A stretch of DNA of 63,239 nucleotides, counting the filler, from Stramenopiles sp. TOSAG23-3 (Eukaryota), in NCBI GenBank assembly GCA_900128585.1. It is 11 parts of 11 records of this genome, joined end to end, with 100 filler letters (N's around TTAATTAATTAA, not from the genome) between each part and the next. Parts side by side here need not be neighbours in the genome. Positions count along the whole stretch, not along the records: positions 24,991 to 33,213 come from LT643048.1; 10 more parts are not named here. The stretch is one strand, 5' to 3'. This document shows, piece after piece, positions 1-63,239 of this stretch; the first letter of the stretch is position 1, and each line of letters opens with the position of its first letter. The notes under the pieces were generated by a model. The model ran no database searches. It saw nothing but the letters and a program-made list of their open reading frames with translations, and had not been told where the DNA came from. The position numbers and the translations under genes are program-made.

Positions 1-845
1 TTTTTCCCCCCCCCCCCCCCAGAATGCTAATTTTCCCTAACTGCTAAGGTTGAAAACACTATCTTCAAAACTAAACATTAAATAAAAAAAAATCAAGCAC
101 ACTTTTTTCCTCATACAAGTAACAATAGAGTACATTACAAATCAACTCCTCCCAAAACAGAAAAAATGCGAGGGTAAAGTAAATCAACTAAATGAAAAGA
201 AATACAAACAAAAAAAAACACTGGAGAAATACGTAAATGAGTTTGCAAAGCTACGCACTACACTATTAATCCACACAGCATCAACACCGTTGGTGAAAAA
301 ATGTTTTAAAGAAAAAGAAGTAATTTTTGGAGGTACCCCACCCCCACTTATATATTTAATTAAAATACAGGACGATATTGTACTCTGCACGATTTCTTAG
401 CCGAAGCCTCCTCCTCCATTTCATCATGAAACTATCGCTAACCAGCTCTTGTTGCTTTCTTTTTTTAGAACGCGAGATTTAATATTTTTGATATTTTTTC
501 AATAACTCTTGATTCGTACATAAGCACATCAGCAACACAACCACCAGTATAATAATCCCCTGCTGACACTAGTCCAGGGACCAAAAAATAACGAAATATG
601 GAAATAATTAGTTTTTTAGTAGTAGATAAAAGAATTGATATTATTAAGGTATATTAATATCGCCGATTTTTCTAAGGATTTCTAATTTAATCTAATCGTG
701 TCTATGGAGTTTTAAACTTTTCTGCTCACATATTTAAAAAATTAAGACACGAAGTTCCTGGAACATTAATTCGGATTAGGTGCAGTGTGCAGTTACAACA
801 CAAATTATACATGATAAGGTTGAATGAAGAAGAAAAAACAAACCT

Positions 846-1260
846 CTGTGTTTTGTCATATAGCGAAATATCACTAGCGTTCTGTGATTTGTCATATATG
901 GAAATATCATCAGCGTTCTGTTATCTTACAAAAACTTCAACACAAAATATACATACAGTAAAAGACAATAAAATTGTAAAATAAAATAAACACCATCATA
1001 TTGTTATTTGTCATACTGTATATGGAAATACCACAAGTACTTAAATATGAAAATATCATCATCATTTTGTTATTTGTCATATATGGAATTCCATCAGTAC
1101 TCATATCTCAAAATATCATAAGCGTTCTGTTATTTATCATATATCGAAATACCATCAGCGTTTATCAAATGGAAATACCATTAGCGTCCTGTTATCTTAC
1201 AAGAACTACAACACAAAATATACATAAGGATAATGTATTGTAAAATAAATACCATCATTT
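846..1260. repeat. Degenerate AT-rich minisatellite (about 36-bp unit) with a higher-order duplication
   Basis: Recurring unit like CTGTTATTTGTCATATATGGAAATATCATCAGCGTT. The block CTGTTATCTTACAA..AACACAAAATATACATA..TTGTAAAATAAA occurs at about 918 and about 1189. Confidence 0.8.
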
Positions 1261-1638
1261 CCCGACTCATAAAATATATTCTAGTACTATGATTTTATGG
1301 AAATAGTGTACTGTGTGCCATTGTTCCCCTTCTACTAAACACGAACGCGGCATGGTCCTTAAAACCACAAACACTTCATGCTTTAAACGACTGCCACATC
1401 TTTAAATCAGCAGGGTCATCGTGCCGGAGGTACCTCTAATAATAGTGCTAGGAAAACTAATGAATAACAAATTTCAAATAACGAAGACTATTTAATAATT
1501 TCGAGCATGGGAAGGAAATGATTCAGTGAATAACTTAATGGTGAAAAATGTTAACAAAGCAACCGGGCGCTCTGCTTTCCCATTAATCCGTACCCATTCT
1601 AAAATCGAGGGCTGTCTCTTCAATAAATAATTTATGTT

Positions 1639-3327
1639 ATGAAGCATTTCATATTTTCTTTCTTTGGGGTTTTGTTTTTAACCATCGGTGGCACAGCGAC
1701 AAAACGTCCTTTGGTCGTTGATAGGTATTTGACTTTCCATCGCAGGCATGATGTATTTGAATCTATTTATAAAGACCGTCCGGATAAAAACTTCGGTTTT
1801 GGAGAAAAACCCTTTTCCAGAATCGGGAGTGTGGTATTCACTGTTGTTTTTGACAAACCAATAATTGTGCATAAACAAGCGATTTACACATCTTCGTTTA
1901 ATTGGTCTGGATGGGACCAGCACTTGCCAGGGACAGTTAGATTACAATGCGGAAACCAAATTTTTAATTCCCGCCCTGAATTTGGAAACGATTGCCTGAA
2001 CGTTTATATCGAGAACATAAATATGCTTTCAGTTTGGTTGAGGCTCCCAGCCGACAGATTGAATATATTGGACATCCATCCATCTAAGTGCAAACTGAGA
2101 TTGTTGAGGCCAAACATGCGGGCCATCGGCAGCAGATTTGTAACAATGCCTAGCATAACTGGGGATTTTTTGTTAAAACTTCCGCAAATTACGGTTTTCT
2201 TCTCTGGGACGGATGGGAGGAGGGGGGGGTGTCCTGACTGCACGTTGCCTTCTTCCGAATCTGTTTTTGTCCGCCGGGGCATCAATGGGAAAAAAGAATG
2301 GGCAAAACGGATGTCCCGAAGGGATAAAGTACTCAGTTTAAGCCAAATTAAAATCTCAAAAATGTTGTCGGTGTATGCAAGCCTCGTTCAAAAACTCGCC
2401 CGGGATACAAATATCTGGACAAATATACCAAGACTCAAACGCTCAGGCGGAAAGCTGTATGGAAAAGGTCGAAAGCTATTGGCGGAGGAAGAATCCGATA
2501 TTTTATCCGACGAGACTGCAACTCTTGGAGCAATTGAATATCTTCGTGCGAAAACATTGTCAGAAATGGGAATGCATGCGGGGGAGTTATATGAAATAAT
2601 CATAAAACCAATAGCTACTGCAATGGGAAAGCAAGTCCCCGAGATTTTGTTTGCCTTGATAAAATTTCCCTTAAGCGTACTGCTAAGGGATATTACGACA
2701 TCCGGTTTGGAGGGTCCTGTGACAACGCCAGTGCTCAACCAATTAGACCCAAGCTCAATGTTTGGAGCTGGAAACGAAGAGACTCCAACTCAATCTACGG
2801 CTGGGCATGGGACTGGAAGAGTAAGTGCCGGTATATCCGATGACATTTCGCTGGAAGTCACGGACAACGTCTTAAATAGTCTCACGAAAGCGTTGTGGCA
2901 TAAATTTGAGATAACATTACCAGCCAAAATAAGCGGTCAAGCCAGTCGCCAAGTTTCACGTTCCCTTCTATTAGTATTGACACATACTTTGACACAATCA
3001 ATCTCACGAGGGTTAGTGGAGGTTTTGTCTACATCGTTGACAAAGCGTTTGGTGCGGGGCCTAAACAGTGCACTAATACCAACTTTAACACACACGTTGG
3101 TGCCGACAATAACGCATTCTTTGATGCACCACCCAAAAACGGATTACTTTTGTTATTTTTGCGACAAGGAAAAAGTTTACTGTGACTATTGCATTCAGGG
3201 ACGGGAACATGATTTTCAGCAAGAGTATTACATTGGTTACTATAGTGGATATTACTCGGCATATTATACAGGATCTTACAGTTCACTTGGGGATATTGCT
3301 GCTGACAATCAGTTTTATGGCGCTTGA
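1639..3327 (+). CDS. Secreted hypothetical protein with Thr/Leu helical repeats and a Cys/Tyr-rich C-terminus
   Basis: 562-aa ORF. Hydrophobic N-terminus (MKHFIFSFFGVLFLTIGG), LTHTL-type repeats, CYFC...CDYC, then YYIGYYSGYYSAYY. Confidence 0.75.
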   Translation: MKHFIFSFFGVLFLTIGGTATKRPLVVDRYLTFHRRHDVFESIYKDRPDKNFGFGEKPFSRIGSVVFTVVFDKPIIVHKQAIYTSSFNWSGWDQHLPGTVRLQCGNQIFNSRPEFGNDCLNVYIENINMLSVWLRLPADRLNILDIHPSKCKLRLLRPNMRAIGSRFVTMPSITGDFLLKLPQITVFFSGTDGRRGGCPDCTLPSSESVFVRRGINGKKEWAKRMSRRDKVLSLSQIKISKMLSVYASLVQKLARDTNIWTNIPRLKRSGGKLYGKGRKLLAEEESDILSDETATLGAIEYLRAKTLSEMGMHAGELYEIIIKPIATAMGKQVPEILFALIKFPLSVLLRDITTSGLEGPVTTPVLNQLDPSSMFGAGNEETPTQSTAGHGTGRVSAGISDDISLEVTDNVLNSLTKALWHKFEITLPAKISGQASRQVSRSLLLVLTHTLTQSISRGLVEVLSTSLTKRLVRGLNSALIPTLTHTLVPTITHSLMHHPKTDYFCYFCDKEKVYCDYCIQGREHDFQQEYYIGYYSGYYSAYYTGSYSSLGDIAADNQFYGA

Positions 3328-3379
3328 AACAATGTATTCTTTACAGATGCGACATATTCAGGGCTCTTGGTCTTCGTTT

Positions 3380-3850
3380 TGTTTCCAGGCGCTTTGATTG
3401 CAAGTGCCTACGCGTCCACACAAGCGGTGCGGTGGATGTGGTTTGTTGGCGTGCCAGTTGGAATCTCGTCCTGCTGGCAATGCTCTGGTTCTCTGTGTCT
3501 TCATCCGAGGATGGCACTACTAGGGTCGAGGCGATGCTGAGTTGCTCACTGCATCAATGACGATTTCAGTTCCAACCCTAGTGCTATCTTGATGGTTTAT
3601 TTTGAATTTTGAATTTGTTTTTTTAATTTCGTTTCGTTGATTGTCAATCACTAAGGAATTATTTGTATTCCAATGAGAAGAATGACTAACAAGTGATAAT
3701 ATTTCTTTTCTTGTTAAAGGTGATCTGTACTCAACAAACCGACCCAATTCCTAGTCAAAGTCAATGATAATTTCATCCGCCTTTGGAGACTCATGTGAGT
3801 AGATCACTTCTTCGCCGAACTCATCAGAGTCACTTGGAGAATCAATCGTC
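3380..3850 (-). mobile_element. Inverted, decayed fragment of the retroelement C-terminal extension
   Basis: Minus-strand translation SEQLSIASTLVVPSSDEDTENQSIASRTRFQLARQQT matches plus-strand SEHSSNAPTLIVSPSDGDTE...NASRTRYQLVRQRT at about 5850-6000. Homology of 3560-3850 is weaker (acidic, SIM-like). Confidence 0.7.
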
Positions 3851-4089
3851 CCTTTATTACCAGTACGACTCTTTTGGTGCTGGGGGGGATAGATTATCAG
3901 TGTCTCTCAAAATTGGGTCCAAATGCTGGAAAACCCGGCCGGTGAAGCACTTGGTGACACTTAGCGGAGGTAGCTGTAGGATCCATTTCCACATCATTCC
4001 TACAGTTCAAACAGCGGCTAACACTTTATATCAGTTATAGATACTTCGAAATCTAAGATTATTTTCCAAGTGATAATGCTTTTTTCTGC

Positions 4090-6479
4090 AGCGACCAAAT
4101 CACGACGCAGATCCTGGCGCAAACAAAGGATTTCGCTTTCCCCAGTCAAGGAACACAGGAACAGGACACTGCAATACCAGAAGCCCTCAATACTGGCGCT
4201 GCCCTAGTTTTAGTTCTTGCAGCCGGTTCGTCCCGAGAGCCGGTCGACTAGCGCAACATTGGCTACGGATGCAATCTATCGGTAAACCGGCGCCGCCTAC
4301 AGCGTGACTTTAATAATGCAGTCCTCGATACAAATGTGGGCTTCTTCCGCACGTTTACCTCTGCTACAAAACGTAAATACCGTTTGCATCCCCACCACCC
4401 ACAAACTATGGGCGCAAGGCATCGTGCACCCCGAGTCAAAACGCCCCCTGAGATACCCAATGTTGCGCCATACACCCTTCCAAGCCCTCGATGTCAACAA
4501 GCCTGGGCAAGGACATAACCGAGTTTGGACAAAGCGCGGCAGTTGCTGTCGTTACCATAATTGTCAGGTGCTCACCCGTACTCAACCAGTCCATCGGGCT
4601 ATCAAACGAAGGATTTACATGCGCGTTCACACACCGCATCACCGGTTCCTATAGACTACTCTTTGGCGCCGGCAGGGAAATGGATGACTTAACACTATGC
4701 CCATACCTCAAAAAAACCGGAGAACCCTGTAGCCGCCGTCTCAACGGATATGTGCACCTCATTGGATGCAAATCACACGGCTTGCACTTCTATCCACACA
4801 ACCTCAGGGAGGACACCCTCCACGCGTGCTACCAAGATGCCCTACGTACCAGGATAATCAGAGGACAAGCATTCACTTGTTTAAACGAAGACAAACGCCC
4901 AAGGGGCAATCGGGAACCTTGTCACATCCATCCCCTGCACACCGGGACCGTACAACGCCGAGTACGCCAAATTCGACGAAGGGAACCAAGCAGAGGGCCT
5001 TACAATATATGGGGGTCACCTCCCCCGCAACATGTTCCCGATCAACAATAGCGCACAGGGCCCCAATGTCATTCAAAACCCGAATAGCCTAGCGAGACGA
5101 AAGGAACAGTTCATCGCCCTCCTTAACATATGCCGCGACCGGGACCTCCAAGCCGAGCACTGAGACGTCCATTTCTGTCAGGAAAATACACCCAATTGCA
5201 GACCAACAAACGATCCGAGGAATAAGATACGCGGGAGCATGGAATGCATTCCAACAAAGCGGAGACAACGGGGAAGCGCTTCAAATCCTGCGTTACCTGA
5301 ACCCTTCCCGTAGTGGAGCCTCCAAAATAGCATTGTTTGGGATGTGCCTCAGAGGGGGACCAAGCCCTCTTCGACCGCCTCGCGATAATAAAGCTCCCAA
5401 CCCCAATCACCGCCGGTAGCCTCGGCTACCTATCAGCACGCCAGAGATGGGCGGACTGGTGGGTGCGAGTCTTCCAACGGAACACACTCAGCGTGATCGC
5501 CAAGTTCATAGCATCAGGGATCCGAATTTTCAACGCCCTGGCCCCAACAGCCCTGCCAATGGACTATGCCGCCGGAGTAGCCGACACCGTGCCCCTCACC
5601 CGGCACTCCCAACGCTCGGCCTCGGCCAGCTCGGACTCGGGAGTCCTAACAGAACCGCGAAGCTCGGGGGACGAGCATTCCAGCAGCGATGACTCAAGTA
5701 GTGCCCAGACTCTAATAGTGTCATCCTCAGACGACGTCACGGAAGTACAATCCTCAACACAATCTAGTAGCGAGCAATCCAATAACGCCCCGACCCTAAT
5801 AGTGTCACCCTCAGACGACGACACAGAAGTACATTCCTCAAAACAATCCAATAGTGAGCACTCCAGTAATGCCCCGACTCTAATAGTGTCACCATCGGAC
5901 GGCGACACAGAAATACAATCCTCAATGCAATCATCAGAGGAATGGAACAAAATAAACGCCAGCAGGACGAGATACCAACTGGTACGCCAAAGAACCATAA
6001 CTACTGCACTGCATACCGAATCTTCACCATCACAACAGAGCCCACAAACGCTGATTACACACACCGACCTAAACTACCCTATTACGACACCTCAACTCAC
6101 AAATGACAATTCCTTGATTGGTCTACATAACAGACAACGAGCACCTTTAAAACAATCACGCCGATGCTTGGAAAATCACACAAGAACTGATTCATTTACG
6201 ACTGGGACATCGGATGAGGAAGTTGACTACGGGTCTTTTGAGATCGACGCTAATCGACATGCCTATTTGGATCATGCATGGAGTACACATGAGAATAATA
6301 GTCAAGACTAAGTGACAAGGGTACATTGATTAGTAAAATCTCAGGAGCAGAGATAAGTTCGCAGTATAAAGGAACGTAAACCGTTAATGGACAAAAGGAG
6401 AAGATTCACTTTCGCAGTATATGAAGACAGATAAATTTAATTACTTTAATAACAGCCAAATTTTTCGTTTTTAATTTAG
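4090..6479 (+). mobile_element. 5'-truncated, frameshifted non-LTR retrotransposon of the restriction-like endonuclease type (CRE/NeSL/R2-like), copy A
   Basis: Ordered motifs across shifting frames: thumb-like EPV..NIGYG/GAAY (about 4240-4300); LSNEGFTCAFTHRITG (4599); CCHC knuckle CPYLKKTGEPC-x8-H-x3-C followed by PHN, where RHN is usual (4698-4802); REPCHI / GVTSP / LPVVE..LGC.SEG..ALFDRLA as RLE remnants; Ser-rich tail; repeated 3' UTR. No RT catalytic YxDD was seen. Confidence 0.65.
5690..5940 (+). repeat. Three 84-bp (28-aa) coding tandem repeats within retroelement copy A
   Basis: SSSAQTLIVSSSDDVTEVQSSTQSSSEQ / SNNAPTLIVSPSDDDTEVHSSKQSNSEH / SSNAPTLIVSPSDGDTEIQSSMQSSEEW. Confidence 0.9.
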
Positions 6480-6554
6480 ATAACCTGAATTAGAGTAAAG
6501 GGCAGGATAAATTTCAACTATACATGAAGGTATGTAAACCTTGAATGTCTAAAT

Positions 6555-6612
6555 TTAGAGTTCAGTTCGCAGTACATTAAATTTTAATAACTAAAATAAC
6601 AGCCAATTTTAT
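6555..6612 (+). repeat. Second short copy of the retroelement 3' tail
   Basis: TAGAGTTCAGTTCGCAGTACATTAAATTTTAATAACTAAAATAACAGCCAATTTT is nearly identical to the reverse complement of 24688-24743. Confidence 0.8.
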
Positions 6613-6689
6613 TGTTTAAAAATCTCAACTAACATAAGTAACAGCCATCGATGTCTACAACTGACAAGCTGTATAATCTCTCCGCCCAA

Positions 6690-8238
6690 TCCACCTAACG
6701 GGAGGACGGGAGCAGCACCTAACAAGAGATATCCAAGAACTCTTCAAACACAGTCGGCTCCTTGCTGAATTCCCAATCATCACGGGCCAAATTTTAATGA
6801 ATGGCATACTTACGCGACAAATGAAAATACTCGCCAGAACCGAAAGGGACATCAAAACCGAAATTCGATTCCCTGAAACGCCACACTGTCTGAGCTATCT
6901 GAGTGCACGACCAAAATTGATTGACTGGTGGATAAGAGTCATACATAAATACGTCAGCAAAGCAGTCGTCTGTGGAATCGAAGCAGGATTCACACACCGA
7001 GCGAGGTTAGCGAACGACCTACTCACCGCTCCACATAACCAACCCGAATCTCTATTGCAGCGTCCACTAATCCAAATAGGACTGCAAAAGTGGGGGCTAC
7101 AACAGGAACCAAAAGCGACAGCTAATTCCACGGCCAAACAGGCACCATCATCGACAGGTAACTTCGCGTCAAACCTCAACAACGAGGACCCCAGACGGCA
7201 AGCGGGCGAGGTCTTTCGTGACTATGAAATAGCGCGCCGGAAGCAGATCCGGGAGAACGCCATGAGACTCAGGGAAATAATGGCATCGAACCACAACAAC
7301 ACCAGGCCCCATTCCCCACATCGCTCGGCCAAATACGAACAGGCGAAGCACTTCCCACAGCAATCAACCAACAATTGCGGGATACACACCATAATCAGAA
7401 TACTCACAGCACACAACCCCCATCTACTTGTGAAATTCAGTACGAATTTCATTGAGGAGAACAGCACGGCGATAAGGGCATGGCTGTTTTCCAGGCTCAT
7501 CACACCGTCTACACCACAAGCCTGGGACCAGTCTTTGCCGAAATTCATACGCGCGGTCCCTCATGATCAATGGTTTAAACCCAGCGCCAGTAAAACGGCC
7601 CCAACGCAAGAAAAGCGCGATGCACTCTCCACACTCCTGCCGGACCAGTATTTATCAGGGGACGCCATCCGTCTCTCGCTCAACGCACTTCAATACAAAC
7701 CGCCCATGGACCAATACGTATTCGATACTTTACTATCGCAAATAACAGGGGCAGACCGAACAGATCTTTTATGGACAGCACTGCGGCGCCGCTCAAGGGA
7801 GACATGTGAGACACGACTTCGGTCAATCATCCTGCCGATCAACGAACAAAATGATCACTGGAATATTGCCATCCTACATGTGGGGATGACACAATGTCGC
7901 ATGGAAATATGCAACGATGCGACAGCCAGGAATTATGCAGCAGAGCAAACCCTGAGATCGGGAACATGTACATATCACAGCTAAAATCACCGGAATCACC
8001 AATAAGCCAAGCAGACAAGGACACGAAAAGGGCCGTTGTCCCCCCACCGCCAAAGAGGTGGCCTCACCGTGACGCCCGTGCGAAAAGCAAAGCAAATGCC
8101 GCCAAGTCATGCCCCCCAGGGTTATTAGGTAATGGACGTCCCGAGAGACGGACACTGTTTATTCCTAGCATGCATTGAGGCAATGGCGCACAATCGCCTA
8201 ACACTCCCGCCCACATGGTTGTCGACACCACGAAAAGA
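6690..8238 (+). mobile_element. Related retroelement copy C: end-of-RLE motif followed by Ulp1/C48-like protease motifs (ORF 6797-7984)
   Basis: LSYLSARPKLIDWWIRVIHKYVSKAVVCGIEAG aligns with copy A LGYLSARQRWADWWVRVFQRNTLSVIAKFIASG. Also contains PQQSTNNCG, LLPDQYLSGDAI and IILPINEQNDHWNIAIL. Confidence 0.6.
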
Positions 8239-8338
8239 NNNNNNNNNNNNNNNNNNNNNNNNNNNNNNNNNNNNNNNNNNNNTTAATTAATTAANNNNNN
8301 NNNNNNNNNNNNNNNNNNNNNNNNNNNNNNNNNNNNNN
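8239..8338. other. Artificial contig spacer (N44-TTAATTAATTAA-N44)
   Basis: Six-frame stop linker. Identical spacers start at 16567, 24891, 33214, 41509, 49802, 58094, 59381, 60668 and 61955. Contig sizes descend 8238, 8228, 8224, 8223, 8195, 8193, 8192, then 1187, 1187, 1187, 1185. Confidence 0.98.
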
Positions 8339-9116
8339 CATGAAAGCAAACGAAATAAATAGGAAAAAGGTCTTGCACAAGCTGTCCTACATCAACCATG
8401 AACAGTTCAGAAACTCAAAAATGAAAATGCCACCTTGGCAGAAAAAGAAACAATGGTTAAATCCCGGGGTTTACAAAGACTCGCGATAAATACATATTAT
8501 ACTAAACCTGGAATATATATCCAAGGAGGTGGGTTTTACGCGGAAATAGCATTTATGCTGTGTATATATTATTATGCCATGTAAAACAGTATCCAAATAA
8601 AAACATAAGAATAGTGTTGATCAATTTGTGTTTCAGTTAATGACCAGAATTATTATAATTAAGGAACCTTTCTTTTGACTTAATATCAATCACTATAATG
8701 TAACATGTGTATATTTCCTTAATTGAATTAGCTAGAAACGATTATTTGTTGTTTAAAAATTGACTTCTATTTTTTTTAGTTGTTATTCTGTATCTATTTT
8801 TTTTGGTGAAGAGCGAAGAAGAGAAGAAGAAGAAAGAAGACTGAGAAGAAGAAGAGGAAAACAGGAGGGGCAAGAAAGCTAGCAAGAAAAAATGTAAAAA
8901 GCACAACGGTTGGTGTTACCAGTTTCGTAAGTACGGAGATTGAGATACGTAGGTTATTGTTATTAAGAGTAATAACCTCTTTTTGGATTTTGTACTTTTG
9001 ATTCGGTGAAAACTTTTTTTATACGACACGTACTGTGCTTTGCAAACGCTGCGAGCAATTTGTTTTTCGAAGTTTGTCCGTTCTGGCCGTCTTGCGTTCC
9101 TTGGAGAAAGAAAAAT

Positions 9117-9287
9117 ATGGGCTGTGCTCAATCCTCTGCTAAAAACAGTGCTCCGGTAAGCACTGGAAGCAAAGCCAAGGCATCTAGAAGAGACAGTGTT
9201 GCTGTTACCAAAGCGCGCATGGAGAAGGGGAAAGGTCGTAAAAAGGAAAACTTGCCTCCTGGAGTTCAGGTTGAAGTGTTTGAATGA
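9117..9287 (+). CDS. Small (56-aa) basic protein with an N-terminal dual acylation motif
   Basis: MGCAQSS start (Gly2 myristoylation, Cys3 palmitoylation pattern), RRDS kinase motif, and coding-like composition within AT-rich flanks. Confidence 0.6.
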   Translation: MGCAQSSAKNSAPVSTGSKAKASRRDSVAVTKARMEKGKGRKKENLPPGVQVEVFE

Positions 9288-9567
9288 TACCGTTTCATTC
9301 CTTTTTTGTTGCCTTTCAAGCTAGGGTGGCAGGGCTCTTGAATTTTTTTAATTACGAACTAGTGACCGTAGTGATAAATAGTCTTAAGAACTTAACAGGA
9401 ATTCATTAATTAGCTAAGAACGTGAACGTCAACTCTTTATCAAAATACATTTATTATTTTTATTCAAGCATTGTAGACTTATTCTAAGACACGAAGACGC
9501 GTCCAATCCTTTCAAATTCGAACGAAGTACATTCTTAAGTTCTTACACATTTGTTACGGAATGTTCT

Positions 9568-11802
9568 TTACGCGTACTTCACGTAAACTTCTTTCGAGTT
9601 GTAAATTTTCTCAACCATGTGCTTGTGTTTGTTCTGGATAACGCTTCGCTTCGTCTTGAACGTAGGGGTCAGTTCTCCCGTTTCGATAGAGAAATCATGG
9701 GGCAAGATCGTGAATTTTTGAATTTTGGCAGCATTATGGGGAACTACTGCTCCGTTCTTGTTGGTCGCCTTGATGGCATTGGTGATTGCATCGATGACCT
9801 TTTGGTCGTCCATGGCGCCAGAGACGGTAGTAACTCCATCGCTGGCCAATTCCAGGGCTTCGGCATCTAGGTTATCAGTGCCTGGCTTTTCATCATTGGC
9901 CCCTTCAGCCTTCAAGGTTGCAAATGCTACGTTAAACTTTCGCTTGTCGCCCACCATCATGAAGTTCTTCACGCCAGGCACCAATCGTTTGATTTCATCC
10001 TCAATGGGTACAGGTGCGATGTTCTCACCGCCGGCCCCGATAATCAGTTCCTTGTACCGACCGGTGATCTTCAACATCTTCTTCGTGTTCAGGCACCCTT
10101 TGTCTCCACTGTGAAGCCAGCCATCGGCGTCGATTGCGTCTTCGACCTTTTTCTGGATCTCGGCCAGGTGGGCCTTGCCCAAAGCTGGGTTTGCCATGTA
10201 GCCTGCCATGATATTGCGGCCACGGTAGCAAATTTCTCCTTGCTCGTCTTCCGTAGGGTTGAACATGTCCTTCGCAAGCGGGGCTTCGGAGCCGTCCTCA
10301 CGCAAGATCTTGATCTCACACCCTGGCAAAGCGTATCCGCAACTTCCCCATACGTGCGCAGCATCGCAGCTAAAAGTAACAGCACCTGTGCATTCAGACA
10401 TGCCGTAAACTTCGTTCACGTTCAAACCCAGAGATCCAAAGTACTGAAGAGTATCCTTAGATATAGGGGCCGCGCCAGTGAAGCCAAACTTGCATTCGTC
10501 AAGCCCCAACTTCTTGGCAACGCCTTTGCCAACGATGCCATTCGCAAGGGTGTAGAACCAAGGGTATTCGCCGCTGCCACCCATCTGGGTATTGTTCTGG
10601 TGCTCCAAGCCTACGCCTTTGCCCCAAGTCGAAATCGACTTTTTGACGCCAGTGATCGTAAGCCCGATCTTCTTTACCTTTTCGGCAACCTTTTCCCACA
10701 CCCTCGGTACACCCAAAAACATGGTTGGCTGCACGGTAGTCAGACGACCACCAATGGTTCCTTTCTTCAGATCGTAGGCACGTGCAAAGTGGGCTATCAT
10801 CCACGCTGGGCCCAAATTAGTCGCTACTGCTGGCATAACAATATCGACCATCATGCCCGCAACATGGGATAAGGGCAGGTAGGAAAGGATGCGCTCTTCG
10901 CAAGCATCTCGCCCAACCCCTTGGTGTTCTTGGAGGTGAAGCAGAGCACACGTGCTTTCGTATATGATGTTATCGTGCGTGATCATCACAGCCTTCGGAT
11001 TTCCCGTAGTGCCTGAGGTGTAAATGTAAGCGCAAACGCTTCCTGGTTTTTGCGCGAAAATGCGCTCATCAAGGGCTTTTGAGTTGTTTGCGTCGGAGCC
11101 GACCTTAAGGAATTGTTCCCAGGTAAGGACCTTGACGTTACTCTTTTGGTAGTCCTCCAGTTCATCTTCAGTTGCAGACCATACCACAACGGCTTTAACT
11201 TTCTTGCCGTTTACGATGGTATCAAAGTTATCCTTCAAGTGCTTCGCGGATTCCATCATCAACATGGACGAGCCAGAGTGTTCAAGCTTGAAACGAAACT
11301 GAGCAGGAGTGTCAGAGGGGTAGATACCTGCGGCAACACCGCCCGCAAAGATTGCTGCAACTTCGGAGACGAACCATTGGCGGCTGTTGAAACCGAAGAT
11401 GGTGACGCCGTCCATTGGCTCCATGCCCAAGGCGATGAAAGCTTGCGCGGCAGTGCGGCAACAATCGTAGTACTCTTTCCAAGTAAACGAATTCCAGGTT
11501 TCCCGGCCGGTTGGGTCAGGGACACTGCCATCGTCACGGATTGCAGTTTCTTTCGGGTCCTCCCAGCGAAGGGCCGGTTTGTCCCCAGCCCTTTCGGCAC
11601 AGCCTGAAAATACACCGTGTATGGTCTGGCCTGGGATTTTCGCTTTCGACGCCATTCCACTTTTGGCGTAAAGAATTTCGCGAACGGTAAATTTGTCTGT
11701 ACTTGCCCAGCCTCCTTTTGGCTTCTTCTCATAGCTCGAAAACGTATCCGATCCGTCGTCAAAGGTTGGCGGTTTGTCGTAAACTGTGGCTGTTTGACCC
11801 AT
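9568..11802 (-). CDS. ACSBG: Long-chain fatty-acid CoA ligase, bubblegum (ACSBG) type
   Basis: YIYTSGTTGNPKAVMITHDN, YGMSE, GWLHSGDKG, ITGRYKELIIGAGGENIAPVPIED, GELTPTFKTKR. First ATG is at 11802. Confidence 0.92.
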   Translation of the reverse strand: MGQTATVYDKPPTFDDGSDTFSSYEKKPKGGWASTDKFTVREILYAKSGMASKAKIPGQTIHGVFSGCAERAGDKPALRWEDPKETAIRDDGSVPDPTGRETWNSFTWKEYYDCCRTAAQAFIALGMEPMDGVTIFGFNSRQWFVSEVAAIFAGGVAAGIYPSDTPAQFRFKLEHSGSSMLMMESAKHLKDNFDTIVNGKKVKAVVVWSATEDELEDYQKSNVKVLTWEQFLKVGSDANNSKALDERIFAQKPGSVCAYIYTSGTTGNPKAVMITHDNIIYESTCALLHLQEHQGVGRDACEERILSYLPLSHVAGMMVDIVMPAVATNLGPAWMIAHFARAYDLKKGTIGGRLTTVQPTMFLGVPRVWEKVAEKVKKIGLTITGVKKSISTWGKGVGLEHQNNTQMGGSGEYPWFYTLANGIVGKGVAKKLGLDECKFGFTGAAPISKDTLQYFGSLGLNVNEVYGMSECTGAVTFSCDAAHVWGSCGYALPGCEIKILREDGSEAPLAKDMFNPTEDEQGEICYRGRNIMAGYMANPALGKAHLAEIQKKVEDAIDADGWLHSGDKGCLNTKKMLKITGRYKELIIGAGGENIAPVPIEDEIKRLVPGVKNFMMVGDKRKFNVAFATLKAEGANDEKPGTDNLDAEALELASDGVTTVSGAMDDQKVIDAITNAIKATNKNGAVVPHNAAKIQKFTILPHDFSIETGELTPTFKTKRSVIQNKHKHMVEKIYNSKEVYVKYA

Positions 11803-12720
11803 TTTGTTGTGCACTCTTGAGGTTTTTTATGGTGAACGGTTTTATGTGTTTTAAATTGCGGAATTTATTTTGTCTTTTGTTTCAGTTGAAAGTAAGAACA
11901 ATTGAATATATTGAGTTATTAAAAACCTGAACAATTTGTCTTCCTTTCCTTATTCCTACATATAATCACTAAATGAACACGTTTCACTTGGAGGAACACA
12001 TTGAGCACACGTCCCTTCTTCTTTTTTTATTATATTTTACCACCAACCTTTTGTTTCACCTTGCGTAGTTGTACATATATTTTATTAATAGTTGTTTTAT
12101 TCCTGGTACGATCTTGTAAAACATATTAAATTAAGGTATAAATATTTTCAGGGGTTAATGTTAATTGATCATTTCATAATGTTTATAATATATAGAGTAC
12201 CTATTATATTTCAAAACAATTTAATAAGATTATATTAATTATTACTATTTGTATATATATACTTAATTATTAAAGCACAAAACGACAACTTCTTTTTTAG
12301 ACTATTTACACACACGTATTATCTACACAGCATTGAAGAAGAAAAAAGAAAGATTTTGTTGTTGGAGAATGAGTTTGTTTTCTTCATTAAGCATTAAATA
12401 ATAATAGTATAATAACTATAATAGCGTCTACACGTAGTTCTAATAAATTATTCGCAAGGGGATGGATGGGTGGTGGTAGAGTGTAGTAGAGATAAAGTGC
12501 AATTTATTGGAATTTCTCCCTCCTCGATTGTGTGCCATGTATTTCACCAACGAGGTTCGTAGTCGATCCAAAAGAAGTTATATTTTTGACAAATGCTGTG
12601 TGGATGTTGGTTTTTCAACTACTAGGATTATTTATGAGAGGTGATACGGCCCCTTCCTTGATATTTTTACATTACAATAATATGTACTAAAATGGTAATT
12701 TTTTGATAGGATTGTACGCC

Positions 12721-15700
12721 TCACCCACTTTTTATCACATTAGCAATCTGTTCTTTGATCAAGGATGCGCTTGGGAAATAGCTCGCGCAAACGGCCACCA
12801 AAATGCTGATGACAAAGAGAATTACAAAATTTACAACTGGAAACGAGAACTCAAATGGGGCCTCTAGAAAAAGGTTCATCTGCAACGTCAGCGAGGTTGC
12901 AATAGTTATCCCAATCAGACAACCCAACGTGAAACTTGACAAAACCAGAGACAAAGCTTCCAGGATATAGGCCTTTTGAACCTGTCGAGAACTGATGCCA
13001 ATGGCTCGTAGTACGGCAAATTCGCGCGCGTTTTCTGTGATGTTGGCTTCAAAAGACACGTATGAAACCAAAAAGCACAAGCTCATGCAAATAAAACCTA
13101 TCAAACCGAGCACTACGTCGAGCAGCGTAATCGCCACCTCGGTTGTTTCAATCAAATCCTTGGTGTCAATAATGACAAAATTAAACGATGAAGCAAGGCC
13201 GCCTGCAAACACCGTCAAGATTGCGTTGGTAACGGTCTCCCTGTCGATTAACGAGGATCCGTCCTTCATTTTTATGAGCATCCTAGCCTTCGCTATGGGC
13301 TCCGTCAGAGTATCGTTCAATAACGCAGAGTCGACAAGGGTTTGTCTCCCTTTTCGCGCTTGTTCGAGCAAATATTGGGCTTGGGGCATCGGTACGAACA
13401 GGGGGGCACGGTTTGCCAGCAACGAGTACGAAGAAAAAGCAGCAGTCGGCATTTTCGACATCAGAGCTCGCGGTCGGACTATATTGGAAATATCCAAATC
13501 TTTCTTTCCTTCGGACACTTTTACAATTAATTTTGCGCCAGTCGAAGTGGTAATGCTTGAGTATTCCGTCATCGCATAGCTCATTAACGTGTCTATGTAG
13601 GGAGGATCGTCCCCTTTCGCTGCCACTCCCTGATTCGAGTACTTTGTCGTCGCGATCAACGTATCGTTCGCTTCCATTTTCTTTCCACCCCCCAGTCCAA
13701 TTTGTCCTGCACCGTCATACAGAGCGTAAACTATGTTTGGCTCAACCTCCAACAAAGGGTTGTCGGGAGATTTCACTCTCTCCTTCTCGACCACGAACCC
13801 TTCGTAACATACATCTAAGAAATTTCTTTCCAACCCCATCACCATTGCCTCACGTCCTCCAGCAACAAATGGCAAGGAGCCCAGACGTGTACTCTTTATG
13901 AAATCGTAATCATATAGTGGAAATGACATGAACGTGTAATCGACAACAAGATCTTCCGACGACGCCCCTTTAAATTTATTGATCGCAGCGCTCAAACTGC
14001 TCGCGGGGAGAGGCGATTCGAAGTTGATCGATTGGACCACCAAGTCTGCGCCAAGCAGCCAGGCCGCGTTGTACCTTATTAGCTTTGCTTGCAAAGCAAA
14101 CATGACCCCCGCAAAAATAAGGAAGGCGGCGGTGATTGAGAGCATGTAAGACGTCTTTTTGTTTCGACGACGATGTGCGTCCAAGTTCTTGATGATGATT
14201 GGAAACAGGAACAGGTCTTCCTTCCTCCCGACAATTTTGTTGATATAAAAATAAAATTTCAAAAACAACCATTCAACCCAGCTGTTGAGTGCCTGGGTGA
14301 TCATGGATAACCCAACGAGCATAGCAACCAAAATTAAATTCATCAGCAACAAGAATAAATCTATCCGACCCATCGTGAAGGACAACGGCATCAGGTAAAA
14401 AGTCACGAATCCCATAGCAACAAGACTGATGGACAGACTGCTTGCTTCCGGGGACAGTCCCAATTCTACAAGACGGCGCATCGTCACAGTTATTTCGCCG
14501 CTCGATGTACGGTACAAATCAAGAGCATCCCGCAGCCGTGAAGACAAGGCTTTCCTGACGGGCAGCACGTTTGCGACGTAGGGCATGATCACTCCCAAGA
14601 TAAGGGCCAATCCCCAAGACCATCCTGGTAGCACGTAGGAAACCTCGAGGTTTACCTGCCCTCGAAATATGTTAACTATTGGAATGTTTATAATTGAGGC
14701 CAAAATCAGTCCTGCAATTACCGCCGGGAGTGCAAAAGCCAGAGCATTTAGCGACAGCATCTTTGACAGGACCCTATGCCACATCCCAAGTGCGCGCAAC
14801 ATTCCGTACTCGTAAGTTTTTGCTTCCACGTTTCCGAGGAGAAGCGCATAAATTACCATGCTGCCAAGGAAAACCAGCAGCATCATTACAACGAGAAATA
14901 TATTGTCCAAGAACAGCTGCAAGAAATAGAAGGCGTCCACTACTGCTAAGAGCGGGGTCGCTATGGAAACTCTATAATTCTTTCCAAGACTGCCGATAAA
15001 ATTGTCTGACAACCGTCTTAATGTGCCCTTCATTTCCTCGTTGGGTACAGTATAGACCCCTATTTTATCCTCCACCAAAACGTTCACCTGCAACATGTAG
15101 TGCTCCAAGTTTACTTGACGAATAGCTGTTACTTGGTCCCTCAGAGTTTGTTCGTTGCCCAACAGAGGCAATAGACCACTGGTCTCCAAATTCTGAAAAG
15201 CTTCGTCAATTTGCCTGAGTAACAACCGTTTTACTTCAGAAGTTTCTATCACAATGACGTTTCCGATCGCACGCGGCCATTTTCCATAGGGGTAGTCGAC
15301 CGTATCAAGAATTATAAACTCTTCTTGTATGACAAGACTTTGCCGTAAAATGGGGAAAAGAATGTCCTCAAACACAGGTCGCAAATTGACAGTAACCCCG
15401 TTTGGAAGCAAGGTGTCCAAATTTGTTGCCAGAGCATTTTCGATACCGGCCGCGCCACCAAGGCCTGCGGTAAATGGCGCCAGCTGCGGGTTCTGCGAAA
15501 TGATTGTATCGATCGCCGCGCTTGCCGCTTCTGATGTCTGGTTGCCGCTGGCTGTGACGTTGTCGTCCAGAGAAATTCCTAAGAGCTGCTCCGCCAATGC
15601 ACCAAGTGACTCCGATGTACTGAAGTCTGCTCCAAAATTTTGATTCCCAATGATTAAACCACCGGCTTGCGAGAAAATGCCTTGAGCCGCAGCAAAAGGA

Positions 15701-16308
15701 TCGATAGATAGCAACACGCGCTCCCCCGCCTTTCCTTTTACGCCAAGCGTTCGAGCCATGGATGCCGAAATGTAAGACTCCTGCTTGCCCATGGGTCTCC
15801 CCTTCCAAAATCGACCAAAATTAATCTCTTCCTCTTTCTTGCTGTCGATGGCAAGAACCGTTATTGTCGAGTTGAAGCTGGGGTTCAGCGCGTTTGACAC
15901 AAGGCCTAACATAGCCCACCTTCCCGACATCCCCGCTATTCCCTTCACGCCTTTGCTGCGCTCTTCCATTTCTGATACGTTAAGAAAGTAACCAGGATTC
16001 GGATCTCCCCGAACAATCTCTGGAAGAAGAAAAAAGTCAGCTTCCGAACCCTCGTTTTCGGCAGTTTTAAGAAATATAAATTTCACGTTAGAGATGGTGC
16101 TCTGAAAAAACGCGAGAAAAAATGTGACCAAAAACACCGCGAGGAAGCCTATGATATAACCCTTCCGGTCTTTTCGAATTCTAGACCTAACGTATGTAAT
16201 AAGGAATTCCATCGTCCCCTCAGCAACACGACTTGTTTCTACGTGAACTTGGGAAGGTTCCACCCCCCCCCCTCCGTTCCCGGACGGCCGCTGCTGTCGG
16301 GCTTGCAT
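12721..16308 (-). CDS. FtsX/MacB-like (type VII ABC) permease with two FtsX domains
   Basis: 1195 aa. Repeated architecture of a TM helix, a large soluble domain and 3 TM helices. Motifs EYGMLRALGM and EFAVLRAIG. Confidence 0.85.
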   Translation of the reverse strand: MQARQQRPSGNGGGGVEPSQVHVETSRVAEGTMEFLITYVRSRIRKDRKGYIIGFLAVFLVTFFLAFFQSTISNVKFIFLKTAENEGSEADFFLLPEIVRGDPNPGYFLNVSEMEERSKGVKGIAGMSGRWAMLGLVSNALNPSFNSTITVLAIDSKKEEEINFGRFWKGRPMGKQESYISASMARTLGVKGKAGERVLLSIDPFAAAQGIFSQAGGLIIGNQNFGADFSTSESLGALAEQLLGISLDDNVTASGNQTSEAASAAIDTIISQNPQLAPFTAGLGGAAGIENALATNLDTLLPNGVTVNLRPVFEDILFPILRQSLVIQEEFIILDTVDYPYGKWPRAIGNVIVIETSEVKRLLLRQIDEAFQNLETSGLLPLLGNEQTLRDQVTAIRQVNLEHYMLQVNVLVEDKIGVYTVPNEEMKGTLRRLSDNFIGSLGKNYRVSIATPLLAVVDAFYFLQLFLDNIFLVVMMLLVFLGSMVIYALLLGNVEAKTYEYGMLRALGMWHRVLSKMLSLNALAFALPAVIAGLILASIINIPIVNIFRGQVNLEVSYVLPGWSWGLALILGVIMPYVANVLPVRKALSSRLRDALDLYRTSSGEITVTMRRLVELGLSPEASSLSISLVAMGFVTFYLMPLSFTMGRIDLFLLLMNLILVAMLVGLSMITQALNSWVEWLFLKFYFYINKIVGRKEDLFLFPIIIKNLDAHRRRNKKTSYMLSITAAFLIFAGVMFALQAKLIRYNAAWLLGADLVVQSINFESPLPASSLSAAINKFKGASSEDLVVDYTFMSFPLYDYDFIKSTRLGSLPFVAGGREAMVMGLERNFLDVCYEGFVVEKERVKSPDNPLLEVEPNIVYALYDGAGQIGLGGGKKMEANDTLIATTKYSNQGVAAKGDDPPYIDTLMSYAMTEYSSITTSTGAKLIVKVSEGKKDLDISNIVRPRALMSKMPTAAFSSYSLLANRAPLFVPMPQAQYLLEQARKGRQTLVDSALLNDTLTEPIAKARMLIKMKDGSSLIDRETVTNAILTVFAGGLASSFNFVIIDTKDLIETTEVAITLLDVVLGLIGFICMSLCFLVSYVSFEANITENAREFAVLRAIGISSRQVQKAYILEALSLVLSSFTLGCLIGITIATSLTLQMNLFLEAPFEFSFPVVNFVILFVISILVAVCASYFPSASLIKEQIANVIKSG

Positions 16309-17039
16309 ACTTCCCTAACTATATTGTAAACGTTTGCGAAAGCAATAAATAACACTTCTTCGCTGTGAAATGTTCGAGATGTGTACAGGGAGCAAGTGAG
16401 ATAAAATGCCGTGATTGACATTAAGGATTGAAACATTCTGTTTTTACTTTCATCATAAGCAAATGAAAGAAGTAATAATACATTCTGAATAATAATTTTT
16501 TTATTATTCGGTTCCGTCGTATTATGTATTAAAATAATAATAATTCTTTAATACACTTTGTACTTANNNNNNNNNNNNNNNNNNNNNNNNNNNNNNNNNN
16601 NNNNNNNNNNTTAATTAATTAANNNNNNNNNNNNNNNNNNNNNNNNNNNNNNNNNNNNNNNNNNNNAGGCTCCTTTTTATTTTTTATTTTACGTTGGGAT
16701 AAAACATATGGACTGTATATGAATGACTGTACGTATTCCTTTTTCTTCTGCTATTTCATTATTACTAAATATTATATTTTGTTGGTGATTTTTAATTTTT
16801 TTTATGTCTTTTTTAAAATTATTCGTTGGCTGGCTGAATGCGCAACGGGCAAATACAAGCAATAACAGTTGTGATAAGCTCATTTTGATGATAAACCTAT
16901 GTATGCAGTCATAAAATTCCTATCCATATGATGACAAAAAAGAACCTTTATTTTAAGCCCCACATACGAGCAATATAAATACACCGGTACGGTACGAGCT
17001 AACCAACCAGAAAAAAAAAAACAAAAAAGAAATGAAGGC

Positions 17040-18218
17040 TTGCTAAATTCATGGTTCGAGGTAATCATCACCTACGTGTTTTTGGCCGAAGTTGTGTTCA
17101 AGACAGTTGCAAAGTTCGATAAACCGTGGAGATACTTTTACCATCACGGTATCGACGGCTGGAATACGTTTGACTTCATCGTTGTTGCCGGTACCTTTTT
17201 GCCAGGCGGCGGTAGCATGCTTGTTATTTTACGACTTCTCCGATTGCTGCGTGTGCTGAAGTTGCTTAAAGCATTTCCAGAGCTGCAAGTCATTGTGAGC
17301 GCCTTGATATCAGGTATGGGATCTATTGGTTACATCGGTGTAATTTTGGTCCTGGTGTTCTACGTGTTTGGGATTTTGGGCATGATTTTATTTCAAGAAA
17401 ACGACCCTTGGCATTTCGGGACCTTGTGGGACGCCATGTTTTCGTTGTTTCGAGCAGCAACAGGGGAGGATTGGACGGATATCATGTACACCCAAACGGA
17501 AGGGTGCGCGAATTACGGAGCCTTCGTAATGTGCGCTGACGTTGGCCAGCACAATTGTTCTGCCCGCATTGATGACGAGAGCGACTTAGAAGCATTCAAC
17601 GAGTTGTTTTGTTGCTGTGCAGACAAATCTTCATCGTCCCCGTTTGCAGGTTACGTGTATTGGGTAATATTTACTATACTGGGCTCTATGGTGCTGTTGA
17701 CCCTCTTTATAGGTGTTATTACAACGAGTATGGAGGAGGCTCAGTCCAAACAACAAGAAGAAAAGGCCGACGAAGATGCTATTATAGAAGCTACTCGCAG
17801 TATTGGCCTTACAGAGACAACAGTGAATAATCTCAGAACTTCTTTTAATATTATAGATTCCGATCGAGATGGATTAATCGATGAAGATGAATTAAAAAAA
17901 AGTTTAAAAATTGTGTCAGTTGCCTGGGAGGACGAATTTTACAGTTATATGGAGACAGATGGCAGCGAAGACATTAACTATGTCCAGTTTATGAAACTTG
18001 TCAGTAAAATTAAAGCCGGGCCCAAAGATGAAGCATTGTCGTCGTCGGACGAAGAGAATGACAATTCGAAGACAACAAGCAGTGCATACGTGTCCGCCAA
18101 AACTGGCGAAAATCCCGTGAAAGAAGGCAAGGCATTTGAAGCACCAAAAAATGCAGAACATTATAAAGTTCTACAGACCGATGATGGAAAAAGCTCTGGG
18201 GACATTGAATCAGGGTAA
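17040..18218 (+). CDS. Voltage-gated Ca/Na-type channel domain (S2-S6) with C-terminal EF-hands; 5' part missing
   Basis: GWNTFDFIVV (S3), LRLLRLLRVLKLLK (S4), FRAATGEDWTDIMY pore, LFIGVI (S6), DSDRDGLIDEDEL EF-hand. No S1 and no ATG start in the ORF. Confidence 0.85.
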   Translation: MLNSWFEVIITYVFLAEVVFKTVAKFDKPWRYFYHHGIDGWNTFDFIVVAGTFLPGGGSMLVILRLLRLLRVLKLLKAFPELQVIVSALISGMGSIGYIGVILVLVFYVFGILGMILFQENDPWHFGTLWDAMFSLFRAATGEDWTDIMYTQTEGCANYGAFVMCADVGQHNCSARIDDESDLEAFNELFCCCADKSSSSPFAGYVYWVIFTILGSMVLLTLFIGVITTSMEEAQSKQQEEKADEDAIIEATRSIGLTETTVNNLRTSFNIIDSDRDGLIDEDELKKSLKIVSVAWEDEFYSYMETDGSEDINYVQFMKLVSKIKAGPKDEALSSSDEENDNSKTTSSAYVSAKTGENPVKEGKAFEAPKNAEHYKVLQTDDGKSSGDIESG

Positions 18219-18335
18219 AGAAAAAGAAGCTTCTCGGGGGGGACTTTTTTTAGATTTTATAATAAATTACAAAAAAAAAATCTAATTCCAGTTTATTATC
18301 ATATCTAAATAAAATACAAAGAGTGTAAATGTTTC

Positions 18336-18395
18336 AATTTGATGTTAAACCACTCAAGGTTAATTTGATGTTAAACCATTCTTCAGGTTAATTTG
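18336..18395. repeat. Short tandem duplication (about 26 bp)
   Basis: AATTTGATGTTAAACCA..AGGTT occurs twice, plus a partial third copy. Confidence 0.8.
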
Positions 18396-18569
18396 TTCTT
18401 ATTTTCTTTTTCGAAAATTACACGTTGTTGTGTTTGTAATGTGTTGTTAGTTGATTTTTTGTTTTTTGCTCTTCCTTTTTTTCTCTTTTTTTTACTTTCT
18501 CTTGGCTTTTTGTTGGACTTCCGAGTTTATTAATAAAAAAAAAACACCTAATTCTTCTTCAGTTTCTCT

Positions 18570-18735
18570 AAATTATACAGTGGGTAAAAATTAATAACAA
18601 AAAATTGGCTGTTATTTAAAAGTAATTAAAAATTTGCTCCTTTTGTCCATTAAAGTTTTACGTTCCTCCAGTATTACTGCGAAGTTACCTCTGCTATCAG
18701 ATTTTTATAAATCAAAAAAAATGCACTCTGTTTAT
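18570..18735 (-). mobile_element. Retroelement 3'-tail copy
   Basis: Reverse complement AGCAGAGGTAACTTCGCAGTA..GGAACGTAAAACTTTAATGGACAAAAGGAG..TTAATTACTTTTAAATAACAGCCAATTTT matches 6345-6465. Confidence 0.85.
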
Positions 18736-18750
18736 TTTTTAAAAAATAAC

Positions 18751-21105
18751 TCACACCTTCCTCTTAAAATGTTTTCCTCGTCTTGTGAGTTGGGCATTTA
18801 CTATTGGCCGATCCGAATCCAGCGGGGATTTTTTCCGTAATCGTTTAACTGCACTGCTATAAACTTGGTGCGGTGGACGATATGCTCCTGGTCCAGGAAC
18901 TTGATCAACGCTCGATTGGGGGGCCATTCCTTTACCGGAAAATATTTTAATAACGGCTGAATTCTTGATGGTAGACAAAACTTGGGGTCCCATCGAAGGC
19001 CTTCCTAAATATTGTGGGCCAGGTGATTCTGTACCCAATCGATCTGACGGTGCTCCCGGAAAATACCATTTTTTCCGGGCGTCTCGACCCGCAGTAGCAA
19101 AAATTAAACTGGGTGCACTGCGTATGCTACTAATAGGCACTTTCCCCATGACTGGGACTGGTGTGTACTCATTTGGTGCCGGAAGTTTACTAGCACGTAG
19201 CATTACCCACTCAACATCATCCATGGGGAATGCTGTACTAAATCTACCCCCCCCGGAAGCGTTTAAACTATTTCCAGTGACATTGTAAGACGCTGGACCA
19301 GGAACATCCAGTGTAGCTTCCGGGTTGATCTTCATATTTGGCTGGTGCATCTTTTTGCTGGCATCTCTCGTTCCTGTTGCCATACAAACAGTTCCTGGCG
19401 TGTGCACTCTTGGATCTGGGCCATATTTCATGCTCACAACGTCCTCTAGTGGTCCATTCAACCGATTAAATTTGCGCTGCATTCGTCTTAGTTTCAACAC
19501 GTGCTCATTAAAGTCGTTCACACAGAAAGTGTGCTCCTCTTTTGCTTCTTTTATGGCACGTTTTTTCAACTGCATAGCTCGCATACGTTTCTGTGCTCTT
19601 CGTTCCGCATCTTGCAGCTTTATTTCTGTAGTTTCTTCAACTTCCTCCTCCTTTTCTGCTCCTGGTTTTGAGTCATTTTTCTTTTTCTTTCGTCTTTTAT
19701 TGTTGCCTCCACCACCACTCGCCATCTCTTTTTCCATAGCAACCTGCTTTCGGAGTTGATACAATAATTTTTCATCTTCGTCCATGTCTCCTTTCAACTT
19801 TTCGTATGTGTTCTGAAAATCTTCCACAATTCTGTGAGTCTCCGAAACTAAACTTTCTCTTTCTTGAACTTGGTATTCCAGCGATTTAACCAAGTCATCA
19901 GTCTGGTCGCGGTCTGCTGTTACAGCATCCATTCGCTGCTCTATCGATGTGTTGTAAGCACCGGGACCTGGAATATTTTCGTACCTAACACGGTCTTGCA
20001 ATATTTCTACTGTTCGTTTTGTGAATTCAGGAAATCTGGCACCAGGAGACATTGGAAGTGGCGGCAGATCGTACATTGGACCCGGAGCAGTCAAACCCAC
20101 TGCAGTTGAAGGGCTGTGGGGCATATGCATTTTCTCGTTGAACCGTCTATCACTTCCAAATTTGATTGCTGGGTTTCTTGAGAAAGGGCGACTTCTCGGC
20201 AAGTCAGCACCATCAAATCGCTTTTCTACGGGCCCACGTCTGGAACCCGTTCGGCTACCACCAAACACAGTCGCCGGCCTTAGCCAATCGTAATTATTTA
20301 TGGTATTCTGGAATTGAGGAGTCAAAAGCCGTTTTTGAAGCTTTTCCTTGTCCTTATTTTCTTGAGCCAGCGTTTCTAGTTCCTGTCGGCGCTGGCGGAC
20401 TCGTAGCAGTCGCACGTCTCCTACAACGACGTTTCTGCCGAAGTGAGTAGAAGGAGAATGTGGTCTCAATACCATTGGCATGTCGGGGTGGCTATATTTG
20501 TAGCCTGCTCCTTGGCCTAAGGTTGCTTCAACAGTGGTCACTCCATGGCCCATGTACATTTTCGTCCTTTGTTTACGGGTGGAAGAGCCAAAGCTAACTT
20601 GGGCTGGCGATCTCTTGTTCGACTCCACCTGTTTTCCAACGGAAGACAATATTTGGTATGCCCCTGGACCAGGCATGCGTTTGTTGGCATCCACGGCCGC
20701 CTGCTGCGATGGCCTCAACATTCTTGGGGCGTTGAACTCTCTGTGGCCGCCAAGGGGTCCGAACTGTACTCCCCCGCCGTGAGACGGGAGAGAGAGTAAG
20801 CCATATGCGTTTGGTCCTGGAACAGAGCCATCGCAGTCGAAAATACTTACACGTTTCGATGCTGTCATTTTAATGCTTGTCGGACTCTTGTACTGTGATA
20901 AAGGCTGCTTCCCCAACCCATCAGGAAATGTGTACGATGCTGGACCAGGAATGCCGTTATCCAAAGGCTTCGGACGAGGAGGTTTCACATACCTGACTGG
21001 CGATGGGTTAGCATGTTTTCTCATATACTTCACACTATATGTGCTGGGACCTGGTTCTTCCGGCAGAGTGCCTGGGGCGCCGGCGTTTTGACAAAATGCA
21101 TCCAT
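18751..21105 (-). CDS. Sperm-tail PG-rich (STPG/SHIPPO/ODF3-like) repeat protein with a central coiled coil
   Basis: About 10 PGP(G/A)xY motifs (PGPSTY, PGPASY, PGPNAY, PGPGAY and others) flanking a coiled-coil block. Confidence 0.85.
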   Translation of the reverse strand: MDAFCQNAGAPGTLPEEPGPSTYSVKYMRKHANPSPVRYVKPPRPKPLDNGIPGPASYTFPDGLGKQPLSQYKSPTSIKMTASKRVSIFDCDGSVPGPNAYGLLSLPSHGGGVQFGPLGGHREFNAPRMLRPSQQAAVDANKRMPGPGAYQILSSVGKQVESNKRSPAQVSFGSSTRKQRTKMYMGHGVTTVEATLGQGAGYKYSHPDMPMVLRPHSPSTHFGRNVVVGDVRLLRVRQRRQELETLAQENKDKEKLQKRLLTPQFQNTINNYDWLRPATVFGGSRTGSRRGPVEKRFDGADLPRSRPFSRNPAIKFGSDRRFNEKMHMPHSPSTAVGLTAPGPMYDLPPLPMSPGARFPEFTKRTVEILQDRVRYENIPGPGAYNTSIEQRMDAVTADRDQTDDLVKSLEYQVQERESLVSETHRIVEDFQNTYEKLKGDMDEDEKLLYQLRKQVAMEKEMASGGGGNNKRRKKKKNDSKPGAEKEEEVEETTEIKLQDAERRAQKRMRAMQLKKRAIKEAKEEHTFCVNDFNEHVLKLRRMQRKFNRLNGPLEDVVSMKYGPDPRVHTPGTVCMATGTRDASKKMHQPNMKINPEATLDVPGPASYNVTGNSLNASGGGRFSTAFPMDDVEWVMLRASKLPAPNEYTPVPVMGKVPISSIRSAPSLIFATAGRDARKKWYFPGAPSDRLGTESPGPQYLGRPSMGPQVLSTIKNSAVIKIFSGKGMAPQSSVDQVPGPGAYRPPHQVYSSAVKRLRKKSPLDSDRPIVNAQLTRRGKHFKRKV

Positions 21106-22538
21106 GTTTCAAACGATGTATCTTTTAGTTGCAAAAAAAAATACTTTGAACAGTTCAACAAATTCTAATAACAGGCCAGCAATTTAAAATCTACAACAAC
21201 TAATGAATCGTGTGAGTCGTTTTCGCGCAAAATTCCAATCAAAGCATATCGACCTTTTTTTATCAGAAGAGAAGAAGAAGCAGCAACAAGTAAGAGACGA
21301 TGATGAAATAATAAATACATTATAATTAGTACTATTATTAGTCGTCGTCTTTCTATTTAAAAGTACTATAGATATTTTACCCATGCTGTATAGATGTACA
21401 AATGTAGGACTTTTAGCAGTTTGGTGAAACACCTGCTCTGCAGTGTAATGTCTCATCTCAGTTTTTATCGGATAAATTTTTTTGGATGTCCTGCCGTGCC
21501 ATCCAGTGCTGCCGCATTTGCCAGTAATAACTAGTACGAGTATTACATACTAGACTATAATAATAAAAGATAGGCAAGTTATTTGTTAAATTGTCTTAGC
21601 AGATCGCAGCGTTGTTATTACATACAGTAGAAAGAACGAATTTCCTCGTTCGCTTTTTTTAGTTCCTAGTAATTTTAATTATCTGCGCTGTCCAATTATT
21701 AACTACGTAGACGAATAGATCTATGGTGGCGACAGTCTTTTTATCATGGCATGGTGTTGGTGAGTGAGGCTGGAGATAATCAATCCTGCTGTGTAAAGCA
21801 CGTTGCCTACGTATTCTCCTATTCACTTATTAGATCGTAAAATTTGTACGTAGCAGGGTAAAAAGAAAGTCGTTAAAAGAAAAAACTGCATTGTAGTAGT
21901 GATACTGCTATATGGTGGAACTTTTCCGTTGGTCGTACTACATGGCATATCATCGCCAAATCTTATTGTTCTTTTTGACAACTTTTGTGTTGGGCGCGTG
22001 CACCGGAATAGCAACAGGACCGATATGGAACTAGACCGAGTGAAGCGATTATTTCGTATTAGTTGGTGGTTGATTGGTGCTGTAAAAATACCAGGAGATA
22101 GTTAGCTACGAGGTAGTCTACGAAGTAAATAAGAAAAGCCCATCCTTCGTGCTGCTAAATATCAATGCTATCGCGACGCTAAATTTTGGTCTGGTTGTTT
22201 TGTAGTAGTTTTTAAAAATGTATTGTGTTCGTAATTTCGATCCTAAATTCCATATAAAACAAGTACGTAGCACAGCATAGGGAGAAAACAAAATTACATC
22301 GTTTCCTGTCCCGTTTAGTCTGTATTGGAGGGAGTAGCAAGTGGCGTTGCGGTGGCGATTGAAGACTTTGGAGGGCCTCAAGCGCGATAGTATTTGTTTC
22401 TGGAAGATCGATCGGAAACATGTTTCTCACCCTTCGATCAAATATAAATTTCCCTATGCTAGAAGGCAGGTGTTTCTAAAGCTATTTAACAAAACATTGA
22501 AAAGAAAACCTTGATTTGTTAATTAAAACATTACTCCA

Positions 22539-24629
22539 ATGGCAGAAACCAGTCCAGACAGTAGTCCAGCAGAAGGGCAGGACACTGAGAAGAACGTGAC
22601 GAATAAATTCGTTGTCGGGGCTTCAAAAACAGCAGACGCGTCAAAACCAAACCCCTTCGGCGGAACAGGTCTCTCGGCCAACAAATGGACCGCCGCAAGA
22701 GGTCGCCTGAAAACGAGTGTTGTTCTGAACATATCAGCGAGAAAAAACGTACTGGCAAAAGCTGATATGCTGGTTGACGACGGCCACGGTCATCATCACC
22801 ATCACTGGTGTGGGAAGTATATGATTCACCCAAACAACAAAATCAGAAAGTATTGGGATGTTGGCACTGTGCTTTTCGTGCTATATTTGTGTTTCAAGAT
22901 TCCATTTTCTATGGGATTTGAGCACTGGTATGGCAACAAATCGTTAAAACCGTTTGAAATATTCATGGACTGGTGGTTTGGAATTGATATTATTCTGAAC
23001 TTTTGCACCGGTTTCATCCACGACGGGCACTTGGTAATGAACCCTTGGGCAACGATGAACCATTATTTTGAATTTTGGTTTTGGATTGATATCCTCGCTA
23101 CCATCCCTTTCGAAATGTTCGTCGAAGGGATGTCGAAAAAGGACCGCAAGGCAATCAAAATGGTTAAATGGCTGAAAATAACTAGATTGTTGCGTATTGG
23201 TCGAATTCTGAAGCTGCTAAAAGGCTATGCAAGATTCTACAAGGTATTTTTGGCATTGATTGGGTTCATCTGGATGATGCACTTTATGGGTTGTATGTGG
23301 ATTTCGATCGTAGAACCGTGCATCATGATGGATGCCAATGGATACCCCTGGTATGCGCACGATCGTATCGACCCAGTCGAGGTAGCATATATACAATATA
23401 AAGGCTACACCATGTATGCGGAAGGCTCCGACTGTAACGACGTTTGGCGCATGTACGCCACTGCTTTGGATTACGGCGCGAAAGCTATGCTTGGCGCTTC
23501 GCCTTTGCTCATTAGTGGCGAAGATGATTGGATTCACCGGGTTACCTCAAACCAAGCAGGCTCAATGCATGCATTTGGGTTCTTTACTTCAGCGTTCGGA
23601 ATTATTTGCACAGCGTGGGTGTTCGGCGAGACTTTCGTTATTCTGTCTCATGTAGACCCCCAGGGTTGGGATTATTTTGGAAGATTGGACCGCATCAAGA
23701 AAGAGCTTGTACTTTACAATCTCCCGGAAGATATACAACATGACGTACTGCAATACTATGATTATTTGTACATGAACAGTAAACACGGGAAACAGGCTAT
23801 CCTTGGCGATGTTGATATGAGCGTATCGTTAAAAAAGCGCGTAGCAATCGCGTTACACCTCGATACCATTAGAAAAATTGATTTGTTTAAAAATGCATCA
23901 ACCCCCTGCATCCAAAAAGCATGCCAATTCCTGGTTATGGAAATTCACATGCCACATGAAATTATCGTTTCCGCTGGAGAACAAAGTTTGCATGTAGACG
24001 CAATAAAGATGTACGTCGTTGAGCGAGGCAAGCTGAGCGTCATCAAGGGTCTTCCCAGCAAACATGCTACTAAGGGGCACCATGGTCATGGGCACGGGCA
24101 CGGGCATGGGGATCACGAAGAAAAGTCAGGGGTGCACGGCTATATTGCGAAATTCAAAAAGTTTGGTAAGAGTTCATTGAAGAAAAAACAAAAAACAGCC
24201 GAGGAGATCGAAGAAGACAAGAAATTCAAGGAAGCCCAGTTGTCAGAGCAATTCGGTCACGATGAAGAAGTTATTGTGACTGAAATTGGACCCGGGTTGT
24301 CTTTCGGAGAAATAAACATTATAGACCCATTCCATGCTAGGAACAACTCTATCCGTACCAAGACCATCTGCGAGCTGTACACCCTGACACACCACGATTT
24401 CAGAATTCTTTTGGAAGCGTTTCCAACTTTCGGAAACGAAGTCAAGAAAGTAGCAGACCGAAAGCATCTGAGCTTCACTCTAGACCATTACCACGAGGCA
24501 AGAGAGATGGAATTGCACGAAGGAAATCACGTTGATGACGTTCCTGTCAACGAAAAATTGAAATACATCGACAGGCAATTGAAAACCGTTATGGAAGGCA
24601 TTCGCAGGCTTGAGAAAGCAACTTCGTAA
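22539..24629 (+). CDS. Cyclic-nucleotide-binding-domain ion channel (KCNH/HCN/CNG superfamily)
   Basis: MIHPNNKIRKYWD, DIILNFCTGF, FWIDILATIPFE, S4 KWLKITRLLRIGRILK, C-linker, CNBD with FGEI...RNNSIR...CELYTL. Confidence 0.88.
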   Translation: MAETSPDSSPAEGQDTEKNVTNKFVVGASKTADASKPNPFGGTGLSANKWTAARGRLKTSVVLNISARKNVLAKADMLVDDGHGHHHHHWCGKYMIHPNNKIRKYWDVGTVLFVLYLCFKIPFSMGFEHWYGNKSLKPFEIFMDWWFGIDIILNFCTGFIHDGHLVMNPWATMNHYFEFWFWIDILATIPFEMFVEGMSKKDRKAIKMVKWLKITRLLRIGRILKLLKGYARFYKVFLALIGFIWMMHFMGCMWISIVEPCIMMDANGYPWYAHDRIDPVEVAYIQYKGYTMYAEGSDCNDVWRMYATALDYGAKAMLGASPLLISGEDDWIHRVTSNQAGSMHAFGFFTSAFGIICTAWVFGETFVILSHVDPQGWDYFGRLDRIKKELVLYNLPEDIQHDVLQYYDYLYMNSKHGKQAILGDVDMSVSLKKRVAIALHLDTIRKIDLFKNASTPCIQKACQFLVMEIHMPHEIIVSAGEQSLHVDAIKMYVVERGKLSVIKGLPSKHATKGHHGHGHGHGHGDHEEKSGVHGYIAKFKKFGKSSLKKKQKTAEEIEEDKKFKEAQLSEQFGHDEEVIVTEIGPGLSFGEINIIDPFHARNNSIRTKTICELYTLTHHDFRILLEAFPTFGNEVKKVADRKHLSFTLDHYHEAREMELHEGNHVDDVPVNEKLKYIDRQLKTVMEGIRRLEKATS

Positions 24630-24669
24630 AAAGATGGGCCCGTCGCCAGAATTATTTTACAAGCTATCA

Positions 24670-24890
24670 TTATCACATGAAAAACGAAAAATTGGCTGTA
24701 ATTTAAGTCAAATTAAAATTGATGTACTGCGAACTGATCTCTACTGTTGTGAGATCAGTTTTAGTAATCAATATATTCCCTTATCACTTACGTAGTCTTG
24801 ACTATCATTTTTCATGTGTACCCGTACTCCATGCATGATCCGAATCAGTGTGTGGAATTGCGTCGATGTCAAAAGACCCATAATCATTCA
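24670..24890 (-). mobile_element. Retroelement 3' end (ORF end plus tail), cut by the contig edge
   Basis: Reverse complement GATTATGGGTCTTTTGACATCGACGC..GGATCATGCATGGAGTAC..ATAGTCAAGACTA..GTGATAAGGG..CAGTTCGCAGTAC..TACAGCCAATTTT matches 6225-6365 and 6555-6610. Confidence 0.9.
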
Positions 24891-24992
24891 NNNNNNNNNN
24901 NNNNNNNNNNNNNNNNNNNNNNNNNNNNNNNNNNTTAATTAATTAANNNNNNNNNNNNNNNNNNNNNNNNNNNNNNNNNNNNNNNNNNNNGC

Positions 24993-26561
24993 GACGACCA
25001 CGGTCGTATTGAAGTCTGGGATGTTAAGACCGGCTGTCACCTTTATCGCTTTGAAAACGTTCACAGCACTGGCACTGGCGCCATGGTAACACAGTACGCG
25101 CTGAATGGCGAGGGAACTGCTCTGTTTATTTGTGGAACAGACGGAGCTGTTTCTGTGCGCCACCCATTTAACGGGGAATTGCTTGCAATTTTAGACGGAC
25201 GTTCGGACGAAAAAATTGGCACAAAAAGTAGTTTTGGGGAGCCCAGCACATGCATGCCTTTGATGCTAAACGGAAAATCATTCTTGCTGGTTGGCAGTAC
25301 TTTGGGAAAATTAGCGTTTTGGGAGCTGCCTAAATCGTTTAGCTCAAAAAATACCCCCATAATTTCAAGATCGTTTACGACGAGGGCGCACTCTTCAATG
25401 ATAACGGGTATGGTGCAGCGTTTAAAGAAAAGGCTCAATTCAAAATCGTACCATCTGGCGGTCATTGACTTGAGCGGTCAGTATATATTGTGGAACGCCA
25501 TAGACATGGTCAAACTAAATGTAATCGAAAAAGATGACGTTGCACAGAGCATCTCGTACATACCTCATTCCGATCTAGTGATTCTAGGTTATTCGAGTGG
25601 AGTCATGAGTTTGGTAAACTGTGAAAAAAATGGTTTTGTACTGATGTCTATATACGCGGGGGTAAACGACGACGACCAAAAGAAGTCTCAAAGCCCAGTT
25701 AAAGCCAAACAGAATAGCAATGGCGGTACCATGGGCATTGGTGTCGCTAGCCTCCACAGCACCCCGACATCTCTTTTTGCAGGAATAGACCAAGGATACG
25801 TAAGGTATTGGGACATTTCACAACTACCAAAAAATGCGAAGGACGGGGGAGACTGGGACACATCGTTTCAAAGCAGGAGCGTGTGGCGAGCACATCAAAA
25901 TCCTGTCGAAAACATCGTTTATATCGCAAAAAAGAATGTTCTTTTGCTGGGGTGCACACTAGAGAAGGCTGCGTCGTTATGGACCACGAATGGAATTTGC
26001 ATCGGTAAGTTTGGTTCGGACTACGTTTGGAAAGTCAGCGATGCATCAACGTATTTGGACGGAAACATTTTGGACGATAAATCTTTGATCCCTAAATGTG
26101 GCGAGAAAGCACGGGAGGAGAGGCGCTTAGCCAAGTCAAAACAAAGAAAGAAGCGAATCCGCTTGGACCGTGCCGAGAGAAAAAAGAAGTATTTAGACAT
26201 ATCTATGGATCTTGATGAAGATGCTGCAAGGGAAAATTATGATGAAGAAAGCGAGGACGACAATGCGGACGATGCGGTAGTGGAAAAAGCGAGGAATGGC
26301 TCGGAATCATATATAATTGAAAATGGACGGAAACAATACCTGGAGAAGAAGGAAATGAATATGTACCAAATGAACCAGATTAGGAAAAAGTTCAAAGATA
26401 AGTCCCTGGATTGGTGCATGTCACTTTACAATAACCATAGAAAGATACCTTCTATAGGCACTGTTCCAGGAAGGGAACTGATCAAAAATTTAAAAGGCCG
26501 AAAGGCAAAGCGATCAAAAGAGGCGCGTGAGTATGAGAGGAAAAGGTTTTTAACCGAATGA
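24993..26561 (+). CDS. WD40-repeat protein, WDR49/WDR64/EFCAB8-like; 5'-partial
   Basis: Frame is open from the contig edge (DDHGRIEVWDVKTG). WD repeats and WRAH...SLWTTNGICIGKFG..W tail. Confidence 0.75.
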   Translation, partial: DDHGRIEVWDVKTGCHLYRFENVHSTGTGAMVTQYALNGEGTALFICGTDGAVSVRHPFNGELLAILDGRSDEKIGTKSSFGEPSTCMPLMLNGKSFLLVGSTLGKLAFWELPKSFSSKNTPIISRSFTTRAHSSMITGMVQRLKKRLNSKSYHLAVIDLSGQYILWNAIDMVKLNVIEKDDVAQSISYIPHSDLVILGYSSGVMSLVNCEKNGFVLMSIYAGVNDDDQKKSQSPVKAKQNSNGGTMGIGVASLHSTPTSLFAGIDQGYVRYWDISQLPKNAKDGGDWDTSFQSRSVWRAHQNPVENIVYIAKKNVLLLGCTLEKAASLWTTNGICIGKFGSDYVWKVSDASTYLDGNILDDKSLIPKCGEKAREERRLAKSKQRKKRIRLDRAERKKKYLDISMDLDEDAARENYDEESEDDNADDAVVEKARNGSESYIIENGRKQYLEKKEMNMYQMNQIRKKFKDKSLDWCMSLYNNHRKIPSIGTVPGRELIKNLKGRKAKRSKEAREYERKRFLTE

Positions 26562-27344
26562 AAAAATATGAGAATAAAGAAGTTGGCGATGGGTGATGGC
26601 ATCGTTGAAAATCCAAATGTCGTACACAAGAGCATAAATACGAGGAGTCCTCGTAGTATAGATTTAAACGATAAGAGAAGTAAATCGGCACGAGGAGTCA
26701 AAACACTTCAGATAAATTACTAAGACTAAAAAGGATTATATCTATCATCCCCTCTATCACCCATTATTTTATAACCCTAACAATAACCCTAATACTTCTT
26801 ATTACATTTCCATTTCATTCAAATTGATTGTGTGTTCCTGTCAGGTGCTGTTCTTCACATTCAAAATAAATTGGCCAATAACGTCACACTATTGCCAACT
26901 ATCAATAGTGCAATAAAGAAGACTAGTCCTAGTTAGTATCTTACGAGGACTATCTCAACCCCTCCCGCCTCACGCACGAGTGAACTTAGTCCTCAGGATT
27001 TATTACCTACTAAATTATACTAAATATTTTCCGTACTGTATTTAATTACTAAATATATATAGTCTATTTAAGACAATCATTATATTTAAATAAAAAAAAA
27101 ATAAAAAAAAAAAACAACAACAACAACCACCACCAAACAAATTGTTTTATCTCAAAGTTGGTAAAGAATTTTATTAAATAATAATATACATAACATTAGA
27201 ATTTTCGAAGAAAAATTGTGAAAAGAAATATTACCCAATGATATTTTTCAATTGTAGTCGCGCAAGGTTGTTGATTAGCACGTGAAAGCACAAACACAAG
27301 ACGGTTTAATTCCGCAGTTCGTCTGGAAGACAGAGTCGGTGAGG

Positions 27345-30300
27345 ATGAGCACGGCAGTGTCGTTGAAAGCTCTGGAAATCCCTGGGAAGGTAACACAGGT
27401 TAAAATGGAAATTCCTGAAAGGGGCCATTACTACGAAGGGGACTGGCTTGATCCTCCAGGGGTTGCACATGGAAAGGGAAAGTACATATGGGAAGACGGT
27501 GCCCGCTACGAGGGTGATTGGAAAATGGGTTTAGCGGACGGCTTCGGTGTGAAAGCACACCCGAACGGTCAGCTTTTTGAGGGTATGTGGAAGAAGGACT
27601 TGCAGCACGGGGAAGGTAAATGCATGTACCCAGATGGAACCACATTTCAAGGCAATTTCAACAAAGGAATGAAAGATGGAAAGGGAACCTTGACGTTTCC
27701 AGACGGGTCCACATATGTAGGCAGTTTTTACAAGGATCTAATGCACGGTAAATCGGTTTTCAAGAGACTTGGGATAGGAATTTTTGAAGGAGAGTTTGAG
27801 AACAACAACATGAAGCTCGGAAAGTTTACGGCTGAAGATGGGGTCGTATATGATGGGCAATGGAGTCGTAACAAGCAACACGGCTGGGGCATTGCGTATA
27901 AGGAAGAAGAGGAGGGGAAGCGGTTGGGGTATTGGATAAGCGGGAGGCCAGCGACCGATAAAGAATTTTTAAATGACTTGATGAAGGATTTTCCACAGGC
28001 GAAAAAAGAAAGGCCGCTGCATTATGCATTATCAACCTTTGCTTCGAAGGAGAACATATTTCATTTCCTTAAGCTTTGCCCTGATGACGTGAAAAAGAAA
28101 GACAGAGCAGGCCTTTTACCGATACACACGGCTTCGTATAAAGGCGCCTCTGTGGAGGTCATCGAAAAGCTAGTCAAACTGTACCCCGAAGGCATTTCTG
28201 TGAGGACAATGGGCGGTGGCGTTCCGTTGCACAGTGCGATATTTGGACGAGCTTCATTTGAAACTACAATAAAGTTACTGGAGCACTTTCCTGAAGCAAC
28301 AAAAATTATCACTAAGAATGGAAACACATGCTTGGCACTCGCTTCATACAAGGGTCTCACGAGATTGGTACCGTTGTTCCTTGCGTTAGACCCGACCGCT
28401 ATTGACCGCAAGAATACTAAAAAGGAAACTCCGCGATCACTTGCCAAAGATTTCGGGCATCGTGATGTGTCCAAACTATTACGAGATGAAAGAAAAACAA
28501 TAAATGAATTTAAATACCATTTGAAGAAAGGAGGCATAGAAGGATTAACGTGGGATAAATTCATGGTATGGGCTAAGAAAGTTATGCCCCCAGATACGTA
28601 TAAGACATGGGCAGAAAAAAAGGAGAGCGCTGGGGCCGGGGTTTCAGAAAGCAAAAATTCTGTCGACAGAATTGTCCAGTCAGTTGTTCAAACAGATTGG
28701 ATGAACTTCAAATCGAACGGCAACTGGGCTTTAGAGAAGGTAAAGGAACTTCTTCGAAGCAATCCATCGGCGGCAAGGGAAGAAGATGAATATGGTTCAA
28801 TGCTTTTACACTGGGCAGTGTACATGGACGCACCACTTGAGACCGTTCAGTTCATATACAATGAAAATAAGTCAGCTGTTCGAGTACCTGGGAATAGCGG
28901 GCACTTGCCGTTACATTTTACCATATTTGGTTTCGAGACGGATCGGGAGATAAATTTTGATGTAGTTCAATATCTTTTCGATGCTTTCGAAGAAGGAGCA
29001 ATCGCCAAAACGTCAAAGGGAAATACTTTCATGCACATCATGTGCCAGACCGACAGAGCAGTACCAACAGAATGGTTGGAAATGCTGATGTTGAAGTATC
29101 CCCATTCTGCGTCGGTGAAGAACGACAACGGGTTACTGCCGATTCATCTACTGGCAGAGCACTGTCGGAGCAAAGAACAGCTTGATTTGCTGGTCAACAC
29201 CTATCCAAAAGGGGTCCAAGAAGCCGACCAAACAAATAAGTGGATCCCGCTGCACTACGCTGCCTCCGTTGGGAATCTTGTGGCCGTTCAGCTTCTGTTA
29301 AAGGCTTTTGCTCCAGGCGTGCATGAACTAGACTCGGAAGGAAATACACCGCTAAAGTTAGCGATGAATTACAAATCATTAAGCGTGTCCAGGGACAGAG
29401 AGGAAGTTATTGCATTGTTGGAAACGCAAAAATCAGCTGCCATGGACCATGCGAGGATGATTCTTCGTCAAGTTTTACTTTCAGGCGACAGTCAACCATG
29501 GATGCGTTCGAAGCTAATGCTAGTGGGTGAGGGTCGTGCCGGTAAAACGAGCACCTTGCGTTCTCTTATGGGAGAGGCATTTAGAGAGAACGAAATGAGC
29601 ACCATTGGGGCCACCACAAAGACATGCACCGTAAACAAATTCAACGTGAAGATTAATCGTGACAATACTGTTCAGCCATGGAAAGAGAAAGTTGACCAGC
29701 AGTCCGAGTTTGACACGGCAGTAGCAAAGCTTGTAAAAAAAGGCTTGCAGAAGAAGAAAGCAGAGATGCTTGTGAGCCAGAACCAGTTAAGAAAAAAACA
29801 AGTCGGAACGACCCCAACCGCTGCTTCTGTGGAACTTCATGATTCCGCTTCCCTTCGATCAAATGAAACGAAGAGCGAAGGGTCACAGCAGACTTTAATA
29901 AACGACTCTCTCTCAATAGATCAGGATCTCGACCGCGTAGACAAGGGATCGATTTTAGTTTCTTCTCTACCGAGTGGTTCTAAAGGTTCCGAAAGCATGC
30001 AAACCCCCTTTAGTGATCACATGGAGCAAACGCCTGTTCGAAGAATTCATACGGCGAGAAGCCCCGAGCAGCGAGCGGAAGAAATTATCAATAACTATGG
30101 CGATGTAGACATTCAGAACTTATTACAAGGGGCAGAGAACACTTTAAAGCTTGGTATTTGGGATTATGGTGGGCAGGAAATATTTTATGCTGTTCATCAC
30201 TTGTTTTTAACACGCTTTGGGGTATACCTTGTGCTATTTGACATGAGAAAGATCCTAAAACCCGAGACAAGGAGTGACTCAATTAATTTTATCAGGTTTT

Positions 30301-33213
30301 GGTTGAATTCTATTGCTCTATATGCAAGGTCTAGCACAGACAACGGCAAGGAAGAAAGCGGGAAAGGCAGCCCAATTTTTTTAATCGGTTCTCATAAGGA
30401 CGTGGTTCCTGAAGTGGAAGAACACAAGAACATATCGGACATTTTGACCAGAACGTTTGGCGCAAACATTGAACGACAAAACATTCAACGGAATGAAAAA
30501 GAAGGTATCTGTTTCTTTCCCATGGACAACACTGCCGAAAACGATTGTAATGTGATTGTGGTTCGACAGTGTGTAGAGAAAGTCATAGCAAAGGAGGAAT
30601 ATATAATGGAAGAGTACCCTATCGCTTGGATGACAGTATGTGACGAGTTAAAGAATAAGAGCCAGGAAGACGCGTACCTTACGCTGGAAGAAGTGTATGA
30701 GCTTGCCCTTGAATGCGGAATTAAAGATACTGGTGGCGATCCGGACGCATCCAAAAAATCATGGGTAGAAGTGAACGCTATGTTGGCACACTTTCATCAG
30801 CTTGGCGTCATCGTCTACTATGGCCATAGGCAAGGCTTAGATCAGCTAATTATTCTAAATCCCCAGTGGATTGTCGACAGAATATCTGATGTAATAAGGG
30901 AGTTTTCTTCTCAATCGTTTACCCATTCAAGGGGGAGGGACAAATTTGCGAAAGAAATGAATGAAGAGTGGTCTGACTTGACTAAAAAAGGGGTGTTAAG
31001 CAAGCGGCTACTCCGCCATTTGTGGCGTGGCGATCACCGTCATGTCGATTTTTTATTGACTTTGATGCAAACGTTTGCGTTGATATGCCCTCTTAAGATT
31101 CCTACCGCAGGAGCGTTGCTCTTGCAGTATATGGTGCCGAGTTTATTGCCTTCCAAAATGTTTCCTTTAAAAGAGAACCGAAGGCACGACATTGAGATCG
31201 CTTTTGGTGTCTTTCTTCCCACTGGTATATTTGGCAGGTTGGTTGTCGTTATGCTAGAGTACTATTTCTCGGAAACAATCGAGAGATACGGTAGCTATGA
31301 GAATAGAATGGAAAACGTTGCAGAGAAGGCGAGCGCCGATGGCGCCCAAACCGACCCGCTGATTCGGTCTTTGAAAGAAAATGGCCCATCTATTTACAAA
31401 ACATGGTGCGCATTCAACTTTCACTCAAAAGGCTCTCTGATAATATCAATGCGCCAATCGAATAAAGATATAGTTGTTTATTTTCTTGACGACGAAGCGA
31501 GGATGAACTGCGACGAAATCTTTTCCGTGCTGGGAAAATTAATTAACACTTTGAACATTGAATTTTACAACTCACAGTTGAACATTTTACTGACTAAGCC
31601 AAACGAACAAAAAGCATCATTGGCTTTAGATTTGTCAAAATCTTGGCACCGTCCCAGATTGGACATCTTGACAGCTCGTCGAAGTACCGCCTCGGCGTAT
31701 CTGACGGGCGAGGCGAAGGCCAAAGGGTATTATACAGTGCCGAACCTAGAGGATTTGTCAAGCGATGGCGACGTCGCTCACATAGAAAATTTTGTAGTGG
31801 GACGTAAAGGTTACGGGAAAATAAAATGGTTGTGCCCCGTTAATTTGTCAGAAGCTGGTGCAATTGACGACATTGTCTTCATTGAAAGAGGCGACGTGTC
31901 AGTGTATGAATTTCATAAACGGGAGCCAAAGCAGGGGTACGAGCTGAATTGCTCCGCTCAAATCGAATTCGAAAATTTCTTTCCGCCGGATAAGGACGAC
32001 GATACAAGAACGGCACGTTTTTTGCGTCGCATGAAAAAAATTGAGAGAAATGGTGGTTATGACAATTGTGAGTACAACGCAGAGACAGGAACATGGAGGT
32101 TTGAAGTCCAGCACTTTACAATTCAGGGCTGGAACGCCGAAGATAATGAACTGATTGAATGGATACTGAACCTACTTTGGTTGCCTCGAAGACATGATCG
32201 AAATCGCGATCAAGCGAAAGACTATGCAGAAGGCCTTCTTAAACAAGACTATTATTTGGAAGAGATCATTGGCGACCCGCCCCCTCCCCACGATGACTGG
32301 TCTCCTGCAAGCGATCCTCCTTCGATTCCCATACTCGAGGCCGCCGGGTTTCGACCATTGCATATTAGGAAAGTTGTCCGCGTGCTGGCTGCTTTGTACC
32401 CAACCAAGAGAGAATACCAAGGTGTTCCAGCACCAAAATCTGTAGCAGTTGCTACTAAGCCTGCAGTAACGGTCGCCCCAGCAGTGAAAGCGGCTGAGAA
32501 AAGTCCGACTACTAGTGTCTCAGGGTATGATGTGTTTTTATCTCACGATTGGGGAAAATTTACTATCAAAGGAAAAGATGGTAAAGCAGGGGTAGAGATT
32601 CAAAATCACGACCGGGTGAAAAGAATAAACGAAGGCCTGAAAGCAGTTGGCCTGGAGACATGGTTTGACGAAGATAGAATGTCTGGTAACATAAATGATC
32701 AAATGGTTTCTGGAATTGACAATTCGTCTTGCTTCTTGGCGTTTATCACGAACAACTATATTTTAAAAGTTTCAGGGGAAGGACCAAATGGAAAAGCGGA
32801 CAACTGCAAGAAAGAGTTTGAATACGGAGAACGAAGGAAAACGGCAAAACGCATGATTCCAATCCTAATCGAGCCAAGTGCTTGGAATACAAAAATGTGG
32901 AAAGGGAGTGTAGGCATGTGTCTTGGAGGCGAGCTGTACTTTAAGATGGACGAGGCAGACGTATGGGAAGACAATGTGAAATTTAATGAGGCAATCAGTA
33001 AATTGGCAGACAAGGTTAAAACCACTATCCTGTCGTGCGGCAATGCATTGGTAAACCAGAAGAAGAAGGCGAAAAGCACTCTTCAACCTGCTTCAACGGT
33101 TTCAGCAGGGGGGGGTAGTGGACCGGCAACCTCAAAAAATATTGTCGCCGCAAAATTGAAGACAGCAGGAAATCAAGCCTTGGCGAGACCGGTTAGCGAA
33201 TGCAGTGCCGTGC
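27345..33213 (+). CDS. Roco-family protein: MORN - ankyrin - ROC GTPase - COR - Nup98-like autopeptidase - SAM-like - TIR; 3'-partial
   Basis: MORN repeats YEGDW..G..HG.G (about 27425-27940); ankyrin PLH/PIH repeats (about 28010-29420); GEGRAGKTS (29526), WDYGGQE (30159), GSHKD; COR ILNPQW; GYYTVP...GRKGYG...TGTWRFEVQHFT (31725-32120); YDVFLSHDWG...WFDE...NCKKE (32526-33020). Confidence 0.92.
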
Positions 33214-33313
33214 NNNNNNNNNNNNNNNNNNNNNNNNNNNNNNNNNNNNNNNNNNNNTTAATTAATTAANNNNNNNNNNNNNNNNNNNNNNNNNNNNNNN
33301 NNNNNNNNNNNNN

Positions 33314-33400
33314 TGAATTGGCAATGCTTGCAGATGAACCGTAATCAACTTCCTCATCCGATATCTCACTCAGAGATAAATCAATCCTTGTAGATCCTCC
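33314..33400 (-). mobile_element. Retroelement ORF-end fragment at the contig edge
   Basis: Minus-strand TRIDLSLSEISDEEVDYGS matches copy A TRTDSFTTGTSDEEVDYGS. DNA ATCGGATGAGGAAGTTGA is identical to 6209-6226. Confidence 0.8.
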
Positions 33401-33527
33401 CCAAGTTCTGGTCAAGATTCCAATTGATTGGTCTTAAAAGTACACAGCGGCATTAAATGTTTAAAGGGGCTCGTTGTCTGTGGTACTTTAAACTGAATTA
33501 TGTTATATGCTGTTTTGTTATTTAAAA

Positions 33528-33549
33528 CAAGAAAATTGGCTGTTATTTA
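33528..33549 (-). repeat. Retroelement terminal motif
   Basis: CAAGAAAATTGGCTGTTATTTA, 22 nt identical to 56691-56712. Confidence 0.7.
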
Positions 33550-33680
33550 AGTAAGTTTTGTTATTTAGATATTAGGAAACAAAAAATTAGCTTGTTATTT
33601 TACGCCATTTTAATTTTGTTGTTAGAATTGGAGATATACACAAAAGAAGACAAAAAGGCACGCTCATACAAAAGCTAAAC

Positions 33681-36206
33681 TTATCCCTGCGCAAACTCCG
33701 ATTCATCACCGTACCCAGGCTCTGCATTTGGGGTACGCGCAAGTCGTGGCCGCATGCTAAAGGCCTTTTGATACTCTGGGTCGACGGGTTTGTGGTAACG
33801 CAACTTTTGCTCTTCTGTCTGTTCCTCTTGGGAATTTTCGTTGTACTTTTGCCCGAATTCACCAGGTTCTACATATCCAAAATCATTCGTTTGAGGCGTC
33901 CGAGGAATTTTCGGTTTCGATTGCAACTCTTCCGAGGGAACCATTCGATTCCGCTCGTCTTCCGCCCTTGTCGTTCTTTCCAGAGAAGATTTCAGGTCGC
34001 TGCCTTCCTCTCCATCTTCTTTCCCGCCTTCTTCTTCTGCAAACTTGCTGCTAGCACCTTTTGTGGTGTCTCCTACTTTTCCCCCGGCATCCTGTGCTGG
34101 AGCATTGGCTAGGCCCTTCGGTCGTCGGCCAGGGGTCGCCGGACGCTGGAATGCCTGTGGTAACTCGTGGTCGCCGTGCGGATGGTCGTGGTGAGCCGGC
34201 TGGTTGGGGGCCTGGCGCTGGGCCGGGGCGGAGTGGTGTGGAACATACGTTTCGTTTCCACCGTCTTCAGATGCATACTTGTTGGATAAAAGTTCTTCTC
34301 CCTCGAACTCGCCATCCTTCGAAGATGGAGGCTGCAAGGTCTCCTCGTCGTCCTCTTCGGGTTCTTCGTCCTCTTCCGGGTCCTCGGCGTCTTCCTCCTC
34401 TTCCTCGTCATCCCCATCTGACAAATCGTCGCCAGCAGAGTCTTCTTTCTTGAGCTGGTTCAGAATATACTCAATTTGTCTTTTGAACTCGTCGTCGCTG
34501 TGTGTCATGAGACGGCGCAGCATTTCGTCCATTCCCATCTCTAACGCCTGGTTCTTCAACGACGGGCGCGTCAAGACACTGTAGAGCGTACCGTTGACGT
34601 ATGTTCGAACCTGATGGTTGTCGCTTTCCAGCAAATCATTCATTACTTGTAAGATACCGACAGAAGGTTCTTCGCACTTAATTTTTCCGAGCGTGCGGAC
34701 ACTCAAGTTCATCAGCAACGCCGTTGCGTACTCAATGGTGTACTCGCTCAGAACCCCAGCCCCGTCCGGGCCTGCGGCCGTTTCGTTCTCCGAGTGAAGG
34801 CGCAAAATAGAAGTTATCCACTGAATCAAGTTGTTCTCGATCATTACGGTCTGGGGTTTTCTTCGAAGGCTAAACTTCTGTAGGGCGCCGAGCGCGTTTT
34901 GGCGAGTAATGTTGTCTTCCTTCTCTTCGCGCAAAGCGTTTATCAGCAAGGGGAGCACTTCTCCGTGGTTCAGGAGATAAGATCTCCCGGACACCTCCGA
35001 GGCCAAGTGATTCACCAGCCTGCAGCAATATTCTCGAATGCTCTGGTTCTTGGACCGCAAGAGCTTCGCAAGAACGTCGCTGCCGCTCCCAGAGCATCCC
35101 AACAAGTCGTTGTTTATGTAGGACTGCAAGACCTTTTGGCGCAGCGCACGGGGGCGCGCACGGTTCAAGCGCCATCGCAACGCTTGCATAATGCGACAGC
35201 ACCGCAAGCCCGCCGCAGGGTCTTGGTCCCCGCCATCGCACAACATTGCAAGGTCGGCGCGAACGTTGGAGTATTCTAAGCGCTTCAAGGAGCGCTGAGG
35301 GGCCGGGCCGGGGGAGGCCAAACGAGCGTCTCCCGTGCCACCGGCGGACAATACGTCGTTGAACGAGTTCAGACGATGGCGCGCGTAGTCCATGAACTTC
35401 TCTCGAACCGGCTGCCCCGTTCGCATGCGATCTAAGGCTTGGACCAGCTCGATTGAAAGGGAATAAACGGATCTTGCGAAGTCTTTCAACTTCTCTTCTC
35501 GTGCAAAAAATGCCTCTTTCAATTGCTTTTCTCTCGCCTGGTCAAAGCCCGCCTCGCCAGCCTCGTGCTTGGACTCGGCGGCTGCAAATGTCCGGTACAT
35601 GTCCGGAAGGCTTATGCTTTCCAAAATGACGTCTAGGAACCGCTCCAAGCGGTGCCGTATCTCTGCTAACCATTTTTCCTTCAGGAGGTGCTTGAAGGAC
35701 GGGTGCTCGGATGGGTTCGGCACGTACGGAAGCGCGTAATACGACAGGAACTCCGGGGTCTGGGAGAGCGCCTGCCCGCGGGTTTCCAAGAACTTGCGGA
35801 ACGAAAGCATGGCAGACGCGGCCAATCCCGCCGCTTTCTTTGCACCCCCTTGCTGGGCAAGTTTTTTCAAGAAAGACACTCGAAACGGCGCTACTGCGAA
35901 ATGAATGTGAAGGTAAAACTCTAATTTTTTGGCAATGTCGTTCTCGTTTCGAACGTCCTCTGGGACGTGCTTGTCCCACAACGTGAAGAACCGCTCGAAC
36001 TTTCCGTTATCGTACGCCTGCATCATTTCTCGGCGTAAACGAAACCGCATGTCCTCGGTGCTGCGGGCGGACGCGCCAGACCTCGGCGAGGGGGCTGTCT
36101 GCTTCAGCTTTTGCCTACCTTCAACCTCGAAGCACTGAAGGGTATTTAACATGTTGTGGTACCGCAAGTATTCCTCCACTGCCTCTTTGATACGTTGGTC
36201 CGCCAT
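33681..36206 (-). CDS. ARMC9: LisH domain-containing armadillo protein ARMC9 (ciliary)
   Basis: N-terminal LisH (VEEYLRYHNMLNTLQCFEVE), KLEFYLHIHFAV, SQTPEFLSYYALPYVPNP, LGALQKFSLRR, EYATALLMNL, YVNGTLYS. Confidence 0.93.
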   Translation of the reverse strand: MADQRIKEAVEEYLRYHNMLNTLQCFEVEGRQKLKQTAPSPRSGASARSTEDMRFRLRREMMQAYDNGKFERFFTLWDKHVPEDVRNENDIAKKLEFYLHIHFAVAPFRVSFLKKLAQQGGAKKAAGLAASAMLSFRKFLETRGQALSQTPEFLSYYALPYVPNPSEHPSFKHLLKEKWLAEIRHRLERFLDVILESISLPDMYRTFAAAESKHEAGEAGFDQAREKQLKEAFFAREEKLKDFARSVYSLSIELVQALDRMRTGQPVREKFMDYARHRLNSFNDVLSAGGTGDARLASPGPAPQRSLKRLEYSNVRADLAMLCDGGDQDPAAGLRCCRIMQALRWRLNRARPRALRQKVLQSYINNDLLGCSGSGSDVLAKLLRSKNQSIREYCCRLVNHLASEVSGRSYLLNHGEVLPLLINALREEKEDNITRQNALGALQKFSLRRKPQTVMIENNLIQWITSILRLHSENETAAGPDGAGVLSEYTIEYATALLMNLSVRTLGKIKCEEPSVGILQVMNDLLESDNHQVRTYVNGTLYSVLTRPSLKNQALEMGMDEMLRRLMTHSDDEFKRQIEYILNQLKKEDSAGDDLSDGDDEEEEEDAEDPEEDEEPEEDDEETLQPPSSKDGEFEGEELLSNKYASEDGGNETYVPHHSAPAQRQAPNQPAHHDHPHGDHELPQAFQRPATPGRRPKGLANAPAQDAGGKVGDTTKGASSKFAEEEGGKEDGEEGSDLKSSLERTTRAEDERNRMVPSEELQSKPKIPRTPQTNDFGYVEPGEFGQKYNENSQEEQTEEQKLRYHKPVDPEYQKAFSMRPRLARTPNAEPGYGDESEFAQG

Positions 36207-37901
36207 GGTTGCTGTGTATTAAGAGTGGCCGTCACAACTCAGGGTATTTAAAGTCCACTATATATTATGTGTGTACAAGTAAATATTAATAACTCCTCTC
36301 CACACGAGAATGTTCGTTTCACATACCTGGTAGAAGAAGAAGGGGAATGAATGAATTCAAATTCAAGTTTATTATTTATTAGTGATTTGATGATGATGTT
36401 GGATGGAGGAAGAAAAAAAACATCAACGCAGAAAGAGGAGGAACGAAAATAATGACACGACGACGGTTATATTATTATTTAATTATTTTATTAGACGACA
36501 AGTATTATAACTATAAATAAAAAATAAAATAAGAAGAATAGGAAAAGGGACTACTACGAGGACGTAATATATAATACCACGGTCCCTCACCCCTTCCGTG
36601 CACCTCCTGCCTCCTTGTATTAGTTATATTGTAATACGCCTGCCTCGTGCGTTACTCCCTGTAAAAAAAAAAGAATAATGATTCTAGTTAGTCTACATAA
36701 ATTATATACTTATACTCATTATTTGATGAAGAAGAAATTATTCATTAAAATCAATTTATATTGTAGTCTCTCTATAATTTATAGTATAAAATAATCCAAT
36801 TTTGTAATACAATTTCAGTTATACTGATAAAGCTTTCTATTTACTTCAGTGTACTGTACTGAATGTATTAGTTATTACGTATTCTATTCCCAACAGAGAG
36901 AGGCTCTCTTCTACGAGTACTCGTATTTATATAGTACAAATAAATAGACTAGGACTAAATATAATTGTATAATTAACTCAAAAAAATACCGTTTAATTTT
37001 GAATAAAAATAATAATGTGCTAATAATGTACAATAATAAAAATAATGAACAATCCCTTTGGTTAAATTGTAATCAATTAACAATTAAAAATCCTAAATTG
37101 AAGCTTCTTTTTTTTTGACAAACTAGTTGTGTTCCACTACGAATGTATTGTACAAATCATTGCTGATACAGTTTTAAAAGGGGGGAATTTTAAAAGCTAT
37201 ACTTACTTACAATAGGAAAGAAGAAAGGAAGAAGAAGAACGGAGACAGCATTCAATATGTATTAATTCTTATTCTAAAAATATATTTTCTATCAATAAGG
37301 AAATTATCTCCCTATTTAACTAACGAACTCCTATTTATACAGCTAGATACCAGTAGAAGAAAAGTCCGGTCTGTTTGTTTATAGTAGTATTCCATTTCAC
37401 CTTATTACAATGTAGTACAAAGTGTAATGTAATACAATCCCAAGATCTGATCTGCAACGTTTTCTTTCTTCTTCTTCTTTTCATTATTAATTATTATTAT
37501 TTTTTTTGTTGTAAATACTGTACTGTAATTATTCTCTTCTTTTTTTTTTATTGTTGTTGTGTAGTATTACTATTAGCGCTATACAAACACCCAATTATAC
37601 GGCAAGCAGGTCCGTTATATAACGATCATCATTTATTTACAAAAATAATATCATCATACCATCATCACACCATCATCATTACCATTTCCCCATTTCCACC
37701 GCCCACCACCTACCTCCTTTTATCTCGTGTTTTGTGAAATGAAGAAGACGAGAAAAAGAATTTATAAGTCATTTATGAAAAGGAAGAACAGAGAACAGAG
37801 AAGTCTTGTTTATAGAAAAGAGGGAAAGATAGTATTTTATATTAGTGTGTTTTGACTACCGCGGGTTTTGCTCTTGGTTATTTTGTCCACGCGTATATAC
37901 C

Positions 37902-40900
37902 ATGTCACACCCGGCTGCACGGGCTTTGAAAGGTCATGCGTTCGTGGCCTCTTCGTCAGTGAAGCAACCGTTTAGGATAGTGGACGATCAAGTCTATGCC
38001 AAGTTAGGAGGCAATGAAACCTTGCAGCCCAGCCCTGCTATAGTTCACTTTGGTGGGTTCGCGCTCAACGAGACCGTTACTCAAGTGCTAAAGGTTGTCA
38101 ACACGTCGAACATAGCGCAACGGCTGCATGTAATCAACACGACCACGCCTCATTTTTCGGTGTCGTGCAACAAGAAGGGAGTTGTGGCGCCGGGCATGGC
38201 GGAGAATATAGTCATCAAGTTCAAGCCCGACGAGTGGCGATACTACTACGACTGTGTTAGAATCCACTGCCAGAATGAGAACTTGCTGATCCCGATCCAT
38301 GCCTACCCTGTTGCCAACGATGTGTTCTGCCCGACCTTCCTGGACTTTGGGAGCGCAGCGTTGCTGGACAAAGTTACCAAGACGATTTCCCTTTCGTGCA
38401 AGGTCCCGATACAGTTTGAATACGAGCTGACGATAGTCAAACCCCATAGTGATTTTGAAGTGTACCCTTTGAAAGGAATCATTCCTGCAAACGGCAAGAC
38501 CGACATAACGGTGACGTACTGCCCTGTGAAGCTAGGGACCGCAGAGATGACGTTTCAGGTAAGTGTGTCGCAGTTTAATTTTGAACCATTCCAGTGCCGC
38601 ATCGTCGGGAACGCTGCGCCAGGAATTACGCGGCAGCGCGTGCTGAACAAATTAGCGAGCAAACACGGGCCGGCGTCGGAGCTGTCCCCAACGCATGGCG
38701 GTAGCGCCAACCTAGGTATCTCGATGAACTCAGAAGTGTCCCGAGACGAAGATCATGACCGTGATGCACTTAATGCAACCTCTCAAACCTTTTCCCTGGC
38801 TCGAAAGAACGTTAACAACGTGCCGTTGGAAACGTACGACACCAAAGCGGATCTGTCGTGGCACGGGCTAGGATCAGGCGCTGCGATTGATGCCGGTGGC
38901 GCGTACATTGGAATCAAGACTAGAAAACGCCACAGGCGAAAAATGGAAATTTCCAAGCAAAATAGTTTGACGATGACTTCGGAGGAGTTGAAGGCCAAGG
39001 CGAAGGAGGATTCCAAGCACGATATCCCGGAAGAGACCGTAGTAGATGGAATCCGTATACCGCGGGACCTTTCGACGATGTCGTCCGTCAACTTTGTCCT
39101 CACCCAAGAGGTGGGGAAGCTGAAGCCAAAGGATCTGAAGAAAGCGGTCACGCAGCAGCGCGCAATGAGGGAAAAGCGCCGGCTAGAACAGGAGGCTTTA
39201 AAAAAGCAAAATTCGGGAGGTATGGTCCCGGACGCGGAGTCAATCATTACCTCTGTGGTGAATAGTGTCGGGGGGAAGCAGAGCACGCGGCAGCTGAAGG
39301 AAATGGTATTTCTTCAAGAGTTCCGAGATTTGACAAAGGGCGAAGAAGATTTAGAGTTTCAAACCCAAAGAGAGCGTATTGGAAATGTCCTCATAAAAAA
39401 ACAAGATACCGAGCGCATCTTGCTGGCCCGCGCGGCCGCACAGGAGTCCAAGCTGCGAGTCCATCGCGAGAAAGACCGCCGAAGGTACTTCACGCAAGTC
39501 CAGGGCCCGCTGCGAGATGGCGACATGTTAGGAAGGGCCGAGTGCATGTCCTACCTATTGGGAAGACCAGAGAGAGTCCCACAGTTCGACATCTACTCAA
39601 ACAACGTTTGGCTGATGCGAAAAGAGGTGCTGCAGCGCTTCGTTGGTGCGGTCAACACGACAATGATACGGCGGCGCGTGAAGAAACGTTACAACATGCT
39701 AATGCATAAACTTCGGCACGCGGGGGTTGTCACGAGGGCGGACGCTCGGGCATTCGTGGAGAGGGACAACCGTTTGGCAAATATTTCGGAGGGGGGGCAA
39801 GACGATGGGGATGATGAGAACACCGCGGGCGATGCGGAGGCCTTTGCCCTTGCCAGCCGGATAGATCTAGTGGCGTTCGATGAATACTCTGCGTCGGGCG
39901 GAGGAGAGAAAACGTCAAGTGGTGGCAGCATTTTTGACCCGGTCAACGCGGATTGTATCCGCGACTTTGACCATTTAGAAACGCTCCCGTTGCGTCACCC
40001 TAACCAGGCTGGCCTTTTGAATTACGATGCCATGCCGAATCCCGCGGTTTCAATTTACATGCCGAAGGAAGCAAATAGACAGCTTCGAACCGGCGCGGAA
40101 GAAGAGGAGCCGATTCGAGTCAGTGCAAAGGTTCCGTCCGCGCCCAAACCTGCTGGGGAAGGCGAAAGCGAAGATGCGGACACAAAGGAAGAAGAGCAGG
40201 GCAAAGAGATGGCCGTAGTGCCGTTGCCAAAAGGGTTTGAAGCATGGCTTGAGGCAAACCCAATGCCCTTAAAGACGTTGCTAAAGCCGGACCCGACAGT
40301 GCGCGTGTTTTTGGATACATCCGAGCCTAGAGAAAGTGACCCAGAGTACGTACTCAAACCCGCCTACGTCAAGTTCGACCCTCCGGCAACCCGGCGAAGG
40401 GCCATTGTGGAACGGGCAGGGTGCAGTTCAATTGGAAGCATCGAAGGCGTGGCCATGGTTTCCAGCGTGTATCGTCCGGTAAGCCAGCACCGATTCTCGA
40501 CACTTTCTTCCCACGATGACCACCGTACTCTCTGGGATGTGAAGGAACGCCCAATCCTGGGCACGAACGAGGAGGACCTCATGAGCGACACCGACAGTGA
40601 TGAAGAGCCGGTGGAGGACGAAGAACCGTTAATGCCAACTGTAGAGCTGTGCAAATCGTTTTTCGATTCAGACGAAACAGAAGAAGGGTCGGCGGAAATG
40701 GACGGCGGCGATGCTACTGAAGGCGATGCCGAAAAAGCAGCAGATGAAGAAGCCGCGCCCGCGCTGAATGCTGGGGCAGATGAGGAGGAGCCCAAACCCA
40801 AGGATTTGTTTTACCCACTTTCTCGGGAAGCAAAATGGGTACAACTGCTCGAGGAAAGAAAATTAGAGAGGGATGGAAGATGCAAGAAATTCCGAGAAGA

Positions 40901-40970
40901 ACTTAACAAAGTGGACGGCTCGGTTTCGTACCCAAGGCACAAGTTGTACCATACTGAGAACAGCGTGTAA
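37902..40970 (+). CDS. CFAP221: Cilia- and flagella-associated protein 221 (PCDP1)
   Basis: PAIVHFGGF...FKPDEWRYYYDCVRIHC...LLIPIHAYPV and a second ASH-like domain (VSQFNFEPFQC). First ATG is at 37902. Confidence 0.9.
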   Translation: MSHPAARALKGHAFVASSSVKQPFRIVDDQVYAKLGGNETLQPSPAIVHFGGFALNETVTQVLKVVNTSNIAQRLHVINTTTPHFSVSCNKKGVVAPGMAENIVIKFKPDEWRYYYDCVRIHCQNENLLIPIHAYPVANDVFCPTFLDFGSAALLDKVTKTISLSCKVPIQFEYELTIVKPHSDFEVYPLKGIIPANGKTDITVTYCPVKLGTAEMTFQVSVSQFNFEPFQCRIVGNAAPGITRQRVLNKLASKHGPASELSPTHGGSANLGISMNSEVSRDEDHDRDALNATSQTFSLARKNVNNVPLETYDTKADLSWHGLGSGAAIDAGGAYIGIKTRKRHRRKMEISKQNSLTMTSEELKAKAKEDSKHDIPEETVVDGIRIPRDLSTMSSVNFVLTQEVGKLKPKDLKKAVTQQRAMREKRRLEQEALKKQNSGGMVPDAESIITSVVNSVGGKQSTRQLKEMVFLQEFRDLTKGEEDLEFQTQRERIGNVLIKKQDTERILLARAAAQESKLRVHREKDRRRYFTQVQGPLRDGDMLGRAECMSYLLGRPERVPQFDIYSNNVWLMRKEVLQRFVGAVNTTMIRRRVKKRYNMLMHKLRHAGVVTRADARAFVERDNRLANISEGGQDDGDDENTAGDAEAFALASRIDLVAFDEYSASGGGEKTSSGGSIFDPVNADCIRDFDHLETLPLRHPNQAGLLNYDAMPNPAVSIYMPKEANRQLRTGAEEEEPIRVSAKVPSAPKPAGEGESEDADTKEEEQGKEMAVVPLPKGFEAWLEANPMPLKTLLKPDPTVRVFLDTSEPRESDPEYVLKPAYVKFDPPATRRRAIVERAGCSSIGSIEGVAMVSSVYRPVSQHRFSTLSSHDDHRTLWDVKERPILGTNEEDLMSDTDSDEEPVEDEEPLMPTVELCKSFFDSDETEEGSAEMDGGDATEGDAEKAADEEAAPALNAGADEEEPKPKDLFYPLSREAKWVQLLEERKLERDGRCKKFREELNKVDGSVSYPRHKLYHTENSV

Positions 40971-41684
40971 AATGTCAATAAGAACACTAGCAATAAAAAA
41001 AATTGGTGAGACAAAAAATCGCCATCTTATCGTTTGATTATTAGTATATTATATACATGAAAGAAAAATGCTAAATTTTTCCCTTTTTTTGTACGTACAT
41101 GGCAGTGATAAACAATATCCTCTATCAACAAGACTACAAAACACTCCTTTTTTTTTTTATTCGATTCAATTATCATTTTGATACTGTAGTTGGCAGTAGT
41201 GTAATTTTATAAAAGTATAGTACGAGTATAACTTTCTTCCATCCACCCATTTACATTACATACCTTTCTTTGTTATTTACTCGTAGTTGTGATAATCATC
41301 TCACGCTATTTTTATTAATATTTGTGGTCAAGCAAATTCGATTCTACAGAGCCAACTGTAGAGGAATATAAGAACAGAGCGTAGAGGAGGAAGGAGGGAG
41401 GTCCTTTTCTTTCTTCGGACTTTCTTTCTTTCTTTTTTCGTTCATTTCGCTACTTGAGGAGGGAGGAAAGAAGGAAGAGTCCAAAGAGAAAAAGATATTA
41501 AGAAGGAGNNNNNNNNNNNNNNNNNNNNNNNNNNNNNNNNNNNNNNNNNNNNTTAATTAATTAANNNNNNNNNNNNNNNNNNNNNNNNNNNNNNNNNNNN
41601 NNNNNNNNAAGAAGAAGAAGAGAAGGAGAAGAGTATGGAAGGAGGACACTTTTAATATGATGGTAATAAATAACTTCGTTCTAC

Positions 41685-42755
41685 TTACTCTACGACTTTT
41701 AGATCATTTCCATTTTTAGGAAGCCTTTCCAAGACATGAAAATATGCAAGGTCCGGTACAAAGCGTTTTCCTGTACGGCTCCGAGGTTCATAATGGTGAA
41801 AGTCTTTCTTTTCATATTTACATTTTACCGTTCGGTGCAAGCCGGCCATCTGAGCAAGGGCGCCAACCTCCCATTCGTCATACTGGTCGGAAGGGATCCC
41901 CTCCAGTACGCACGTATGTAGAAGGAGTATGAAAGCCGCATTGGGGTTGTTTCCATTTAACAAGGGTAGCCCTGACTTCAAGAACTTTAGCAGCAGGTTG
42001 TTGTTTTCGTCGCGGGGTCCGGTTATCGTCGTTTGCCGTGGAAAACAAAATACAATCGCGTCGTACTGTTTTGACGGGCTTAAGGTCGTACTTGCATTCA
42101 GTTCAGACTCGTCAAACGACGCAAGCGACGAGTAACTGTCTAATTTTTGTGCATCGATCCCATGTACAACAGTTGCCCCTCGCTTTTTCAAGATTCGAAC
42201 CACCTGCCTTACTTTTTTGGATATCCTAGTATTAGCGTAACCCTCTTCATCAATAAAGCTCGTGCAAGTGAGCTGAACCAAGGAAGCATCCAATTGCTTC
42301 GTTAACGACAGCGAAAAGGTGAAGTCCATTTCTCCGACCAACAATACGTTTTGCCGCCGGGGTGTCAAAAATAATTTGTTCGCTGCAGGTTCACCGTCGG
42401 ACCCTTCGTTTCCAGTCTGGGAGGACTCGGTTTTGTTTCTTGTGGTGGATGCCTTGTCGTTGAACATGTTGTGCTTTCTTCTCATGTGATTGATAAGACT
42501 TGCCCTTTTCGGCGCAGCGTAGTCGCACTCTGGGCACGGAAAAGGTCGCTGGTTCGTATGTACAGCTTCTATATGAATTCGCATTGCGCCAACTGCATCG
42601 GTGTGAAACTCACAGGTTTCGTCGTACTCGCACGTTTTGTATGTTCGATTTGGGTGCTCGATCTCTTTGTGGGCCTTTAAGAGGCGAGACTCGTTGAAAG
42701 ACGCAAGGCACCAAATACAAACGTGTTCGGTGTCGTACTTGACTCGTTCAACCAT
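41685..42755 (-). CDS. C2H2 zinc-finger protein fused to a BMT5/DUF2431-like rRNA uridine-N3 methyltransferase domain
   Basis: Three C2H2 fingers with an HTNQRPFPC linker, then VLLVGEMDFTFSLSL...VVHGIDAQKL...YDAIVFCFP. Confidence 0.8.
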   Translation of the reverse strand: MVERVKYDTEHVCIWCLASFNESRLLKAHKEIEHPNRTYKTCEYDETCEFHTDAVGAMRIHIEAVHTNQRPFPCPECDYAAPKRASLINHMRRKHNMFNDKASTTRNKTESSQTGNEGSDGEPAANKLFLTPRRQNVLLVGEMDFTFSLSLTKQLDASLVQLTCTSFIDEEGYANTRISKKVRQVVRILKKRGATVVHGIDAQKLDSYSSLASFDESELNASTTLSPSKQYDAIVFCFPRQTTITGPRDENNNLLLKFLKSGLPLLNGNNPNAAFILLLHTCVLEGIPSDQYDEWEVGALAQMAGLHRTVKCKYEKKDFHHYEPRSRTGKRFVPDLAYFHVLERLPKNGNDLKVVE

Positions 42756-43549
42756 ATTTTTTAAATCTATCTACTGCAGGCCCCGTCTGCTCCAGTGGCC
42801 AACCCGGTCGGTCAACAACGCGACACAAACCCTCACTCCCTCCTCCGTCCGTCCGTCCTACCCCGTTACAATAATAACAATCCAATATTCTTGATCCCAA
42901 CGCTTACGCAGTCCTCTCCATCGTATATTTATTCTCTTCGACGTCAATACAGAGGGAAAGGGATTTCTAAAAAAGGAAAGAAAGTGAGTTACATCCATCC
43001 CCCCCCCCCCTAATAAAAAAAAGAAGAAGAAACAACACATCATTTTTTATAATATAATAAAGCTCTAATAATTTTAATATTTTATATTATTATTCTACCT
43101 TGGTACTATTAATACTAACTACCACCGACCAATAGATTATTATTTCATTTTCTATAATAAATAATCATTATTATTAAATGTTTTATATAGGAGGTATTCT
43201 TCTATTCTTTTATTATTATATATACACAAAAAAACAAATAAATAATAATATAATTAATAAAATAAAATAAGTGAACATATCTCATATTATTATTATTATT
43301 CTCTATAAAAAAATATTATAGGAATAATATATATAATAATATGTATTATCTTGATTGAATGAAATTCAAATTGTTTTTGTTTATGTGTCTGTCCACTCCA
43401 TGTTTTGAATATTTAATTTTTAGTACGTGCAGGTAGTAAATGGACGAGCAGAAAGATAAGAATTGCAGAGATATAGACAAAAAATCGATTGGATCGGATG
43501 TTTATTTGACGTCGTCCCACGGACAAGCTCTTTCGATTTAATTATCCCC

Positions 43550-46500
43550 ATGTCGGAGGCAAATCAAAGAAAGGATGAATCGGTTGACGACCAGATCGAT
43601 GCGGAGTTTCAAGCGCTAAAGCAGAGGTCCAAAGAACGGTGCGAACAAATGGATGCAAGGATATCCACCCTGGAGGCCCATATTTTGGCGGGTTTATCTG
43701 GCGGGGCAAACCGGCTAGAGGAGCAATATAAAGCTATTTTAGAAGTTGCTGGCGGGGGGGATGGAGACACCGCCGGCTTGCCACACGTGGACGCACTGAA
43801 ACATGAAATACAGAGGATCAGGAACAGGAAGACAAAGTTCGAGCTTGACATGAAAGTTCAACGGAATACCAAACACTATCAAATGAACGACAGCAAATCC
43901 CTCATGAATCAGTTGAAAGACGTGCGGACGCAAAGGATATCGGCGCAGTTTAAAGTAGAAAAACAAGAAACGGAAATCCGTACGTTGAAAGAAGCACTTC
44001 GCGGCGCGAACGAAAAGGCCGAGACCATTGCATCGAGGGCAGCGGAGAAAGAAGAAAAGCGAGTGTTCCGCCTTCGAAAACAGTTGAAAGAGGCCCTTGA
44101 CAGGATATCCAGCCTGGAGACGAGCCTGGGCGAGCTGAGCGACGTGACAGATGAAAACATGCTGTTGAAGGCGCAGGTTCAGGAGCTGCAGGGCGTCGCG
44201 TTGTCATCGGCTCAAAATGCGATGGGACCAGAGCGAAGCCTGGCACAGTCGGGGGCCACGCTTGACGCAACCATGCACTTGCGGTCAAAATCAAACCTCT
44301 TAGAGCTCGAAAGGAACAAGGCCCGGTCCGAATCCCAGCGCACGAATGCTTTGCTGATCGAAAAGATGTCCCAAATCACTACTTTAGAAACGTCCAGGCA
44401 AATGTTAAAAGAAGACCTAAAGTCCACAAAGTCGAGCTTGTTCGGTGCAGAAGAAAAGTACAAAGATTATACGAGCCACTTGCGGGAAAAGATACTGAAC
44501 TTGGAGGGGGAGGCCAAGGGTTTGAGAAGCGCCCACCGAGAGAAAGACGAGCTCATTGCAACGTTCGAACTGAAGGAAATGACGTTTGAGACAGAGCTTA
44601 CGATTGCAAAAAATGCCGTTGCAAGCGCCACCGAAGGGTTAGAACGATCCCAAGCGGACGCCGCGAAGAAGAACAAAACGTTTGCGACAAAGTGCCAAAC
44701 GCTGAAGGAAGCGCTTGACGAGAAAGGCGCCGCCTTGAAGCAATCGCACGCGCTCATTGCAAGCATGCAGGAACAGATGGAGATCATCTCTGAAAGTTTG
44801 GAGGAAGCCCAAACGAAGACCAAAGCGACAAACAAAGCGTTCCTGTCCCTCCAGGATGATGCCAGAACGAAGCTGAAAGACAGCGAAATTCGAATAAAGA
44901 CTCTGCAATTAGACTTAGAGGATCTGCGGTCAAAACTAAAGAGCGCCCACGAAAATGTAGCCAAGCGTGACGAGACCGTGAATGCTTTGGAGTGGAAGCT
45001 GGACATGTCGCGATCGGAATACGACGAACTGAAAGAAAAATCGTCCCTTGCGCAAACCCAGTGGGACATGACGGAACGCAGTGCGAACAAGGAAACGCGG
45101 GTCCTAAAAGAGCAGCTCGACGCGACGATGAAAAAAGAGTCCTTTTTGACGAAGCAATTGGCCACAAGCGAGAACACCGTCGGCATGCTTAATGAAATCT
45201 CCGAGAAGGCGCGGGTAGAGAAGGAGAAGATGGAATCGTTCATTGCGGAGTTGCAGAAAAACCGAGAAGAAACCGTTGGAAACCTTATGGCGGAGAATGG
45301 GAAGCTCGAATGGAGCCTGTCCTTGCAGAAGGAGGCCTTTCAAAAGTCCGAGAAGGCAAACGAGGGGCAGCAGGCCGAAATCGAAGCCCTCAAGAAGAAC
45401 GTTGAAAAGTGGGAGGCGTCCTGCACACAAATTCTGGACGAGAAGGACGTTTTGCTTCGACAGGGGCTTCAGAAAGAGAGCGAGCTGAACGGGAGGCTGG
45501 TGCAACTGCGCGATGCACTGAGGGAGAAGAAAAGCGCAGAAGAAACCCTGACCAAGACTCTCGTTGCAAAGGAGGTCAAGATCACGACGTTGGAAACGGA
45601 CCTGGGCTCGCTTCGAAAGTCGATCACAGAAGCAAACAAGCGCAACCAGCAAAAGGAGCAGGCCCAGGACGAGCTAAAGGTGACACTCCAACAAAAAATA
45701 GTTGATTTGAACATGAAGCTAGAGAAAACGAATGGGGAACTGTCCGAATCCACGTTTGCGAGAGAGGTGCTGACCGAGAAAAACGGTGCGCTGGAAACGA
45801 AATTGACGCTTGCGCGAGCGGAACTGGAAACCTTGAAGCGAAAAAACATGGTGCAATCCAATGCCTCGGCAGAATCGATGGAAATGATGCGGGAGAGCAA
45901 TCGCAAGATGGAGCGCAACCTTGAGCATGAACGGGAGCGGACGTTGGAAACGTCAATGGAGGCTTCAAAGTACAAGGGCGAGCTGAACAAATACGTGGAA
46001 GAGCTGCAAGCCGCGAAGGAGGACCGTAAGTCTGCAAAGCAGTCCTATGCCAACAAGCACAACGTGGACGCTCGAACGATATCGGAACTGAAGCTGAAAA
46101 TAGAAGAGACCACGTCGATCGTCAAGATGAAAGAGACGATCATAGAGAAAATGCGGGCCGAGTTTTCGTCCCAAGAGCAAAAGGTATTTGAACTGGGAAA
46201 GAAGGAGAGCGAGCTGTACAAGCAAAAAGAAGAAGAAATACAAGAGGCGGTGCACGAAGAGAAAAAACGATATTTCAAACTTTTGGACCGGCTCAAAACT
46301 GTGCAACGCGAATTGTCCACGGCGGTCATGAAACGCGACGAGCTGCAAGAAGCGTTGAGCCGAGGAAACAACCACCCCGCCCATTTGGCGACAGAAATTA
46401 GCAGGGAGGCCGACCGAAAGATGCAAGACGCCAGCGCGATGAAGTCAAACACAACCAAACGCGACGCGGCGTTTTCAGATTTGATGGAATTGTACCAGCA

Positions 46501-46936
46501 AGTCATCCGGTACACAAAAGACGGCAAGCATGACCTAGGGGTTCTGAGCGGGGAGGCGTACAGCGGAATAGCAAGAATTGGGGGGTACAAAGGGTCGTGG
46601 TTGATGGGAATACGGAATATGGAACGAACCCTGCAAATCTGGCGAGAGGTGGAGGAGAAGGCACGGGAGTACGAAAGTCTCCTGCTGGCTGCTGGTTTCT
46701 ATTGCCACGCCTACGTTCAGAACAGAAACCCTAACCTTTTGGACAGGGCCATCGACAAATGCCGAGCGCTGGTCGTTGCGGCTAACTTTTCTGGTAACCC
46801 GGTGTGGAAGGAGGAATTGGGAACGTATAACAAATTTATTGATGACGTGGAGCAGGTGAAAGCTGGAAACAAGAAGGTCAGCTACGGGGAAGAAACGACA
46901 GGGCACATGCAGTACTTGACCTTTTCGTTGCTGTAG
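43550..46936 (+). CDS. Long coiled-coil protein with a small globular C-terminal domain
   Basis: About 1130 aa, E/K/L-rich heptads. The last 150 aa or so are aromatic-rich and non-coiled. Confidence 0.85.
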   Translation: MSEANQRKDESVDDQIDAEFQALKQRSKERCEQMDARISTLEAHILAGLSGGANRLEEQYKAILEVAGGGDGDTAGLPHVDALKHEIQRIRNRKTKFELDMKVQRNTKHYQMNDSKSLMNQLKDVRTQRISAQFKVEKQETEIRTLKEALRGANEKAETIASRAAEKEEKRVFRLRKQLKEALDRISSLETSLGELSDVTDENMLLKAQVQELQGVALSSAQNAMGPERSLAQSGATLDATMHLRSKSNLLELERNKARSESQRTNALLIEKMSQITTLETSRQMLKEDLKSTKSSLFGAEEKYKDYTSHLREKILNLEGEAKGLRSAHREKDELIATFELKEMTFETELTIAKNAVASATEGLERSQADAAKKNKTFATKCQTLKEALDEKGAALKQSHALIASMQEQMEIISESLEEAQTKTKATNKAFLSLQDDARTKLKDSEIRIKTLQLDLEDLRSKLKSAHENVAKRDETVNALEWKLDMSRSEYDELKEKSSLAQTQWDMTERSANKETRVLKEQLDATMKKESFLTKQLATSENTVGMLNEISEKARVEKEKMESFIAELQKNREETVGNLMAENGKLEWSLSLQKEAFQKSEKANEGQQAEIEALKKNVEKWEASCTQILDEKDVLLRQGLQKESELNGRLVQLRDALREKKSAEETLTKTLVAKEVKITTLETDLGSLRKSITEANKRNQQKEQAQDELKVTLQQKIVDLNMKLEKTNGELSESTFAREVLTEKNGALETKLTLARAELETLKRKNMVQSNASAESMEMMRESNRKMERNLEHERERTLETSMEASKYKGELNKYVEELQAAKEDRKSAKQSYANKHNVDARTISELKLKIEETTSIVKMKETIIEKMRAEFSSQEQKVFELGKKESELYKQKEEEIQEAVHEEKKRYFKLLDRLKTVQRELSTAVMKRDELQEALSRGNNHPAHLATEISREADRKMQDASAMKSNTTKRDAAFSDLMELYQQVIRYTKDGKHDLGVLSGEAYSGIARIGGYKGSWLMGIRNMERTLQIWREVEEKAREYESLLLAAGFYCHAYVQNRNPNLLDRAIDKCRALVVAANFSGNPVWKEELGTYNKFIDDVEQVKAGNKKVSYGEETTGHMQYLTFSLL

Positions 46937-47298
46937 CCAGAGAGGGCGGGGCATATTTTTGAGGGGGAAATTTAAGAAATATAAAAGTTTAGAAAACAAA
47001 AGCGCGCACGTGTTGCGCTGGTTTATAAAAAAAGGTGAACACTTCTTGCTCGCAATAAAGATTTACCACCCACAACACTCTCTTTTCTTCAGGGGCCAGC
47101 ACTAAAAAGGTGTGTAGTGAAAAGTTTTGATAGATAATCTCTCGGTACGGTAAGTTTAAGTTTTTCCAAAATACAAAGAAGTGAGTTTAAGAAAATTTTA
47201 TAACACATGTACTAAGTATGATCTACGATTACGTGCGTGTAAGTAAAATTTTAATAAAGTAATTTTATTTCAAACCGCACCACACGCTCTGAGAAAAT

Positions 47299-48618
47299 TT
47301 ATCGAAAGAGGGCCTCTTGTGGGCACCCGGCGCAGTGGAACCATTCTACGTGTTCCGTGCAGGTAAGGTCCCAGGACTCTCCACAGCAGTGGGCGTCTTT
47401 CTTTCCAAATTTGCTTGGCTTTCCACCGGCAAGTTGCGCTTTGCATACGCAGTCCTGGATGGCCTTGTCGTAGCAACCTGGGGAGGCGTGGGGTACGCAG
47501 CAGGAGCTGACGCCATTTCCGGGGGCCTCCTTGTTGATTTCGGACACACTGGATGCCATGCCGATGGACATTGGGCCTTCGCCTTGGGAGGCGACAACCT
47601 TTTCGAAGAATCTACGCATGTGTTTGCAAAAGGATCTTGCGGTTTCTATTGGTTTTCCTAGGCGGTCTTCGTTCTTGATGTTTTCAATGACTGCGTGGGC
47701 ATCCTGGCAAGTGGTTTGTACAACTTTCTGGTTGATGCCGAGTTGGGACTTTTTGGCTTCGAACGCTTGGACGCAAAACTCTTTCATGCGGGCTGGGAGG
47801 TCTTCGCCCTTTCCACCAGAGGTCTTGATCTTGGCGATTTGCGCCAACACTTGGTCGGCACAACCGCCGGCTTGGCCGATCGAGCTCACCTTGATGGGGG
47901 CTCCAAGCACGACACCGCTGAGCATGGCGAACGCAACGTTGTTGGAGGCTTGCAACAATTGGGAGAACTCGGAAATGTCCTTCTCAAGCTTGGCGCCGAC
48001 GGCCTTTGCGAACGATTTGGAAACTTCACTGATCATGACTTCAACGCCGATGGAGGACGCATCGGCGTTCACTTCGAGGAAGGACGGTGCCGCCTGCTGC
48101 ATAACGCCGGAGATGACGATTTGCTTCTTGTCCACGTTCAAGAACTTGGACACGGTGCCCAAGAAGATATTCTTGGCACTTTGGCTAAACTGTTCAGTTT
48201 TCAACCCGGCCAATACGATGGTGGCGGTAACGACTTGGTCTTTGTTTTCCGTTGGCTCTTCTTCAGACCCGGTGACTCCGGTGGCACCCGTGCTTCCAGT
48301 TTGGCCCGTGGCCCCGGTGGCGCCGGTGCTGCCCGTGCCGCCAGTGGTGCCCGAGGCGCCCGTTGGGGCGGCCGAGGCAGCGCCACCCTCCGAGGCTCCT
48401 TCTGCCCCGCCGGTGCCAAGTTCGACAAACATGCTTTCGGGCAACATCTCCACGAACGACGTTGGTTCGTCGTCCTGCAATCTTCCCTCAAACGCCGCTT
48501 CCACGATGCTTTGGTAGGTGTGGAACGGGAAGTGTGGGGCACGTTGCACTCGTACACCACGAAGGGGTGCCGCGTGCGCAACGGCAACGAGAAGCAATAG
48601 GGCTGCAATGACTCTCAT
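47299..48618 (-). CDS. Secreted protein with a G-x-T repeat linker and a Cys-rich C-terminal module
   Basis: Signal peptide MRVIAALLLLVAVAHA, TGATGATGQTGSTGATG linker, SCCVPHASPGC...CC...WDLTC. Confidence 0.85.
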   Translation of the reverse strand: MRVIAALLLLVAVAHAAPLRGVRVQRAPHFPFHTYQSIVEAAFEGRLQDDEPTSFVEMLPESMFVELGTGGAEGASEGGAASAAPTGASGTTGGTGSTGATGATGQTGSTGATGVTGSEEEPTENKDQVVTATIVLAGLKTEQFSQSAKNIFLGTVSKFLNVDKKQIVISGVMQQAAPSFLEVNADASSIGVEVMISEVSKSFAKAVGAKLEKDISEFSQLLQASNNVAFAMLSGVVLGAPIKVSSIGQAGGCADQVLAQIAKIKTSGGKGEDLPARMKEFCVQAFEAKKSQLGINQKVVQTTCQDAHAVIENIKNEDRLGKPIETARSFCKHMRRFFEKVVASQGEGPMSIGMASSVSEINKEAPGNGVSSCCVPHASPGCYDKAIQDCVCKAQLAGGKPSKFGKKDAHCCGESWDLTCTEHVEWFHCAGCPQEALFR

Positions 48619-49317
48619 ACTACTTACTGACGGTTGTGAATAAATATATATAAAACAAGGATTGAATCGATATCGTTGTTGTTACTATTCGATGAAGAAT
48701 ACTCCACAGAAGTTTCATTTGCGATTCCTTTTCCGATGGAATGATGTTCCCTTCCGTCCTTTCAACGTAAGTGCAATACCAATCTATGTATACTATTGAA
48801 AAAAGCAAAGCAGCCTTTGCCTAGCCTAACCTAGCATAGCCTAGCCCATATTTATTAATTCCCATTTTAAATCCTTCCCATCCTTCCTTCCTTCCTTCCT
48901 TCCCTCCTTTAAAACCTCTCCTTTTCTCTTTCTTCTTTTCTTTTACTTCCTTCTATTTCTATCTACCAATCTATCTATATAAATAGAATACATATTATAA
49001 ATAGGATAAATATTATAAGTATTTATATAAAATAACATCTATTATATATATGATATAGGTATTTATATAAAATAAGTATATTTAATTATATATTCTTAAT
49101 TTTATCTTTTTATTTTATTTTAATTTCCAAACTGTAGTTATAGAATATATAAGACTAGTTTAAATTATTTCTTCCTATATAAATAAGGAAGGAAGGAGGT
49201 AGTTAATTAATTTAGCTTTTTTAACTAAATTCCCAATGAATCGATCGACCTCTCCCCCCCCCCCCCCTTTCTTTCTTTAAAATAATAAAAAGATCAAAAT
49301 AGATCCTTCTTTTTATT

Positions 49318-49495
49318 ATAGAATAGAAGAGGAATAGAAGAGGAATAGAAGAGGAATAGAAGAGGAATAGGATAGAAAGGCAAGGAAGGAAAGTAAGAAA
49401 GTATACACCATTCTTTCCTTTCTTTCTTTCTTTCTTTTCTTTCTTTCTTTCTTTCTTTTCTTTCTTTTCTTTCTTTTCTTTCTTTTCTTTCTTAC
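49318..49495. repeat. Simple repeats: (GAATAGAAGAG)n then (TTTC)-rich tract
   Basis: Directly visible tandem units. Confidence 0.85.
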
Positions 49496-49679
49496 TCATT
49501 ATCATATTGTACGTATGTTTGTATCTATTTACTCTAAGTGAATAGAAGAATGAATGAATGACTAACAACTAAAACTCTTCTTTCTCTCTCTCTCATTTAT
49601 TCCATCTCTTTTAATGTACTTATAATAATTAATACATACAGTACTCTTTCCTATATATACATCATCACATCTAAATGAA

Positions 49680-49801
49680 CTCTCATCTCTCTTCTTTCTT
49701 CTCTCTTCTTTCTTCTCTCTTCTCTCTCTTCTCTCTTCTCTCTTCTCTCTTCTCTCTTCTCTCTTCTCTCTTCTCTCTTCTCTCTTCTCTCTTCTCTCTT
49801 C
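49680..49801. repeat. CT-rich microsatellite at the contig end
   Basis: TCTCTTC-type repeats running into the gap. Confidence 0.9.
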
Positions 49802-50148
49802 NNNNNNNNNNNNNNNNNNNNNNNNNNNNNNNNNNNNNNNNNNNNTTAATTAATTAANNNNNNNNNNNNNNNNNNNNNNNNNNNNNNNNNNNNNNNNNNN
49901 NAAGAAGAAGAAGAAAAAATAATAAATACACCACCGACCCCAAACTACCATTAAGTATCTTTTTTTTAATTTATATAATAATTAAGTAAGTAGATAAATA
50001 GATTGTGTAAAATTGAATTCCTAAGTCGTAGCAATTGACCAATAGCCAGTGAGTGATCGAATTACAAAGTTAGTCAAAAGCTTCTGGACTAACTACGGCA
50101 TACTAAACGTATAGTCATTTTGCTTGCACCACCACCACCACCACCGAG

Positions 50149-51009
50149 ATGGGTCCCGGAAAGAAACCGGAAGAGGCCGTTGCGGGGAGGGCGTTGGTGA
50201 ACCTGTTGAAAACCGTGGCGGGGTTGAAAGACAAGCAGGCAAAAGCAAAAGCGCTGCAAAAAAAGAAGGCGGCAGCACAAGCGAGAGAAGCAGCGAAAGC
50301 AAAAGCTAACAAAGCGAAAGCGAAAGGGTTAAAACGAGGGGCCGATAGTTTAGGAAAGAAACGTGCAAACGCCAAGAAGGCCAGAAACACGATAGTACCA
50401 GGGCACAAGTTGGTTCCGACGACATGGGAGCAGCACAAAATTATGGGTGTCGTTCGCCGCTCGGGTTTTGCCAGTGCCAGTGCCATACATGTTGCATTGG
50501 CTAGAGCAATTCACTTGCATCGAACATACTTGCTTGACCGAGAAGATCAGAACAGAATGGCAATGAACGCCCCGCAGTGGGCCGGGGGCCCGTCGCTCGC
50601 GATGGGGCAATGCCTCGCACCACCACCCCCTAACCCGTCCATGTATGCCCCTCAGAATCAGATGCCCCAGTACACCCCAAATTTTTACAGCCCGAGCCTT
50701 CACATTCCGCCGCCTGGCATGCAGCCAGCCTTGACCAGCTACGGCTATCACGGGATGCCCCTCCCTGGCGCGCAACCCATGCCGTACATGCCACCCGGCA
50801 ATCCGTACTCGTCGTCTGCCTATGGGGTCTCTCATGGTGGCGGGGCAGGTGCGGGGCTAGGGGGTGGTCCGCGCGGGGCTCCTAGCCACGTGTTTCAGGG
50901 CAATGAGTCCAACGGTGTTGCTCGCCGCAAAGGACCGGAAACGTCGGGCGTCAGTCTGGGCAGGCCAAGTAATCAAATTTTCACTGCAAACAGTAGTCGA
51001 ATGCTATGA
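50149..51009 (+). CDS. Hypothetical Lys/Ala-rich and Pro/Gly/Tyr-rich low-complexity protein
   Basis: 286-aa ORF with coding-like GC. No recognisable domain. Confidence 0.6.
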   Translation: MGPGKKPEEAVAGRALVNLLKTVAGLKDKQAKAKALQKKKAAAQAREAAKAKANKAKAKGLKRGADSLGKKRANAKKARNTIVPGHKLVPTTWEQHKIMGVVRRSGFASASAIHVALARAIHLHRTYLLDREDQNRMAMNAPQWAGGPSLAMGQCLAPPPPNPSMYAPQNQMPQYTPNFYSPSLHIPPPGMQPALTSYGYHGMPLPGAQPMPYMPPGNPYSSSAYGVSHGGGAGAGLGGGPRGAPSHVFQGNESNGVARRKGPETSGVSLGRPSNQIFTANSSRML

Positions 51010-51448
51010 ACTCGGTTAGTCGCTCCTCCAGAGGTGACAGGTCGGTGGTGATTGATAGGACTACAGCATCATTGTACTTGTGCACGCACAGGGTCACAGC
51101 TTTGGTAAATTAGTTACCAAAAAGTACCAACAAAATTATACCATGATGGTTTGTTTAAATTAAGTAAAAAAGTACTATAGACACTACCAAAAGTAATAGT
51201 AGTATTTATTATCCAAGAAGAACCAAGAAGTGGAATAATATGTATATATAATTATTTATTAGTATTGTACGACGAAGAAGTTGTTGTATTATAATCCTAA
51301 AAAAAAAATAATAAGAAAGAAAAAATATTTACACTGTAGTAAAAAATATCTCTACAATGGCTTCCTGTTTCCTACACTAATTTTTTTTTAAATGTTCTTC
51401 TTGCGAACGTGATGCGCAAAAGATACACTGCCGATGCGAGGTGACCGT

Positions 51449-52246
51449 TCAGTTTGAGACCATGTATTGACCTAAAAGCATTTCCAGGGACGTGGCTGAC
51501 AAGGGCGCGCTTCGATTCATTCGAAGTATTTCCTTTCGCTTTTTGGGCGGAGTCACTCGCTCGAAGATGCTAGCAGAAGCCAGCGCTTCGAGGGGCGACA
51601 TTACAGCTTTAACGGGCGATCGTTGGCGGGGGGTCAAAAGAGTTGTGGCGGCCTCAATGGCTTCAGCGGTTGACGAGGACCGTGGGCGTTTTCGCAGAGA
51701 ACCAGACCCAACGTTATTCGTTAACGCCGCGAGGTTTTTGGGGAGTCTGGGCCGCTTCTTCCCCTTTCGTTTCGACGCCTTGGAGACTGGGGTAGACACT
51801 GAAGCCTTTGCGTTCATGATCAGTTTCGCCTTTGCCGACGATGGGGGCGTCCCCACCTGATCCGACCTTGCCTTTGCTCGAGAGAGGCGCCTCATCTTCG
51901 AGTTCCAGTGGTTTTTTATCGCATTGTCCGTTCTACCCGGCAAAAAGCGTGAAATTTTTGCCCATTTGTTTCCCAACTTGGCGTGCTGCTCTCTAAGTAC
52001 CCTCTCCTCTTCCTTGGACCAGCTCTGCTTCTTTATCGACGGGTCCAGCTGATTGTGCCATCGCTCCCTGCACTGCTTTCCGTTGCGAGAGCACAAAGAT
52101 CCTATAAAACTCCATTTGTGTGTTCCATACTTGTTCACCAAGGCAACGACTTTTTTGTCATCTTCCTCGGTCCACTTCCTACCACTCTTTCTACGAACTT
52201 TCGGCTTGGCTGAAGCCGAGCCAACTGCGCCTTTGCTATCGCTCAT
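51449..52246 (-). CDS. R2R3-type MYB transcription factor
   Basis: KWTEEDD...KWSFI...[28 protein letters not shown]...[26 protein letters not shown]. Confidence 0.95.
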
Positions 52247-53946
52247 ATGTATCCAATGCTTGCTGTTGAAGTAATCTGAAATGGGACCGTTCGCCTACAC
52301 TAGCATCGATGTGGTGAATCTTATTGAACACTCTGCGGTCTCGATCGGAAATTTCTAAACATTTGCATACATTTCAACAAAACATTCCTAATTTTTATAT
52401 GAACTAGGAATGGCATAATGTTCTAGGCACTTTATTACTTCTTATTTATTATTATTATTATGGTGCGGTGTCTTTTCTTGTTTGTTGTTGTTGTTGCTCT
52501 TCTTCTTTCCGCGATGGTGCAATGGTGATGATGGTGATGGTGTGTGTATGTAGTCAGACTATTGTATTTTGTTTCTTTTTTTCCGGTCGGTAGATAATAA
52601 TGCTACTACGTCTTCCTTCCTTCTCTCTCTCTCTCCTGCATACAATGCAATGCAATGCAATGCAATGCCATCCCACCATTTTTAATATTAAATAATGTTA
52701 AGTAGTAGGACTATAAAAGTACCACTCCACTGCTTTGGAAGGTTCTCAATATATATTAGTTTTGGAACTACTTTGTCTACTTATTTAACTATTATAGCTG
52801 GTACAGCTATTCTAGATCTACTTCAGAAAGAAAGACTTCTTTCACAATTTATTTACATTGCACATCATTGTCAAACCTGTAATTCGTTCGTGATGGCTTC
52901 TTCGCGCGATAGTTTATGTAACAACTTCTCCTTGCTATTTAGTCTAGTTTACCTTTTGTTGGAACACAATTTATATAATTCCGCAAATAAAAAATAACTT
53001 CTCTCTGCTATTCGGTGCAAACCCTTCAAATGAACAAGACCTTCCCGTTTCTGACAGTTTTTCTCCCTGTGCCTTTGTTACAGTCATTTTTTGGTCCCCG
53101 ATCAACCATGGCTGTTACATTTTTTTTAGAAGTGTGCTGGGCTGCTGGGCTGTTTGAAGGACGGACGCCACACATTTCGATCCCAGTTGTTTGTTCCTGT
53201 TCTTCTGTTCTTCTAGCGCCCCCCCCTTCCAACTCACCTTCCTGCAAAAGCAAAAGGGGCGCACACACCTATTATAATATGGCACTCTCCCCTACAGCTA
53301 GCTGTAAAACGATGTACGAAGTACGGATAGGATAGCGCACACCACCCTAATTTTTAACTACGTAGACGACTACAATATATTTATTTAGTCGTCTGGATAT
53401 GGAGCGTTACTTGTGCTTTGGTTGGGCCAGACGAATGCTTCATCCTCCTCATCTTATCTTAAAAATGACTTCAACAACTGCCCTCGTGTCATGCCTAACT
53501 TCGCCTAATATCATATACTGTATATATGATATATATATACTATCAATTATAAATTAAGTATACTAAAATTGTACTACAATATGAATACCGGTACCTGTAG
53601 CAAAACCGTACTTGAGCGCCATTTGGTCATTTTTGACAACATTTTCACTTTCATTCACATCACCACCACCCACAGACCCACAGACTCACCACTCTTATTA
53701 TTGAAAAAAATAATTTATTAATAATAATCTCATCGATGATCAAAAAAATGAAAATAGATATATTTCATTCTGTCTGATTGTTCTGTTCTTTTTTCTTTAA
53801 AATCATCAATTAAGCATCAATGAAATGGATTAAATACGGAGCGTGTCTTTGCCATTCTTTCTGTCCGTATTTGTTCCTTTGTTCGCACTGCGTATTTACG
53901 GTTTGTTCCTACTGCCCGTGTGTGTACAGTGAACATAGACTTTGTG

Positions 53947-56670
53947 ATGGCGGCGTTGGCAACAGGTGCTGATTCAAAGGAAGTAAGTGAGACCCTTGCC
54001 GCAGACTTGAGCCAGGCTCTGCAATTCTTAGGGGGTGAGTCGTCGGGTAGTGAAGAAGACTCTTCAGATGATGAGACGGACGACGAAGAAGTAGATTTGG
54101 ACGAGTTGGACGAGGACAAGATGGATTTGGCCGCGGACGACGTGGTCCTCCCGGAGCATGCGTGCTCGTACTGCGGCATCCATAGGACGGACAGCGTTGC
54201 GCAGTGCGCCGAGACGGGGAAATGGTTTTGCAACTCGAAGCACAACATGCAGTCGTCGTGCCTGTTCCAGCACCTAACACACTCGAAAGCGACGAGCGTC
54301 CGCATGCACGAGGACAGTTCGCTGGGGGACTCGGTGCTTGAGTGTTACAACTGCGAGAACACGAACGTGTTTACGCTCGGGTTTATCCATGCGACGAAAG
54401 ACGACGTCGTCGTTCTGCTGTGCCGGAACTGCATGGACGCAAGGGCCTTGTCGCGAAAGGAGTGGAACCTTGATGGATGGAAGGCGCTTATAGTTGAAAA
54501 GGGCTTTCTTCCGTGGCTTCTGGTGGAGCCGACGTTGAAAGAACAGTCCCGTGGGAGACGGGTGTCCGTGGACAAGATTCGGCGGCTGGAGGACATGTGG
54601 CGCACGGAGCCGGAGGCAACGATGGAAGACCTGGAGTTCAAAGAAAAGGACGCGGGGCCTCGGCCGGTGCAAGAGACCTATAACGATGCCTACGAGTACC
54701 AGAACGTGTTCGCGCCGCTGGTGAAGCTAGAAGCGGACACAGACAAAAAGATGAAGGAAGGCCAAACGCAGACGAACGTGACGGTCCAGTGGGACGTCGG
54801 CCTGTCCAACAAACGCATCGCAAAGTTCAAGTTCAAGGACATTTACGGCCACGTGCAACTGGATTTTCGCCTCAACAAAGGGGACGAGCTGAAGCTGAAG
54901 CTCAGCGCCGTGTGCAGCGGCACGGGAAAGCCGTGGGAGGCCAGGGGGCGCGTCCTGAGGCTCCACGACGACGGGGAGGTCGTGCTCGAGGTTGGCAAGG
55001 GCGACAGGCCCACCAAGGTCACCGAGGGGTTCACGGTCGAGTACGTGTGGAAGAGTGTGTCCTTTGACCGAATGCAAAGCGCGCTCCGGAGCTTCGCGGT
55101 GGAGTCGCACTCCGTCAGCGGGTACCTGTACCACCGCCTTCTCGGAAACGACAACGTGAAGGAGCCGAGAATCGGGCAGAAGGCCCCGAAAAAGTACAAG
55201 GCCCCGGGCCTGCCGAAGCTCAACCACTCCCAAGAGGCGGCGCTGCGAGAGGTCCTGACGAGGCCGCTGAGTCTCATCCAAGGCCCGCCGGGGACGGGGA
55301 AAACGGTCACGTCCGCGACGTTGGTCTTCCTGATGGTCCGCCAGAACTTGATCCAGGAGAAGCGGGACGGCGTCAAGCGTCAGATTCTGGTCGCGGCGCC
55401 CAGCAACGTGGCAGTGGACCAGCTCGTTGAGAAGCTTCACAAGGCGGGGCTGAACGTGGTGCGTTTGGCGAGCAAAGCGCGAGAAGAGGTGACCAGCAGC
55501 GTGGACTTTCTCTGCCTTCACAAAATGGTGCCGGATGCGAACCCAGAGGTGAAGAAGCTTCTGGCGCTGAGGCAAGAAGTCGGCGATTTGACGAAGAAGG
55601 ACATGTCGAAGCTGTACCGTCAGCGGCGCAGGACCGAGCTGGACATCTTGGACTTGGCCGACGTCATTTGCTGCACGTGCGTCGGGGCGGGCGACCCCCG
55701 GCTGCTGGAACGAAGCATGAAGAGGGGGCGCAAGCGTCGGCGGTTCCAGCAAGTCCTGATCGACGAGGCGACCCAGGCGTGTGAGCCGGAGATCCTTATT
55801 CCCATCGTCACAGGGGCCAAGCAGCTGGTCATGGTCGGCGACCACTGCCAGCTCCCGCCGGTGGTCATGAGCAAGGAGGCCGCGAAGGCCGGCCTTGGCA
55901 CGTCCCTGTTCGAGCGCCTGATCCTCCGTGGCGTGAAAGCCCAGCGGCTGACGGTCCAGTACCGCATGCACCCGTGCCTGTCCGAGTTCCCGTCCAACAC
56001 GTTTTACGACGGTGTCCTTCAGAATGGCGTCAGCAAGAACGCCCGGGAACTGAAGCGGGTCCGGCTGCCATTTCCGCAGAAGCGGAACCCCATGTTCTTT
56101 TACTACGTCCACGGCGTCGAGGAGGTGGGGTCGAGCGGAACGTCGTATTTGAACCGTGAGGAGGCCGTCGCGGTGGAGAAGCTGGTCTCCGGGATGATGC
56201 AGGGCGGGGTCCGGCCCGAGCAAATCGGCGTGATTACCCCGTACCATGCCCAGCGGACTTACGTTCAGAAGTACATGCTCCAATACGGTCCAATGTCGCC
56301 CGATCTGTACACTGGTATCGAAGTGGCCTCTGTCGACGCCTTTCAGGGCCGGGAGAAGGACATTATCATCCTTTCCTGCGTCCGTTCCAACGAAAAGCAA
56401 GGCATTGGATTCCTTCGAGACGCGCGGCGGCTGAACGTCGCGCTGACCCGCGCAAAGTACGGGCTGATCGTTTTGGGAAACCCCCACGTCCTGGCCAGCG
56501 ACAGCCTCCTCTGGTATGACCTCATTTTGCATTTTCGATCGAAGGAGTTGTTGGTGGAGGGTCCAATCCTGGGGTTGAAAGCAAGCCTGATGAACGTGAA
56601 CCCGCCAGCGGGGACACGGCGCAGGTTTCGCGGTGAGGACGGGTACGACGCGTACGAGGACGAGGACTAA
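53947..56670 (+). CDS. UPF1: UPF1-family SF1 RNA helicase (nonsense-mediated decay)
   Basis: CH domain HACSYCGIH...KWFCN...LECYNC, GPPGTGKT, APSNVAVD, DEATQ, GDHCQL, QYRMHP, DAFQGREKD, RRLNVALTRAK. Confidence 0.93.
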   Translation: MAALATGADSKEVSETLAADLSQALQFLGGESSGSEEDSSDDETDDEEVDLDELDEDKMDLAADDVVLPEHACSYCGIHRTDSVAQCAETGKWFCNSKHNMQSSCLFQHLTHSKATSVRMHEDSSLGDSVLECYNCENTNVFTLGFIHATKDDVVVLLCRNCMDARALSRKEWNLDGWKALIVEKGFLPWLLVEPTLKEQSRGRRVSVDKIRRLEDMWRTEPEATMEDLEFKEKDAGPRPVQETYNDAYEYQNVFAPLVKLEADTDKKMKEGQTQTNVTVQWDVGLSNKRIAKFKFKDIYGHVQLDFRLNKGDELKLKLSAVCSGTGKPWEARGRVLRLHDDGEVVLEVGKGDRPTKVTEGFTVEYVWKSVSFDRMQSALRSFAVESHSVSGYLYHRLLGNDNVKEPRIGQKAPKKYKAPGLPKLNHSQEAALREVLTRPLSLIQGPPGTGKTVTSATLVFLMVRQNLIQEKRDGVKRQILVAAPSNVAVDQLVEKLHKAGLNVVRLASKAREEVTSSVDFLCLHKMVPDANPEVKKLLALRQEVGDLTKKDMSKLYRQRRRTELDILDLADVICCTCVGAGDPRLLERSMKRGRKRRRFQQVLIDEATQACEPEILIPIVTGAKQLVMVGDHCQLPPVVMSKEAAKAGLGTSLFERLILRGVKAQRLTVQYRMHPCLSEFPSNTFYDGVLQNGVSKNARELKRVRLPFPQKRNPMFFYYVHGVEEVGSSGTSYLNREEAVAVEKLVSGMMQGGVRPEQIGVITPYHAQRTYVQKYMLQYGPMSPDLYTGIEVASVDAFQGREKDIIILSCVRSNEKQGIGFLRDARRLNVALTRAKYGLIVLGNPHVLASDSLLWYDLILHFRSKELLVEGPILGLKASLMNVNPPAGTRRRFRGEDGYDAYEDED

Positions 56671-56690
56671 AGGAAAATTCATTTTATATA

Positions 56691-56712
56691 CAAGAAAATT
56701 GGCTGTTATTTA
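56691..56712 (-). repeat. Retroelement terminal motif
   Basis: CAAGAAAATTGGCTGTTATTTA, about 20 nt after the UPF1 stop. Identical to 33528-33549. Confidence 0.65.
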
Positions 56713-57007
56713 TTTTATCTTTAAATGTAAAACAAATCCATATAAGTGTACGAACTTCTCGTGCGCACGTACGCATCTAGTTGACAGTTAATTTACGCAT
56801 TTTTATTATTTATTTTAGATTTATAAAAGAATCACTATAACTATATCATTAGTTTTTTTTTTTTATAATTTGTTTTTTAAAGAATCACGTGTTTGTAATT
56901 TATATTAAAGAAGTACGAAAAAGAAAAAAGTACGGGTGGTAGGAAGTATGGCAACTTTTTAAATGGGTGGTTTGCGTTTTGTGGCCCTGGTCTTTTGTGC
57001 GTCGGGC

Positions 57008-57325
57008 CTACGAATCGTTTGGTGGTCTTTCCCCCTCCGCGGAGGACGCGGCGGGCTTCTCGGAGCTCTTCTCATCGCCCACGCCCCCCACCCCGGCGTT
57101 GGCAAACGCTTCCAGCACACTGTTGTCGATACTCGAGGCATCCTGGACCCATTTTTCTTCTGGAGTAGAGCGCAACTGGGTAAACAAAAGCGATACCAAG
57201 TCTTCCAAAGATTCTTCCTTTTCCACGACCGGAGCAAGTGCCGGTACCGCCAGTACCGACGCCGCTTCTGATCCTTCCCCAAGTCCACCCTCCCCCGTCG
57301 CCGCGGCAACTGTCAGCTCTGCCAT
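57008..57325 (-). CDS. Small acidic hypothetical protein
   Basis: 105-aa ATG-initiated ORF occupying a GC-rich island in AT-rich DNA. The correct frame is uncertain. Confidence 0.45.
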   Translation of the reverse strand: MAELTVAAATGEGGLGEGSEAASVLAVPALAPVVEKEESLEDLVSLLFTQLRSTPEEKWVQDASSIDNSVLEAFANAGVGGVGDEKSSEKPAASSAEGERPPNDS

Positions 57326-58016
57326 TCCCGGTCTTCCGAAACGTGAATTCTTCTATAACAACGTCAATACGCTACAAAAAACACCACTCGATCCTTGAAG
57401 ACAGAATACTCGGTTATTGGTTAATAACCCTCTATCGCTACTCTCGAAGGGACAAACAACAACAAAATTAATTGCACTTTTTTCAAATCCAATTCATTAA
57501 TCCCTCTTCTTCTTCGTTTGCTAATTAATAATTACAGTAGTACCAGTATTTTGTAAGAGAACTAGAGTATGGTGGTGGTTGGTATTATTTTTGTTTTTTT
57601 TTTTTGATGTTTCAACAAAAGTGGAACAAGTAATAACCAATTTTTATTTCTTCTTTTTCTTCTTGCTTCTTCTTCTTTCTTTCTTTCTTCTTCTTCTTTC
57701 TCTCTTCCTTCTTCTTCTTCTTCTTCTTCTTCTTCTCTTCTTCAATAAAAATTAAAAATTAAAAATTAAAATATACAGCAGTAATAAGAATTTAAATTAA
57801 TAGAATTAAAATTGATGATGATGTACGATGTGATGGTTGATGATGAAGATGATGATGTTAAAGAATCCTTAATGTTTTGATTTTATTATATAATACCTTA
57901 TTATATAATAAGATAGGACTTTTTGTATTCAACTATACTATATATTTGAATTAAGTATATTCTTCTTTTCTTTTCCATGTGATTGGTCTATATTCTTAAT
58001 ATCTTCAAACCATCGA

Positions 58017-58093
58017 AAGAAAATGAAAGAAAGAAAATGAAAGAAAGAAAATGAAAGAAAGAAAATGAAAGAAAGAAAATGAAAGAAAGAAAA
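58017..58093. repeat. 14-bp tandem repeat (AAAATGAAAGAAAG)n
   Basis: About 5 copies running into the gap. Confidence 0.92.
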
Positions 58094-58268
58094 NNNNNNN
58101 NNNNNNNNNNNNNNNNNNNNNNNNNNNNNNNNNNNNNTTAATTAATTAANNNNNNNNNNNNNNNNNNNNNNNNNNNNNNNNNNNNNNNNNNNNCAATTAA
58201 AAAGTGCAACAAATGGTTGTTTATTCTTGCGTGGGCTGGTAAGTGTGAGAGTAATAATAGTTTAAGAA

Positions 58269-58901
58269 ATGACGGGAAGGCTAATTGCTGGTATTTTAGC
58301 CACTGTACTCTTCGCTGTGCGTTCGTTTGCTGAGGAATGCCCTGCTGGAAAATATGGAAACCCTGCACTAAATATCGGTTGTGAATTTTGCCCTTTAGGG
58401 AAATATACGAATCAAACGGGGCAGGCAGTTTGTTTGGACTGCCCTGCTGGTCGATACCAGCTCAGCGCGGTAAGAAAAACCTCAGGCAAATGTGAACATT
58501 ACATTGACTCCCTATCGAAATGTAATGAGGCGGCGGTGGCGTTAGGTTTAGGTGATACTTCTGCTGAGAAAGATAATCAAGACGGTGTTTTACATGACCC
58601 AAAGGGGTGCTACTATGAAGGTGGGGCTCTAAAATGGAACGAGGAAATGACAAATAATGGGAATTGTTCATCTAGTGAAGTATGTTTGTGTAGTTACAGT
58701 ATGTTTTTGCCGGTCGGTTTAACTCAATGCGATTTACCGCCGCCGAGCACCGTGCCGTTCCAACCTGTCATCACCGTGGCCGGCGACCGGCAGGCGGCTG
58801 CGTTCCCGATCCCGATCCGACTCACGGTAAAGTCTACCTCCGCGCGAGGCCGCATCTTGTCCCGCGCCTTCGACCAACCGCATGCCCTGACGAGGTTTTA
58901 A
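58269..58901 (+). CDS. Secreted Cys-rich protein with CPxGxY (GCC2/GCC3, ephrin-receptor-like) repeats
   Basis: Signal peptide, then CPAGKY, CPLGKYTNQTGQAVC, CPAGRY and PKGCYY. Confidence 0.75.
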   Translation: MTGRLIAGILATVLFAVRSFAEECPAGKYGNPALNIGCEFCPLGKYTNQTGQAVCLDCPAGRYQLSAVRKTSGKCEHYIDSLSKCNEAAVALGLGDTSAEKDNQDGVLHDPKGCYYEGGALKWNEEMTNNGNCSSSEVCLCSYSMFLPVGLTQCDLPPPSTVPFQPVITVAGDRQAAAFPIPIRLTVKSTSARGRILSRAFDQPHALTRF

Positions 58902-59793
58902 AGGAATTATTGTAAGTTTCAAATTAAAAACTTGAACTCTTTCTTTTTTTTGTTCATCAGAGGAATAATAAACCAAATTTGTATAAATATCCTGCACCAC
59001 TATTTCCATACTGGTGTGTATAGTACGAGTAATACTGTTATTAATGACTTTTTGAGACTGAGAGCTGTGAGAGCTGAGAGTGAAGACAAGATAGAATTTT
59101 ACTAAAAAGATGCCACGACGAATTCAGCAGAGAATACACCGCCCCATGCCTCATCGTCCTCCTCATTATTATTAGTTGTGCGTGCAATTAATTAAAAAAT
59201 AATTAAACTATCTTTCAATAATTGGATGGTATTTCTATGTATGTAATAATATAAAAAGTGTATTATTATTATATCAATTATTTATGATGATGATGAAGAA
59301 GAGAAGAAGGAGTATCCTTTTATTATTATTGGTATAAAGTAAACTAGTTTAATTTTAAAACTAATCAATTCTTTGTACTCNNNNNNNNNNNNNNNNNNNN
59401 NNNNNNNNNNNNNNNNNNNNNNNNTTAATTAATTAANNNNNNNNNNNNNNNNNNNNNNNNNNNNNNNNNNNNNNNNNNNNACCATTTTCGAAACAACAGT
59501 TTAATCCGGGATATTTTTCAGCTGGGTGCGCCCCCCGAGGAAGCCGCCGAGGACAAGATGACCAAGTTAGAAAAGAGAATGTACATGTCAGAAAACTCGT
59601 ACGTGAAAAAAGAACGGTCCATTGGACGGAAGAAGGACAGAAGGGACAAGCACAATGCCAAGCACCAGTTCTTGACTCACGAATGAATATTTCAGAATGA
59701 AAGGGTAACAGATGAGATTTAATACCGGGAAAAACATTTATTTTATGAATTATTTTCGGATTCAAACCATTTTATAATTCCAACTCTCGTGCT

Positions 59794-60666
59794 TTACCAC
59801 TGTTTACTGCATTCGCCATTGCTCGCAGCCAGGTCATCGAGGCGCCACATGTCCGAAGCAAGCTCTTCGTTGTGCCCTGCTGGGTGGATTCTACCACCAA
59901 ACGCGTACAGTTTGTTCTGGATGGCGACAAGCCCGGCGGCAAAATGAGGTTCGGGAGAAATTCCCTGTATTCCAACATTGCACCATCGTCCGCGCCGAGG
60001 GAAATCTTCCCACTTGAAAATCCATACGTACGGGTTGATTGCCGTCATCGAAAACCCTCCGTAGATTACCAAGAAGTTGTTGCCAATTGCTATTGCGCCT
60101 GTGAAAGCAATTTGGCCAAGTGTATCGCTGCCTTTCGTTACCGACACGTTGCGAAACATGCTCGATGCACTTTCCAAGTACATAAAACTGTCTGTAGCTG
60201 AATCGTCCACGAACCCACCTAGGACGAGCAACGTGTCGTTTAACTGCACTGCAGCTGGGCCCCCAACGCCACTCAACGATCCCAAGCCCGTGCTGATTTT
60301 TACCCAACTCGAATTGTGGGTGAAAAACCGATACGCGCTGTCGTCGTCCACTTTTGCGCCCGTTCCACCCACGACTACGAAACCGTCCGAGTACGGGACC
60401 ATTGAGTGCTGGATGAGGCTTCGTTCTGCCAGGAATGATGGAATGTTGGAGGATACTTTTGCCCACATAAGCGTCTTCAGGTTCAGCATGTGCAAGCTGT
60501 TCCCCATTTTGCCCTCCACCAGGCCACCGAACACATACATATTCCCTTGGACCACGGCCGCGCCGTGCCCACAACTGCCTTTTGGCTTGTCTCCAACAGT
60601 TTCAACCTGTTGCCATGCGTACTCAGCACTTTCCTTGAAATCCGCCATCCAGACGTCGTTATAGAA
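59794..60666 (-). CDS. Kelch-repeat protein, 5'-partial
   Basis: FYNDVW at the contig edge, then repeated GH/H...hhhhGG...W blades (YVFGG, VVVGG, LVLGG, VIYGG, YAFGG). Confidence 0.88.
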   Translation of the reverse strand, partial: FYNDVWMADFKESAEYAWQQVETVGDKPKGSCGHGAAVVQGNMYVFGGLVEGKMGNSLHMLNLKTLMWAKVSSNIPSFLAERSLIQHSMVPYSDGFVVVGGTGAKVDDDSAYRFFTHNSSWVKISTGLGSLSGVGGPAAVQLNDTLLVLGGFVDDSATDSFMYLESASSMFRNVSVTKGSDTLGQIAFTGAIAIGNNFLVIYGGFSMTAINPYVWIFKWEDFPRRGRWCNVGIQGISPEPHFAAGLVAIQNKLYAFGGRIHPAGHNEELASDMWRLDDLAASNGECSKQW

Positions 60667-60767
60667 TNNNNNNNNNNNNNNNNNNNNNNNNNNNNNNNNN
60701 NNNNNNNNNNNTTAATTAATTAANNNNNNNNNNNNNNNNNNNNNNNNNNNNNNNNNNNNNNNNNNNN

Positions 60768-60845
60768 TCTTCTCTTCTCTTCTCTTCTCTTCTCTTCTCT
60801 TCTCTTCTCTTCTCTTCTCTTCTCTTCTCTTCTCTTCTCTTCTCT
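60768..60845. repeat. (TTCTC)n microsatellite
   Basis: About 15 perfect units at the contig start. Confidence 0.95.
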
Positions 60846-61334
60846 ATTTTATTAAATCGGCCTCCTCCTTCAGATTCTTCCGTACCGTACTACAACCGTG
60901 TAAAATCTGGAACTGTCAGAAAAACTGGAAAGAAAAAAAAAGGAACCTCCTGTGGTGATGTATTTAAATTCAAATAGTGAAATAGGTACCCGACCGACCT
61001 CTGTATTCCTCATATTTTATACATCACCATACTATGATCAGTCTTTCACATCACATTTTTTATTCTTCTTCCTTTTTTTTTTTCTTTCTTTTTTTTTCTT
61101 CTTCCTCCTTCCTCCTTTCTTCCCTTCATCATCATCATTCATTCAATAATATTTGAATTACCCTCGTAAGTGTGGTGATGATTGTAACATTTTCTGCAAA
61201 GAAATAAACCTTGTTTGTTGCACTTGTTGTAAACATTGTATCAACATTGAATCGAGAATCAGGAAAGTATTTTTTGAGATAATTTTCACGCCGTTCCCAA
61301 AGAGGCATACTTTCAAAACGTACTTAAGAAGACC

Positions 61335-61954
61335 ATGCCAACCCTTCTGCTTAATGTGGAGCACCGAGGCCTGGGAATGAACTTTCCCGAACTAAGATTT
61401 CAAAGTGACAAAACGATCAAAGAAGTGAAGGCAGCTTTGTACTTGAAAACGGGGACAGAGCCAGACAATATGGAATTTTCATTGATCGAAGATGATAGCA
61501 AGGAAGAAATTTTGTTCGGAGATGAAACGAAAACATTGGAACAGTCTGGTATTGTGTCTGGAATGAGTTTTGTTATTGTTGATACTAGTGAGGCCAGCAT
61601 TAGCAACAACTTGGGCGTGGGCGTAAACGATGTTCAGAAATTTGAAGCAAAGTCTGGAGATGCTGGTTTTGCCGCTTTTCGTAAAAAGTCAAGCAAAAAA
61701 AAGAAGCCACCGGCAACAGACGACACTGAAAAAGACGAAGCAAGTACGTTTCAGATTGGCGATCGTATCAAGACGAAAGGTGGAAACTTCGCAACCGTTC
61801 GATTTATCGGGCGCATTGAACCGCTTCCAAAAGGTTTCTTTTTGGGGTGTGAACTGGATGAAGCTGTTGGAAAAAATGATGGTGAGGTAAAAGGCGTAAG
61901 ACTGTTTCAATGCGGTGAAAACAAAGGGGCTGTATTACGACCGTCTACTGCGAC
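61335..61954 (+). CDS. TBCB: Tubulin-folding cofactor B-like (Ubl plus CAP-Gly), 3'-partial
   Basis: N-terminal Ubl (TIKEVKAALYLKTGT) and CAP-Gly VRFIG...GCELDEAVGKNDGEVKGVRLFQC. Confidence 0.88.
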
Positions 61955-62055
61955 NNNNNNNNNNNNNNNNNNNNNNNNNNNNNNNNNNNNNNNNNNNNTT
62001 AATTAATTAANNNNNNNNNNNNNNNNNNNNNNNNNNNNNNNNNNNNNNNNNNNNC

Positions 62056-63096
62056 GCCACCACCACCGGGCGAATCCTGCGAAGAAGTCCAAAGCCTTCG
62101 GGAAACGCCCAGACTACTACCGTCGACCTTGCATCGCCGTTTCGGGTCAACAGAGACGGGAGCACGATGCTGTACTCGCACCGAGGACGAAGTAGTCGGA
62201 GAACCACAGACACCCCTGCCCTCCACTCGAGCACTCGGCAACCGCAACGGACGGTGTCCGCACCCACGGCCACGGACACGGTACGGACCGCGACCGCGTC
62301 GGCCCCCTTCCTTGCCTCGAAATGCGCCACCCCGTTGGAATGCCCGGAAAAGGTCCCGGACATCGGCCGAAGAGGGAGGACAGGGCAGGGACAGAGAAAT
62401 GTATACGATGCCCAGCCGGCCACGGACGAAGAAGCGAAAGACGCCAGCCTGGACGAGGCCTTCCTTCGGCATGTCGATACATGGCTCGAGGAGACGAAGG
62501 ATGGCGGGCCCAGCCCGATCAGCACGGAGAAAATGATCAGAACGCGAGGAGACGACTGGGAAGAGGACGTGGCGAACGACAACGAGAAAGAAGAACGGGG
62601 AAATTTTGGGGCGTACGAAAAGGTGTTCATCCCCCCCCCTGCACCGAGCAGTCGACGAACGCAGTTCCTCCAGTCTCCACGGAAACAACCGCACCCGTTG
62701 ACTACCGACACGTACCTGCAAGTTGTCAACAGCCCACCAAGCCCATCAAGGCAACACTCCCACGTGCAGATTCCACGGCGAGAGGCAAAGGGCAACGGCA
62801 ACCCCACGATGGCCCAGAACAGCCCAAGAAGCTTTCAAGGGAGCGTTGGGACGGCGCATACCAACACCAATACTACCAATGGAACAGCAACCATCATCCC
62901 GTACTGTCGTAGGATTCGTGCGAAAAAGAAAAAGACACAATCCATCCAACGAACCGATCGAAAGAGATTGCCACAACGAACACCTTCGATTCGTGTCTTA
63001 AAGGGAGATTTTAGAATGAGTTATGTGAAAGAAATAGTCAACGACGCAAGCAGGTTTCGGTACGAACATCGTCAACGAATTGGACTCCACGAATGA
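62056..63096 (+). CDS. Hypothetical low-complexity protein, 5'-partial
   Basis: Frame is open from the contig edge to 63096. Thr/Ser/Pro-rich, with no recognisable domain. Confidence 0.5.
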   Translation, partial: ATTTGRILRRSPKPSGNAQTTTVDLASPFRVNRDGSTMLYSHRGRSSRRTTDTPALHSSTRQPQRTVSAPTATDTVRTATASAPFLASKCATPLECPEKVPDIGRRGRTGQGQRNVYDAQPATDEEAKDASLDEAFLRHVDTWLEETKDGGPSPISTEKMIRTRGDDWEEDVANDNEKEERGNFGAYEKVFIPPPAPSSRRTQFLQSPRKQPHPLTTDTYLQVVNSPPSPSRQHSHVQIPRREAKGNGNPTMAQNSPRSFQGSVGTAHTNTNTTNGTATIIPYCRRIRAKKKKTQSIQRTDRKRLPQRTPSIRVLKGDFRMSYVKEIVNDASRFRYEHRQRIGLHE

Positions 63097-63239
63097 GAAG
63101 AAGAACGACGAAGAATGCCACAACCACCACCACTGCGCAATGCAACACATGCATGAATGAATGAAACAAATACAATACACACACCACGGTCGTCGTTCTA
63201 CTAAAAAAAGCTGAAAACCCTAAAAAAAAAAATATTATT

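Follow-up and report, generated by a model that had tools for sequence, protein, structure and literature searches.

A protist Roco-family protein with a Nup98-type autoproteolytic domain between its GTPase switch and a TIR domain

Does a Nup98-type S59 domain, lodged between the Roc-COR switch and the TIR domain of a protist protein, belong to an intact gene, and might it act there as a self-cleaving hinge? The stretch of DNA that raises this question (the window, 63,239 nt) consists of 11 contigs joined by 10 N44-TTAATTAATTAA-N44 linkers, so that only positions 24991-33213 are true context for the gene. On the + strand, an open reading frame that begins at 27282 (GTG) or, if the first in-frame ATG is taken, at 27345 extends to 33213. 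It is uninterrupted, as the initial annotation had stated, with the correction that it runs past 33213, reaches the linker at 33214 and is thus truncated by the contig end. The same protein from another assembly (P0003) is 2063 aa long and differs in 3 of the 1956 shared residues; 107 codons are therefore absent from the window. The encoded Roco-family protein has a mass of about 231 kDa.

For run X15, whose polyA-RNA contig delimits the probable 5′ UTR (Table 1), RNA depth was 0 at 26600-27041 and 0.05 in the bin 27042-27262, which the contig reaches by the last two bases of that bin only. RNA depth in X16 was also 0 upstream of 27261, where that of X15 is close to 0, and the DNA runs X4 and X5 covered the whole stretch upstream of the gene start. 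The gene is real, transcribed and intronless, and its host is a marine flagellated protist.

To define the domains, we scanned the whole protein against Pfam (numbering from the GTG; 14 matches at E<=1). MORN, Ank_2, Roc, COR-A, Nucleoporin2/S59 and TIR_2 all exceeded the curated cutoffs, so the MORN, ankyrin, ROC, COR and TIR domains first read from the sequence alone are confirmed by Pfam. Their order is MORN, ankyrin, Roc with a large insert, COR, S59, a helical region, a linker, TIR and a low-complexity tail (Table 1). The Roc motifs GEGRAGKTS, WDYGGQE and SHKD occupy residues 749-757, 960-966 and 1037-1040, and switch I is separated from G3 by about 172 aa of low-complexity insert; a related protein, P0008 (TIR-Ank-Roc-COR-TIR), has an insert of similar length in the same place and is 28% identical over 619 aa of Roc-COR. 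COR-A (residues 1113-1289) was matched with E 1e-17 in the whole protein and 1.8e-19 on a fragment. Roc with its G1, G3 and G4 motifs is followed directly by COR, which makes the protein a member of the Roco family.

Table 1. Features of the Roco-TIR gene, in coordinates of the window
Feature	Position	Strand	Evidence and remarks
Probable 5′ UTR	27261-27344	+	X15 polyA-RNA contig starts at 27261
Coding sequence, codons 1-1956 of 2063, cut by contig end	27345-33213	+	Open reading frame; P0003 shares the ATG; no joints or gaps
MORN repeats	27405-27971	+	PF02493 E 6e-22, 4 stretches; four MORN-like units by regex
Ankyrin repeat region (approximate borders)	27972-29441	+	Ank_2 E 1.5e-22, Ank_5 E 3.7e-19
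Roc GTPase	29511-30461	+	Pfam Roc E 8.2e-17, 2 stretches
Roc motifs	G1 29526-29552; G3 30159-30179; G4-like SHKD 30390-30401	+	
COR	30618-31631	+	COR-A 30618-31148; presumed COR-B by position only
Nup98-type S59 autoproteolytic domain	31722-32123	+	PF04096 E 7.8e-30, profile 2-145/148
H-F-T tripeptide	32112-32120	+	Aligned to human Nup98 H862-F863-S864; predicted scissile F (32115-32117) / T (32118-32120)
Helical region, about 95 aa, with Pro-rich loop	32118-32402	+	4-5 helices, AF2 pLDDT 45-66
Pro/Ala/Val-rich linker	32403-32522	+	Not alignable to P0155 or P0005; pLDDT <50
TIR domain	32523-33056	+	TIR_2 E 4.7e-11, 43.7 bits vs. cutoff 28; AF2 pLDDT 89-98
Start of Ser/Ala/Thr-rich tail	33057-33213	+	G8 run 33108-33115; tail 164 aa in P0003

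The S59 domain (residues 1481-1614; 104.4 bits vs. cutoff 28.4) is complete, as had been claimed, and covers nearly the whole Pfam profile. All of its PDB sequence matches (23/23) were Nup98, Nup145 or Nup116 autoproteolytic domains (APDs); the best, human Nup98 APD 2q5x (E 2.6e-18), aligned end to end and is about 35% identical in the printed alignment. The GRKGYG and DK motifs were aligned, the Lys of the latter being kept in the HMMER alignment to PDB sequences. At the domain's C-terminal edge, QHF↓TIQGW is aligned to SHF↓(S/A)KYG of human Nup98, in which HF-A is the S864A entry, and the polypeptide continues beyond H-F-[S/T]; coordinate mapping placed the F↓T codons at 32115-32120, exactly where they had been proposed. 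The AF2 model of the domain is of low confidence (pLDDT 35-70); in the Foldseek search, 2q5y_C still ranked 44th (E 1.3e-3). Compared with Nup98/Nup145N APDs, the host protein is not a nucleoporin: the domain sits between COR and the TIR module, and Pfam detected no Nup96 domain in the protein. The Nup96 residues that hold the tail, Y866, G867 and L868, are kept here only in part (Q, G, W). An 8-residue loop is absent, and Thr replaces the Ser, as in the Entamoeba Nup98-like proteins described in a preprint (bioRxiv 10.64898/2026.09.13.750810). There the site is HFT, the immunoblot pattern fits processing, and the T296A substitution lowered processing and did not abolish it; the HFT evidence is soft on account of this residual processing. 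The preprint also names a catalytic Lys and Asn (K240 and N248); by our own mapping, from spacing and the HMMER alignment, the residue in place of this Asn would be Arg both here and in a close relative (P0155). Reactions of this class generally start from Ser, Thr or Cys, according to PMC3210808.

The fold of the TIR domain is supported by Pfam, AF2 and Foldseek alike, with the TIRs of RPS4, AbTir, SARM1 and RPP1 as top structural matches (probability 1.00). A Glu at 32814-32816 (E1845 in GTG-based and E1824 in ATG-based numbering) is invariant in 28/28 aligned TIRs; it lies in DNCKxEFxY, within the family context C-x-x-E-[F/L], and by this motif it may correspond to the catalytic Glu of SARM1 and plant NADases. 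HMMER alignment to Cat1 shifts this residue by two positions. The modeled domain resembles NADase-type TIRs, and NADase activity is predicted. On SARM1 (9ugj_F) the model superposes with TM 0.77 on the target and rmsd 3.3, at 12-15% sequence identity. SARM1, an ARM-SAM-SAM-TIR NADase, differs in that neither SAM nor ARM was matched by Pfam in our protein; by analogy, the proposed logic would be shared, with N-terminal parts keeping the TIR in check.

The region between S59 and the linker had been described as SAM-like and the C-terminal part as a SAM-TIR effector. We could not substantiate this: for 32121-32441 no Pfam family was matched at E<=10, nor were SAM_1, SAM_2 or their relatives at E<=1 in the whole protein, and the 50 VIA matches listed for the helical region included no SAM chain, the best of them having Z 4.0. 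A SAM-like identity is therefore unsupported, the helical models being of low confidence (pLDDT about 50). Outside P0155, the 159 proteins searched with the helical region gave nothing below E 0.003 (blastp) or 0.06 (phmmer), the blastp match of P0133 being 34 residues in the linker rather than in the helices. S59, the helical region and TIR together make up a part of about 500 aa.

The series of S59, helical part and TIR is known from this gene and from one close relative, 77-79% identical and present as gene-call fragments only. One fragment (P0155) keeps S59 (78.6% identity), an identical HFTIQGW and the helical part (82%), and an overlapping fragment (P0005) extends into TIR (76.6%); the linker is unalignable. 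A Roc-COR search returned nine proteins, seven of them other genes, whose outputs were SH2 plus TIR, TIR, kinase, caspase, NACHT/CHAT, or none listed; PF04096 was absent from all seven, only two forms of our gene carrying it. Nor did any of the nine multidomain TIR matches scanned contain PF04096. The protist Roco proteins P0008, P0156 and P0157 share with ours the Roc-COR switch, repeat sensors and a covalent TIR output, and they differ in having no cutter. Roco-TIR fusions are already known; two articles place ROCO-containing TIR proteins in Aplysia (PMC9334734) and Roc-COR proteins among bacterial conflict systems (PMC7159879). Our literature search found no description of S59 outside nucleoporins, and a complete S59 with intact H-F-T between Roc-COR and TIR appears to be undescribed in the literature searched. 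Of the novelty that the initial annotation ascribed to the architecture, the position of S59 stands, while the Roco-TIR fusion does not.

FIIND self-cleaving hinges, as in NLRP1, CARD8 and PIDD1, are central to the arming of some animal immune receptors, and to our knowledge self-cleaving receptor hinges occur only with the ZU5-UPA fold. Our protein has the same layout of sensor repeats, NTPase switch, self-cutting xF↓S/T domain and effector. It differs in that the cutter is a nucleoporin fold and not ZU5-UPA, the switch a Roco GTPase and not a STAND ATPase, and the effector a TIR. The 14 Pfam matches at E<=1 include no ZU5, UPA, FIIND, NACHT, CARD or Death domain, so the protein is not a FIIND receptor and the likeness is functional only. 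The analogy, which was drawn at the outset, is reasonable, as PMC3210808 itself compares both the SF↓S site of FIIND and the HFS site of PIDD with the HFS of Nup98.

Taken together, we favor, with a probability of about 0.5, a Roco-switched TIR effector that would cleave itself at HF↓T and be a functional analogue, and not a member, of the NLRP1/CARD8/PIDD1 group; its cleavage, retention, release, NADase activity and immune role are all predicted. As the protein folds or shortly afterwards, the hydroxyl of the Thr would attack the F-T bond, with an N-O acyl shift as in Nup98. Two pieces would result: a sensor/switch fragment (about 180 kDa) with ...EVQHF at its C-terminus, and a helical-TIR fragment (about 51 kDa) with TIQGW at its N-terminus. 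The fragments would remain associated because the new N-terminal strand docks on the S59 sheet, like the Nup96 N-terminus on Nup98. A change in the nucleotide or dimer state of Roc-COR, or loss of the N-terminal fragment, could then free the TIR fragment, which may self-associate and consume NAD+ or make a nucleotide signal in a stress, infection or death response.

The strongest alternative, which we consider unlikely, is that S59 stays uncut and serves for docking, like the yeast Nup116/Nup100 APDs. It would then tether the protein to a partner; candidates at the nuclear pore are the Nup82/Nup88 propeller and the N-terminus of Nup96. APDs bind as well as cut (the Nup82 propeller is a binding partner of the Nup145N APD, according to bioRxiv 10.1101/2021.10.26.465790), Nup116 APDs were among the PDB matches, and the apparent Arg in place of the catalytic Asn of Entamoeba would also suit an uncut domain. 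Against this, H-F-T is intact, identical in the relative and followed by further polypeptide. The non-cleaving yeast APDs that we know of stop at the domain boundary.

Somewhat less probable still is a polyprotein, in which a constitutive cut would yield equal amounts of a Roco GTPase and a helical-TIR protein with no hold-then-release. The ancestral S59 is established to act so in Nup98-Nup96 (as also set out in bioRxiv 10.64898/2026.09.13.750810), and standalone TIR proteins of the same family are many, 27 of the matches in our alignment (A4) being 151-238 aa long. The covalent, cutter-free TIR of P0008, P0156 and P0157 speaks against a polyprotein and suggests that the GTPase switch acts through TIR, which would then not be a protein in its own right.

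It is improbable, in our judgment, that S59 is an integrated decoy, a copy that mimics the cell's own Nup98 APD as a target of invaders and triggers the Roco-TIR output when attacked. Viruses target Nup98, and the sole observation in favor is that a nucleoporin domain sits within an architecture of immune type; nothing points to an invader or an interaction.

A chimeric join of contigs had been named as a further danger; independent DNA and RNA contigs that are colinear across the cleavage codons revealed none. The DNA contigs of X4 (4067 nt) and X5 span 28302-32368 and 31232-32534, and a metatranscriptome contig of X16 (2278 nt) spans 31255-33213 and further, TIR included, so that COR, S59 and the cleavage codons are colinear without joints in two marine metagenomes and one metatranscriptome. 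The stretch is present in 20 of the 24 runs listed (16 studies; six are RNA runs), and the domain order is repeated in P0003 and in L001, which has G9 where the window has G8, shifting its frame after TIR. Although the assembly is fragmented into short contigs and L001 carries this homopolymer frameshift in its tail, an assembly chimera or decaying pseudogene is largely refuted by these independent contigs, the 1956-codon open frame, the full 2063 aa from a third assembly, the even GC3 (0.44-0.52 from domain to domain) and a relative that keeps the domains and not the linker.

Our broader, tentative proposal is that the gene holds the first S59 used outside the nuclear pore, where it would serve a GTPase-switched TIR receptor of death or immunity as its pre-cut hinge. 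The "cut first, release on trigger" logic of NLRP1/CARD8 would then have been reached independently with an unrelated protease fold, and S59 may in addition be a bait for attackers of Nup98. A working S59 hinge, if true, would mean that receptors of pre-cut design arose more than once in evolution, and that the Nup98 protease, treated as confined to nucleoporins in the papers found, is a portable module. The gene itself is a eukaryotic case of the Roco-switched TIR proteins, a growing class hitherto predicted mainly in prokaryotes.

As shown in the table below, the gene for the Roco-TIR protein lies in a plus-strand frame that is uninterrupted, as the initial annotation had claimed, but it does not end in the window, since the contig ends first and the 3′ end of the gene is missing. 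The full protein, recovered from another assembly (P0003, 2063 aa, on a 22-kb contig), shows 3 differences over 1956 shared residues and has a 164-aa Ser/Ala/Thr-rich tail as its C-terminus. The MORN, ankyrin, Roc, COR, S59 and TIR domains named earlier were all found in this one frame with Pfam matches over the curated cutoffs, and the GEGRAGKTS, WDYGGQE and SHKD motifs were all located in the protein. A low-complexity stretch of about 172 aa, inserted between switch I and G3, interrupts the Roc match. P0008, a 28%-identical Roco protein, has an insertion of comparable length in the corresponding position, and such an insert may be a feature of the subfamily.

Features of the window and of the Roco-S59-TIR gene
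Feature	Position (strand)	Observation
Linkers	8239-8338, 16567-16666, 24891-24990, 33214-33313, and six more	All six frames carry stop codons
FtsX-like ORF	12721-16308 (-)	1195 aa, separate contig
Channel gene	22539-24629	Ion_trans and cNMP_binding, another contig
Contig of the gene	24991-33213
Intergenic stretch	26600-27041	X15 RNA depth zero
X15 (polyA) RNA cover	begins 27261
Open frame	27282-33213 (+)	First in-frame ATG 27345
MORN		Pfam E 6e-22
Ank_2		Pfam E 1.5e-22
Roc		Pfam E 8.2e-17, interrupted by insert
COR-A		Pfam E 1e-17
Nucleoporin2/S59		Pfam E 7.8e-30, profile 2-145 of 148
TIR_2		Pfam E 4.7e-11
Roc insert	29634-30146
X4 DNA contig, 4067 nt	28302-32368	Ankyrin, Roc, COR, S59, cleavage codons, helical part
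X5 DNA contig	31232-32534
X16 metatranscriptome contig, 2278 nt	31255-33213	Extends past the window's contig end
Predicted F↓T cleavage codons	32115-32120
G run	33108-33115	G8 in window, G9 in L001
ORF without Pfam family	43463-46936 (+)	1157 aa, different contig

The Nucleoporin2 match covers the profile almost completely, and on sequence grounds the domain belongs to S59. When the C-terminal 538 aa were compared with the PDB by phmmer, the 23 distinct sequences retrieved were without exception autoproteolytic domains of Nup98, Nup145 or Nup116. The alignment to the best of them, human Nup98 (2q5x, E 2.6e-18), begins at the first strand and reaches the cleavage site, where QHF↓T falls on SHF↓S of the human protein (HF-A in the S864A entry), and the F↓T codons lie where they had been placed in the initial annotation. 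An ESM Atlas search with the S59 query gave solely Nup98 S59 clusters (0.79-0.80). The structure model of the S59 part was weak, and a complex prediction of S59 with the C-terminal fragment scored 0.31 against a mark of 0.34, which speaks neither for nor against binding. The tail contacts Y-G-L of the Nup96 type are Q-G-W in this protein. Autoproteolysis by N-O acyl shift is described for Ser, Thr or Cys, with a buried Phe as key structural element, and the FIIND and PIDD sites have been likened to the HFS of Nup98 (PMC3210808). Nup98-like proteins of Entamoeba carry a natural HFT and give a band pattern compatible with processing, which T296A lowered and did not abolish (bioRxiv 10.64898/2026.09.13.750810). 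By our own mapping, the Asn named in that preprint as catalytic appears to be Arg in the present S59.

The 95 aa past the cleavage site had been described as SAM-like, as part of a SAM-TIR effector. This assignment was dropped, because the helical part matched zero Pfam families even at E<=10, its models were of low confidence (4-5 helices in AF2 with pLDDT 45-66 in context; mean pLDDT 49.9 for the domain alone) and a wide VIA fold search, run without Foldseek, gave generic helical bundles only (best Z 4.0). The ESM Atlas returned only unnamed, mostly viral clusters for this part (0.86-0.88, the lead level being 0.9), and its sole relative by BLAST and phmmer among 159 fetched proteins was P0155, a fragment of a close relative. 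The stretch is therefore described here as helical, with its fold unassigned.

The TIR domain was modeled with confidence (pLDDT 89-98), and its leading Foldseek matches were the TIRs of RPS4, AbTir, SARM1, RPP1 and RUN1. Scaffold-type TIRs were also among the matches, and therefore the fold alone cannot tell an enzyme from an adaptor. The Glu within DNCKxEFxY is kept in all 28 of 28 aligned TIRs, in a C-x-x-E-[F/L] context that we take to be that of the catalytic Glu in NADase TIRs. The top PDB match of the profile was the NAD-degrading Cat1 TIR (1.6e-6), although in that alignment the Glu region is shifted by two residues, and PADLOC gave a single sub-threshold match to the TIR (E 0.0035).

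A protein of such composition could be produced by a chimeric join in the assembly. The gene stretch was present in 20 of the 24 public runs listed, from 16 studies; six of these rows are RNA libraries, and three may be the source itself. Continuity was examined in four source-independent runs, two of marine metagenomic DNA (X4 and X5) and two of RNA (X15 and X16), whose contigs showed neither joints nor gaps nor introns. The colinear contigs of X4, X5 and X16 over the S59 region speak against a chimeric join. RNA depth in the intergenic stretch is zero, yet both DNA runs cover it; together with the start of X15 cover, this argues for true transcription and for roughly 84 nt of 5′ UTR. GC3 differs little from domain to domain (0.44-0.52). 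The same gene in a further assembly (L001) is identical to the window over COR-S59-TIR. The additional G in the homopolymer run of L001 (at about 4990-4998) breaks the frame only within the Ser/Ala-rich tail downstream of the TIR, which it truncates, and we read the difference as either an error in homopolymer length or a true variant of it. The architecture is real, expressed and unusual.

The window as a whole is not a single locus. It consists of 11 contigs arranged with the largest first (8238, 8228, 8224, 8223, ... 1185 nt) and joined by 10 linkers of the form N44-TTAATTAATTAA-N44, and the real genomic context of the gene is its own contig only; apparent neighbors on opposite sides of a linker are not syntenic. 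On other contigs, long uninterrupted frames code for proteins of cilia or of general eukaryotic type (ARMC9, a CFAP65-like protein, a SHIPPO repeat protein and UPF1), which points to an intron-poor flagellated eukaryote as the source. One ORF matches the C-terminal domain of FtsX-like permeases (E 2e-26, in 2 stretches), which is odd for a eukaryotic bin; the contig may be a contaminant, or the protist may have a genuine MacB-like gene. Another long ORF matched no Pfam family at E<=0.001. Within the window, tblastn found no paralogues besides the gene itself.

Relatives with the same domain order were found in part. P0155, 299 aa long and encoded on a 38-kb contig, shares 78.6% identity in S59 (PF04096 match 3.5e-29) and 82% in the helical part, with HFTIQGW unchanged. 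Its diverged tail overlaps the N-terminus of P0005 (134 aa), a second fragment of the close relative that continues into the TIR (76.6% identical), and the order S59-helical-linker-TIR is therefore present in at least one further gene; conservation between this relative and our gene covers the domains and does not extend to the linker. P0155 ends in ...MPLKKK just ahead of the TIR, where P0005 reads ...MPQKKVTK... on into it, a mismatch that might reflect a frameshift in an A-run, or else an artefact where the two parts meet ahead of the TIR. Within the reach of the library, word-index, metagenome and viral-contig searches, no further S59-TIR protein was found. The TIR family is very large (3741 library matches at E<=1e-3, 1515 at E<=1e-10, with the C-terminal 538 aa as query), and in the best 150 of the 3741 the best-matching stretch always lay within the query's linker/TIR part. 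Pfam found S59 in 0 of 9 multidomain TIR matches (P0104 and P0141 are outside the nine). The representative library yielded no S59-TIR fusion, a weak silence since it also missed the gene's own full-length protein; the word-index protein searches reach close relatives only. A metagenome scan returned the same gene only (L001), and a viral-contig scan gave no match. Among the library matches, P0007, which like P0159 and P0162 below is an immune-like fusion from related marine eukaryote data, combines a double TIR with WD40, and P0133 (887 aa) fuses a TIR related to that of the gene to Ion_trans and cNMP_binding; the channel gene on another contig of the window has these two domains without a TIR.

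The Roc-COR half has clear relatives (26-34% identity), whose outputs are typical of death and immune signaling: Roc-COR-SH2-TIR (P0156), Roc-COR-TIR (P0157), EF-hand, caspase and thioredoxin-like domains with Roc-COR (P0159), and Roc with NACHT and CHAT (P0162). P0008 has the order TIR-Ank-Roc-COR-TIR. The simplest history would be insertion of S59 and the helical part between COR and TIR of a pre-existing Roco-TIR protein.

A cut at H-F-T would leave two pieces, MORN-Ank-Roc-COR-S59 (about 180 kDa) and helical-TIR (about 51 kDa). By analogy with Nup98-Nup96, the latter would be retained on S59 after cleavage; a trigger might then release it, as in NLRP1 and CARD8, and the output of the freed TIR could be NADase activity as in SARM1. 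A self-cleaving receptor is a plausible reading. The protein belongs to none of the FIIND, NLR or SARM1 families. A Roco protein with TIR output has already been seen in Aplysia (PMC9334734), and in the accessible text on bacterial conflict systems Roc-COR is described without mention of a TIR output (PMC7159879). In that of PMC8195603, autopeptidase, ZU5 and TIR all occur and Nup98 is absent. The initial annotation knew of no earlier description of the architecture, and our search of article texts agreed: among the papers listed it found no S59 fusion outside nucleoporins, and it found no paper combining Nup98, an autoproteolytic domain and TIR. The wider class, autoproteolytically primed and NTPase-switched effector proteins, is already known, and the protein shares its Roc-COR and TIR output with the Roco-TIR proteins. 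What it adds is an S59 domain outside a nucleoporin, at the hinge position.

Follow-up and report, generated by a model that had tools for sequence, protein, structure and literature searches.

The question raised by this locus was what kind of protein carries a TIR domain closely behind a His-Phe-Thr motif at the very end of a contig, and whether the stretch behind that motif could work as an effector of its own. The window, by which we mean the whole 63,239-nucleotide stretch of DNA analysed from Stramenopiles sp. TOSAG23-3, consisted of unrelated contigs strung together with N-linkers, and the feature sat at the end of contig C2326; the assembly is eukaryotic, 28 Mb in size and fragmented. 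A preliminary description had read the end of this contig as a released fragment composed of a SAM-like domain and a TIR domain, possibly followed by a second SAM. The motifs quoted there were all found in place: HFT (32112-32120), ELIEWIL (32148-32168), YAEGLLKQDY (32223-32252), LEAAGFRPLHIRKVV (32334-32378), YDVFLSHDWG (32526-32555), LETWFDEDRM (32652-32681), GIDNS (32712-32726), FITNNY (32742-32759), DNCKKEFEYG (32799-32828) and RPVSECSAV (33186-33212, then the N-linker). The helical pattern had been placed immediately after HFT; the order was right, but nine residues lie between HFT and ELIEWIL.

A Roco protein with a Nup98-type domain and a TIR domain

The stretch was found to be the final fifth of a long open frame, whose upstream features were as follows.

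27345 to 33213, plus strand: single intron-free open reading frame, with ATG at 27345 and one open frame that runs off the contig end
27417 to 27899, plus strand, approximate limits: MORN repeats (Pfam PF02493, E 5.6e-22)
28008 to 29384, plus strand, approximate limits: ankyrin repeats in two blocks (Pfam PF12796, E 1.4e-22)
29499 to 30530, plus strand: Roc GTPase with a long insert (Pfam PF08477, E 8e-17)
30618 to 31664, plus strand: COR-A (Pfam PF16095, E 9.7e-18), then the presumed COR-B region

The final 107 codons and the stop were recovered on contig C4369 of the same assembly through an exact overlap of 79 bases, and an identical run of 107 extra residues was supplied by the independent record P0005 (2063 aa, differing from the window protein in 3 places). 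The complete protein is 2063 aa long and reads MORN-ANK-Roc-COR-S59-helical-TIR-tail; both ENA and JGI hold full-length records of it (n = 4 in all; P0005, P0007, P0008 and P0010). The protein belongs to the Roco type, with Roc and COR in tandem, both PF08477 and PF16095 above cut-off, and the G motifs of Roc intact (P-loop GEGRAGKT at 29526-29549, DYGGQ at 30162-30176 and GSHKD at 30387-30401). The COR-B region is presumed from its position and from 30% identity to the homologue described below.

That a Roco gene had been fused to a Nup98 piece and a TIR by the assembly or the gene model is a vanishingly improbable explanation. It could draw on the fragmentation of the genome into 7088 contigs and on the fact that the genome itself yielded no canonical Nup98-Nup96, yet the Nup96 search was silent on the controls too. 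In 3 of 3 RNA-library runs, which came from different studies, single contigs spanned the S59 domain, the helical domain and the TIR, and because these contigs bridge S59 to TIR the gene is not a chimera; joints were reported in 0 of 4 runs when the RNA- and DNA-run contigs crossing the junctions were inspected. The single open frame with its four full-length records also stands against an artefact, as does the identical domain order in a homologue of 37% identity, and the junction-crossing contigs together with this homologue rule that reading out. The RNA-library contigs are compatible with expression, short of proof of it, and their coverage of the 5' half of the gene was sparse. The stretch was present in marine or seawater metagenome and metatranscriptome runs (20 rows from 15 studies, 4 of the rows being possible sources), and the host is a marine protist, that is, a marine microbial eukaryote.

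Relatives of the fusion

A profile search led to P0171, whose cluster includes three proteins of 1729-1731 aa (P0202, P0205 and P0210; 37% identical) that keep the whole layout, with HF-S at the predicted cut and CRRE in the TIR. MORN, ANK, Roc, COR, S59, helical domain and TIR occur in one protein, and their order is kept in a distant homologue. Identity to this homologue was 52% in S59, 49% in the TIR, 41% in the helical domain and 29% in the linker. A third gene fragment carried S59 with HF-S and the beginning of the helical domain, and the S59 domains of the window protein, the homologue and this fragment formed one clade with support 1.0. Small contigs of the own assembly carried pieces of the homologue gene and of the third S59-HF-S-helical gene; since their third-position GC was 0.26-0.31, against 0.42-0.78 in eleven other genes of the window, it is likely that these pieces belong to a second organism, one rich in AT.

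Among the best 150 of 3731 phmmer matches, a list crowded by TIR-only matches, S59 or the helical domain occurred in 0. Word-based searches gave 2 positives in 7996 candidates, 3 in 5005 and 30 in 7997, the sole S59-TIR protein other than the query itself being P0171, and a metagenome scan yielded 2 loci out of 87 candidate stretches, both of them the P0171 gene. The locus L012, a truncated copy, had no neighbours in common with the window flanks. Another locus, L001, had been considered as a true Nup98-Nup96 junction and was rejected, as it belongs to the homologous Roco gene, that of P0171. PADLOC returned weak TIR-type matches only. The same genome holds further Roco genes with effector-like ends, for example a Roc-COR-caspase gene (L017).

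The Nup98-type S59 domain and its predicted cut site

Between COR and the helical domain, the protein carries the following.

31722 to 32117, plus strand: Nup98-type autopeptidase (peptidase S59), ending in His-Phe (Pfam PF04096, E 7.6e-30)
32112 to 32120, plus strand: predicted scissile motif HF-T, with the cut between 32117 and 32118 (HF-S in two relatives)
32118 to 32132, plus strand: new N-terminus TIQGW, a predicted docking strand (alignment with 29 Nup98-type proteins)

The PF04096 profile was covered over nearly its full length (positions 2-145 of 148, 104 bits), and the human Nup98 structure 2q5x was matched along the domain length at E 2.1e-18. His-Phe-Thr/Ser (HFT, HFS and HFS) and the conserved Asn were present in all three family members, and HFT itself occurred in 7 of 29 Nup98-type matches, all fused to Nup96 and all from one clade. 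These residues suggest self-cleavage at HF-T.

One residue departs from this picture. The Lys eight residues before the Asn, which the accessible text of an Entamoeba preprint names as catalytic (bioRxiv 10.64898/2026.09.13.750810), is Glu in 3 of 3 members, with Arg or Lys one residue earlier, and was Lys in 20 of the 28 Nup98-type matches in which the motif was found. This replacement at a catalysis-linked position speaks for a non-cutting S59 that would serve for binding or as a spacer, perhaps anchoring the receptor on nuclear-pore partners, with the TIR acting in the intact chain; non-cleaving Nup98-family domains do exist, for example in Trypanosoma, as the available part of the same preprint describes. 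The His-Phe, the hydroxyl residue (T, S, S) and the Asn retained in all three members argue against it, as do the seven Nup96-fused HFT proteins, which likewise lack the Lys and whose cleavage is itself presumed, and we consider a non-cutting S59 quite improbable. A threonine at the cut has a precedent in an Entamoeba Nup98-like protein with HFT, for which the accessible text reports a blot pattern that fits processing, the cut being unmapped (bioRxiv 10.64898/2026.09.13.750810); this precedent is soft, because the cleaved-size band was still predominant in the T-to-A mutant.

The residues behind the cut were also informative. TIQGW, SRHGY and SPSGI, each followed by acidic residues, parallel the SKYGL-type start of Nup96, and since they mirror that start the whole Nup98-Nup96 junction appears to have been recruited. 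Sun and Guo reportedly described in 2008 that SKYGL-type residues dock the tail onto the S59 domain. All three members retain the Gly and the next hydrophobic residue of this motif, and have Q, H or S in place of the Tyr. A docking role of the TIQGW strand is predicted from this likeness, and the loss of the Tyr may weaken it.

A literature search that covered subscription papers thinly found no report of an S59 domain within a Roco or TIR protein, and supplementary architecture tables could list the fusion. In a preprint on microbial GAIN-like autoproteases, a term search of the available text met no mention of nucleoporins, S59 or TIR (10.64898/2026.05.12.724683).

The helical domain and the linker

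Behind the predicted docking strand follow two further segments.

32133 to 32417, plus strand: five-helix domain, probably one degenerate SAM (HHalign, low-confidence models, weak fold match)
32418 to 32525, plus strand: Pro/Ala/Val-rich flexible linker of 36 aa (sequence)

The helical domain contains a 12-residue Pro-rich insert that is missing from the homologue. An allele had 1 change in 100 in this domain, and the linker of allele P0012 showed 7 changes in 36 residues. The SAM-like pattern that the preliminary description had seen in this domain proved to be real, with moderate support. HHalign against 24 diverse SAMs gave 57-64%, with a score of 24.5, whereas 60 shuffles reached at most 15.1 and 71 other windows along this protein at most 15.2; the positive local alignment spans just 26 columns, and this 24-SAM test was designed after a narrower set of 11 closely related TIR-linked SAMs had given 0.07%. 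The Pfam SAM families gave no match up to E 10 in either the window protein or the homologue, in a search where HMMER filters hide weak matches. Searched with the helical domain, the ESM Atlas returned viral hypotheticals below 0.9 only, with no usable match, and a PDB profile search returned fibrinogen at E 0.11 only and no SAM. AlphaFold produced five-helix folds with pLDDT 46.6 and 48.2 (4 sequences each); with these low-confidence models Foldseek found nothing at E<=0.001, and in VIA-align with the window's model SAM was absent from the top 50 fold matches, which is no proof that a SAM is lacking. Taken together, we moderately favour a single degenerate SAM. Head-to-tail self-association by this domain is plausible.

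The TIR domain and the C-terminal tail

The remainder of the window protein was resolved into the following.

32526 to 33008, plus strand: TIR domain (TIR_2, of the SHDWG...DNCxxE clade; Pfam PF13676, E 3.4e-12)
32814 to 32816, plus strand: Glu1824, the CxxE catalytic-position glutamate, GAG codon (kept in relatives; corresponds to Cat1 E74)
33009 to 33213, plus strand: beginning of the low-complexity C-terminal tail, no SAM (sequence, SAM alignment score)

The TIR_2 profile PF13676 scored 47.3 bits against a cut-off of 28, and the best 150 of 3731 phmmer matches were all TIRs of one clade with SHDWG and DNCxxE. In the alignment of these relatives, which represents about 150 clusters at <50% identity, the pocket residues were kept in 146/148 (E1824), 149/149 (D1775) and 141/143 (H1734) of the rows with a residue at the position. 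Among solved proteins, Cat1 matched the TIR alignment best, as a distant relative (E 4.3e-6 over 85 residues). According to the accessible text on Cat1, its active-site residues include S7, H8, D33 and E74, and the site is built by two stacked TIRs, stacking being required for activity (PMC12162218). These residues correspond to S1733, H1734, D1775 and E1824 here, D33 being aligned directly, E74 through the CxxE motif (CWDE in Cat1, CKKE here, with a two-residue gap at the Glu in the HMMER alignment), and S7 and H8, which fall beyond the alignment, by their place in the motif. The claim of a TIR with its catalytic-position Glu intact was therefore borne out. Catalysis is favoured because the pocket residues are near-invariant across about 150 clusters at <50% identity, and the TIR probably cuts NAD+.

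A different function was weighed at this point, namely that the TIR belongs to routine signalling, as a scaffold or with some other nucleotide as its target, and that the helical domain does not polymerise, being a helical or helix-hairpin-helix module. The literature search found no functional study of the SHDWG/DNCxxE clade, the fusion partners of the clade are highly varied and some look like housekeeping proteins (ion channel, actin and kinase domains, for example), the SAM tests were mixed, and a TIR fold may have other activities, such as cADPR hydrolase, as indicated in the available part of PMC13455253. The near-invariant pocket and the fact that the best solved relative is an NADase speak against this reading, which we hold to be rather improbable.

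When 76 clade members were scanned (mostly the longer ones among the best 150 phmmer matches), Pfam SAM was detected in 7 of 76 at E<=0.001, Roc-COR in 2 of 76 and S59 in 0 of 76. A SAM-like domain with a TIR that carries the Glu is common in this clade, and the interest of the window protein lies in the placement behind the S59 joint rather than in the SAM-like and TIR domains alone.

The second SAM, suggested to start at RPVSECSAV, was rejected. Extension of the contig to the C-terminus with the 107 recovered residues (C4369 and P0005) revealed a low-complexity tail and then the stop. The 116 residues from RPVSECSAV onward are 52% S/T/A/P with zero aromatics and gave 0.09% in the SAM alignment, and RPVSECSAV and RPSSESSAV (the latter in P0005) are the two copies of a short, imperfect duplication.

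Proposed mechanism

The features above suggest a pre-cut receptor of the immune type. We propose, as a tentative reading a little short of an even chance, that the window protein ends in the effector half of such a Roco receptor, which is cut, stays docked, and has its SAM-like-TIR half freed or clustered by a trigger. The folded S59 domain would cut itself at HF-T by an N-O acyl shift on the Thr, as expected from homology, giving a 180-kDa sensor and GTPase half and a 472-aa, 51-kDa SAM-like-TIR half. The small half would remain hooked in the S59 groove through its TIQGW strand, so that the TIR would be monomeric and silent. The trigger, which is speculative, might be a ligand at the MORN or ankyrin repeats together with a nucleotide-driven rearrangement of Roc-COR; equally speculatively, destruction of the large half might free or cluster the small one. 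The SAM-like domain would then give head-to-tail contacts, stacked TIRs would form composite sites, and these sites would cleave NAD+ at Glu1824, the presumed outcome being NAD+ depletion or an ADP-ribose-type signal, with defence or cell death.

The description of this part as a released fragment holds insofar as it lies directly behind a conserved S59 joint, but release is an extra step. At rest, the protein is more likely to be pre-cut and docked, because the halves of autocleaving proteins frequently remain associated, according to the accessible text of PMC3210808, and because none of the three members has lost the Gly-hydrophobic docking motif. The same two observations would fit a protein that is cut and never released, in which cleavage is maturation and Roc-COR dimerisation or oligomerisation unites the TIRs in place. 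Roco-TIR proteins without S59 exist (P0021 and P0160), and the TPR-ROCO-TIR of Chondrus crispus also lacks it in the available description (PMC11378527), which adds to that possibility. It leaves unexplained why HF-S/T is retained at 37% overall identity and why the SAM-like domain is placed on the TIR side of the cut, and the replaced Tyr of the SKYGL-type motif may weaken the docking it needs; we regard it as unlikely, and continue with the cut, docked and trigger-freed or clustered half as the preferred reading.

In its most far-reaching form, a marine protist lineage would independently have built an NLRP1/PIDD1-style pre-cut receptor by placing a Nup98-Nup96 junction between a Roco switch and a SAM-TIR NADase, with GTPase-controlled release of a self-polymerising, SARM1-like, NAD+-destroying fragment. 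We consider this version doubtful. If it is true, the large SHDWG/DNCxxE TIR clade would be a family of catalytic TIR effectors that had gone unrecognised in microbial eukaryotes. If self-cleavage and NADase activity hold, the pre-cut logic of human inflammasome sensors would have an independent origin here, using another autoprotease together with a GTPase as the switch, and a very large TIR clade would receive its first function. Little has been learnt so far about immune signalling in free-living protists, for which this protein offers a compact, testable case.

Comparison with known systems

The joint is closest to Nup98-Nup96/Nup145 (PF04096), with which it shares the full-length domain match, the His-Phe-hydroxyl and Asn residues, and a Nup96-style S/T-x-x-G-hydrophobic start followed by acidic residues downstream. 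It differs from them in the Lys-to-Glu change, the lost Tyr of the docking motif and the Roco-TIR host protein. Here S59 has Roc-COR upstream and TIR downstream, and no FG/GLEBS or Nup96 was detected by Pfam, which sets the protein apart from nucleoporins.

In overall logic it resembles NLRP1, CARD8 (FIIND/ZU5-UPA) and PIDD1, where the accessible text describes a sensor, an autoproteolytic joint cut at F-S/T and a small oligomerising effector piece (PMC3210808). Unlike them, it has S59 and not ZU5, Roc-COR and not NACHT, and an enzyme-type TIR in place of a CARD or death domain; Pfam found no match to ZU5, FIIND, CARD or death domain in the protein. At most, it may work like NLRP1 or PIDD1 and is no member of their family, and an immune role is hypothetical.

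SARM1 has SAM domains ahead of a TIR with the catalytic-position Glu, where the window protein has a SAM-like domain. In the available text, SARM1 has two tandem SAMs that form an octamer (PMC9499636), whereas the window protein lacks an ARM domain and has a single, divergent SAM-like domain, a linker of 36 aa, a TIR of the TIR_2 clade and a low-complexity tail after it. Cat1 and the bacterial TIR_2 NADases provide the best solved relative, with equivalents of S7, H8, D33 and E74 here; the window protein departs from Cat1 in that the latter is switched on by cA4 via a CARF domain.

Finally, the algal and protist Roco proteins, including the TPR-ROCO-TIR of Chondrus crispus, share the arrangement of repeats, Roc-COR and a C-terminal TIR and have been proposed as immune receptors, and the terms Nup98 and MORN have 0 occurrences each in the accessible text (PMC11378527). 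The window protein differs from that of Chondrus in the cut site and the SAM-like domain between COR and TIR. Roco-TIR proteins as such are therefore known from the available part of that work (PMC11378527), and what sets this protein apart is the position of the SAM-like-TIR part behind an S59 joint.

Other genes in the window

The window consists of contigs that are unrelated to one another and are strung together by linkers of the form N44-TTAATTAATTAA-N44 (window 8239-8338, 16567-16666, 24891-24990, 33214-33313 and later ones), and the genes flanking the linker points are therefore not true neighbours. The following genes were found on these contigs.

9568-11826, AMP-binding enzyme
12721-16314 (-), FtsX-like permease, 1197 aa
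16935-18218 (+), voltage-gated ion channel of the single-domain type, carrying EF-hands at its C-terminus
22527-24629, cyclic-nucleotide-gated-type channel
33681-36218, ARMC9
37833-40970, CFAP65/Hydin-like Ig protein
53824-56670, UPF1

The AMP-binding enzyme, the cyclic-nucleotide-gated-type channel, ARMC9, the CFAP65/Hydin-like protein and UPF1 are ordinary eukaryotic genes. The FtsX-like permease was observed to be carried by a eukaryotic genome.

Relatives of the main gene and other Roco genes

Five loci of the same assembly (G000), L001, L003, L005, L006 and L014, on the small contigs C6368, C584, C3839, C4218 and C2578, respectively, hold parts of the homologous Roco-S59-TIR gene and of relatives. 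The third-position GC of these contigs was 0.26-0.31, and they probably stem from another, AT-rich organism whose DNA is mixed in with that of the assembly. Among them, L003 (G000:C584:1-557) carries a fragment of a third S59-HF|S-helical gene; upstream of it the reading frame is broken and an unrelated-looking coding sequence is joined on, and this contig is possibly chimeric. A truncated S59 copy was also found on a metagenome contig (L012:1-204), where it is followed by a stop and then by non-coding DNA.

Another Roco gene of the assembly ending in an effector-like domain is L017 (G000:C4372:1-3238), with the order WD40-Roc-COR-caspase-family (Peptidase_C14); an EF-hand pair lies within its COR, and the caspase-family domain forms the C-terminus. 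Additional Roco genes were located on C644 (L016), C1648 (L015) and C76 (L018); the first two have a C-terminal helical region in common, and the third looks like LRR-Roc-COR.

Architectures of the TIR clade

In the assembly fragment L007 (G000:C5077:1-754), an ankyrin-like repeat stands directly in front of a closely related TIR, and neither Roc nor S59 was found within this fragment. Many of the best 150 of 3731 phmmer hits (P0018-P0167) form a recurring subgroup, in which an MG.. N-terminus and a short helical piece precede the TIR and a SAM is often placed after it; this N-terminus may be myristoylated. Two of these 150 hits, P0026 and P0113, combine LRR repeats with a membrane-like stretch of hydrophobic residues and 1-3 TIRs of the main gene's TIR clade, a domain order that resembles the layout of Toll-like receptors.
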